Source: Candidatus Woesearchaeota archaeon (lineage in GTDB: Archaea; Nanobdellota; Nanobdellia; Pacearchaeales; GW2011-AR1). Taken from it: DNA of 37,508 nucleotides. Shown in pieces: positions 1 to 37,508 of this stretch. The stretch's first letter is position 1, and every line of letters begins with the position of its first letter. The stretch is taken from assembly GCA_964653965.1 (NCBI GenBank), contig CAZZFU010000002.1:1-37508 (forward strand), given 5' to 3'. The notes under the pieces are model-generated. The model searched no databases and was not told the DNA's origin. It saw only the letters and a list, made by a program, of their open reading frames with translations. Made by a program: the position numbers and the translations under genes.

Positions 1-2
1 AT

Positions 3-266
3 TTTAATCTTTTAGCTCCAAAAATAGGAGAATTAGTTGATGGTTCACAAAGAGAGCCAGATTTAAAAAAAATTCAGGAACGTCTGAAAAAAGCTAAAAT
101 GGATTTAGGAGCTTCGAATTGGTATTTAGATTCTAGAAGATATGGAAGTGTTCCTCATGCTGGTTTTGGTTTGGGAATTGAAAGATTAGTTGCTTGGATT
201 TGTGGATTTGATACAATAAAAGACGCTATTCCTTTTCCAAGAACTCCAAATAGGTTTAATCCTTAA
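3..266 (+). CDS. asnS: Asparaginyl-tRNA synthetase, C-terminal fragment (5' part lies outside the window)
   Basis: Frame 3 reads FNLLAPKIGELVDGSQRE...NWYLDSRRYGSVPHAGFGLGIERLVAWICGFDTIKDAIPFPRTPNRFNP, stop TAA at 264-266. It has class II aaRS motif 3 (GFGLGxERL...FPR) and the YGSVPH context typical of AsnRS rather than AspRS. Confidence 0.85.
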   Translation, partial: FNLLAPKIGELVDGSQREPDLKKIQERLKKAKMDLGASNWYLDSRRYGSVPHAGFGLGIERLVAWICGFDTIKDAIPFPRTPNRFNP

Positions 267-535
267 AATCGCGTTTATAAATCTTTTGTAGGTTTTTTCT
301 TAATTATTGAGTGTAGATTCATCTTTAAAAGCAAAACAGATTAGGTGTTTTTTATCTAAAATGGAGGTAAACACCATGGAAGAAGAGCATGAAGAAGAAA
401 TGGACGAATCTGAAGACGAAGACGATTCTTGTTCAGAAGATGAAGAATAAACTCTTTGATTTTTTATTTTTATTCTTCTTTTTTCTTTTTATTAAATACC
501 AAAAAATAATTATATTTTTTTATCTTCACAATTTT

Positions 536-901
536 ATGAATAGAAGTGTTGAAGATATTTTTCAAGGAATTAGAGAGGAATTATTAGAGGTCTCTTTTGA
601 AAAAGACCCTTCTCGTTATTATCCAATTAGTTCTTTTTTAAATTTAAATATTGAAAAAGATCCCTCTAGTTATTATTTAATTATTGAATCTTTTTTAAAC
701 TTAAATATTGAGGGGGACATATATGAATTAATGAAATTAGCAAATAGTGAAGAGCAAGCTAGAGCTTATTTGAAAAGATTTTCTAATTTGTTCTCAGATT
801 TTCGTGGATTTTCTCTTGAAAGACAGGCAAATCATTTTTTAGAATATTCAGAATATTATATTAAATGTTATCATGCTTATCACAATAAAGAGATTAATTA
901 G
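536..901 (+). CDS. Hypothetical protein with an internal 18-19 aa tandem duplication
   Basis: The track ORF 389..901 begins in a T-rich, terminator-like tract. The first plausible start is ATG 536 (MNRSVEDIF...). It contains EKDPSRYYPISSFLNLNI / EKDPSSYYLIIESFLNLNI. I recognise no family. Confidence 0.5.
   Translation: MNRSVEDIFQGIREELLEVSFEKDPSRYYPISSFLNLNIEKDPSSYYLIIESFLNLNIEGDIYELMKLANSEEQARAYLKRFSNLFSDFRGFSLERQANHFLEYSEYYIKCYHAYHNKEIN
599..709 (+). repeat. Imperfect tandem duplication (54 + 57 nt) inside CDS 536..901
   Basis: Unit 1 is 599-652 and unit 2 is 653-709. Both start GAAAAAGAyCC and end AAAyTTAAATATT. Confidence 0.8.
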
Positions 902-931
902 GTTTTTAAATTGAATTTTGTTTGAGGGAAT

Positions 932-1885
932 ATGAAAATATTAGTTATTGGAGATCTGCATGGTCAAAAGCCTAGAATTCACTTTAATGATTTTGATTGT
1001 ATAATTCAAGTAGGAGATGTGGCAGATGATTCTGAGTTTAGACCTTATCTTAAAGAAATTTTTAAACTTTGGAAAGAAAGTGAAAAAAGAAGTATTGGGA
1101 TGGATGATTTTATTATTGAAAAAATAGGAAAAAAAGAATTTAATAAAATTACTAAGAAATCTCTTGATAAAGGAAGAGAAGTTCTCAAATTCCTAACTAA
1201 TTTTGGAAAACCTGTTTTTTTTGTTCCTGGAAATTGGGATGAAAGTTATGGTAAAACAAGAATAAAAAATATAGAAAAATCAGATTATAATTATCTAAAA
1301 GCATTTTATGATTTTTGGTTGGGAGACAAAATAAACCCAAAATTAATAAAAGGAGTAAAAAATCTAAAAAACTGCCAATTTAAAAATCATATTTTTGAAG
1401 GAGTTAATTTTGTAGGATATGGTTTAAGTTCTGGTCCTGAAGATATTAAAAGAAGAAAAGCCAAACTTTATAAAAAAACTAAGAGAAAAAAGGATATTTT
1501 AGATAAACAATATGTAAAATTGAAAGAAGCACATCAAAAAATTATTGATAAATTAAATCTTGCTTTTAAGAAAAGAAATAAAGAATTACCTACAATTTTT
1601 ATTTCGCATAATGTTCCATATAATACAAAATTAGATGTTGTAAATGACAAAGAGAATTATGTTCATAAAATGCATTTAGGTTCAAGTATTGCAAGAAAGT
1701 TTTGTGAAAAACATGAACCTCTACTTTGTATAGGGGGACATCTTCATGATCATTTTGGAAAAACAAAGATAGGCAAAACAACTGTTATTAATGCTGGTTT
1801 TGGAAAAGATGCAAATGTTTTAATTGATTTAGATGAAAAAAAAGGAAAAATTAGAAAAGTAGAATTTTATAAAAAGAAACAATGA
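932..1885 (+). CDS. Calcineurin-like metallophosphoesterase
   Basis: Motifs: MKILVIGDLHG (DxHG), VGDVADD (GD), PGNWDE (GNH/D-E type) and GGHLHD near the C-terminus. The stop overlaps the next start (ATGA at 1882-1885). Confidence 0.8.
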   Translation: MKILVIGDLHGQKPRIHFNDFDCIIQVGDVADDSEFRPYLKEIFKLWKESEKRSIGMDDFIIEKIGKKEFNKITKKSLDKGREVLKFLTNFGKPVFFVPGNWDESYGKTRIKNIEKSDYNYLKAFYDFWLGDKINPKLIKGVKNLKNCQFKNHIFEGVNFVGYGLSSGPEDIKRRKAKLYKKTKRKKDILDKQYVKLKEAHQKIIDKLNLAFKKRNKELPTIFISHNVPYNTKLDVVNDKENYVHKMHLGSSIARKFCEKHEPLLCIGGHLHDHFGKTKIGKTTVINAGFGKDANVLIDLDEKKGKIRKVEFYKKKQ

Positions 1886-2349
1886 AATACAAGAAGATAA
1901 TTGTGTATGGTTTAACTGCAAGCGGAAAAACAACACTTGCAAATAAAATTTCAAAGATTCTTAAAATAAAAGTTTATTGTACAGATGATTTTGCATATAA
2001 AAAGAAATGGGCTCTAAAAGCAACTGAAGAAGAATTTAAGAAAAAATTGAAAAAAGTTCTTAAGAATAAAAAATGGATAATAGAAGGAGTTCATGTTAGG
2101 TGGCTAGAAGACGCTATAAAAAAAGCAGATTTGATTGTATTTACTAATCCTCCAAAAAGAATAATGGCCTCAAGAGCTTTAAAAAGATCTAAGAAAGAGG
2201 GCTCTTTAAAACAAAAATTAAAACTTCTTTATTGGGTTTACCGTTGGGGGCCTTTATGGTATAGAAAATATAAAAAAGTCCCTAGGAAATTTGTGGAATT
2301 AAAAAATAAAAAAAATATTTCTTCCTTTTTAGATAATCTTACTAAATAA
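1882..2349 (+). CDS. P-loop nucleotide kinase (adenylate kinase / FlaR topology-modulation-like)
   Basis: Walker A motif in IIVYGLTASGKTTLANKIS. Small size, and an NMP-kinase-like layout with WIIEG and DLIVF segments. Confidence 0.6.
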   Translation: MKYKKIIVYGLTASGKTTLANKISKILKIKVYCTDDFAYKKKWALKATEEEFKKKLKKVLKNKKWIIEGVHVRWLEDAIKKADLIVFTNPPKRIMASRALKRSKKEGSLKQKLKLLYWVYRWGPLWYRKYKKVPRKFVELKNKKNISSFLDNLTK

Positions 2350-2381
2350 AACTTTAAAAACAAATAGCTCTTTGAGATTTT

Positions 2382-3230
2382 ATGGAGAATGTTGTGATAT
2401 TTGATATTGAAGGATTAGAAAAAACCAAGAAAAAGATTTTAGAACAAGGAAAAGATAGAATTCATGTTCTTGCTGATTTTGATAGAACTCTAACTAAATG
2501 TTTTGTTAATAGTAAGAAAATACCTTCAATTATATCTGTTCTTAGAGATGAAGATTATTTATCTGAAGAATATTCTGAAAAAGCAAAAGCATTAGCTAAC
2601 AAATATCATCCTATTGAAGTTGATTCAGCTATTTCTGTTGAAGAAAAGAAAAAAGCAATGCATGATTGGTGGACTTCACATTTTGACTTATTAATAAAAT
2701 CTGGATTAAATAAAAAACATTTAGAAAAAGTAATTGAAAATGGAAATATCCAACTTAGAGAAGGTGCTTCTGGATTCTTTGATTTTTTACATGAGAGGGA
2801 AATACCTTTAGTTATTATGTCATCAGCAGGATTAGGCGGAGATTCTATTTCAATGTACCTTAAGAAACAAGGAAAGTTATATGATAATGTTCATATTGTT
2901 TCTAATTCATATGAATGGGATGTTAATGGAAATGCAAAAGCAGTGAAAGAACCAATTATACATTCTATGAATAAAGATGAAACAGCAATTCAAAATTATA
3001 AAGTATTTGATTTAATAAAAGATAAAAAAAATGTTTTATTGTTAGGAGATGGTTTAGGAGATGTTGGTATGATAACTGGTTTTGATTATGATAATTTAAT
3101 AAAAATTGGATTTTTGAATGAAAAAGTAGGAGAAAATCTAGAGCAATATAAGGAAAATTTTGATATTATATTATTAAATGATGCTAATTTTAATTATGTG
3201 AATAAGTTAGTAAAAGAAATTATAAAATGA
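2382..3230 (+). CDS. HAD-superfamily pyrimidine 5'-nucleotidase (UMPH-1 / cytosolic 5'-nucleotidase III-like)
   Basis: HAD motif I DFDRTLT, motif II IMSSAGLG, motif IV LLLGDGLGDVGM. The long cap region between motifs I and II resembles the P5N-1 family, from memory. Confidence 0.6.
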   Translation: MENVVIFDIEGLEKTKKKILEQGKDRIHVLADFDRTLTKCFVNSKKIPSIISVLRDEDYLSEEYSEKAKALANKYHPIEVDSAISVEEKKKAMHDWWTSHFDLLIKSGLNKKHLEKVIENGNIQLREGASGFFDFLHEREIPLVIMSSAGLGGDSISMYLKKQGKLYDNVHIVSNSYEWDVNGNAKAVKEPIIHSMNKDETAIQNYKVFDLIKDKKNVLLLGDGLGDVGMITGFDYDNLIKIGFLNEKVGENLEQYKENFDIILLNDANFNYVNKLVKEIIK

Positions 3231-3892
3231 ACATTAAAGATATAGAAATTAAGTGGCTTGGGCATTCTGGATTTTTAATTAAAAATTCTAAGGCAATTTA
3301 TATAGATCCTTATAATATTAAAGAAACAGAGGAGAAAGCAGACATTATTTTATTGACACACAGCCATTATGACCATTGCAGTGTTGCAGATATTGAAAAG
3401 ATTGTTCAAGAAGGAACAAAAATAATTGCTCCTGCAGATTGTCAGAGTAAAATTACTAGATTTGAGGTTCCTATTGAAATGGAAGTTGTAGAGGTTGGGA
3501 GAGAGCTTAATTTAGGAAGTATAAAATTAGCAGTTTTACCTGCTTATAATATTAATAAGCATTTTCATCCTAAAGATGAAGGATGGGTTGGATATTTAAT
3601 TAAAATTAACAATGTTCTAATTTATCATGCTGGAGATACTGATGTTATCCCTGAAATGCAAAAATTAACAGGTTATCATCAGCCAGGAAAGGAATTTGTG
3701 GCTCTTCTTCCTATTGGAGGAAGATTTACAATGGGTGTTGAAGAGGCTGTTGAAGCAGCTAAAATTATTAAACCAACTTTAGCAATTCCAATGCATTATG
3801 CAAGTATAATTGGAACTATAACAGATGCTGAAGAGTTTGTTGAACTTTGTGAAGAAGAGGGGATAAATGCTTTAATATTAGAAAAATCTTAA
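3227..3892 (+). CDS. Metallo-beta-lactamase-fold hydrolase (UPF0173-like)
   Basis: LTHSHYDHC (HxHxDH) motif, later YHAGDT and PMHY. Its start overlaps the previous stop (ATGA at 3227-3230). Confidence 0.8.
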   Translation: MNIKDIEIKWLGHSGFLIKNSKAIYIDPYNIKETEEKADIILLTHSHYDHCSVADIEKIVQEGTKIIAPADCQSKITRFEVPIEMEVVEVGRELNLGSIKLAVLPAYNINKHFHPKDEGWVGYLIKINNVLIYHAGDTDVIPEMQKLTGYHQPGKEFVALLPIGGRFTMGVEEAVEAAKIIKPTLAIPMHYASIIGTITDAEEFVELCEEEGINALILEKS

Positions 3893-3947
3893 ATTTTTCT
3901 AATCCACGAAATCAAAGAATTAGCAAGATTTCTTTGGTATTGAGAAA

Positions 3948-4604
3948 TCATAATTTTTGAAGTTTTTCTTTGAGTTGTTTTGGAGATTTAATATATTCTA
4001 ATTTAATGCCAAATTCTTTTAGATATGCTTCTGTTTCAGGATATAATTTTTTATTTTTTATAAATGGTGTATAAATAAAATAAGTATAAGGAATATTTTT
4101 ATTTGCTCTTATTTGAGGATGAAGTCCTTTAACATTTGATACTCCATTTTTGAAACCTTTCATTAATTTAAATAAATAAGTTGAGTAATTCATTTCTAAT
4201 TCTGAACCAGGACTAATTCCTAAGGATAAAACAATATCTCCAAAAAATCCTCTTAATCTATTTTGTTCTCTCCAATCTCCAGAATCTATAAATTCATCAA
4301 AAATCTTTTTTCCATTTATTTTTTCATTCATATAGGGCTTTAAATGTTCAATTCCATATCTCTTGTCAGATTTTGGAATAGTTCCTATTGCTTTTTTTCC
4401 TCCTTGTTTTTTATATAATCTCGCTATTTCTATATCAACTCCTTTGTCTGGAACCAATACTATCTCTACATCTGCTTCAACTAGTGCTTTTGCAATCTTT
4501 TTTAGTTCAGATTTTAATTTCTTTTTATTAATTTTTTGAAGTTTTTGATAATAGAATTCTAGATTTCCTGGCCCAATTATAGCTACTCTTAAAGATTGTT
4601 TCAT
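3948..4604 (-). CDS. Hypothetical Rossmann-like protein (possibly LOG/SLOG, TIGR00725-like)
   Basis: N-terminal VAIIGPGN glycine-rich turn, VLVPDKGVDIEIARLYKKQGGKKAIGTIP, and GISPGSELEM, which is reminiscent of the PGGxGTxxE LOG motif. Similarity is weak and judged from memory only. Confidence 0.4.
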   Translation of the reverse strand: MKQSLRVAIIGPGNLEFYYQKLQKINKKKLKSELKKIAKALVEADVEIVLVPDKGVDIEIARLYKKQGGKKAIGTIPKSDKRYGIEHLKPYMNEKINGKKIFDEFIDSGDWREQNRLRGFFGDIVLSLGISPGSELEMNYSTYLFKLMKGFKNGVSNVKGLHPQIRANKNIPYTYFIYTPFIKNKKLYPETEAYLKEFGIKLEYIKSPKQLKEKLQKL

Positions 4605-4654
4605 AGCTTATAGAGAGCCTTAAAATATATAAAGATTTTCTTATTGAATTTATT

Positions 4655-5266
4655 ATGCCCCGAGACAATTTTCTGCAGAGAAAAAAAGATGTTTTATCTA
4701 GAAAGGATAAATCTCATATTGGAAAATGGGATAAAAAAATTATTAAATTATGCAATAAGATAAATTCATTAGAAAATTATTATACAACTTCTTCTTGTTC
4801 TGGAAGAATAATACTAATTCCAGATAAAGAGAAAAAAGCAAGAGACTTGTTTCTTGAGAGATATCATGATTTAATTAGTTTTAAGCAATTAAAAAAAGAT
4901 TTAGAAAAAATTGCAGTTTCTTCTAGCCACCATCCACCCCACCCCTTCCACAAAGCAAGTAAGATAAAAGAATTAATTAAATTTAAATTAGACCCTTGTG
5001 CTCTTCATGTTGCATGTAGGGATTTAGATAGTGCTAATAAATTATATTCTAAAGCAAAATTAACTGGCTGGAAAAAATCAGGGATTATTGCAATAAATAA
5101 AAGATATGTTCTTGAATTAAATAGCACAGAAAGATTAGAACTTCCAATCATAGATAAGGGGAAAATTCTTGTAGATGATAATTTCTTGAGGATTCTAGTT
5201 AAAAGAGCAAATCAAAAACTAAGAAATACTTGGAAAAAAATAAGAGCTTTTGAGAAATGTTTATAA
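4655..5266 (+). CDS. taw3: tRNA wyosine-derivative methyltransferase Taw3/TYW3-like
   Basis: Hallmark YYTTSSCSGRI motif and downstream DPCALHVACRDLDSA...GWKKSGI blocks, typical of the TYW3 family. A C-rich in-frame segment encodes SSSHHPPHPFHK (see repeat at 4927-4956). Confidence 0.75.
   Translation: MPRDNFLQRKKDVLSRKDKSHIGKWDKKIIKLCNKINSLENYYTTSSCSGRIILIPDKEKKARDLFLERYHDLISFKQLKKDLEKIAVSSSHHPPHPFHKASKIKELIKFKLDPCALHVACRDLDSANKLYSKAKLTGWKKSGIIAINKRYVLELNSTERLELPIIDKGKILVDDNFLRILVKRANQKLRNTWKKIRAFEKCL
4927..4956 (+). repeat. C-rich motif copy A (CCACCATCCACCCCACCCCTTCCACAAAGC), in frame within taw3
   Basis: A local C-rich island in an AT-rich gene. It shares CCACCAT...TCCAC..AAG.C with copies at 28310-28338 and 28644-28673, all with the C-rich strand on +. 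Confidence 0.6.
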
Positions 5267-5288
5267 GTTCTATTTCACTTTAAATAAA

Positions 5289-7169
5289 ATGGAAGAGGTG
5301 GGAAATAAATCTTCAAATTTAAAGAATTCTAAAATATCCAAACCTAATAATTATTCTAATAAAGAAGTACCTAAATCTTCTAATTCCCCTGTTGCACCTG
5401 CACCTAGAAAATCAATACCTAAAGAATATATTAGCAAACCCAAATCTCCTGTTCAACCTGTTTCTAAAAAACCTCAAGTACAATATGATAAATATTTAGA
5501 TTTAGGTTATTTTCATAGAAAAAAAGAAAAAAAACAAGGCAAACCTTTTATTTCACCTGTTTCTCAAAAGCCTGAACTTAGAAAACCTGAACCAACAAAA
5601 CCTAAAATAGAAGAAAAAAAAGAGCCTGAAGAACCTGAGACAAAAAAGGAGACAGAAGATAAACTTTCAGAGTTAAAAAGTTCTAAAGAAAATAAATCTC
5701 ATAAGCCATCTTTAATTTTTCTAGGAATTTTTATTTTAGTTTTAATATTTGGTTTAGTTTTATTTTTAGTTTGGTATCTTGGACCCCATTCAAGTAATAT
5801 TTCAGAAAGTGATTTAGTTAGAGGAACTTTTTTAGATTTAGGAGAAGGTAAAAAAGCCAAGTTTAGTATTGATGGTGAAGATCATGAAGTATTAGTTGAT
5901 TCTGTTTATACTTATTCAGTTGATTTAACTATTTCAAGTCAGCCTTTTACTATTAATTTAAGAGTAGGAGAGAGCAGAAAACTTGATTTAGATTTAGATA
6001 ATTATTATGATTTGAAAATTGGATTAAAGTCTATTGATGGAGACATTCCAAATTTATATTTGAGAGCAATAGATGAATTTATTTGCATAGAAGATTGGAC
6101 TTGTGGAAATTGGTCAATATGTGTAAATGGAACTCAAACTAGAAATTGTACAGATAGAAATAATTGTGGAACCGAAGAAAGTAGGCCTCCTGAAGGAAGA
6201 TATTGTATAGAATCAACTTCTGAACAAAATCAAACTATAAATGGAACACTTGATTGTGGAAGTGATTGGAGCTGTTTTATTAATGCTTCTAAAAACTGTA
6301 CTAGTGCTTCTTTAATGCAATACTCTTCTTTAGATATTTTTGGAGTTTTTATTAATTCAACTACTTATCTTGAAATAAGAAAACCTGAAAATGAATCTAA
6401 TAAATGTAATTTATATACAGAAACTATAGATATTTCAGTAGGATATACTGATGAATTAATTGAGATATTTATGGAAGAATTTAATCTTACTTTTTCAGAG
6501 ATACAAGAAGCAGAAGCAGAAGTAAATGAATCTGCTCAGGAGATTTCAGTAGGTTTGTGGGTTAATTGTTCTTATGATTCAGATAAAATATCAGCAATAT
6601 TAAATGCTTCAAAATATGGCATAGCAAATTGCAGCTTTAATATAAGTCTTTCTTCTCCTAATTATTATACAACAGAATGTTATTATGAACCAGAAGGACA
6701 GATTTTAGGAGTTTGTGAAACAAGTAATTTAGAAGCAGTTAATAATCCTATTGATGCTTGGGAAGAAGGAGCAGAGGGGAATAATGAAAGTTTTGTACCA
6801 AACACAATATTGGATTGTTATAATGAGAATCTTTCAGAACTCTTGTGCGAACCTGAAGTAGCTCTTGAATTTACTAATTTATTTGAAAGTAGGTTGAGCA
6901 TATGTGAAACCTCAGAAGGAACTTTTGCTCTTGGACTTGAACCTCTAGTAGGTATCTTTAGAGGTTATGAAATTCAGAGTGAACAAGATGATAAGTGTAT
7001 TGTTAAATTTTGGTTTTTGGAAAATAATGTGGTGGATTCTAGCCTATTAAATAAACAAATGATTTGTGAATATAATTCTTCTCAAAGAACAGTACAAGAT
7101 GTCAATGATTGTTTTCCAGAATGTTGCTCAGGAGAATTAGTTGATGCAATAAATAATTTAGCTGATTAA
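5289..7169 (+). CDS. Type-I-like membrane-anchored, Cys-rich, sequon-rich surface protein with a Lys/Pro-rich N-terminal region
   Basis: The track ORF starts at TTG 5250, inside taw3; the first ATG is at 5289 (MEEVGNK...). It has KP-rich low-complexity sequence, one TM segment (PSLIFLGIFILVLIFGLVLFLVWYLG), then about 440 aa with many Cys and many NxS/T sequons. A WTCGNWSICVNGTQTRNCTDRNNCG mini-domain is present. Confidence 0.65.
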   Translation: MEEVGNKSSNLKNSKISKPNNYSNKEVPKSSNSPVAPAPRKSIPKEYISKPKSPVQPVSKKPQVQYDKYLDLGYFHRKKEKKQGKPFISPVSQKPELRKPEPTKPKIEEKKEPEEPETKKETEDKLSELKSSKENKSHKPSLIFLGIFILVLIFGLVLFLVWYLGPHSSNISESDLVRGTFLDLGEGKKAKFSIDGEDHEVLVDSVYTYSVDLTISSQPFTINLRVGESRKLDLDLDNYYDLKIGLKSIDGDIPNLYLRAIDEFICIEDWTCGNWSICVNGTQTRNCTDRNNCGTEESRPPEGRYCIESTSEQNQTINGTLDCGSDWSCFINASKNCTSASLMQYSSLDIFGVFINSTTYLEIRKPENESNKCNLYTETIDISVGYTDELIEIFMEEFNLTFSEIQEAEAEVNESAQEISVGLWVNCSYDSDKISAILNASKYGIANCSFNISLSSPNYYTTECYYEPEGQILGVCETSNLEAVNNPIDAWEEGAEGNNESFVPNTILDCYNENLSELLCEPEVALEFTNLFESRLSICETSEGTFALGLEPLVGIFRGYEIQSEQDDKCIVKFWFLENNVVDSSLLNKQMICEYNSSQRTVQDVNDCFPECCSGELVDAINNLAD

Positions 7170-7298
7170 TATCCCTTTTTTATCACCAAAATTTATTTAA
7201 AGAATTCTCTATTATTATTTTTGTATATTAATTATTCATTTGAGGGATTGAATAGTTAATAATTGTATAGAGGTGATTTCTCCTCTTTTTTGTTAACA

Positions 7299-7326
7299 AT
7301 AGTTGGAAATTTGCCAACTATATAAA
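7299..7326 (+). promoter_or_regulatory. Candidate ftsZ promoter: perfect palindrome ATAGTTGG-N7-CCAACTAT overlapping the TATA box TATATAAA
   Basis: Inverted repeat at 7299-7306 / 7314-7321 and TATATAAA at 7319-7326, about 120 nt upstream of the ftsZ ATG. Confidence 0.4.
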
Positions 7327-7337
7327 CTTTTCGAATG

Positions 7338-7407
7338 TCAGGAACAAGTTCCTGAGCATTTTAGAAACTAAGCTGTGCTTACGCACAGAATACTGAAAGT
7401 TTCTAAA
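7338..7407 (+). promoter_or_regulatory. Structured leader or small RNA upstream of ftsZ (nested perfect hairpins)
   Basis: TCAGGAAC-AA-GTTCCTGA at 7338-7355. TTTAGAAACT (7360-7369) pairs with AGTTTCTAAA (7398-7407) and encloses CTGTGC-TTAC-GCACAG (7373-7388). SD GGAGGT at 7430-7435 lies 7 nt before ATG 7443. Confidence 0.45.
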
Positions 7408-7442
7408 AGAAAAGTACATAGAATTAGAAGGAGGTTAAAAAG

Positions 7443-8522
7443 ATGGTATTAGATTTTGCAAAAGAGGCAATAGCAAATACAGAAAGCCATAGCATTAATT
7501 TTGATGAACTTAGAGCTGGAAAAGCAAATATTAAGGTTGTTGGAGTTGGTGGAATGGGTTGTAATGCAGTAACATGGCTATTTAACAAAGGTATTAATGG
7601 TGCTTCAATTTATGCAGCAAATACAGATGCTTTACATTTGAGTGTTACTAAAGCAGATGAAAAAGTTTTGATTGGTAAAGAATTGACTCGTGGATTAGGT
7701 TGTGGTGGAGCACCTCAAAGAGGTAGAGAAGCTGCAAAAGAAGCAATAGTTGATATCAAAAAGATGGTTGGTGGAGCAGATATGGTGTTTATCATTGCTG
7801 GAGAAGGTGGTGGAACAGGAACAGGTGCAGCACCAGTAATTGCTCAACTTGCTAAAGAAACTGGAGCAGTTGTTATTGGAGTAGTAACTATGCCTTTTGA
7901 ATCAGAAAAAGCAAGAATTGACAAAGCTGAATTTGGATTACAAGAACTTAGAGAAGTAACAGACACATGCATTGTTCTTGATAATAATAGGCTTGTTGAT
8001 ATTGCAGGACAATTACCTATTGAACAGGCTTTTGCAGTTGCAAATGAACTTGTGAGCACTATGGTTAAAGGAATTGTAGAGACAATCACACTTCCAAGTT
8101 TGATTAATTTGGATTATGCAGATGTTTCAGCAATTATGAAAGACGGTGGTGTTTCAGTTATTGGTATTGGAGAAGCAGATACACAAGACCGTGTTATGGA
8201 AGCAGTAAAGCAAGCCCTTACACATCCTCTACTTGACGTGGATTATCAAGGTGCGAGCGGAGCTTTAATACATGTTACGTGTGGACCTGATTTGAAATTA
8301 GAAGAGTTTGATGTAATTGGAAGAGCAGTTTCTGAAAATCTTAATCCAGAAGCACAAGTTATTATTGGGGCTAGAATTAGCAAAGAGTTTACTGGAAAAG
8401 TTCGAGTAATAACTATTATGACAGGAGTTTCATCTCCTTATGTGTTAGGAAGAAGTTTTGAAGAAGCTAGTGTTCCTGTATCAAGGGAAATGTCTGATTT
8501 AGGTATTGAAGTTATAAGATAA
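7443..8522 (+). CDS. ftsZ: Cell division GTPase FtsZ
   Basis: IKVVGVGGMGCNAV, tubulin signature GGGTGTGAAPVIA, and NTDALHL. The length of 359 aa is typical. Confidence 0.95.
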   Translation: MVLDFAKEAIANTESHSINFDELRAGKANIKVVGVGGMGCNAVTWLFNKGINGASIYAANTDALHLSVTKADEKVLIGKELTRGLGCGGAPQRGREAAKEAIVDIKKMVGGADMVFIIAGEGGGTGTGAAPVIAQLAKETGAVVIGVVTMPFESEKARIDKAEFGLQELREVTDTCIVLDNNRLVDIAGQLPIEQAFAVANELVSTMVKGIVETITLPSLINLDYADVSAIMKDGGVSVIGIGEADTQDRVMEAVKQALTHPLLDVDYQGASGALIHVTCGPDLKLEEFDVIGRAVSENLNPEAQVIIGARISKEFTGKVRVITIMTGVSSPYVLGRSFEEASVPVSREMSDLGIEVIR

Positions 8523-8532
8523 TTTTTTATTT

Positions 8533-8569
8533 TTGCCTTTTCTTTTATGGGGGAGAAAAGGCAATTTTT
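8533..8569 (+). terminator. Hairpin plus T-run downstream of ftsZ
   Basis: TTGCCTTTTC (8533-8542) pairs with GAAAAGGCAA (8555-8564) and is followed by TTTTT (8565-8569). A further T-run lies directly after the stop codon. Confidence 0.5.
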
Positions 8570-8621
8570 AGTAAAGTTTTTATATTGTTTTTTGTTATTT
8601 ATTTAGTAAAAAAGAGGGAAA

Positions 8622-9071
8622 ATGACAATTATAAATAAATTTAATGTTATTAAATTAGCTCTATTTTTAGGGTTATTTGGGTTTTTTATTGGAATCATAG
8701 CAGATATAGCTTTTGCAATAATCTATTTTTTAGGTTCATCTTATAATGTTTTTGATTTATTAGGAATTGGATTTGGAATAAGTTTAGGAATTTTTCCTAT
8801 TGCTTATGCTGTTATATCTTTTATAGTTGGATTAATTTTTGGATTGCTCATGAATTTGATTTTAAAAATAATTAGGGGACTGGATTTAGAGATGGATTTA
8901 GAAGAAACAACAACTTCTCCAAAAACACCTTCTTCTTTAAAGACAAAAACTGCTTTAGAGAAACCAGTTTCAAGTTCTGTAAAGTCATCAACGACAAATT
9001 CAACATCAATTCCTCAAATGACTAATTCAAAAACAACAGCAAAAACTCCTACTTCAGAATCATCTTCTTAA
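8622..9071 (+). CDS. Small membrane protein with a Ser/Thr-rich disordered C-terminal tail
   Basis: Three hydrophobic segments, then TTTSPKTPSSLKTKT...SSTTNSTS...TPTSESSS. A GAGGG SD-like element precedes the ATG. Confidence 0.55.
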   Translation: MTIINKFNVIKLALFLGLFGFFIGIIADIAFAIIYFLGSSYNVFDLLGIGFGISLGIFPIAYAVISFIVGLIFGLLMNLILKIIRGLDLEMDLEETTTSPKTPSSLKTKTALEKPVSSSVKSSTTNSTSIPQMTNSKTTAKTPTSESSS

Positions 9072-9078
9072 TTAATAA

Positions 9079-9669
9079 CTAAAAAGCTTCTTTTTCTTTT
9101 GCTCTTCCTACTTTTACTCCTTCTACTAATCTAGGTTTTCTTTTAGTATTTTTATAGATATTAAAATAAAGAGCTTTGTCTAAATCTGATTTTACTCTTT
9201 TCTTTAAAGGTTTTTTAAATTCATATCCAATAGGAAACATTGCTTCAACATTTATTTCTTCAGGAATTCTTAGTGTTCTTTTTACTTGTTCTTCTATAAA
9301 ATGTCCTATCCAGCAAGTTGATAATTTTTTTTCTGTTATGTTTAATAAAAAATTCTGAATTGCTGCTCCTGCTTGCTGTCTACAGTAAATTTCTCCTCTT
9401 TTTTCATAGGCATTTACTGTTCTAGAAAGATCTGAGCATACTACTAAAACATAAGAAGTTTGTTGAATAAAATTCTGTTGAGCTGCTTCTGCTAATTTTA
9501 TTATTTTTTCTTTGTCATCTACTAAAATAAATTTTAATGTGAAATTACCTCCTGCCATTGGAGAATATCTCATACTATCTATACAATCAAAAATATCTCT
9601 CCAATCAGGTATTTGGCTTTTGAATCTTCTTACACTGTGTCTTTCTCTAATTGCTTTGTTTAATTCCAT
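9079..9669 (-). CDS. Nitroreductase-family protein
   Basis: N-terminal AIRERHSVRRFKSQ is the typical nitroreductase R-x-S-x-R-x-F motif. The size fits the family. Confidence 0.8.
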   Translation of the reverse strand: MELNKAIRERHSVRRFKSQIPDWRDIFDCIDSMRYSPMAGGNFTLKFILVDDKEKIIKLAEAAQQNFIQQTSYVLVVCSDLSRTVNAYEKRGEIYCRQQAGAAIQNFLLNITEKKLSTCWIGHFIEEQVKRTLRIPEEINVEAMFPIGYEFKKPLKKRVKSDLDKALYFNIYKNTKRKPRLVEGVKVGRAKEKEAF

Positions 9670-9719
9670 AATTAGATTTAGAAATAGAGATATATAAATT
9701 TTGGGTTTTAATAGTAAAA

Positions 9720-9851
9720 CGTCCCGAGGAGGACTCGAACCTCCGACACCATGGTAACTGTCTTATCCATTAAGAGTTGTTGGATTAATAAAAACCTGCT
9801 GGAGGTTTTTATGTTAACAGCCATGCGCTCTACCAACTGAGCTATCGGGAC
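9720..9851 (-). tRNA. tRNA-Asn (GTT) with a 59-nt intron at the canonical 37/38 position
   Basis: Minus strand: GTCCCGA-TA-GCTC-AGTTGGTA-GAGC-G-CATGG-CTGTTA [intron 9814..9756] A-CCATG-GTGTC-GGAGG-TTCGAGT-CCTCC-TCGGGAC-G. All stems are Watson-Crick. The anticodon GTT is at 9818-9816. No encoded CCA. Confidence 0.9.
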
Positions 9852-9872
9852 ATAAGAAAGCGAGAATTTTTT

Positions 9873-9882
9873 AATATTTAAA
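9873..9882 (-). promoter_or_regulatory. TATA-like box (TTTAAATATT on the minus strand) about 26 nt upstream of tRNA-Asn
   Basis: The position relative to tRNA 5' end 9851 fits archaeal TATA spacing. Confidence 0.4.
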
Positions 9883-9883
9883 G

Positions 9884-10384
9884 TTATTCTTTCAAACCTA
9901 AATCTATAATGGGTTTTGGTTGATTTTTTTCTAAATGAGCATATACATTTGATTGTTTTGCTCCTTTAATTATTGAAATTATAGCTTCTTGTGCATTTTC
10001 AATAAGTTCTGGAGATCCTATTACTCCTATATAATTATCTTTTAATTCAAAATTACACTTAGTTAATTGACACAGAGTTTTTAGAGTTTTACCGCTTTTT
10101 CCAATGACTCTTGCTCTTATTCTATTTAAATCTCTTCTTGTAGTATAATCCTTTATATTTAAAATTTCAAATTCTAAATCTTCTTCTTTAATTGAGATTG
10201 CTATTGAAAAAGGAAATCCAAAATTTATAGCTTCAATTACTTTTTCAGCAAGATATTCATCTTCTGGTTTTCCATTAATATAAACTTCCTTTCCTCTATT
10301 TGTTATTTTTATCTTTAGTTTCTTTTCTAATCTTGCTTTATTTTTTAGAATTCTTGGAAGTTTTTCAGATAATATTGTTTTCAT
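9884..10384 (-). CDS. KH-domain RNA-binding protein (archaeal Dim2/Pno1-like)
   Basis: Two KH-like modules, including VIGKSGKTLKTL (GxxG loop) and VIGSPELIENAQEAI. It lies next to aIF1A, as is common in archaea. Confidence 0.75.
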   Translation of the reverse strand: MKTILSEKLPRILKNKARLEKKLKIKITNRGKEVYINGKPEDEYLAEKVIEAINFGFPFSIAISIKEEDLEFEILNIKDYTTRRDLNRIRARVIGKSGKTLKTLCQLTKCNFELKDNYIGVIGSPELIENAQEAIISIIKGAKQSNVYAHLEKNQPKPIIDLGLKE

Positions 10385-10390
10385 CTCTTG

Positions 10391-10702
10391 TTAAAATTCA
10401 GATTTTTCTGCTTCTAGATATTTATTTTTTCTAAGCCACATAATTTGACTTTTATTATATTTAAATAAAACATCTCCTTTTGAATCATCTAATTCCCAGG
10501 GTTCAATAATAACTACATCATTTGGTCTTAACCATAATTTTCTTTTTAATCTTCCAGGAACTCTGCAATTTCGAGTTTTTCCATCTAGACAATTTACACT
10601 CATTTTATTTCCTCCGAGCCTCTGCTCTATAATTCCAATAACTTCTTTTCCTCTAGGTAATTTTGCTCTTTGAATTTTTTGTTCTTCATTATTTTTTTCC
10701 AT
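10391..10702 (-). CDS. eif1a: Translation initiation factor aIF-1A
   Basis: S1-like OB core: GIIEQRLGGNKMSVNCLDGKTRNCRVPGRLKRKLWLRPNDVVIIEPWE. Confidence 0.9.
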   Translation of the reverse strand: MEKNNEEQKIQRAKLPRGKEVIGIIEQRLGGNKMSVNCLDGKTRNCRVPGRLKRKLWLRPNDVVIIEPWELDDSKGDVLFKYNKSQIMWLRKNKYLEAEKSEF

Positions 10703-10736
10703 ATTTATTCAAACTTAAATTGTTTTATAAATTTAA

Positions 10737-11036
10737 TTAAATTAAAACAAGTGCAAATGGAATCTCTTGTATTTTTTTTATTCCTGCTTTTTCAATTATT
10801 CCTGCTTTTAGTGCAGCATTTATAGACTTTTCACCGACAATATTAAAAGTTGCATCTTCTTTTGACATTTCTTGCATTATTTTTATGGCTTGCTCTTCGT
10901 CTTTTTCTTCACCTTTAAAAAAAGATTCTTTTATATCTAATTGAAATTTTTCTTGTTCAAATCTTTTTCCAAGTAATTCAGAATCACAAATTGCAATTAC
11001 ATCTCTATAGGATTTTATCACATTTACAATTACCAT
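10737..11036 (-). CDS. DUF424-family protein
   Basis: VIAICDSELLGKRFEQEKFQLDI...FFKGEE...NIVGEKSI...IPFALV matches the remembered DUF424 pattern. Confidence 0.55.
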   Translation of the reverse strand: MVIVNVIKSYRDVIAICDSELLGKRFEQEKFQLDIKESFFKGEEKDEEQAIKIMQEMSKEDATFNIVGEKSINAALKAGIIEKAGIKKIQEIPFALVLI

Positions 11037-11060
11037 ATAAAAAATAAAAAATAAGATTTA

Positions 11061-11252
11061 TTAAAAGTTTTTCTTAGCTTCACCAGATGCTATTGCTTTT
11101 TCTGCATTTTCTTTAGATATCATAGCACAAACAGTGACTCCTGTTTCAGGGCATTTTCCTTTTGCCATATATCCTCCACGAGCAGTTTGCACAATAACAG
11201 GGTCTTTTATCTTAACTTTTTTCTTTGCTTTAACACTATATCCTTCAACCAT
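11061..11252 (-). CDS. Small basic protein, DUF5679-like beta-ribbon with degenerate zinc ligands (possibly nucleic-acid binding)
   Basis: YSVKAKKKVKIKDPVIVQTARGGYMAKGKCPETGVTVCAMI aligns by eye to the remembered DUF5679 pattern yCvKCKkK.emkd...v..kNGR....G.CPvCGTkm, but the CxxC ligands are replaced. GGAGGC SD upstream. Confidence 0.35.
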   Translation of the reverse strand: MVEGYSVKAKKKVKIKDPVIVQTARGGYMAKGKCPETGVTVCAMISKENAEKAIASGEAKKNF

Positions 11253-11320
11253 TTTTAGCCTCCATTTACTTCTTTTTCTAAGGAATTTTTATTTTTTAAA
11301 CCTTCTGAATAAGGAATTTT

Positions 11321-11731
11321 CTATATTTTTCCTCTTACAGAGTGTTTTGCTCCACAAGCAAGACAATGAACAAAAGTTAGTCTGTCTTCTTTAATTAATT
11401 CAGTATCTGGTTTTTTACATTCCTTACATAACACAAATTCTTTAACATAGTCCTCTATTTTTGAATTTATTTTTGCACTTGGAATTCTATTGTTTAAAAC
11501 TAACCTCTCTCCTTCCATATTTCCAGAAGTTGCAAGTTCTCGAAGAATGAATTTTTGAAGATGTTCTGGTTTTCTTCTAAGATGAGAGGCAATATGCAAA
11601 AAATTTGTTAATATTGTTTTTTTTCCTTCAAAATGTCCCTCAATTTTAGGAATTTCAAATCTCTCTCCACTATGTTCTATTTTTTTTATTTTTTTATGTG
11701 CTTCTTCTAATAATTTTTCGTAATCTGTCAT
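11321..11731 (-). CDS. eif2b: Translation initiation factor aIF-2 beta subunit
   Basis: C-terminal zinc ribbon VLCKECKKPDTELIKEDRLTFVHCLACGA and N-terminal YEKLLEEA...RFEIPK, typical of aIF2-beta. Confidence 0.9.
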   Translation of the reverse strand: MTDYEKLLEEAHKKIKKIEHSGERFEIPKIEGHFEGKKTILTNFLHIASHLRRKPEHLQKFILRELATSGNMEGERLVLNNRIPSAKINSKIEDYVKEFVLCKECKKPDTELIKEDRLTFVHCLACGAKHSVRGKI

Positions 11732-11799
11732 GTTTAAAATGACAAAATAGAGTATATAAATTTTTATAAATTTGGATTGAATAGATTTTTAAAGATAAC

Positions 11800-12126
11800 A
11801 TGGTGAAGATTGAAGGCATTAGTGTCGAAGAACTGCACAAAAAACTAAAAATAAAAAGAATTGAGAAATTAGTTAAAGATGTTTTTGGAAAAAACATAGA
11901 TCTTTCTCAATGTGTTAATCTCTATGTTGGAGAAAAACCAAAGTTTTTGAATTATCTTAAAATGTCTTTTTCGAAACCTTTTCTTACTATTAACCTTTTC
12001 ATTGATAAAAACAGATTTTGTTTAAACGATAGAAAATATTTTGATAAAACATATGAATTTGCAAAGAAATATCAGGACTATTTTGGAGAAGAGACAACAA
12101 TTAAATTAGAGTATCCTAAAAAATAA
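11800..12126 (+). CDS. Hypothetical protein
   Basis: ORF only, 108 aa, with no recognised motif. It fills the gap between divergent and convergent neighbours. Confidence 0.45.
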   Translation: MVKIEGISVEELHKKLKIKRIEKLVKDVFGKNIDLSQCVNLYVGEKPKFLNYLKMSFSKPFLTINLFIDKNRFCLNDRKYFDKTYEFAKKYQDYFGEETTIKLEYPKK

Positions 12127-12750
12127 TCACCCCAAATATCTTACTTTTCCTGGACGAGGTTCAAATACAATACCTTCTTCTAGAAATTTTTGAATTTCCT
12201 GATTTATTATTACTGGAGAAATATCTTTTAATCCCATAATTATCTTATCTATTTCAATTCCTCCTTCATCTTCTGCACTTTTTATTGCGCCAAGAATCTT
12301 GTCTTTTACAGCAATTATTTGATCTCTTGCAATTGGTTCTTCCTTAGCTTTGTTTTTTTCTGTTTCTAATTTTCTTATTAATAGATATTTTGGATTTTTT
12401 TCCTTTATAATTTCAGGAGTAATATATAATTCATTGTTGAAATGTCTTAAAAATCCAATAATTAAAACAGTTTGTCCTTGAACTACATTCTTGAATCTTT
12501 CAACATCATCTGAAAAAATTCTTAGTTTTATTTGTCCAGAACCATCATCGAGAGTTAAAACAGAAAATCTTTTTTCTCCTTCACTATCAAATCTTTCAAC
12601 AATATTCCCTATTACATTTACTCTTATTATCTTTTTATTTCCTAGTTCTAAAAAAGAAAATCTTTCTCCATCTAATACTGGTTTTCCCATTAGAATATCT
12701 CCGATTCTTAATTTAAATGCAATATTTCTCTTAAATTGTTCATCTGCCAT
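12127..12750 (-). CDS. RPA32/Stn1-like single-stranded DNA-binding protein (OB fold plus C-terminal winged helix)
   Basis: OB-like core VNVIGNIVERF...FSVLTLDDGSGQIKLRIF...GQTVLIIG, and a C-terminal wHTH-like IDKIIMGLKDISPVIINQEIQKFLEEGIVFEPRPGKV. It lies directly downstream of mcm. Confidence 0.6.
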   Translation of the reverse strand: MADEQFKRNIAFKLRIGDILMGKPVLDGERFSFLELGNKKIIRVNVIGNIVERFDSEGEKRFSVLTLDDGSGQIKLRIFSDDVERFKNVVQGQTVLIIGFLRHFNNELYITPEIIKEKNPKYLLIRKLETEKNKAKEEPIARDQIIAVKDKILGAIKSAEDEGGIEIDKIIMGLKDISPVIINQEIQKFLEEGIVFEPRPGKVRYLG

Positions 12751-12802
12751 TGCGAGGACACCAAGGTTTCCTTCGTATAATCTTCCTTTTTTGTACGGAA
12801 TG

Positions 12803-12835
12803 GCGATTTCTTAAAATGCCTCCGATGGAAATCGC
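12803..12835 (-). promoter_or_regulatory. 8-bp hairpin in the mcm-rpa intergenic leader
   Basis: GCGATTTC (12803-12810) and GAAATCGC (12828-12835) flank a 17-nt loop containing GGAGG on the minus strand. TTTATAAA at 12881-12888 could be a promoter. Confidence 0.3.
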
Positions 12836-12894
12836 GAAAAAAACTTTTCCTATTTTGTTGTTCATTGAAAATATAAGATGTTTATAAAGTTTTG

Positions 12895-14946
12895 TTACAA
12901 TTTTTGAACATAGCCTTGCCTTGGCTGATAAATTACGCTGTTTTTTATTAATTCATTTATTGCATAGTCTATTTCATCTTTTGTTAATTTTTCCTCTAGT
13001 TCTTTTTCTATTTCTTCAATAGGAATTAAATCTCCTAATCTTTCTTTAAGTGCAGTTATTGTTTCTCTTACTATTAATACTTTGTTTCTTTTTGATGCAG
13101 TCATTCCTGTATATATCTTATCAATATCAAAGGTTTTAGATTCATAATCATATCCAACTTGCATTAAATAATATTTCATTAATTCAATTGCTTCTTTTGC
13201 ATCATCTTTTGTAACTAATTTACTTAATCTTATTTTTGCAGAGGCTTCAGACATACGAATTAAAGCTTGTAATTGCCGGGCAGATATTGGAATGGGCCTC
13301 ATTACACTTTCAGAAGAAACAGGACGATTTCTCAATTCAACGTAAAATTTTTTGAGTTCTTCTACTGCTTCATCAGTTAATTCAGGTTTTATTCTTTGTT
13401 TTGCATAAGCAACATATTTTCGAAATAATTCTTTTGGAATCAACATTTCTTCTCCTTCTTTTCTATGTTCTAATAAAACATGGCTTGCTATTTTTTCATC
13501 TTTTATCTTATCAGGAATGTCTCTTAAAGTGAATATAACATCAAATCTATTAATCAATGTTGGTGGAATATCAATCTGCTGAGCTATTGCTTGATAAGGA
13601 TCAAATCTTCCAAATTTTGGGTTTGCAGCTGCTAAAACAGAGGTTTCTGCTCTTAAAGTCGCCTGAACATTTGCTTTGCTGATTGTAACAGTTTGTTGCT
13701 CCATTGCTTCATGCATTGCACTTCTGTCTTGAGGGTCCATTTTTTCTAATTCATCTATACAAACCAATCCTTTATTTGATAGAACCATTGCACCTGCTTC
13801 TAAACTCCATCCCCTTAAATATTCATCTCTAACAACTGTTGCAGTTAATCCTGCCCCAGAAGTAGATTTTCCAACTACATATCTACCTTTAGGAGAGATT
13901 TTAGCCATAAATGCTAGAGTTACTGATTTTGCAACTCCTGGATCACCAATTAATAAAATATGAATATCTCCTCTACTTGTTTGACCGTCTGCATGAACTT
14001 TCTGGACTCCTCCAAATAATTGCAGAACTAATGATTTTTTTATTTCTTCATAACCCCATACACTAGGAGTAATGCTTCTTGCGAGTTTTTCAAATATTCT
14101 TGAATCTTGTGAAAGTTCTAATATTTGTGTTTCGTCTTCTTCATTTATATCTAATTCTTCAAAAGTTTCTTCTAAGGGAATTATATTATTAACTTCTATT
14201 GCTAATTCAAATCTTGTTGATAATCCTCCTGAACTTAAAGGAACTGGAACTTCTTTTAAAACTCCAATAATTTTAACTCTGCTTCCTGGAGTTGTTTTTT
14301 CTTCCATTTTTGGTTCAACTAAATCTTCTTTTAGGAAAACATTTATTCTTTTGGGCTGCTCTCCTCCTGAGAGAGATTCTGGAGATTCTTCAATAACTAG
14401 TCTTTGTGTGTCCACCATTTCCTTGCTTATTAGTTTAAATCCTCCTTTTCTTCCACACGAACATCTTGAAGGTTCTCTAAATTTTTTCTCTATTTGTAAA
14501 ACGCTTATAATTGTTCCACAGCTTGGACATTCGAATTTAGCATTTACAACTTGAGGTCTTACATCAGAAGATTGCCTAATTAGTCCTTCAACAATAATCA
14601 ATTCATTTAAATGTTTTGAACGAATGTTTCTCACTTTTATTTCTTGACTTTTTGGAAGATTAATTAATCTTATTCTCGAGTCTTTAATTAATCCTAATTC
14701 TTCAATTGCCAATTCAAATAAACTTAGAGCTTCTTCTGGATTTGAAAGAATTTCATCAGATAATTGATTGGAAAATTCAGTTAATTTAATAAAATCAATA
14801 TGTACAACATTATCACCTTTTCTAATGGAATCTCCTAATTCTTTTTTGTGAAATTCGAAAAAGTTCTTTGCTTCTATTAAAAATTCCTCTTTTTTAGATC
14901 TCTCATCTTTTTCATCCTCTTTGGGAATATCTATTTCTTCTTCCAT
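12895..14946 (-). CDS. mcm: MCM replicative helicase
   Basis: Zn motif CPSCG...CSCG, Walker A GDPGVAKS, Walker B CIDELEKM, arginine finger SVLAAANP...RFD. 683 aa with no intein. Confidence 0.95.
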   Translation of the reverse strand: MEEEIDIPKEDEKDERSKKEEFLIEAKNFFEFHKKELGDSIRKGDNVVHIDFIKLTEFSNQLSDEILSNPEEALSLFELAIEELGLIKDSRIRLINLPKSQEIKVRNIRSKHLNELIIVEGLIRQSSDVRPQVVNAKFECPSCGTIISVLQIEKKFREPSRCSCGRKGGFKLISKEMVDTQRLVIEESPESLSGGEQPKRINVFLKEDLVEPKMEEKTTPGSRVKIIGVLKEVPVPLSSGGLSTRFELAIEVNNIIPLEETFEELDINEEDETQILELSQDSRIFEKLARSITPSVWGYEEIKKSLVLQLFGGVQKVHADGQTSRGDIHILLIGDPGVAKSVTLAFMAKISPKGRYVVGKSTSGAGLTATVVRDEYLRGWSLEAGAMVLSNKGLVCIDELEKMDPQDRSAMHEAMEQQTVTISKANVQATLRAETSVLAAANPKFGRFDPYQAIAQQIDIPPTLINRFDVIFTLRDIPDKIKDEKIASHVLLEHRKEGEEMLIPKELFRKYVAYAKQRIKPELTDEAVEELKKFYVELRNRPVSSESVMRPIPISARQLQALIRMSEASAKIRLSKLVTKDDAKEAIELMKYYLMQVGYDYESKTFDIDKIYTGMTASKRNKVLIVRETITALKERLGDLIPIEEIEKELEEKLTKDEIDYAINELIKNSVIYQPRQGYVQKL

Positions 14947-15032
14947 GTTTAGAAAATGGAGTTTAAGTTTTTATAGATTTATATAGATTATAAAGTAGTT
15001 TTAGAATTTAATAGTTATTTTTGGGGAGTAAA

Positions 15033-15593
15033 TTACTTTTTATACTCTTTTTGAGCTGCCTTGACATTCTTTAATAACTGTGTCATGCTGTTTTCAAGTT
15101 GTTGTTTGTTCTTTGTTCCTGTGCAAACGAGTTTTCCATTGCTAAAGAGTAGAAAAGTAGCATTTGGTTCAATTAATTTATATACTAATCCTGGAAATTG
15201 TTCTGGTTCATATTCTGTATTTTCCATTTCTAAAGCTAAAAAATTAAGATTGAGCTTTAAATCAATTGTTCCAGAAGCAACAATATTCTGAACAGTTATT
15301 TTAGGTTTTGTAGTTATGCTTACATTTATTTTTTTTAATTGTTTTATAACAGCCTGAATAACTTTTCTAACTTGAGAAACTGATTTTGTTCCTGTGCACA
15401 CCAAATTTCCAGAAGAAAAAACTAAAACAGCTGATTTTGGTTCTTTTACCCTTAAAACTAATCCAGGAAATGTTTCTGGATTATATTCTGTATTTGGCTG
15501 TGTTCTGGCTAATTTTGTTAAAGGAATGGGTTTTTCTAGTGAAGTTGTTGCTACTATGTTTTGAATTTTATAATCGCTTGTTGCTTTTGCCAT
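15033..15593 (-). CDS. tbp: TATA-box binding protein
   Basis: Two direct repeats: IQNIVATTSL...EYNPETFPGLVLRV...VLVFSSGNLVCTGTKS and VQNIVASGTI...EYEPEQFPGLVYKL...FLLFSNGKLVCTGTKN. I chose the start at the internal ATG (MAKATSDYK), 8 codons inside the track ORF. Confidence 0.92.
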   Translation of the reverse strand: MAKATSDYKIQNIVATTSLEKPIPLTKLARTQPNTEYNPETFPGLVLRVKEPKSAVLVFSSGNLVCTGTKSVSQVRKVIQAVIKQLKKINVSITTKPKITVQNIVASGTIDLKLNLNFLALEMENTEYEPEQFPGLVYKLIEPNATFLLFSNGKLVCTGTKNKQQLENSMTQLLKNVKAAQKEYKK

Positions 15594-15696
15594 CTTATAA
15601 CAGTAAAATATTAGCAAAATTCATTTATAAAGGCTTCGACGGAAGATTATTTTAGACTATAACAATTCTTATAAACCCTTTTTTATGCTTTTAGTT

Positions 15697-15993
15697 ATGA
15701 TAATTGAACATAGATATAAGGGTACAAAGGAACATGCATATCAGCAGATTGACACTCTTATATCAGGTTTACAAAAACAATACGGAAATCAAATAAGTAA
15801 TCCTTCCACTTCTTGGAATTCCTCTAAGGATGAAATGTCCTTTACTTTTGGAGTTTATGGATTTACATTAAAAGGGAAAGTTCACATACAAAACGAAAAG
15901 GTTATTCTTGATGGTAAAGTTCCTCTTTTAGCTAGAGCTTTTCAAGGGAAAGCAGAAGCTCTTATTAAAGGGAAATTAGAAGAAATTCTTTAA
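15697..15993 (+). CDS. PHA_gran_rgn-like small protein (putative polyhydroxyalkanoic acid system protein family)
   Basis: MIIEHRY...AYQQIDTLISGLQKQY...SWNSSKDEMSFTF...GKVHIQNEKVILDGKVPLLARAFQGKAEALIKGKLEEIL follows the remembered TIGR02610 pattern. ATG 15697 lies about 25 nt after TTATAAA (15669-15675), so the transcript may be leaderless. An alternative start is at 15685. Confidence 0.5.
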   Translation: MIIEHRYKGTKEHAYQQIDTLISGLQKQYGNQISNPSTSWNSSKDEMSFTFGVYGFTLKGKVHIQNEKVILDGKVPLLARAFQGKAEALIKGKLEEIL

Positions 15994-15995
15994 TC

Positions 15996-17084
15996 TTATT
16001 TTTTCTTTTTAAAGTGTTTATTAACATATTCTATTAATTCACTTCCAACAAGCTGGCTGTTTGAAGGTCCGACTCTTATATAAAATTCTTCTTCTTTTGG
16101 ATTTGGTTTTAGAAAAACCTCTTTAGATGATTTTTCACAATCTACTCTCATTATAAATTTATTTCTAACTTTTAAAAATTTCAAATTTATTAGATGCAGA
16201 TTTTTCTTACCTATTTTTTCCTTTATTATATTTGTTAGATGCAATGCAAATTTATCATCATTTTCAAATTTATCTGAATCAATTCCTAGAATTTCTCCTT
16301 TATTTGAAACTCCTATAAGAAGAGTTCCCCCATTTGTATTTAAAAAAGCAACAATTGTTTTTAGAACAGAATACTCTATTTTTTTATCAAATTCTTTTGT
16401 GTGTAAATTTGTTCTTAAAGTTGATTTGAATTCTATTTTTTCATCTTCTCCTTGAGAAATTAACTCAGATAATTCTTCTTCGTGTGTTTTTCTTAAAAAA
16501 TTAGGATTTAATCTAATAAAGGCTTTTGCAAATTTTCTTATTTTTATATATCCTTTCATATATCCCAAACCAATAATTGCTGCTATTGCTGCTCCAATTA
16601 TTACAAAAAAGAGATTTTTCATTGTATAAGAATATAAATCTCCTGAAAGAGGATGTCCTGCTAAACTTTTTAAAAAATATTTTAATAATTCTAATAATGC
16701 TCCAAAACTAACTGCAAAATTAAAAGAAAACAGAGTTATAAGAAAATTATTCTTTTTTATTTGATTGCTAGAATATAAAATTGCTGAAATTAATAATCCA
16801 ATAAAGGCTATTGCAATACCAAAGAAAATTGGGGCAATTATCCCACTTATTTTTCCAATAAAAAGAGTAAATATTACAAAAATAAACAATGCCCATTCAA
16901 ATATTTTTGGAATCTTTATTTCATATTTCTTTATAATTTGAGGAAGAAACATTAAAATCAATAAAAATATATTTGTTGACATTATATGCCAAAACTGATT
17001 ATAGATAGCATTTAAAATAGAAAGAATAAGCACTAGTTTTATTGCAAGAGAAAGATAATTTTCTATAAAAGAGGGTTTTTTCAT
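15996..17084 (-). CDS. Polytopic membrane protein fused to a C-terminal Schlafen/AlbA_2 (divergent AAA_4) domain
   Basis: About 6 N-terminal hydrophobic helices, then EDEKIEFKSTL...VLKTIVAFLNTNGGTLLIGVSNKGEILGI...FYIRVGPSN, the AlbA_2 signature (E-x-EFK ... NT-GG-L-iGV ... G). Confidence 0.6.
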   Translation of the reverse strand: MKKPSFIENYLSLAIKLVLILSILNAIYNQFWHIMSTNIFLLILMFLPQIIKKYEIKIPKIFEWALFIFVIFTLFIGKISGIIAPIFFGIAIAFIGLLISAILYSSNQIKKNNFLITLFSFNFAVSFGALLELLKYFLKSLAGHPLSGDLYSYTMKNLFFVIIGAAIAAIIGLGYMKGYIKIRKFAKAFIRLNPNFLRKTHEEELSELISQGEDEKIEFKSTLRTNLHTKEFDKKIEYSVLKTIVAFLNTNGGTLLIGVSNKGEILGIDSDKFENDDKFALHLTNIIKEKIGKKNLHLINLKFLKVRNKFIMRVDCEKSSKEVFLKPNPKEEEFYIRVGPSNSQLVGSELIEYVNKHFKKKK

Positions 17085-17171
17085 ACAAAAATTAATAAAT
17101 TGAAGTTTATAGTTTTTTTGAAATTTTGTCTTTATAATAATCTTTATAAACTATTAATTTTCAATAGATTT

Positions 17172-17486
17172 ATGACACAATTAGAAGATAATTTTAATGA
17201 GGGAAACTGGGTAAGGTTTAATGATTCTACTCACACTGGTCCAGAAAAGTATAAGAAATTAACTGCAGAAGAAGCAGAAGCATATAATCTAAGTTCTCCT
17301 GTTGATTTAGAAATTCCTGAAAAAGTTGATGAAAAAGAAGTTGAATTTTATTATACAGTAAAAATAGTAGGATATAATCGCAGAATTGAAAATTGTAAAC
17401 CAGAAGAATTTAAAAAAAGGATTGTTTATCAAAAAGAGTTAGAAATTTATGAAGCGTTACTAGAAGAATTAGAAAAAAAAGAATAA
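17172..17486 (+). CDS. Hypothetical acidic protein
   Basis: First ATG within track ORF 17100..17486; the track start is TTG. No recognised motif. Confidence 0.45.
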   Translation: MTQLEDNFNEGNWVRFNDSTHTGPEKYKKLTAEEAEAYNLSSPVDLEIPEKVDEKEVEFYYTVKIVGYNRRIENCKPEEFKKRIVYQKELEIYEALLEELEKKE

Positions 17487-17517
17487 AAATTAAGGATGTT
17501 GGAGTTGATAGTTTTTT

Positions 17518-17802
17518 TTATGTTTCATAAATTATTTGGTAGCCGTCTGATTTAAATTCTTCTATTAATCCTTTTTCACAATTATTTAAATAAAAAGTTA
17601 ATATGGAGATCTTTTTTAATCTTCCAAATTTTAATAATTCACCATATTTTTTATCATTTAATAGAATATCTTCCCCTTCATTAATAATGTAATAATCGTA
17701 TGGATTATCTTCATCTTTAAGATTATTTTTTAATATATTCTTTATAGGGCATTCTATATCATTGAAAAATTCTATTATTTTTTCTAATTTTTCTTCAACC
17801 AT
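17518..17802 (-). CDS. Hypothetical small protein
   Basis: Starting at the internal ATG (MVEEKLEK) gives an 8-nt overlap with the ligase stop. The longer track ORF would overlap by 47 nt. No recognised family. Confidence 0.45.
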   Translation of the reverse strand: MVEEKLEKIIEFFNDIECPIKNILKNNLKDEDNPYDYYIINEGEDILLNDKKYGELLKFGRLKKISILTFYLNNCEKGLIEEFKSDGYQIIYET

Positions 17803-19498
17803 ATTGCCAGTTTCTTTTTTGATGTTTGAAATCATTTTCAACTTCTTCTAGAGTTGATATTTCAGAGAGATGTTTATCTGTTCTTAATGCGGTAAATCTT
17901 GGAAATCTCAATGCCCATCCAGAATTATAATTAGGAGAACGCTGAATTTCCTGATATGTTACAGCTACAATTATTTTTGGTTTAAAATCTACTCTTTTTC
18001 CTTTTTCTTTTATTATTAATGGTTTTAATTTTTTAGTTAATTCTTCAAAAGAGATTCCTTGCTCTGTTTTTTCTTTTATTCCTGTTCCAACTTTCCCTAT
18101 TTCTAAATATTTATCTCCTTTTTTACAAGAGAGTATAAAACTAGACATCCAACCTGAACGTTTTCCTGTTCCATATTCTGCTCCAGTTATTACTAAATCT
18201 AAATCTCTTTCTTCTGGTTTTATTTTTAACATATTTCCAACTCTTCTTCCTGGTTTATATGGGGCTTTCAGATTCTTCATCATTACTCCTTCTTGATTGT
18301 CTTTTAGAGCTTTTTTATAAAATTCTTTTGCTTTTTTTGCATCTCCTGTAATTATTTGTTTTGCATGAATTATTTTATAAGGGTGATTTTTAATTATTTT
18401 TTTTATTAATTCTGTTCTTTTTTCAAAAGCTTCTTCTAATTGAGATTTTCCATTATAATATAAAATATCAAAAACATTAACTTCAACTGGAAGATCTCTT
18501 TGCATTTTATCTATGTTATATTTTCTTCTAATTCTTTGACTTATTGATTGAAATTCAGTATATTCTTTTGTTTTTTTAGAATAGCCAACTACTTCTGAGT
18601 CTAAAATAAATGAGTTTCCTTTAACAAATTTTAAAATATATTCCACAACTTCTGGAAATTGTTTTGTAACATTTTCTAATCTTCTTGTAAATAGAGTTAC
18701 TTTTTTTCCTTGTTTGTGAATTATTAGTCTAAACCCATCATATTTATATTCTATTGCACAAGGGCTTCCTAGTGCTTTAAATCCATCTTCTATTTTAATT
18801 ACTTTTTGCGCGAGCATTGCTTTAATTGGTTTTCCAACTTCTAAATGCACTTTTTCTAAATCTTTGACTTTTCCTTTTTTTGAAATGTCAAATACAACTG
18901 CTAAATCATTAGAATTATCTATTGCTTGTTGAATTTTAGTTTCATATTCTTTATTATTTTTGAAAAAAGCTTTAAGTATCCCATATTTAACTGTTGATTC
19001 TTGAACACCTATTCTTAAATCTCCAATTAATGTTCTAACTAAATATAAGGCTTCAATAGGTGTTGCTGAAGTTAGAAGTTCTGTTATTAGATTTAATTTT
19101 TTTCCAACTGTTCCTTTTCCTTCTAGTTCTGGGAGTTTTCTTAAATTTTCTAAAACTTTTTCAGTTGTTAGAATATGACTGTGCAAAGTTGATTGTTTTT
19201 TATGAATTGTAAATTTTTCAGCAACTTTTCCAATATCTCCTATTGTTTTCCATTCAAATAGAACTTTTTTTGCATCTGTTCCTGTTGCTTTTGAAATTGC
19301 TTTTATTGCTAATTGATTACTTATTCCAATCCTTCTTTCATCATATTCTGGATAAATATCTCCAAGTAAAAGGTACATGACTTCTCTGTCTTTATCTGTT
19401 AAGAATTTTAAAAATTTAGAAAGAATATCAATTTTTTCAAGACGTTTTGTAGTACTTGACACCTCTTCATAAAATTCTGCGAGTTTTGAATATCTCAT
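17795..19498 (-). CDS. lig: ATP-dependent DNA ligase
   Basis: Adenylation motif I CAIEYKYDGFR (KxDG), motif III FILDSEVV, motif IV, motif V EGVMMK, and the OB-domain motif LKIK. Confidence 0.93.
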   Translation of the reverse strand: MRYSKLAEFYEEVSSTTKRLEKIDILSKFLKFLTDKDREVMYLLLGDIYPEYDERRIGISNQLAIKAISKATGTDAKKVLFEWKTIGDIGKVAEKFTIHKKQSTLHSHILTTEKVLENLRKLPELEGKGTVGKKLNLITELLTSATPIEALYLVRTLIGDLRIGVQESTVKYGILKAFFKNNKEYETKIQQAIDNSNDLAVVFDISKKGKVKDLEKVHLEVGKPIKAMLAQKVIKIEDGFKALGSPCAIEYKYDGFRLIIHKQGKKVTLFTRRLENVTKQFPEVVEYILKFVKGNSFILDSEVVGYSKKTKEYTEFQSISQRIRRKYNIDKMQRDLPVEVNVFDILYYNGKSQLEEAFEKRTELIKKIIKNHPYKIIHAKQIITGDAKKAKEFYKKALKDNQEGVMMKNLKAPYKPGRRVGNMLKIKPEERDLDLVITGAEYGTGKRSGWMSSFILSCKKGDKYLEIGKVGTGIKEKTEQGISFEELTKKLKPLIIKEKGKRVDFKPKIIVAVTYQEIQRSPNYNSGWALRFPRFTALRTDKHLSEISTLEEVENDFKHQKRNWQYG

Positions 19499-19522
19499 AA
19501 AAATATTAAGAAAAAAGTGTTT

Positions 19523-19801
19523 TTAAGACTTAGGTTTATTATTTATTTTTTTAATTTCTGTTATTTTTCCTGGACAATATGGTTGATTTTTGCTTGGTTG
19601 GGCTATTATTGGATAAAATCCTGTTTTTGGAGTTGTTGAAATTTCTTTATCCCAATTTTTTGAATAAATTACCACTCTTTCTGGATCTAAAGGGTTTATT
19701 TCTATCTTACTTCCGTTTAGTTTTTTATATTCAACAATTGTTCCATTAATTCCTAGAATTATAATTGAATTCCCCTCTTTACAGATAGTTAATTCTAACA
19801 T
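19523..19801 (-). CDS. Hypothetical small protein
   Basis: ORF only (92 aa), in tandem with lig and dfx on the minus strand. Confidence 0.45.
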   Translation of the reverse strand: MLELTICKEGNSIIILGINGTIVEYKKLNGSKIEINPLDPERVVIYSKNWDKEISTTPKTGFYPIIAQPSKNQPYCPGKITEIKKINNKPKS

Positions 19802-19831
19802 CTATTTTTATAAGGATAATAAGATTTATAA

Positions 19832-20209
19832 TTATTCGCTTTTCCAAAGCCCATGTAAATTGCAATATTCCCTTGCAATTATTTTATCTGCTTTAACAGG
19901 AAATTTTGCTTGAGGAAGTTCTCCTGGTTTTAGAAATTTCTTTGAAGAGCCTTTTTCAGTTGAAATTTCAATCCATTCAATAAAGTGATTCTCATCCATT
20001 GGATGCTCTATACTTCCAACTTTTACAATTACTCCTTGTTCATCTTTTTCAATTATTGGAACATGTTTCTCATTTGAAGCATCAACTGTGTTTTCTAATT
20101 GAAGTTTCATGGGTTGATTGCAACAAACTAATTCTCCTGCACCTTTGTGCAGAACTTCTACTATATTTCCACATATTTCACATTTGTAAATTTGCTTTTT
20201 TTCTGTCAT
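19832..20209 (-). CDS. dfx: Desulfoferrodoxin (2Fe superoxide reductase)
   Basis: N-terminal desulforedoxin-like YKCEICGNIVEVLHKGAGELVCCNQPM, and a C-terminal SOR centre with EKHVPI...HPM...H.IEWIE...CNLHGLW. Confidence 0.88.
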   Translation of the reverse strand: MTEKKQIYKCEICGNIVEVLHKGAGELVCCNQPMKLQLENTVDASNEKHVPIIEKDEQGVIVKVGSIEHPMDENHFIEWIEISTEKGSSKKFLKPGELPQAKFPVKADKIIAREYCNLHGLWKSE

Positions 20210-20218
20210 TTTTGAAGA

Positions 20219-20500
20219 TTATTTTCTCATTTCTTCAACTTCTTTTTTTCCTTCTTCAAATTCTTCTACTTGTTCAGGATCTTTTTCAAAAAGAAGTGTC
20301 TGAAACTCTCCAACATGTTCTTTTTCTTCTTTTGCAACAGCCAACATTACTTTTTTAATATGCTCGTCTTGTGCATATGCTGCAAGTTGTTCATAAAGAT
20401 TTATTGCATCAAGTTCTGCAATAACTCCTAACCTAAGAATCTCTTTGTCAATGTTTTCTTTTGGCACTTTTTCCAAATCTATTGGTAATTTAGATAACAT
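20219..20500 (-). CDS. Ferritin-like protein of the encapsulated-ferritin (EncFtn)/rubrerythrin type
   Basis: IAELDAINLYEQLA......VMLAVAKEEKEHVGEF carries the E...Y and ExxH metal-site pattern remembered for EncFtn. It is short (93 aa) with an acidic C-terminus. Confidence 0.55.
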   Translation of the reverse strand: MLSKLPIDLEKVPKENIDKEILRLGVIAELDAINLYEQLAAYAQDEHIKKVMLAVAKEEKEHVGEFQTLLFEKDPEQVEEFEEGKKEVEEMRK

Positions 20501-20581
20501 TTTTTCCTCCTTGTTTTTAATTCATTATTTTCACAGAGTATTTTATTTATAAGTGTTTGCAACTACTAATTGGTTAGAGAA

Positions 20582-21154
20582 TTATTTTCCTCTTCTTTTT
20601 CCTGCTCTTACACTTGGACGTGTTTTTGAAGTTGGAGATTTGTTTCTTAATCCTCTTGATTTTTTAGCAGCAGAAGTCAATCCTCTTTCTGCTCTTTTTT
20701 TATTTGCTCTTTTTCCAATCCAATTAATTGTTTTATCTTTTTTAATTTCTGGTTTACTTGGATCAACACAAATAACTTCATAAAAATAATTTATTCCATC
20801 TCTTCCAATTACATATGAATTTAATACTTCTAGATTTTTGTATTTTCTTCCAACTCTTTGTTCTGCAATCCATTTGTAATTCATCTTTAGATTTTTTCTA
20901 GTGTGTAATCTCTTACTTCTTCTTCCTTTATTTGGTCTTGGTCTTTTATGCCCTCCTCTTTTAATTCTTATTCTTATTATTACAAATCCTTTTTTTGCTT
21001 TATATCCTAAAGCTCGTGCTCTATCTAATCTCAAAGGTTTGTCAACTTTTGTAAATACTCCTGTTTTTCTCCATTCTATCATTCTTTCTCTAAGAGTTTT
21101 TTTATCTGGCTTTTTCCAAGCTTTTCTTATTTGGTGATACATTCCTTTTGTCAT
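20582..21154 (-). CDS. rpl15e: Large-subunit ribosomal protein L15e
   Basis: MYHQIRKAWKKP...RLDRARALGYKAKKGFVIIRIRIKRGG is typical of eL15. Confidence 0.93.
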   Translation of the reverse strand: MTKGMYHQIRKAWKKPDKKTLRERMIEWRKTGVFTKVDKPLRLDRARALGYKAKKGFVIIRIRIKRGGHKRPRPNKGRRSKRLHTRKNLKMNYKWIAEQRVGRKYKNLEVLNSYVIGRDGINYFYEVICVDPSKPEIKKDKTINWIGKRANKKRAERGLTSAAKKSRGLRNKSPTSKTRPSVRAGKRRGK

Positions 21155-21193
21155 ATTATTTTATAGAAAATTAGTTTTTAAAAGTTAGGGTTC

Positions 21194-21394
21194 TTAATAT
21201 TTTAATATTGATTTAATCTCTCTAGCAAACTCAATAGGAGATTTATCTTTGATTTGTTCATATGGGACAGGTTTCATCAATTTTACTATCTCATCTAATG
21301 AATTTGCTTGTAAGTGTTTGCTCCTTACAATTATTGGAAGAATCTCCTTTTCATATAAAAATTCTTTTATTTTTGTTATATATTTGTTTGGCAT
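21194..21394 (-). CDS. Hypothetical small protein
   Basis: ORF only (66 aa), between tRNA-Ile and rpl15e on the same strand. Confidence 0.4.
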   Translation of the reverse strand: MPNKYITKIKEFLYEKEILPIIVRSKHLQANSLDEIVKLMKPVPYEQIKDKSPIEFAREIKSILKY

Positions 21395-21421
21395 TTTAAA
21401 TTTTGAAATATTTAAAGTTAA

Positions 21422-21515
21422 TGAGGCTGCACGGATTTGAACCGTGGACCCCTACCTGTCTGATTTTCTTTATTATTATCAGAGTAGTGCTCTAACCAGG
21501 CTGAGCTACAGCCTC
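21422..21515 (-). tRNA. tRNA-Ile (GAT) with a 19-nt intron at position 37/38
   Basis: Minus strand: GAGGCTG-TA-GCTC-AGCCTGGTTA-GAGC-A-CTACT-CTGATA [intron 21476..21458 ATAATAAAGAAAATCAGAC] A-GGTAG-GGGTC-CACGG-TTCAAAT-CCGTG-CAGCCTC-A. TCTGAT/ATCAGA pairing across the splice sites fits a bulge-helix-bulge motif. Confidence 0.9.
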
Positions 21516-21537
21516 ATGAATATCTGATTGAGAAAGA

Positions 21538-21547
21538 TTATTTAAAG
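21538..21547 (-). promoter_or_regulatory. TATA-like box (CTTTAAATAA on the minus strand) about 27 nt upstream of tRNA-Ile
   Basis: Spacing to tRNA 5' end 21515. Confidence 0.4.
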
Positions 21548-21554
21548 GTTTTCT

Positions 21555-22193
21555 TTAATCTTTTGCTTCTAATTCAAGAATTAATTTTCCTCTTTCTAAT
21601 TCATAGTCTAGTATTGTGAGATTTACAGGAATTAGTTTAAAATAAGCCTTATCTTTTGCAACAGCTTTAATTTCAATACTATTTTCTAATTTAATAATAG
21701 ATAAGTCTTTTAGAGATTTAACTCCTGGTAAGTTTATTTCATATATTATTGTATTTGAAAGTCTTTTTACATTTGTTTTGGGTTCTTTTTTAGGAAGTTC
21801 TGAAAATCTTTTTAATCCTTGTTTTGAGAAATTATCTAGAGATTTTTCTTTTTTTTCAATTTTATTTTTTTTATCCATTTCTTTTAGATTTATTTCTTTT
21901 CCATTTATCATTAATCTTACATTTGTTTTTGGCTGAATGTTTTCTCTTGATATTTCTTTTTTCATTTCTTTCTCTAACATTTTCATGGCACTTCCTAACA
22001 TTTTATTTATCATATTTCCAGTGAATTTATCAAAAAGAGAATTTGAAAAAGGATCTCTTTCTTCAAAATCTTCTCTTCCCAACATTCCCCAATCTTGAGA
22101 ATTTTCTTTTTTTAATAGAGTTCCACAATTAGGGCAAAATCTATGTTTAGAATTTACTTTTTCTCCACATCTTTTACATTTTTTACGGCTCAT
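21555..22193 (-). CDS. Zinc-ribbon protein with a C-terminal Hsp20/alpha-crystallin-like domain
   Basis: N-terminus KCKRCGEKVNSKHRFCPNCG (CxxC-N10-CxxC). C-terminus IIYEINLPGVKSLKDLSIIKLENSIEIKAVAKDKAYFKLIPV...GKLILELE resembles the ACD core. Confidence 0.5.
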   Translation of the reverse strand: MSRKKCKRCGEKVNSKHRFCPNCGTLLKKENSQDWGMLGREDFEERDPFSNSLFDKFTGNMINKMLGSAMKMLEKEMKKEISRENIQPKTNVRLMINGKEINLKEMDKKNKIEKKEKSLDNFSKQGLKRFSELPKKEPKTNVKRLSNTIIYEINLPGVKSLKDLSIIKLENSIEIKAVAKDKAYFKLIPVNLTILDYELERGKLILELEAKD

Positions 22194-22228
22194 AACTATC
22201 TTCTATTAACCTCTCTTTAAATATCTTT

Positions 22229-23599
22229 TTATCTTTTTAAATAATATCCCAAAGAAACAATTTGTCTACCTTCTTGTATTAGGGTAGGTTTTATTTCTTT
22301 AATAATTGTTTTTTCTAGTTTTTTTCTATTTATTTTTTCTGTTTTTTTTATTTCTTTTAGTTTAGGGAGCCACCAAGATACAACAACCATTCTAGCTATT
22401 GTACCTATTATAAATATTAATATTATTGGTTCAAAAATCCAGATTGGAAGAAATTTTATTAATAAAGCAGCAATTCCTGCTCCTGCAGAAACCCCTATTC
22501 CCCAAAGCATATTATAATATGAAGAAGCTAAACTTCTTTTTTGTTTACTTACATTATCATATATAAAATTGTTGCATGCTAAAGCAAATCCTCCCCATGA
22601 AATACCTCCAATTAGAGCTGGAACAAAAATTAAATAAATTGGAGAAGCATGCAAAACCCATAATAAAGGAACTATTGGAAGAAATAAAGTAGTTATAAAT
22701 AGTACCTTATAATTTCCATATTTATCTGCTATTTTTCCCCAAAGTTCTACAAGTAAGAGAGAAAAAACTGTTTCTGCTATTAAAATTATCATATAAGTGG
22801 AATAATTAAATCCTAAATATCTCAATAAATATATTGCCCATACAGCGCTTGTAATACTTGCTGCAAAGGCGTAGAGAGCTCTGAAAATACTAAATTTTCC
22901 AAAATTATTTTTTGGAGCTTTTTTTAGAAAAGACCAAAATGAAAAATAATTTTTCTTTTCAAATTTAAGTTTTGGCTCATATTGTTTTTTAAAGATTCTC
23001 CAAGATAGAAGTCTAGAAATTAAAGCTAAACCAAATAAAATAGCAAATCCTGTCATTGCTAAATCTATTCTTTTAAAATAATCTAGAAAAAATGATGCAG
23101 AGATAGCCAATACAACTGAGATTACTCCTGCTAAAAGATTTCTTTTTGAGAACCATCTTCCACGATATTTTTCATCAACAATATCACCCATCCATGAGAA
23201 CCAATAAGGATGTGCAGTATTAGCTAATATAATATAAATAGCAAATGAAAATAATAATAAAATAGGAAGAAAACTTGTTATAATTCCTTTTGAAAATAAA
23301 AAAGCAATTATAATAAAAGGAATCCACATAAGAGCTTCTAAAAAAACAAAAGTTAATACAATTCTTTTTCTAGAATATCTCTCAAATTTTTGAGCACCAA
23401 TTATTTGACTAAGAGGGCCTAAAAGTCCAGAGATAGAAGTTAATAAAGCAACTAGAGGATTGCTAGTTTTAATAGCTATTGCAAAAGGATGTATAAATCT
23501 ATCTCCAAAAGACATTCTTGCAGAAGCAAAAATTCCTTCTTTAATACTATATATTCTTGCCTGATGTTTTAATTTTTTTATTCCTCTTTCTTTTTTCAT
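22229..23599 (-). CDS. MFS-type transporter
   Basis: About 12 hydrophobic helices and a DKYGNYK-like loop motif between TM8 and TM9 (ADKYGNYKV). Confidence 0.65.
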   Translation of the reverse strand: MKKERGIKKLKHQARIYSIKEGIFASARMSFGDRFIHPFAIAIKTSNPLVALLTSISGLLGPLSQIIGAQKFERYSRKRIVLTFVFLEALMWIPFIIIAFLFSKGIITSFLPILLLFSFAIYIILANTAHPYWFSWMGDIVDEKYRGRWFSKRNLLAGVISVVLAISASFFLDYFKRIDLAMTGFAILFGLALISRLLSWRIFKKQYEPKLKFEKKNYFSFWSFLKKAPKNNFGKFSIFRALYAFAASITSAVWAIYLLRYLGFNYSTYMIILIAETVFSLLLVELWGKIADKYGNYKVLFITTLFLPIVPLLWVLHASPIYLIFVPALIGGISWGGFALACNNFIYDNVSKQKRSLASSYYNMLWGIGVSAGAGIAALLIKFLPIWIFEPIILIFIIGTIARMVVVSWWLPKLKEIKKTEKINRKKLEKTIIKEIKPTLIQEGRQIVSLGYYLKR

Positions 23600-23646
23600 C
23601 TTTCTATTACAATAATTCTTATATAGTTAATAAAGTTTTAAAAGTT

Positions 23647-24072
23647 ATGGAAGGTAATAAGAAAAAAGCAAAAAATTTAATGAATCAAAGAGGTTTTGTA
23701 TTTAAAGATAGGCATGTTAGATGGAATTGGGAAAAATCCCCTTCAGATAAAAATTATGAAGATAAAATTCTTGTAAGATATCATTTTGTAATTACAGGAG
23801 ACCGTTTTTTAGAAGAAAAATTAGAAAGATTACAATTGAATTTTCAAGACAAAAGCATTATTTCCCACTCTTTTGAGGAGATTCGTAGATTAAAAGGAAA
23901 ATTTTTAGATACTGGTCTTGATTATTTGTTTGTTAGTTTTGATACAGAATATCCTTATAGTTTTATTAGTTTTGAAGGAATTTCTAAAAATATTAAGAGA
24001 GATTCTGATTTAAGAGAAAGAAAAGTATTGAAGATAGAAGATTATGTGGAAAGATTGTATAAAGCTAGTTAA
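23647..24072 (+). CDS. Hypothetical protein
   Basis: First ATG (MEGNKKKAK) in track ORF 23557..24072. The upstream part overlaps the MFS gene start and reads as low-complexity Phe/Leu. Confidence 0.45.
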   Translation: MEGNKKKAKNLMNQRGFVFKDRHVRWNWEKSPSDKNYEDKILVRYHFVITGDRFLEEKLERLQLNFQDKSIISHSFEEIRRLKGKFLDTGLDYLFVSFDTEYPYSFISFEGISKNIKRDSDLRERKVLKIEDYVERLYKAS

Positions 24073-24110
24073 TTAGTTATCTTTAAATATATTCGAACTT
24101 AATTCTAATT

Positions 24111-25529
24111 ATGGCAAAGAAATTTTATGTTACAACACCGATATATTATCCAAATGACGTGCCTCATATAGGGCATGCATATACAACAATTGTAGCTGAT
24201 GCTTTGGCTCGTTGGCATAAATTAAAGGGAGATAGAGTCAGATTTTTAACTGGAACAGATGAACATGGAAGAAAGGTTCAAAAAACTGCTGAAAAAGCAG
24301 GAAAATCTCCAAAAGAATTTGTAGATAGTTTGATTCCTGAATTTAAATCTGCTTGGAAAAAATTGAATATTAAATATGATAGATTTATTCGAACAACAGA
24401 TAAAGACCATGAGAAAAAAGTTCAAGAAGTTTTGCAAAAAGTATATGATAATGGAGACATATATTTAGGAAAATATGAAGGATATTATTGTACTGATTGT
24501 GAAGCATATTATACAGAAAAAGATTTAGAAGAAGGAAAATGCCCCATTCATAAGAAAAAAGTTGATAAATTAAAAGAACCGAGTTATTTTTTTAGATTAA
24601 GTAAATATTCAGATAAATTACTTGAGTTATATTCCAAAAATCCAGAACTTATTTTACCTAAATTTAGAAGAAATGAAGTTATAAGTAGGATTAAAGAAGG
24701 TTTGCAAGATTTAAGTATTTCACGAACAAGTTTTTCTTGGGGAATTCCCTTGCTTTTTGATAAAAAACATGTTGCTTATGTTTGGTTTGATGCTTTGTTA
24801 AATTATGTTTCTGGTGCTAAAGGTTTTTGGCCTGCGGATGTTCATTTAATTGGAAAAGATATTTTATGGTTTCATACAGTAATTTGGCATTCAATATTAT
24901 TATCTGCTGGATTAGAGTTACCTAAAACTGTTTTTGCACATGGTTGGTGGACTTTTGATAAAGAAAAAATTTCAAAATCTCGGGGAAAAGTCATTAATGT
25001 GAATGAATTAATAAAAATTGCAGGAGTAGATAGTGCAAGATATTTCTTATTTAGAGAAACTCCTTTTGGAGAAGATGGTGATTTTTCTGAAAAAGCTTTA
25101 ATTGCAAGACATAATAATGAGCTTGCAAATAAATTAGGAAATTTAGTGAGTAGAGTTGTTGGATTGATTGGAGAGAGGAAATTGGGAGAAGTTAAAGTTG
25201 ATATACATGTATCAAATGTTATAAGAAGGATTAGTAAATTAATTGAAAACTTTAAATTTGATAAAGCTTTGAATGAAATCTTTGCATTTATTGATACTTT
25301 AAACCAATTTATACAAGATAAGAAACTTTGGGAGAATAAAAATGAAAAAGATCTTTATGAACTAGTTACAGGAATAAGATTAGTCGCTGTTCTTCTTTGG
25401 CCATTCATTCCTGAAACATCAGAGAAAATTGCAAAGATATTTGGATTTAAAATTTCTTTAGATGAAATTAAAAAACCCTTAAAAACAATAAGAATTAAGA
25501 AAGCAGAAATTTTATTTAAAAAGATTTAA
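24111..25529 (+). CDS. metG: Methionyl-tRNA synthetase, catalytic core only (no C-terminal tRNA-binding domain)
   Basis: YVTTPIYYPNDVPHIGHAYT (HIGH), CTDCE...CPIH zinc knuckle, KISKSRG (KMSKS). It ends after the anticodon-binding helices at 472 aa. Confidence 0.93.
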   Translation: MAKKFYVTTPIYYPNDVPHIGHAYTTIVADALARWHKLKGDRVRFLTGTDEHGRKVQKTAEKAGKSPKEFVDSLIPEFKSAWKKLNIKYDRFIRTTDKDHEKKVQEVLQKVYDNGDIYLGKYEGYYCTDCEAYYTEKDLEEGKCPIHKKKVDKLKEPSYFFRLSKYSDKLLELYSKNPELILPKFRRNEVISRIKEGLQDLSISRTSFSWGIPLLFDKKHVAYVWFDALLNYVSGAKGFWPADVHLIGKDILWFHTVIWHSILLSAGLELPKTVFAHGWWTFDKEKISKSRGKVINVNELIKIAGVDSARYFLFRETPFGEDGDFSEKALIARHNNELANKLGNLVSRVVGLIGERKLGEVKVDIHVSNVIRRISKLIENFKFDKALNEIFAFIDTLNQFIQDKKLWENKNEKDLYELVTGIRLVAVLLWPFIPETSEKIAKIFGFKISLDEIKKPLKTIRIKKAEILFKKI

Positions 25530-25870
25530 GTAATTTTACTTCCTATTTCTATATCTGCATCTGGTTGAAGAAGTCTAACTTTTTGTTCATTTCCTTCTTC
25601 ATCATAAGAAACAGCAGCTAAAATCATTCCTTGACTTTCAACACCTCTTAATTTTTTATGCTCTAAATTTGTAAAGACAATACATTTCTTGTTTTTTAGT
25701 TCATCTTTTGAATAAAATTCTTTTAATCCTGCGACCAATGTTCTTTTTTCTTTTCCAAGATTTATTGTTAATTTATATAATTTATCAGCTCCTTCAATAT
25801 TCTCTATTTTTATTATTTCTCCAACTCTTAAATCTAATTTTTGCCAATCTTTGAATTGAATTTCTTCCAT
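25526..25870 (-). CDS. Stand-alone tRNA-binding domain protein (Trbp111/CsaA/MetRS C-terminal-like)
   Basis: LDLRVGEIIKIENIEGADKLYKLTINLGKEKRTLVAGLKEFY...KKLRGVESQGMILAA is an OB-fold tRNA-binding domain signature. It converges on metG, sharing TTAA at 25526-25529. Confidence 0.85.
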   Translation of the reverse strand: MEEIQFKDWQKLDLRVGEIIKIENIEGADKLYKLTINLGKEKRTLVAGLKEFYSKDELKNKKCIVFTNLEHKKLRGVESQGMILAAVSYDEEGNEQKVRLLQPDADIEIGSKIT

Positions 25871-25880
25871 TTTAAAATTT

Positions 25881-26657
25881 TTAATTTGTAAATCCTAATT
25901 TTTTAAGAAATTGTTTTAAAACTCTTTCTCTGTCTTTTTTAGAATCATAAACTTCATCAATTAATCTTGCAGCAATTTCTTTATAGGCTCTTGAAGGTTT
26001 GCTTTTTGGATATAAATGAACTATTGCATCTTTTTTACTTAAAGCTCTTTGAATATCTAAATCTTCAGGAATCATCCCTAAAATTGGAACTTCTAGCATT
26101 TCTTTTACTATTTCTGCTTGCATTTCAATTTTGTTCTTTTTGACACGAGTTACAATTACCCCTAAAATAGGTTTCTTATTTTGTTCTGCAAGTTTAATGG
26201 CTTTTAATGCATCTACAATTGCAGGCATTTCTGGATTTGTAACTATAATTAATTCATCAGCTATATCAATTACTGCTTGGACTTCTAAACCTAATCCAGC
26301 ACCACTATCAACTATTATGTAATCTGCAAATTCTGAAAAATTCTTTTTGAAATCTTTTAATTTTTCTATTTTTATTTTTTTTAATTCTTTTATTGATAAA
26401 GAAGAAGGAAGAATCTTTAATCCTGATTCATGCTCATATATTGCTTCAGAAATATCTGCTTTTCCTGATAAAACATGATTAAGGTTTATTGGAACTTCTG
26501 GAGAATTTAAGTGAATTCCTATATTAGGAGTAGAGAGATTTGCATCAATAACTAAGACATCTTTCCCAAAATGATTTAGAGCTGCACCTAAATTAATTGC
26601 GGTTGTTGTTTTTCCAACACCTCCTTTTCCAGAAGTTATAACCACTATTTTCTGCAT
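25881..26657 (-). CDS. minD: MinD/ParA-family ATPase (archaeal MinD)
   Basis: Deviant Walker A motif in VVITSGKGGVGKTTTAINLG, Walker B IIVDSGAG, NPEMPAIVDALK. Confidence 0.88.
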   Translation of the reverse strand: MQKIVVITSGKGGVGKTTTAINLGAALNHFGKDVLVIDANLSTPNIGIHLNSPEVPINLNHVLSGKADISEAIYEHESGLKILPSSLSIKELKKIKIEKLKDFKKNFSEFADYIIVDSGAGLGLEVQAVIDIADELIIVTNPEMPAIVDALKAIKLAEQNKKPILGVIVTRVKKNKIEMQAEIVKEMLEVPILGMIPEDLDIQRALSKKDAIVHLYPKSKPSRAYKEIAARLIDEVYDSKKDRERVLKQFLKKLGFTN

Positions 26658-26726
26658 TTTATTTCTATAAGAAGCTTTTAATGCTTATTCTTTTTAAATT
26701 TTCAACAATTTAATAATGTTTTGGTG

Positions 26727-27170
26727 TTATTTATTTAATAGAAATTGTTTTGTAGTACTTATAAATTTCTCTAATAAATCAGCATATATCTTTAATTTTT
26801 CTAAATTAACATTTATTTCTTTTCCTTTATAAAAAATCTTTAAAGTAACGTTTTTTCTAAATTCTCCTATTCTTTCTTTTCTTAAGTCTTCGACTTTTCT
26901 TAGCATTTCATATAAATCAATTACTTCTAAAAACTCTTTATTTTTTTTGAAAAGTTTTCTAATTTGTTCTATTTTTCCTACGACATTTGAAGAAACAGAA
27001 GGTATCTTTTTTTTCTTTTTTCCATGTTTTAATATTTCATTGATACTTGTTTCAATCATTTTTCTCCATCTAAGGAGCAAATTAAGAATTACATCACAAG
27101 TTTTAGTGTATTTCAAACTAACATAAAGTAGATGATCTGCACTAATTTTCTCTTGAATAATATCTTCCAT
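26727..27170 (-). CDS. Hypothetical helical protein, paralog of 27220..27684
   Basis: Shares ISADHLLYVS...INEIL and a C-terminal ...LEKLK...LL.K with its neighbour (ISTAGHLLYVT...INAIL ... LEKVKNFLESSKILLKK). Confidence 0.5.
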   Translation of the reverse strand: MEDIIQEKISADHLLYVSLKYTKTCDVILNLLLRWRKMIETSINEILKHGKKKKKIPSVSSNVVGKIEQIRKLFKKNKEFLEVIDLYEMLRKVEDLRKERIGEFRKNVTLKIFYKGKEINVNLEKLKIYADLLEKFISTTKQFLLNK

Positions 27171-27219
27171 CTTTTTTTAATTAGAAGTAAAAATAACTAC
27201 GATTACTAGGTTTTTATAT

Positions 27220-27684
27220 TTATCTCAAAATTGTGTCTTTTGCTTTTTTGAGCAAAATTTTAGAAGATTCAAGAAAATTTTTAACTTTTTCTAAAGTTAT
27301 TGTTTCAGAATTCATATTCTCAGATAAAATTACAACTTTTTCTTCTTTTACAAATTCCATTGGACTTGTTTTATGCTTTTCAACAATTTCAAATAATTTT
27401 ACTATTTTTTTAATATCTTTTTCTGAAATATTATATCTTGGACAACATTTTTCTATAAATTTCTTAAAATTTATTTTTGCATCATTTGATAATCTAACTC
27501 TTCCATATAAATATTCATATTGTAATATTGCATTTATACAACTAGCAATTCCAATTTTTATTTCTGTTAGAATTTTTAATAAAAGTCTTTTGTCATTAAC
27601 TAAAGGATAAGTTACATATAATAAATGACCTGCTGTTGATATTTTTTTCTCTGATTTTTCTAGATTTTCAAAGATTTTTCCCAT
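27220..27684 (-). CDS. Hypothetical helical protein, paralog of 26727..27170
   Basis: See the paralog entry. 154 aa, predicted to be all-helical by eye. Confidence 0.5.
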   Translation of the reverse strand: MGKIFENLEKSEKKISTAGHLLYVTYPLVNDKRLLLKILTEIKIGIASCINAILQYEYLYGRVRLSNDAKINFKKFIEKCCPRYNISEKDIKKIVKLFEIVEKHKTSPMEFVKEEKVVILSENMNSETITLEKVKNFLESSKILLKKAKDTILR

Positions 27685-27729
27685 GTTTTTTAGAAGTATT
27701 TGAAATTAATATGGATTTTGGTGGCAGAA

Positions 27730-27930
27730 TTATGCATTAAAGATTATTTCTGCAGATTTTTTCCTACTCGATGTTTGATTTATTTTATGTTTTCTTTCCG
27801 CCTTAATCATTTTTCTTGCAATTCCGCTGTTAATTGTTTGAGATTCTTCAACAGATAATTCTTCATATTTTCCTTCTTTTCTTAATCTTTTGTATATCTC
27901 TTCTGTTATGTTTCTTAATGTATAATCCAT
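27730..27930 (-). CDS. Small basic protein, possibly ribbon-helix-helix
   Basis: MDYTLRNITEEIYKRLRKEG (a beta-strand then helix pattern like CopG/Arc), then a basic tail. The start lies 1 nt after the nac stop, which suggests translational coupling. Confidence 0.35.
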   Translation of the reverse strand: MDYTLRNITEEIYKRLRKEGKYEELSVEESQTINSGIARKMIKAERKHKINQTSSRKKSAEIIFNA

Positions 27931-27931
27931 T

Positions 27932-28261
27932 TTAACTCAGCTCTAAAATAGCTTCAGCAAGATCATCTGTTTTTTCTAGAGTTTCTTTTGCTTTTTCTTT
28001 TGAAACTCCTGTTTTTTCTACAATTGTTTGAATATCTTGCTCTGAAATTCCTACTTCTGCTGTTTCTTCAGAAATGTCTCCAGCAATTTGAAAAGTTTCT
28101 TGTCCTTGCATTTTTATTTTAGTTACAGAAGGATTTTCAATAATTAGTTTTTTATTGTCTGTTTTTTCAATAATTACTCTTGAAGCAGAGATTTCTTCTT
28201 GAGAAATTCCCATTTGTTTCATCATAGCTTGCATTTTTTTAGGATTTAGTCCACTGAACAT
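27932..28261 (-). CDS. nac: Nascent polypeptide-associated complex protein (archaeal NAC alpha)
   Basis: NPKKMQAMMKQMGI, a NAC beta-barrel segment (VIIEKTDNKKLIIENPSVTKIKMQGQETFQI), and a C-terminal UBA-like IQTIVEKTGVSKEKAKETLEKTDDLAEAILEL. Confidence 0.85.
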   Translation of the reverse strand: MFSGLNPKKMQAMMKQMGISQEEISASRVIIEKTDNKKLIIENPSVTKIKMQGQETFQIAGDISEETAEVGISEQDIQTIVEKTGVSKEKAKETLEKTDDLAEAILELS

Positions 28262-28309
28262 GTTTTAGTAACAGAGAAAGAGTTTTTATGTTTTTTGATG
28301 ATTTATCTT

Positions 28310-28338
28310 CCACCATTCCCTCCACCTCCACACAAGTC
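28310..28338 (+). repeat. C-rich motif copy B (CCACCATTCCCTCCACCTCCACACAAGTC)
   Basis: Lies between sec61beta and nac. The minus strand reads GTGTGGAGGTGGAGGGAATGGTGG (SD-like GGAGGT, G-run rich). Confidence 0.6.
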
Positions 28339-28404
28339 AAATTGATTATTATAGAATTAATTTAGAGTAATATTCATTAGCGAGCGTAGCGAGCTTGTAT
28401 GCTA

Positions 28405-28563
28405 TTAAAAGAAAAAAGGCAAAATAACTCTTAGAGCAATTATTAAAATTATGAATATAACTACGTGAGTTGGTTTTAGGTTAATTTTACTTTCATACTC
28501 TTCTGAATATCTCATTAACCCGCCAAATCCAGCAGGCATGTTTATTTTATTATCTGATGCCAT
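28405..28563 (-). CDS. secG: Preprotein translocase subunit Sec61-beta (SecG, archaeal); below the ORF-track size cutoff
   Basis: The minus strand translates to MASDNKINMPAGFGGLMRYSEEYESKINLKPTHVVIFIILIIALRVILPFFF*. This matches the Sec61-beta pattern (G-L-x-R-Y-x-x-E ... K-I-x-x-x-P ... C-terminal TM). GGAGGT lies 6 nt upstream of the ATG. Confidence 0.75.
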   Translation of the reverse strand: MASDNKINMPAGFGGLMRYSEEYESKINLKPTHVVIFIILIIALRVILPFFF

Positions 28564-28594
28564 ATAAAAACCTCCAGCGGGTTTTTATGAATCC
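28562..28594 (-). promoter_or_regulatory. sec61beta translation-initiation region with two mutually exclusive hairpins; 30/33 match to the antisense of the tRNA-Asn intron
   Basis: Minus-strand RNA: GCGGG-AUUCAUAAAAA-CCCGC or AAAAACC-CGCUGGA-GGUUUUU. The second fold places the SD GGAGG in the loop/stem junction. The segment equals + strand 9782-9814 with 3 mismatches. Confidence 0.5.
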
Positions 28595-28643
28595 CGCAAC
28601 CGAGTAATATTAGGAATTTTGAAGACTATTTAAGGTTTTTTAT

Positions 28644-28673
28644 CCCCCTCCATCCTCTCCACCTCCACCAAGC
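28644..28673 (+). repeat. C-rich motif copy C (CCCCCTCCATCCTCTCCACCTCCACCAAGC)
   Basis: Lies in the divergent sec61beta/valS intergenic region. It shares TCCACCTCCAC and CCAT with copy B. Confidence 0.6.
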
Positions 28674-28730
28674 AATTTATTCTATTGTACTTACCCTAAC
28701 TTTTATTAACTAGATTTTTCTTAATTAATT

Positions 28731-31094
28731 ATGAGTGAAAATAATATAGATTTGAAATCAATAGAGGAAAAATGGAGAAAATACTGGGAAAAAGAAGAAA
28801 TTTACAAGTTTAATCCTAATTCTAAAAAGAAAATTTATTCTATTGATACTCCTCCTCCTACTGTTTCAGGGAAGATGCACTTGGGGCATGCATTTAGTTA
28901 TTCTCAACAAGATTTTTTAGTTCGTTATAAGAGAATGAAAGGATTCAATATCTTTTATCCATTTGGAACAGATGATAATGGATTAGCAACTATTAGGTTA
29001 ATTGAAAAAGAAAAAGGAGTTAAGGCATTTGATTTGGGAAGAGAAAAATTTGTTAAACTTGTTTTGGACACTCTTGAAAAAGAACTAAGACCGCAATATA
29101 TTGAAGATTGGAAGAGATTAGGAATGAGTTGTGATTGGGATATTTTTTATACAACAATTGATGAGCATTGTCAAAAACTTTCTCAAGAGAGTTTTATATA
29201 TCTTTACAAACAAGGAAGAGAATATAGAAAAAAAACTCCTTTTTTCTGGTGTCCTGAATGTCAGACTTCAATTGCACAAGTGGAATTAAAAGATAAAACC
29301 CAGAAAAGTAAATTTGTTTATATGAAGTTTGATACTGAAATTGGAGAACCTATTGTAATAGCCACAACAAGACCAGAACTTATGGCTGCTTGTGTTGGAA
29401 TTTTTGTTCATCCTGATGATAAAAGATATAAGAGATTTGTTGGAAAAAAAGCAACAATTCCTTTTTATAACAGAAAAATTGAAATTAAAACAAATAAAGA
29501 TGTTTTGACTGACTTTGGTTCTGGAGTTGTTTATCACTGTACTTTTGGAGATATGGATGATGTAGAATGGATAGATAGAGAAGGAATTGAACCAATAGAA
29601 ATTATAAATAAAGATGGTAAATTGAATAATAAAGCTGGAAAATATAATGGAATGACTATTAAAGAAGCTAGAGGGGCAATAATACAAGACTTAGATGAAG
29701 CAGGGAAAATAGAAAAAATAGAAGAAATAGAGCATGTAGTAAATGTTCATGAAAGGTGCAATACAGAGATTGAGATTTTAATGACAGAACAGTGGTTTAT
29801 TAGATATCTTGATTTAAAAAAAGAAATGTTAAACTGGGGTAATAAGCTTAATTGGTATCCTAAATATATGAAAGTTAGATATGATAATTGGGTTAAGGGT
29901 TTAAAATGGGATTGGAGTATTTCAAGGCAGAGATACTTTGGAGTTCCTATTCCTGTTTGGTATTGCAAAAAATGTAAAAAAGTAATTCTTGCAGATGAAA
30001 AACAACTTCCTGTTGACCCTTTAAAAGATAAACCTTTGAAAAAATGTAAATGTGGAAGCGAAGAATTTATTCCTGAAAAAGATGTTTTAGATACTTGGGC
30101 AACTTCTTCATTAACCCCTCAAATTGCAACAGAACTAATGCCTAAGAAAATACAAGGAAAAATATTTCCAATGTCTTTAAGACCCCAATCTCATGATATT
30201 ATTACTTTTTGGCTCTTTAATACTGTTGTAAAAAGTCAATTGCATGAAGAAGTAAATCCTTGGAAAGATGTTGTTATTTCTGGATTTGTTTTAGATCCTC
30301 ATGGCAAAAAAATGTCTAAAAGCAAAGGAAATGTTATTGAACCTCAACAAGTTATAGAAAAATATAGTGCAGATGCTTTAAGATATTGGGCAGCTTCAAG
30401 TAAACTTGGAGATGATTTGCCTTATCAGGAAAAAGATGTTTTAACTGGTAAAAAAACAATTACAAAAATCCTTAATGCTTCAAGATTTGTTTTTAATAAT
30501 TTAAAGGATTATAAACCAAAAAAAGCACATTTAGCAGAAACAGATAAATTATTTTTAGCAGAATTAAATAAACTAATAAAAAATTGCACAGAAACTTTTG
30601 AAAGATATGAATATTCTAAAGCTAAATTTGAAGCAGACAATTTTTTCTGGAAGATTTTCTGTGACAATTATTTAGAAATTGTTAAAAAAAGAGTTTATAA
30701 TGGAACTAAAAAAGAAAAAGAATCTGCATTTTATACTCTTTATTATTCTTTGTTAGTAATTTTAAAGCTTTTAGCACCTATCATGCCATTTATTACAGAG
30801 GAAATGTATCAAAAATATTATAAAAAATATGAGAAAGAAAAGAGTATTCATTTATGTGAGTGGCCAAAAGAATCAAAAATTCATACTAAAGCAGGAATTC
30901 TTGATTTAATGATAAAAATAATTTCAAAAATTAGAAAAGAAAAAACAAAAGCTAAAAAACCAATGAATAGTGAAATTAAATTAACACTGGATAAAAGAGA
31001 TAAATCTAAATTAAAGCATGTTTTAGATGATTTGAAAAATGTAACAAATGCAACTGAAATTAAAGAAGGTAAATTTAAAGTGGAGTTTGTTTGA
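28731..31094 (+). CDS. valS: Valyl-tRNA synthetase (archaeal type)
   Basis: IDTPPPTVSGKMHLGHAFSYSQQDFLVRYKRMKGFNIFYPFGTDDNGLAT (HIGH region typical of archaeal-type ValRS), an editing-domain insert, and KMSKSKGN. At 787 aa it is too short for IleRS or LeuRS. Confidence 0.82.
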   Translation: MSENNIDLKSIEEKWRKYWEKEEIYKFNPNSKKKIYSIDTPPPTVSGKMHLGHAFSYSQQDFLVRYKRMKGFNIFYPFGTDDNGLATIRLIEKEKGVKAFDLGREKFVKLVLDTLEKELRPQYIEDWKRLGMSCDWDIFYTTIDEHCQKLSQESFIYLYKQGREYRKKTPFFWCPECQTSIAQVELKDKTQKSKFVYMKFDTEIGEPIVIATTRPELMAACVGIFVHPDDKRYKRFVGKKATIPFYNRKIEIKTNKDVLTDFGSGVVYHCTFGDMDDVEWIDREGIEPIEIINKDGKLNNKAGKYNGMTIKEARGAIIQDLDEAGKIEKIEEIEHVVNVHERCNTEIEILMTEQWFIRYLDLKKEMLNWGNKLNWYPKYMKVRYDNWVKGLKWDWSISRQRYFGVPIPVWYCKKCKKVILADEKQLPVDPLKDKPLKKCKCGSEEFIPEKDVLDTWATSSLTPQIATELMPKKIQGKIFPMSLRPQSHDIITFWLFNTVVKSQLHEEVNPWKDVVISGFVLDPHGKKMSKSKGNVIEPQQVIEKYSADALRYWAASSKLGDDLPYQEKDVLTGKKTITKILNASRFVFNNLKDYKPKKAHLAETDKLFLAELNKLIKNCTETFERYEYSKAKFEADNFFWKIFCDNYLEIVKKRVYNGTKKEKESAFYTLYYSLLVILKLLAPIMPFITEEMYQKYYKKYEKEKSIHLCEWPKESKIHTKAGILDLMIKIISKIRKEKTKAKKPMNSEIKLTLDKRDKSKLKHVLDDLKNVTNATEIKEGKFKVEFV

Positions 31095-31132
31095 ATATAA
31101 ATTTATTTAAATTATATTTTATTGATTTAGAT

Positions 31133-31510
31133 ATGAGTTTAAGAGATTTATTGGACGCAGAAGTTATTGGATTTGTGCTTTTAGGGATTGGATCGCTTCA
31201 TTACATTGGTTCTCTTAGTTATGAGGTTTTTCAGACTAAACTTTCTTTTTTGAAAGAAAGCTTTAAAGATACACAAAATTGGGAAAAGTATATAGATAAA
31301 CTTTTATCAGAAGAAAAATTGCCAGAAAATAATCCTAAATTGTTGGATGCTAAACAATATGTAATTAAAAAATATAAATCTCTTTTAGATAAAAAAGTAT
31401 CAAAATCCCTTCTTTTTACTCGTCCACTTTTTTATTTTCAGGTAAAAAAAGAATTTGATTATATTAAAGAAGAAAGTGAAAAAAGATTAAACGAATTACA
31501 AGCAGCTTAA
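31133..31510 (+). CDS. Hypothetical protein with one N-terminal hydrophobic segment
   Basis: First ATG inside the track ORF, whose own start at 31091 is TTG. No recognised motif. Confidence 0.4.
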   Translation: MSLRDLLDAEVIGFVLLGIGSLHYIGSLSYEVFQTKLSFLKESFKDTQNWEKYIDKLLSEEKLPENNPKLLDAKQYVIKKYKSLLDKKVSKSLLFTRPLFYFQVKKEFDYIKEESEKRLNELQAA

Positions 31511-31548
31511 TTAACTAATTTTATAAACTAATAATTACTTTTTCTTTT

Positions 31549-32637
31549 ATGGCAATAACAAAAGATGAACTTGAAGAAGTTCTTGAAGAACTTGAGCAAC
31601 ATAAAGGAAGACATACAGAATTAATTACTGTATATATATCTGCAGGTTATGACGTAAATGCAGTTCAAAGGCAGCTTGAGGCAGAAAAATCAACTGCTAA
31701 AAACATTAAATCAACTTCCACAAGAAAAAATGTAAGTGATGCTCTTGATAAAATCGTGAGGCATCTAAAGACTTTGAAGAAGACTCCTGAGAATGGATTA
31801 GCTTTGTTTTGTGGAAACATTTCAAAAGTTGAAGGACAACAGGATTTGCAATTATGGGATATTGAACCTCCATTCCCAATTAAGATGAGGCTATATAGAT
31901 GTGATAAAGAATTTGTTCTCGAACCTTTAAGAGAGATGCTCGAAGTTTCTGAAGTTTTTGGTTTATTAGTTATGGATAGAAAAGAAGCAACAATTGGTTT
32001 GTTAGAAGGAAAAAGAATAGATGTTCTTCAAAAAATGACTTCTGGAGTTCCTAGCAAAGTTAGAGCAGGAGGACAATCGAGTCAAAGATTTCATAGAATA
32101 ACAGAAGGTTTGACAAAAGATTTTTATAAAAGAATTGCAAATGAAATGAAGAAAATATTTTTTGAAATGCCAAAACTAAAAGGAATTTTAATTGGAGGCC
32201 CTATTCCTACTAAAGATGAATTTATTGATAATGAATATTTAGCTACTCAATTAAGAGAGAAAATAATTGGAAAAGTTGATATTGGAGATACTGATGAATC
32301 TGGTTTAAAAGAACTTGTTGAGAAATCTCAGGATATTTTATCTAATCAAGAAATAATTCACGAGAAAAAATTAATGGAAAGATTTTTTGAAACTTTAGGA
32401 GAAAAACCAGAAATGGCAACTTTAAAAGAGCCTGATACAAGGCAAGCTTTAGAATATGGAGCTGTTGAAACTTTGTTTGTTTCTGGAGCACTAGATTTTA
32501 GACCAAAAGTTAAAGAATTAAGGCCTTTGGCAGAGAATATTGGAGCTAATGTAGAAATAATATCAATAGAGACTGAAGAAGGACAGCAATTTTATAATCT
32601 TGGCGGAATTGGAGCTATTTTGAGATATAAACTTTAG
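31549..32637 (+). CDS. prf1: Peptide chain release factor aRF1
   Basis: NIKS (TAKNIKSTS), YxCxxxF (YRCDKEF), GGQ (RAGGQSSQRF), and C-terminal GGIGAILRY. Confidence 0.93.
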   Translation: MAITKDELEEVLEELEQHKGRHTELITVYISAGYDVNAVQRQLEAEKSTAKNIKSTSTRKNVSDALDKIVRHLKTLKKTPENGLALFCGNISKVEGQQDLQLWDIEPPFPIKMRLYRCDKEFVLEPLREMLEVSEVFGLLVMDRKEATIGLLEGKRIDVLQKMTSGVPSKVRAGGQSSQRFHRITEGLTKDFYKRIANEMKKIFFEMPKLKGILIGGPIPTKDEFIDNEYLATQLREKIIGKVDIGDTDESGLKELVEKSQDILSNQEIIHEKKLMERFFETLGEKPEMATLKEPDTRQALEYGAVETLFVSGALDFRPKVKELRPLAENIGANVEIISIETEEGQQFYNLGGIGAILRYKL

Positions 32638-33206
32638 AATTTAAATCTCCCTCCAAAAGTAATTTCAGTACCACTTAAATCATAATCTTCTCCATCATAT
32701 TTTCCAGAAATCTCATCATAATTTAATTCTAGATACATCACTTCATTTTCACTTGTTTTAATTTCTATTCCTCCTCTTAGCCCAAAACCAATACCAGTCA
32801 TCCCCTCTTTGTGATTATATTCCATATCTTCAAAATTAAAATTCATAATTTTTACACCTGCTCCAAGATAGAAAAAACCTTTTTCTTTTCCAACACATAG
32901 ATCATAATATCCTCCAAATTGAGTCATATTAGTTTTTAATTTTTCTTTTTTGTTTTTTTTTCTGTAGTGTGCTGCCTCTAATTCTATTCTGCTTAGGTTA
33001 CCTGGCTGAAAACCCATGGAAAATTTTCCTCCAGGAATTGTTTTAAAATAATGTTGTATATTTGAATTACTTAAGATTTTTCCAGAAAGGCCTAGTTTAG
33101 CATAGTAATTTTGGTTTTGAGTTTGGTTTTGTCCAAGAGATTTTAAAGGTATCAGGCTTGAAAGAGCAATTCCTGCTGTTATAAGACCTTTTTCTAGTTT
33201 ATTCAT
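32634..33206 (-). CDS. Secreted protein resembling an 8-stranded outer-membrane beta-barrel (OmpX/OmpW/OMP_b-brl-like)
   Basis: A signal-peptide-like N-terminus (MNKLEKGLITAGIALSSLIPLKSLG). About eight amphipathic strands with alternating hydrophobic residues (YYAKLGLSGKIL, KFSMGFQPG, RIELEAAHY, FGGYYDLCVG, FFYLGAGVKIMNF, GIGFGLRGGIEIK, VMYLELNYD, GTEITFGGRFKF). The last residue is Phe, as in bacterial OMP beta-signals. Confidence 0.5.
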   Translation of the reverse strand: MNKLEKGLITAGIALSSLIPLKSLGQNQTQNQNYYAKLGLSGKILSNSNIQHYFKTIPGGKFSMGFQPGNLSRIELEAAHYRKKNKKEKLKTNMTQFGGYYDLCVGKEKGFFYLGAGVKIMNFNFEDMEYNHKEGMTGIGFGLRGGIEIKTSENEVMYLELNYDEISGKYDGEDYDLSGTEITFGGRFKF

Positions 33207-33263
33207 AATTCTTAGGTGTTAAACTATTTTAAAAGTATTATTGTAATTCAAAATACATTCTAT

Positions 33264-33728
33264 TTAATAAGGACAGTGATAAATTTTATGAATTATTTTA
33301 TTTGGAATTGTTTTTAATATCATGTTATTTTGTTTTATCAATTCTCTATTATTCTTTGAAATCTTTAATTGTGGTGGTTTAAATATTTCTGGTTCATAAC
33401 CAAAACAAGCTTTAAATTCATTTATTCCTTCTTGTAAATAAGTTTGATTTCTATCTGTTAGAAATTCTCTATAAGTATGATAAACTCCATGCAATCCTAA
33501 TGTTTTATTTAAACTTAAAATATATTCACACCATTCAGGATTTTCAGAAAGAGAAGTATTATTAAATTTAGGAATTACAAATAAAATATCTGCTTCTTCT
33601 AAAAGTTCTTCTGCACAAAAAAAAGCAGGAGTGACATCATCTATTTCTCTTGGGCTTATTAATCTAAAGCAAAATAAAAACACACCCAGTATAATAAATA
33701 TAATTAAAATTATCAGCCCTTTTTTCAT
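33264..33728 (-). CDS. Membrane-anchored DUF2334-like protein (polysaccharide deacetylase fold, short form)
   Basis: N-terminal TM segment, then DDVTPAF...LGLHGVYHTYREF...GINEFKACFGYEPEIFKPPQLKIS matches the remembered DUF2334 blocks (HDV.P ... lHGy.H...EF ... g..p.gFvaP.w.ls). Start taken at MKKGLII; the track ORF starts 6 codons earlier. Confidence 0.5.
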   Translation of the reverse strand: MKKGLIILIIFIILGVFLFCFRLISPREIDDVTPAFFCAEELLEEADILFVIPKFNNTSLSENPEWCEYILSLNKTLGLHGVYHTYREFLTDRNQTYLQEGINEFKACFGYEPEIFKPPQLKISKNNRELIKQNNMILKTIPNKIIHKIYHCPY

Positions 33729-33776
33729 AAAATACTCATCCAACACTTATTTAAATTATTTTATCTTATATATTAT

Positions 33777-34367
33777 ATGAAAATAAAAAGAGGAATTTGG
33801 CTAAATATTATTGGGATTTTTCTTGTTGTTTTAGGAATTATTCATCTTTATCAGACAATTTTTACAGTTGAGCCAATTCATGGTTTTTGGTTATGTAATC
33901 ATGTTATATTTTTTATAGGAATTGCTATTTTATTTAGAAAATCATTTTGGTTAAGAGCAGAATTTCTTGTTTTATTTTTAGGGCAATTTATCTGGATAAT
34001 TAATTTTATCTTTAAGATTTTTGGCTCTGGTTTTGTAGTAGTTGATTATGCTATTGGTTTTGTTCCTGCAGTTGTTCATTTATTGACTCTTCCTTTAGGA
34101 TTTATTGCTATTATTCTTCTTAAGAAAAAAGAAAAATCTGCTTGGAAAGGAAGTTTATTGCACATGTTAGTTTTATTGCCTATTGTTCTTTATTTTGGAA
34201 GCTATTATAATTTGAATTGTCTGCTTAAACCATGTGTTACTTGGTTACCAAATATTTTAATATACCCTTTTGGAATATTTTTAGTTTATTTTGGTTTTAT
34301 AATTCTTTTAAATTATTTTATAGATGAGATTGTTTTAAAGAATTCTAAATTCAAGAACAAGAGATAA
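33777..34367 (+). CDS. Polytopic membrane protein, unknown function
   Basis: About 6 hydrophobic helices. No recognised motif. Confidence 0.5.
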   Translation: MKIKRGIWLNIIGIFLVVLGIIHLYQTIFTVEPIHGFWLCNHVIFFIGIAILFRKSFWLRAEFLVLFLGQFIWIINFIFKIFGSGFVVVDYAIGFVPAVVHLLTLPLGFIAIILLKKKEKSAWKGSLLHMLVLLPIVLYFGSYYNLNCLLKPCVTWLPNILIYPFGIFLVYFGFIILLNYFIDEIVLKNSKFKNKR

Positions 34368-34398
34368 TGCTTATAAAGACTGTGTTGTTTTTGAATGT

Positions 34399-34917
34399 AT
34401 GAGAAGTGATACATTGAATGAGGTAGATGAAGGAAAGCAAAAAGAAGATATGAAAATTTTAGAAGCAATATTCTTTGTTTCTGGAAGATTTTTAACAATT
34501 CCAGAATTAGTTTCATTATCTGATTTAAATCCGGCTATTATTCCAGGACTTATTGAAAAAATCCAAGAAAAATACAATGAGGATTCTGCAATTGAAATTA
34601 TTGAGAAAAATGGATTATGGAAAATGGATGTAAAACCAAATTATGTTTATTTAATTAATAAATTAGCAACTGGAAATGCAGAATTCTCAAAAGCAGAACA
34701 AGAAACTTTAGCAATTATAGCATTTAAACAACCAATAAAACAATCAGTTATAATTAAGATAAGGGGAAATAAAGCCTACGACCATATAAAGAAATTTAAT
34801 GATTTAGATTTAATTAAAAAGAAGAAAACAGGGCACACCTATGAGTTGAATCTGAGTGATGATTTTTATGATTATTTTAATATTAGTTCAGAGTCCAACA
34901 ATCTTTTAAAAGAATAG
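34399..34917 (+). CDS. scpB: Segregation and condensation protein B (ScpB)
   Basis: ILEAIFFVSGRFLTIPELVSL and a second wHTH, SKAEQETLAIIAFKQPIKQSVIIKIRG, typical of the tandem winged helices of ScpB. Confidence 0.78.
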   Translation: MRSDTLNEVDEGKQKEDMKILEAIFFVSGRFLTIPELVSLSDLNPAIIPGLIEKIQEKYNEDSAIEIIEKNGLWKMDVKPNYVYLINKLATGNAEFSKAEQETLAIIAFKQPIKQSVIIKIRGNKAYDHIKKFNDLDLIKKKKTGHTYELNLSDDFYDYFNISSESNNLLKE

Positions 34918-34939
34918 AATTCTAATTTCTTTGCATAAA

Positions 34940-36172
34940 ATGGATTTTATAACAATTGTATTTTTAGTATATACTTTTATAGCTCTTTACTTCTTTTTTC
35001 TATTTGTTTTGATATATCTTCAAAATAAAAATAAGTTTTTTTATTATCCTAAGACAAAAAAAATTTATTCTTTGAGTATTGTAATTCCTTGTTATAATGA
35101 AGAAGAGCATATAGGAGGAACAATAGAGTCTCTGTTGAATATAGGATATAAAGGATTAAAAAAAATAATAGTTGTTGATGATTGCAGTACTGATAATTCT
35201 TATAAAATTATGAAAGAATACGCAAAAAAATATTCTAAAGTTATGGCTGTTCAAACACCAAAAAATACTGGAAATGCAGCAGGAGCAAAGAATTATGGCT
35301 CTAAATTTGTTAAAACAGAATTAATTGGATTCACAGATGCAGATTCTTATCCTGAGAAAAAATCTGCAAATAAGATGGTTGGATTTTTCAATGATCCTCA
35401 AGTTGGAGCAGTAACTTCCACTGTTTTAGTAAAAAAAAGAGATAATTTTATAGAAAAACTTCAATCAATAGAATATAAAGTAATTAAGTTTAGTAGAAAA
35501 TTATTAGAATTTATTGATTCTATTTATGTTACTCCTGGACCTTTGGCAGTTTACAGGAGAAAGGCTTTTGAAGAAATAGGAAGATTTGATGCAAAAAATT
35601 TAGCAGAAGACATTGAAATTACTTGGAATTTACAGGCAAATAATTGGAAGATTAGAATGTGTGTTCCTTCAAGAGTTTATTCTGTTACTCCTAATAAAAT
35701 AAAAGATTGGGTTAAACAGAGAAATAGATGGAATATAGGAGGATTGCAGACAATTTTCAAATACAGGAAATCTGTTTTAAACAGACAAGGAATGTTAGGC
35801 TTTTTTATTGTTCCTTTTTTTGTTTTATCTTGGCTTTTGGGATTATTTGGAATTTTTATTTTAGGATATAGAATTATAAGAGAGGTTGTTGTAGATTTTC
35901 TTTCTACAAAATATTCTATTGAGGCTCAAACAGCAATACTTGCTTTAAGAGATATAAATCTCACTCCTAATGTTTTAATCTTTTTAGGATTAATACTATT
36001 TTTATTCGGACTTCTTTTTACTCTTGTAGCTCTGTCAAATGTAAAAGAAAAGCAATATCCACGACAAGGAGTTTTTACATTAGGATTTTATTTAATATTT
36101 TATTTATTAGCATATCCCATAATTCTTATAATTTCACTAGCTAAATTCTTAAAAAGAAGAACCTCGTGGTAA
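34940..36172 (+). CDS. Processive family-2 glycosyltransferase (PgaC/IcaA/NodC/cellulose-synthase-like)
   Basis: SIVIPCYNEE, VVDDCSTD, TDADS (DxD), AEDIEIT (ED), QRNRW (Q-x-x-R-W). One N-terminal TM segment and several C-terminal ones. ATG at 34940; the track start at 34931 is TTG. Confidence 0.85.
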   Translation: MDFITIVFLVYTFIALYFFFLFVLIYLQNKNKFFYYPKTKKIYSLSIVIPCYNEEEHIGGTIESLLNIGYKGLKKIIVVDDCSTDNSYKIMKEYAKKYSKVMAVQTPKNTGNAAGAKNYGSKFVKTELIGFTDADSYPEKKSANKMVGFFNDPQVGAVTSTVLVKKRDNFIEKLQSIEYKVIKFSRKLLEFIDSIYVTPGPLAVYRRKAFEEIGRFDAKNLAEDIEITWNLQANNWKIRMCVPSRVYSVTPNKIKDWVKQRNRWNIGGLQTIFKYRKSVLNRQGMLGFFIVPFFVLSWLLGLFGIFILGYRIIREVVVDFLSTKYSIEAQTAILALRDINLTPNVLIFLGLILFLFGLLFTLVALSNVKEKQYPRQGVFTLGFYLIFYLLAYPIILIISLAKFLKRRTSW

Positions 36173-36186
36173 ATAAAAGGAACAAA

Positions 36187-36846
36187 ATGAAATTTTTATC
36201 TAATAATAAAAGAGTTTTTTGGGAAGCTCTATTATTAACTTTAATAGTATTTATTCTTGGAATGCTTCTTGGTGCTAGTTTTGAAAGAGGAAATTTAAAT
36301 GAAGTTGAACAATATTATGCTAAATCAGAAGTTCTTTTTATGGACATGTTTGCTTTAAATGACAGAATAAACTCTGGAGATTCTTGTGAGATTTTAATTG
36401 ATTCAAACATACAATTAGCAAATAATATTTATGAAGAAGCATATGAATTAGAAAAGTACGAGACTGCTGGAAAAATTACAGAAGGATTGAAATTAGCACA
36501 TAGAAAATATGATATGTTAAGAACTTTTTTATGGATTAATTCAATTGATATTTCAGAAAAATGCCAAAAAGAATTTAATACTGTTGTTTATCTCTATGAA
36601 TATCAGACAAAAGATTTAGCAGTTAAAGCAACTCAGACTGTTTGGTCTAAAGTTCTTTTTGATTTAAAACAAGAAAAAGGAAATTCTATTGTCTTGATTC
36701 CTATTGCTGTGGATAGTAATCTTGTTTCTTTAGATTCTTTATTAGAGGATTTTGAAATTTCAAGATATCCTGTTGTAATTATTAATGAAGAATATGTGGT
36801 TACAGAGTTAGAATCTGTGGATGATTTGTTAAAATACTTATATTAA
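36187..36846 (+). CDS. Hypothetical single-pass membrane protein immediately downstream of the GT2 synthase
   Basis: ATG 36187 lies 15 nt after the GT2 stop. It has a TM segment (VFWEALLLTLIVFILGMLLGA) and then a domain of about 190 aa. No recognised family. Confidence 0.45.
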   Translation: MKFLSNNKRVFWEALLLTLIVFILGMLLGASFERGNLNEVEQYYAKSEVLFMDMFALNDRINSGDSCEILIDSNIQLANNIYEEAYELEKYETAGKITEGLKLAHRKYDMLRTFLWINSIDISEKCQKEFNTVVYLYEYQTKDLAVKATQTVWSKVLFDLKQEKGNSIVLIPIAVDSNLVSLDSLLEDFEISRYPVVIINEEYVVTELESVDDLLKYLY

Positions 36847-36899
36847 TTGTAGTTTTTTAGTATATAAATCTTAAAAAAGAATTTGAAGTTTGTTTTTTA

Positions 36900-37508
36900 A
36901 TGGATGTGTGCTTTTATTGTGGAGTAGAAATGAATAAAGTTAGGCTTTTTGATGCTATTTCTGATGAAGGAGTTGTAAAGATTTGTGAAAAATGTGCTAG
37001 AGAAGAGCATATTCCTATTATTAGAAGACCTACTACTTTTCAATTAAAAGAAGCAGAAAGAAAACAGAGTTTTTATGAAAAAGCATTATCTTCTTTAGGA
37101 AAATCAATAGAAAGAGAAAGTCCTGAGAAAAAAGAGCAGGAAATTACATTAAGAGAGATTGTAGATAGAAATTATGAACGTAAAGTTCCTAAATCAAAGG
37201 AACCAAGACCAGAAATGATTGATAATTTTCATTGGGTTATTATGAGAGCTAGAAGAATGAAAAAATTAACTCAGGCCCAGCTCGCAAAAAGAATTGAAGA
37301 ATCAGAAGCAGCTATAAAAATGGTAGAACAAGGAATTCTTCCAGAAGATGATTATAGATTAGTAAATAAACTAGAAAATTTTCTAAAAGTGAGAATTATT
37401 CGTCCTGAATTTGTGAGTGAAATAAAGCCGTCTTCAATTCCAAGAACACTTAGTTTTGATATAAATGAAGCAAAAATTTTAACAATTGATGATATTAGGA
37501 GAATGAAA
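36900..37508 (+). CDS. Zinc-ribbon plus HTH (XRE/MBF1-like) regulator, 3' end outside the window
   Basis: Open frame from ATG 36900 to the window edge; it is absent from the ORF track because it has no stop. MDVCFYCG...KICEKCA (CxxC...CxxC), then IMRARRMKKLTQAQLAKRIEESEAAIKMVEQG (HTH_3-like). Confidence 0.6.
   Translation, partial: MDVCFYCGVEMNKVRLFDAISDEGVVKICEKCAREEHIPIIRRPTTFQLKEAERKQSFYEKALSSLGKSIERESPEKKEQEITLREIVDRNYERKVPKSKEPRPEMIDNFHWVIMRARRMKKLTQAQLAKRIEESEAAIKMVEQGILPEDDYRLVNKLENFLKVRIIRPEFVSEIKPSSIPRTLSFDINEAKILTIDDIRRMK

Follow-up and report, generated by a model that had tools for sequence, protein, structure and literature searches.

OMP-type transmembrane beta-barrels are taken to be a distinguishing feature of diderm bacteria and of the organelles derived from them, and are considered to need Omp85/BamA for assembly. 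To our knowledge, neither a bacterial-type outer membrane nor BAM/Omp85 has been found in any archaeon. What, then, is a gene for such a barrel doing in an archaeal core region, as an earlier note proposed for one locus of the DNA analysed here (37,508 nucleotides from an archaeon of the Pacearchaeota group, hereafter the window)? The locus is laid out as follows.

31549-32637, plus strand: aRF1 (archaeal peptide chain release factor 1), convergent with the barrel gene, the stop codons overlapping by 4 nt
32634-33206, minus strand: coding sequence of an OMP_b-brl-like 8-stranded beta-barrel protein, complete, with an ATG start, 190 aa and a TAA stop (ORF list)
32637-33110, minus strand: beta-barrel domain, aa 33-190, from DSSP of the AlphaFold2 model, the C-terminal strand ending in Phe190
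33111-33131, minus strand: polar Q/N-rich linker, aa 26-32, of variable length and sequence across the family
33132-33206, minus strand: predicted Sec-type signal peptide, aa 1-25 (MNKLEKGLITAGIALSSLIPLKSLG), with n, h and c regions and following the -3/-1 rule
33225-33234, minus strand: TATA-box-like element TTTTAAAATA, 19-28 nt upstream of the barrel-gene ATG

The 190-aa ORF is present at the position given to it earlier, on the minus strand and with an ATG start, and it shares the AT-rich composition of its neighbours (GC 30.0% versus 27.4 ± 2.9% in 41 window genes, z 0.9; GC3 z 0.8 and codon-choice likelihood z -1.0 against the window genes). The reported 4-nt overlap with the aRF1 stop is also real, but it is tail-to-tail: the genes converge and it is their two stop codons that overlap, so co-transcription is not implied. 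The earlier note had used this overlap, with composition, to dismiss a binning or chimeric-assembly artefact. That conclusion stands, and is better supported by the two genes being neighbours again in more than 10 assemblies produced independently (JGI, ENA, Logan and NCBI), in which the barrel gene occupies the slot between aRF1 and ScpB in about 11 diverged Pacearchaeota/Woesearchaeota lineages, often with the 4-nt stop overlap kept along with the gene order; given this shared order and the native composition, we rejected an artefact. The surroundings are archaeal, as had been claimed, with MCM, TBP, eIF1A, eIF2-beta, L15e, DNA ligase and aRF1 encoded in the window, intron-bearing tRNAs and conserved aRF1-ScpB synteny. 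A second 190-aa ORF, at 20582-21154, was considered as a paralogue and rejected as it is ribosomal protein L15e. Upstream of the orthologous loci, CTTTTAAAA or similar A/T boxes lie at an equal distance from the ATG, which suggests, as weak evidence in a genome of 28% GC, that the barrel gene may be transcribed from an archaeal promoter of its own into an mRNA with a very short leader or none.

The window protein matched the Pfam family PF13505 (OMP_b-brl) with an E value of 5.6e-5 and 23.8 bits, below the gathering cutoff of 28.7, over profile positions 16-175 of 175, and 22 of the 26 family members matched PF13505 individually (best E 1.1e-13). Membership in PF13505 is thereby seen at the family level and is borderline for the single window sequence. 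The Opacity family (PF02462) was matched by three of the 26 members (best E 1.6e-5), and a search of the PDB with the family profile found Opa60 (E 0.012) and NspA (E 0.13); the same search with the single window sequence returned noise only. Neither the window protein nor any of the 26 members matched an OmpA_membrane or OmpA profile in the Pfam search, and the full-length OmpA architecture (PF01389 plus PF00691) is lacking, as the protein stops with its last barrel strand at residue 190 and has no peptidoglycan-binding OmpA_C domain. No soluble family (lipocalin, avidin) was matched in Pfam, NCBIfam, the PDB sequence search or Foldseek.

An AlphaFold2 model built from 11 sequences (pLDDT 85.4, pTM 0.75) has eight long strands (residues 33-45, 56-67, 72-85, 90-107, 110-127, 132-150, 155-170 and 179-189), in agreement with the "about eight" amphipathic strands first read from the sequence, and hydropathy alternates in all eight across the family. 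Short proximal turns (68-71, 108-109 and 151-154) lie opposite longer distal loops (46-55, with a short helix inside; 86-89, a KKEK hairpin; 128-131; and 171-178). Residues 20-29 have pLDDT values below 50, and the linker shows the highest column entropy and indels in the family alignment. Foldseek matched the model to the OmpA transmembrane domain (1bxw) with an E value of 2.7e-8, a probability of 1.0 and TM-scores of 0.73/0.80. The other matches include Ail, NspA, OmpW, OmpX and OprF-N; the top matches are all 8-strand OMPs (TM 0.66-0.80), with OmpW and OprG at E values of 4.7e-7 to 1e-5 and OmpA, Ail and NspA scoring higher than OmpW, and the top 50 contain no soluble barrel. Sequence identity to the solved OMPs is 12-17%. 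Taken with the phase of the sequence, these TM-scores predict a closed barrel of eight antiparallel strands with an OMP-type belt. The protein terminates in ...ITFGGRFKF, and the C-terminal beta-signal pattern ending in Phe that the earlier note had pointed out recurs in 19 of the 26 members, with three of the 26 ending in L. A beta-pore-forming toxin was rejected, as the mature chain alone makes up a complete 8-strand barrel with no extra soluble domain.

A membrane barrel and a soluble one should differ in which face of the strands is conserved. Across the 26 sequences, the outward face has a mean KD hydropathy of +1.93, with 3% charged and 77% aliphatic plus aromatic residues, whereas the inward face has a value of -1.42, with 31% charged residues, 26% Gly and 9% aliphatic residues. 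The polar inward face is the most conserved residue class and the hydrophobic face is variable; loop 1 is the best-conserved loop. A hydrophobic, variable outside and a polar, Gly-rich, conserved inside would fit a membrane barrel, whereas the opposite would be expected of a soluble one; the soluble lipocalin-like alternative raised earlier was rejected on this pattern, on the Foldseek results and on the lack of a soluble family match. For the single window sequence the alternation is modestly above chance (z 2.5, reached by 22 of 2000 shuffles, rank 4 of 41 window genes), and the strong signal is that of the family profile and the model. The alternating hydrophobics originally described thus hold mainly family-wide, but the glycine "girdles" do not, most of the glycines pointing into the lumen.

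The N-terminus (MNKLEKGLITAGIALSSLIPLKSLG|Q) is likewise as first described, with a basic n-region, a 15-residue h-region and small residues at -3/-1 on reading the sequence and the alignment, and the AlphaFold2 model places a low-confidence helix at residues 3-17. We predict a cleavable Sec signal peptide, cut before a near-invariant Gln26 that is conserved in at least 90% of the family alignment. The signal region is 69-77% identical to that of the orthologues, compared to 30-39% for the mature part. Gln was found at +1 in none of 79 candidates in a crude heuristic scan of these archaea, many of the candidates not being true signal peptides, and a near-invariant Gln after the predicted cleavage site recalls the Q-rule of Bacteroidetes (PMC5837995). 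A type IV pilin-like (class III) signal was rejected because the K-G pair before the hydrophobic stretch is not conserved across the family, as were lipoprotein or archaeosortase sorting, there being no lipobox Cys and no C-terminal extension.

Beyond the barrel gene, the slot and its other side hold the following genes.

33264-33746, minus strand: membrane-anchored DUF2334 protein, polysaccharide-deacetylase-like (Pfam), upstream of and co-directional with the barrel gene
33777-34367, plus strand: polytopic membrane protein, a context gene on the other side of the slot
34399-34917, plus strand: ScpB (Pfam)
34931-36172, plus strand: BcsA-like membrane GT2 synthase, residues 6-287 aligning to cellulose synthase BcsA
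36166-36846, plus strand: 226-aa protein, a context gene

The DUF2334 product matched Pfam DUF2334 (E 5.7e-10) and Polysacc_deac_1 (E 0.005). Its start is probably the ATG at 33728, giving 154 aa, the length also found in JGI gene calls, and 18 orthologues share an invariant DD, HxxxH, one more His and four Cys; a single-sequence structure model was poor (pLDDT 53) and was left out of the conclusions. The DUF2334 gene lies immediately upstream of the barrel gene in 10 of the 11 archaeal lineages examined, with one lineage having the barrel without DUF2334. Conversely, most relatives have GT2 and DUF2334 but no barrel. The window aRF1, on whose orthologues at the barrel loci eRF1_1/2/3 domains were found, is 64-86% identical to that of 80 Pacearchaeota, Woesearchaeota and Nanoarchaeota genomes, and most of these genomes keep the aRF1 ... 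ScpB-GT2 backbone.

Against this stable background the barrel gene is sporadic. It is retained in only two of the 80 related reference species and is thus dispensable; the closest relative (86% aRF1 identity) is without it, and no barrel remnant is recognisable in the 240 bp that separate aRF1 from DUF2334 in L021, the closest genome lacking the gene. The barrel-positive MAGs are the NCBI assembly of the window, CAZXHH01 and CAIKWG01. Scanning GTDB genomes for OMP peptide patterns gave no match, the GTDB family members having surfaced only through the aRF1 anchor; a metagenome scan added only 6 further loci, and neither a scan of IMG/VR contigs nor PHROGs gave a match. Where the gene is present it is intact and of constant length, with start, signal peptide and C-terminal strand kept in about 25 clusters from many samples. 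It also diverges rapidly: the mature barrel is 39% identical where the neighbouring genes are 77-87% (aRF1 87, GT2 83, DUF2334 81 and ScpB 80%), DNA identity is 51-57% for the barrel gene and 75-80% for the flanks, and the barrels of the roughly 11 lineages are only 24-42% identical to one another, with 24% identity over the family. P0010 (E 1.3e-11), the sole relative detected elsewhere than in the archaeal slot, is on a bacterial contig, where it adjoins a protein with a T9SS (type IX secretion) sorting domain that scores above cutoff. A non-archaeal relative beside a type IX secretion cargo protein suggests an old transfer from bacteria; the neighbour-joining tree places P0010 inside the family, which counts against fixing the direction and donor of the transfer. 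Similar barrels are carried by phages of Bacteroidota and of other bacteria.

Profile homology, Foldseek, family hydropathy and synteny thus agree that a bacterial-style 8-stranded OMP-like barrel is genuinely encoded in an archaeal core, and the protein is very probably an OMP-family membrane barrel native to the archaeon. How it came there and what it does can be answered with less assurance. The account to which we give about an even chance is a composite, in which a transferred OMP_b-brl barrel serves as an anchor or adhesin of the cell's own envelope and is inherited vertically with losses. An ancestor of a Pacearchaeota/Woesearchaeota (DPANN) subclade would have acquired the gene from bacteria, the donor being probably of Bacteroidota/FCB type, and the gene would have become fixed between aRF1 and ScpB, in a variable envelope-glycan slot where the DUF2334 gene usually lies immediately upstream of it; vertical inheritance and many losses would have followed. 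Transcribed from its own putative TATA-like promoter, the gene would yield a pre-protein that is exported via SecYE-beta, cut before Gln26 and released as a monomeric, 8-stranded integral-membrane barrel (OmpA-TM / OmpX / Opa / NspA-like). Prediction and family statistics point to a mature chain that folds with a hydrophobic belt of about nine residues per strand around a charged, Gly-packed lumen. The barrel may then insert, BAM-free, into a lipid bilayer belonging to the archaeal envelope itself. OmpA-TM, OmpX and PagP are small barrels that fold spontaneously into bilayers in vitro. We know of no precedent for beta-barrel insertion into an archaeal ether-lipid membrane. The inserted barrel would be a membrane anchor or adhesin and not an open pore, a role that, by analogy, is plausible in the archaeon's own envelope at somewhat under an even chance. 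The porin-like or pore-former function suggested in the earlier note is not favoured, since, judging by the family, an OmpA/OmpX/Opa-type barrel of eight strands whose lumen is charged and packed with Gly would be an anchor or adhesin rather than an open pore. Distal loops and the protruding barrel top would be exposed outward, facing host cells or viruses, which would account for a mature part that changes far more rapidly than the signal peptide and the neighbouring genes; the fast divergence could also reflect relaxed constraint.

The main alternatives differ in the membrane that they assign to the barrel. That archaea of this type are monoderm, as the earlier note put it, is an assumption, and we know of no ultrastructure for Pacearchaeota. 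It is unlikely, in our estimate, that the Pacearchaeota clade assembles a bacterial-type barrel without a BAM of its own either in an unrecognised archaeal outer bilayer or, via the beta-signal, in the outer membrane of a Gram-negative host. The host-directed version has the protein secreted at a contact site and ending in the outer membrane of a Gram-negative host or partner through its C-terminal beta-signal and the host BAM, or by spontaneous insertion, to act as an attachment anchor or in OMP mimicry. It would account for a terminal-Phe C-terminal strand kept in 19/26 members despite 24% overall identity, for a bacterial-type family with its closest outside relative in a T9SS-bearing bacterium and, as a host-interface protein, for the fast-evolving mature part. 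Other bacterial-type surface proteins, such as a giant murein transglycosylase, occur in Woesearchaeota/Pacearchaeota, for which bacterial hosts have been proposed (PMC8204110, PMC11537232). However, there is no evident route across the host outer membrane, BAM substrates normally coming from the periplasmic side, and membrane-interface packing alone can explain the terminal Phe; with no host known and no secretion or injection device encoded in the 37.5-kb window, we judge this version distinctly unlikely. A diderm Pacearchaeota subclade with the barrel as a resident outer-membrane protein is very doubtful, although the protein shows all the sequence features of a resident OMP. Double membranes have been reported in DPANN-affiliated ARMAN and Altiarchaeum (PMC4243693, PMC8871954) and also in Ignicoccus and Methanomassiliicoccus (PMC4243693), and Altiarchaeales may have a distant PopA-type barrel (PMC12228718). 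Only a single small barrel family was found, however, and a gene absent in 78 of the 80 related species, including the closest relative, is an unlikely basis for a structure as basic as an outer membrane. Furthermore, the 37.5-kb window contains no genes for Omp85/POTRA proteins, chaperones, porins or lipid transport, and the known archaeal outer-membrane protein of Ignicoccus is alpha-helical.

Other roles fare less well. An OmpW/OprG/AlkL-like conduit, passing hydrophobic compounds or scavenging host lipids for a lipid-auxotrophic symbiont, would agree with OmpW and OprG being among the Foldseek matches and with the frequent absence of lipid synthesis in DPANN archaea. The reduced metabolism of DPANN has been reviewed (PMC6349945), and in models of the BT1926-type proteins of Bacteroidota lipid is trapped by oligomers assembled around loop 1 (PMC12228718), the loop best conserved here. 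Yet the composition of the lumen is close to that of the polar, filled inside of OmpA/OmpX and unlike that of the hydrophobic channel of OmpW, which is outscored by OmpA, Ail and NspA, and we hold a conduit to be very improbable. That the product is instead a soluble secreted barrel (lipocalin/avidin-like), or that the gene is a decaying, functionless horizontal acquisition, is scarcely credible. Alternation suits any up-down barrel and is weak in the single sequence, and the gene is lost in most relatives and diverges fast; but no soluble family was found, the conserved face is polar and Gly-rich with a uniformly hydrophobic variable face, and the ORF stays intact and of constant length in some 25 clusters.

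An intact, vertically maintained, fast-evolving OMP family within archaeal core synteny gives a handle on the cell envelope of uncultured Pacearchaeota/Woesearchaeota, on BAM-free folding of small beta-barrels in archaeal ether-lipid membranes and on whether some DPANN have bacterial or archaeal hosts, other bacterial-type surface proteins hinting at the former (PMC8204110). If the barrel is planted in the outer membrane of a Gram-negative host, it would give the first evidence at the molecular level of an interface in a DPANN-bacterium symbiosis; if it is merely a tolerated horizontal acquisition, it would still be a clean bacteria-to-DPANN transfer of an envelope protein and would mark the aRF1-ScpB slot as a hotspot for surface-related gene turnover.

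Several known systems bear comparison with this locus. Like exopolysaccharide systems of the PgaA/PgaB/PgaC type, it joins a GT2 synthase, a deacetylase-like protein (DUF2334) and a beta-barrel. PgaA, however, has 16 strands and an 8-strand barrel is far too small for polymer export; a Pga-like export porin was rejected on this strand number and because the barrel is missing at most GT2 plus DUF2334 loci. Ihomp1/Imp1227, the pore protein of the outermost membrane of Ignicoccus hospitalis, is a small alpha-helical oligomer, and no other archaeal outer-membrane protein is known to have been characterised. Ihomp1 would be a possible functional analogue if the barrel-bearing cells are diderm, but it is unrelated in sequence and fold to the bacterial-type beta-barrel of the window.

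The closest likeness is to the 8-stranded PF13505-type OMPs, for which we take the OmpA transmembrane domain (1BXW), OmpX (1QJ9), Ail (3QRA), NspA (1P4T) and Opa60 (2MAF) as reference structures. As in these proteins, a predicted signal peptide precedes eight antiparallel amphipathic strands, the modelled turns are short on the side of the N- and C-termini and the loops longer on the opposite side, and a hydrophobic belt would surround a charged, Gly-rich lumen, with the last strand ending in Phe. Unlike them, the protein comes from an archaeon in which neither an outer membrane nor BAM is known, and it has an unusually conserved signal peptide with a fixed Gln after the predicted cleavage site; unlike OmpA, it has no C-terminal peptidoglycan-binding domain. 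Phage OMP barrels in BFVD (Lom-like, "outer membrane protein beta-barrel") are equal in fold and size (best E 5.9e-11, TM 0.78/0.80) and show that such genes are mobile, although the archaeal gene sits in a chromosomal core neighbourhood and has no PHROG or IMG/VR match. Finally, the BT1926 / CHU_0007-type OMPs of Bacteroidota, the likely donor phylum, are small closed 8-strand barrels that have been implicated in adhesion and phage susceptibility and modelled as lipid-trapping radial oligomers around loop 1 (PMC12228718). The likeness is one of description and serves as a lead only: loop 1 is functionally important in the BT1926 type and the best-conserved loop in the archaeal family, and roles in adhesion and phage susceptibility would fit a fast-evolving archaeal surface protein.

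The earlier note's observation of an OMP-like barrel encoded in an archaeal core region is confirmed: the 190-residue product has a putative signal peptide and eight predicted strands. The gene and its immediate neighbours in the window are as follows.

32634-33206, minus strand: OMP gene, ATG start, 190 aa
31549-32637, plus strand: aRF1 gene, convergent with the OMP gene
33264-33746, minus strand: DUF2334 gene, product with an N-terminal membrane anchor and a weak Pfam match to Polysacc_deac_1

The 4-nt overlap described for the OMP gene and aRF1 is real, with the stop codon of one convergent gene lying on that of the other and the four bases TTAG common to both; it is seen again in several lineages. 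The gene is also, as had been claimed, similar in composition to its neighbours (GC 30.0% versus 27.4 ± 2.9%, GC3 z 0.8, codon-choice likelihood z -1.0). The N-terminus, MNKLEKGLITAGIALSSLIPLKSLG followed by QNQ, reads as a putative Sec signal peptide, with a basic n-region, a 15-residue h-region interrupted by Pro20, and Ser/Gly at -3/-1.

Among the genes of the window are those for MCM, TBP, eIF-1A, eIF-2 beta, ribosomal protein L15e, ATP-dependent DNA ligase, NAC, aRF1, TYW3, FtsZ and two class I aminoacyl-tRNA synthetases. Compared with the aRF1 of 80 GTDB species carrying Pacearchaeota, Woesearchaeota or Nanoarchaeota labels, the window's aRF1 shows 64-86% identity and is closest to that of JAFCDI010000001, a Candidatus Pacearchaeota MAG, which by sequence places the host among DPANN archaea of the Pacearchaeota/Woesearchaeota group.

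Elsewhere in the window, introns are presumed from length in two tRNA genes, 9720-9851 (minus strand, 132 nt) and 21422-21515 (minus strand, 94 nt); ARAGORN detects just the latter, with an odd 4-base anticodon, 'gata'. The ValRS-like class I aminoacyl-tRNA synthetase (28731-31094, plus strand) shares only 59% identity with the orthologue of the related L001 lineage, against 77-87% for the flanking genes, a drop that replacement of the gene or faster evolution may explain. The end of the synthetase gene is overlapped by a 139-aa ORF (31091-31510, plus strand) with a TTG start and no family match, which is kept in some relatives (50-56% in L034 and L058) and gene-called in related contigs. For the ORFs at 5250-7169 (plus strand, 639 aa), 389-901 (plus strand, 170 aa) and 3948-4604 (minus strand, 218 aa), Pfam gives nothing at E ≤ 0.001. 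Next to TBP lie a PHA_gran_rgn-like protein (15685-15993, plus strand) and a Schlafen/AlbA_2 domain protein (15996-17084, minus strand), unexpected company in a reduced DPANN genome.

The window OMP matches the entire Pfam OMP_b-brl domain (PF13505) with an E-value of 5.6e-5, its score of 23.8 bits being slightly below the curated cutoff of 28.7. When 1.84 billion cluster representatives were searched exhaustively with phmmer, only 20 relatives emerged, to which profile searches contributed a few others; 22 of the 26 aligned members match PF13505 individually (best E 1.1e-13) and three match the Opacity family. Against the PDB, the family profile gave weak matches to Opa60 (E 0.012) and NspA (E 0.13). 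In the AlphaFold2 model from 11 sequences (pLDDT 85.4, pTM 0.75), an N-terminal helix of low confidence and a disordered linker precede eight long strands. The model's top Foldseek matches in the PDB, all with probability 1.0, are exclusively bacterial 8-stranded barrels: the OmpA TM domain (TM 0.73/0.80), Ail, NspA, OmpW, OmpX and OprF-N; the best 50 include no soluble barrel. The Pfam matches, the model and the Foldseek comparison, the last two being checks that the note had proposed, thus support its main interpretation of an OMP-like 8-stranded barrel.

Amphipathic strands had been recognised by eye, and that impression was correct, although the single-sequence pattern is by itself inconclusive (dyad amphipathicity modestly above shuffles, z 2.5). 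When residues of the 26 sequences were split by model strands and dyad phase, one face proved hydrophobic (mean Kyte-Doolittle +1.93, 3% charged, 77% aliphatic or aromatic) and variable in identity, and the other polar (mean -1.42, 31% charged, 26% Gly) and the most conserved class of the protein. Each strand has 4-5 alternating hydrophobic positions over ~9 residues, which would give a belt of roughly 22-25 Å. Beyond it, on the loop side, the hydrophobicity phase inverts (T92, M94, F123, F125, I166), as expected where the top of a barrel protrudes from the membrane. The C-terminal strand ends in Phe as reported (...ITFGGRFKF), and Phe is last in 19 of the 26 members. The soluble, lipocalin-like alternative is ruled out by the face pattern, a lipocalin having the reverse arrangement to this conserved polar, Gly-rich face and hydrophobic opposite face; Foldseek and the face analysis revealed neither a soluble family nor a missing belt. 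As far as prediction and family-wide statistics go, these data show a barrel of the OMP family that has a hydrophobic belt and is probably exported, and a soluble or non-functional product is unlikely.

In all 11 archaeal contexts recovered (the window, P0002, P0003, P0004, P0016, P0017, P0023, P0026, P0027, P0029/L062 and L084), the OMP gene occupies a single slot, between ScpB and the aRF1 3' end. The DUF2334 gene immediately precedes it in 10 of 11 lineages and is absent from the OMP locus of L112. Around aRF1, only two of 80 GTDB species loci carry the OMP gene and ~30 have DUF2334 but no OMP gene; one of these is the closest relative, L021, whose 240-bp aRF1-DUF2334 gap contains no recognisable sequence. 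Most simply, the clade ancestor would have acquired the gene once, with vertical descent and many losses thereafter. At L043:5070-5304, a ~112-bp tandem repeat at the aRF1 3' end encodes the last 41 aa twice, and L112:1939-1998, between the OMP gene and aRF1, holds a second copy of the last 20 aa; these duplications look like insertion or recombination scars exactly at the OMP-gene junction.

The sole relative outside the archaeal slot, P0010 (E 1.3e-11), adjoins a 1544-aa protein whose extreme C-terminus forms a T9SS type A sorting domain (30.4 bits versus a cutoff of 23), which assigns P0010 to a Bacteroidota/FCB-type bacterium. A bacterial, possibly Bacteroidota-like, source of the OMP is pointed to by the overwhelmingly bacterial occurrence of the family elsewhere, by the abundance of similar barrels in phages, and by a near-invariant Gln after the predicted cleavage site, like the Bacteroidetes Q-rule, in which Gln follows the signal-peptide cleavage site (PMC5837995). 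Branches of the family NJ tree are too long to set the direction of transfer. Upstream of P0010, L103:5075-5143 contains a long inverted repeat that looks perfect, TGTAACTATTT-CCCC...GGGG-TAAATAGTTACA, and could be a terminator or repeat element.

The barrel diverges faster than its surroundings.

Identity, window versus L001 lineage
aRF1: 87%
GT2, the membrane glycosyltransferase beside ScpB: 83%
DUF2334: 81%
ScpB: 80%
226-aa protein: 77%
OMP signal peptide: 69%
OMP mature barrel: 39%

The signal peptide is 69-77% identical in the closer lineages (L001, L019, L108). In DNA comparisons, flank identity is 75-80%; the signal and promoter regions are at 74% and 67-72% in L001 and L019, the closest two lineages, and lower in L104 (52% and 58%), and the mature part is at 51-57% in all lineages compared. 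A signal peptide more conserved than its cargo is unusual. This conservation, with the sharp fall at the mature region, fits a surface-exposed protein that would have diversified under host or virus pressure; alternatively, relaxed constraint may account for the divergence.

DUF2334 proteins are short (154-183 aa, membrane anchor included), and 18 orthologues (alignment A7) have an invariant DD pair and keep an HxxxH motif, one more His and four Cys. These residues resemble the metal-binding/catalytic motifs of CE4 polysaccharide deacetylases, and DUF2334 could represent a minimal CE4-like deacetylase acting outside the cytoplasm; its single-sequence AlphaFold2 model was poor. Residues 6-287 of the nearby 413-aa GT2 align with cellulose synthase BcsA, and in other lineages the slot holds PMT-like glycosyltransferases and GtrA. 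Together with DUF2334, this gene content marks the slot as a variable locus of envelope-glycan genes, in keeping with a barrel that acts at the cell surface. A polymer-export role was rejected: eight strands are insufficient, and the barrel is mostly missing where the synthase is present.

As the destination we favour, with modest confidence, the archaeon's own envelope. The gene would be transcribed from its own TATA-like promoter, ~19-28 nt upstream of the ATG, and the product exported by Sec, cleaved between G25 and Q26, inserted into a bilayer without BAM, and used as an anchor or adhesin with its variable loops outward. Insertion into the outer membrane of a bacterial partner, through the conserved beta-signal, remains a rival; bacterial-type surface proteins are plentiful in Woesearchaeota/Pacearchaeota and bacterial partners are possible (PMC8204110, PMC11537232). 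Two further rivals are a barrel resident in a true outer membrane of the archaeon, some archaea having double membranes (PMC4243693, PMC8871954), and an OmpW- or BT1926-like conduit for a lipid or hydrophobe. No paper found in our literature search refers to an outer membrane protein of Pacearchaeota.

The two-face pattern of the family is the signature of OmpA/OmpX-type barrels, with their lipid-exposed outside and packed, salt-bridged lumen. Anatomically, the window protein adds a divergent new member to this well-known OMP family; what is unusual is its host domain and its stable archaeal synteny.
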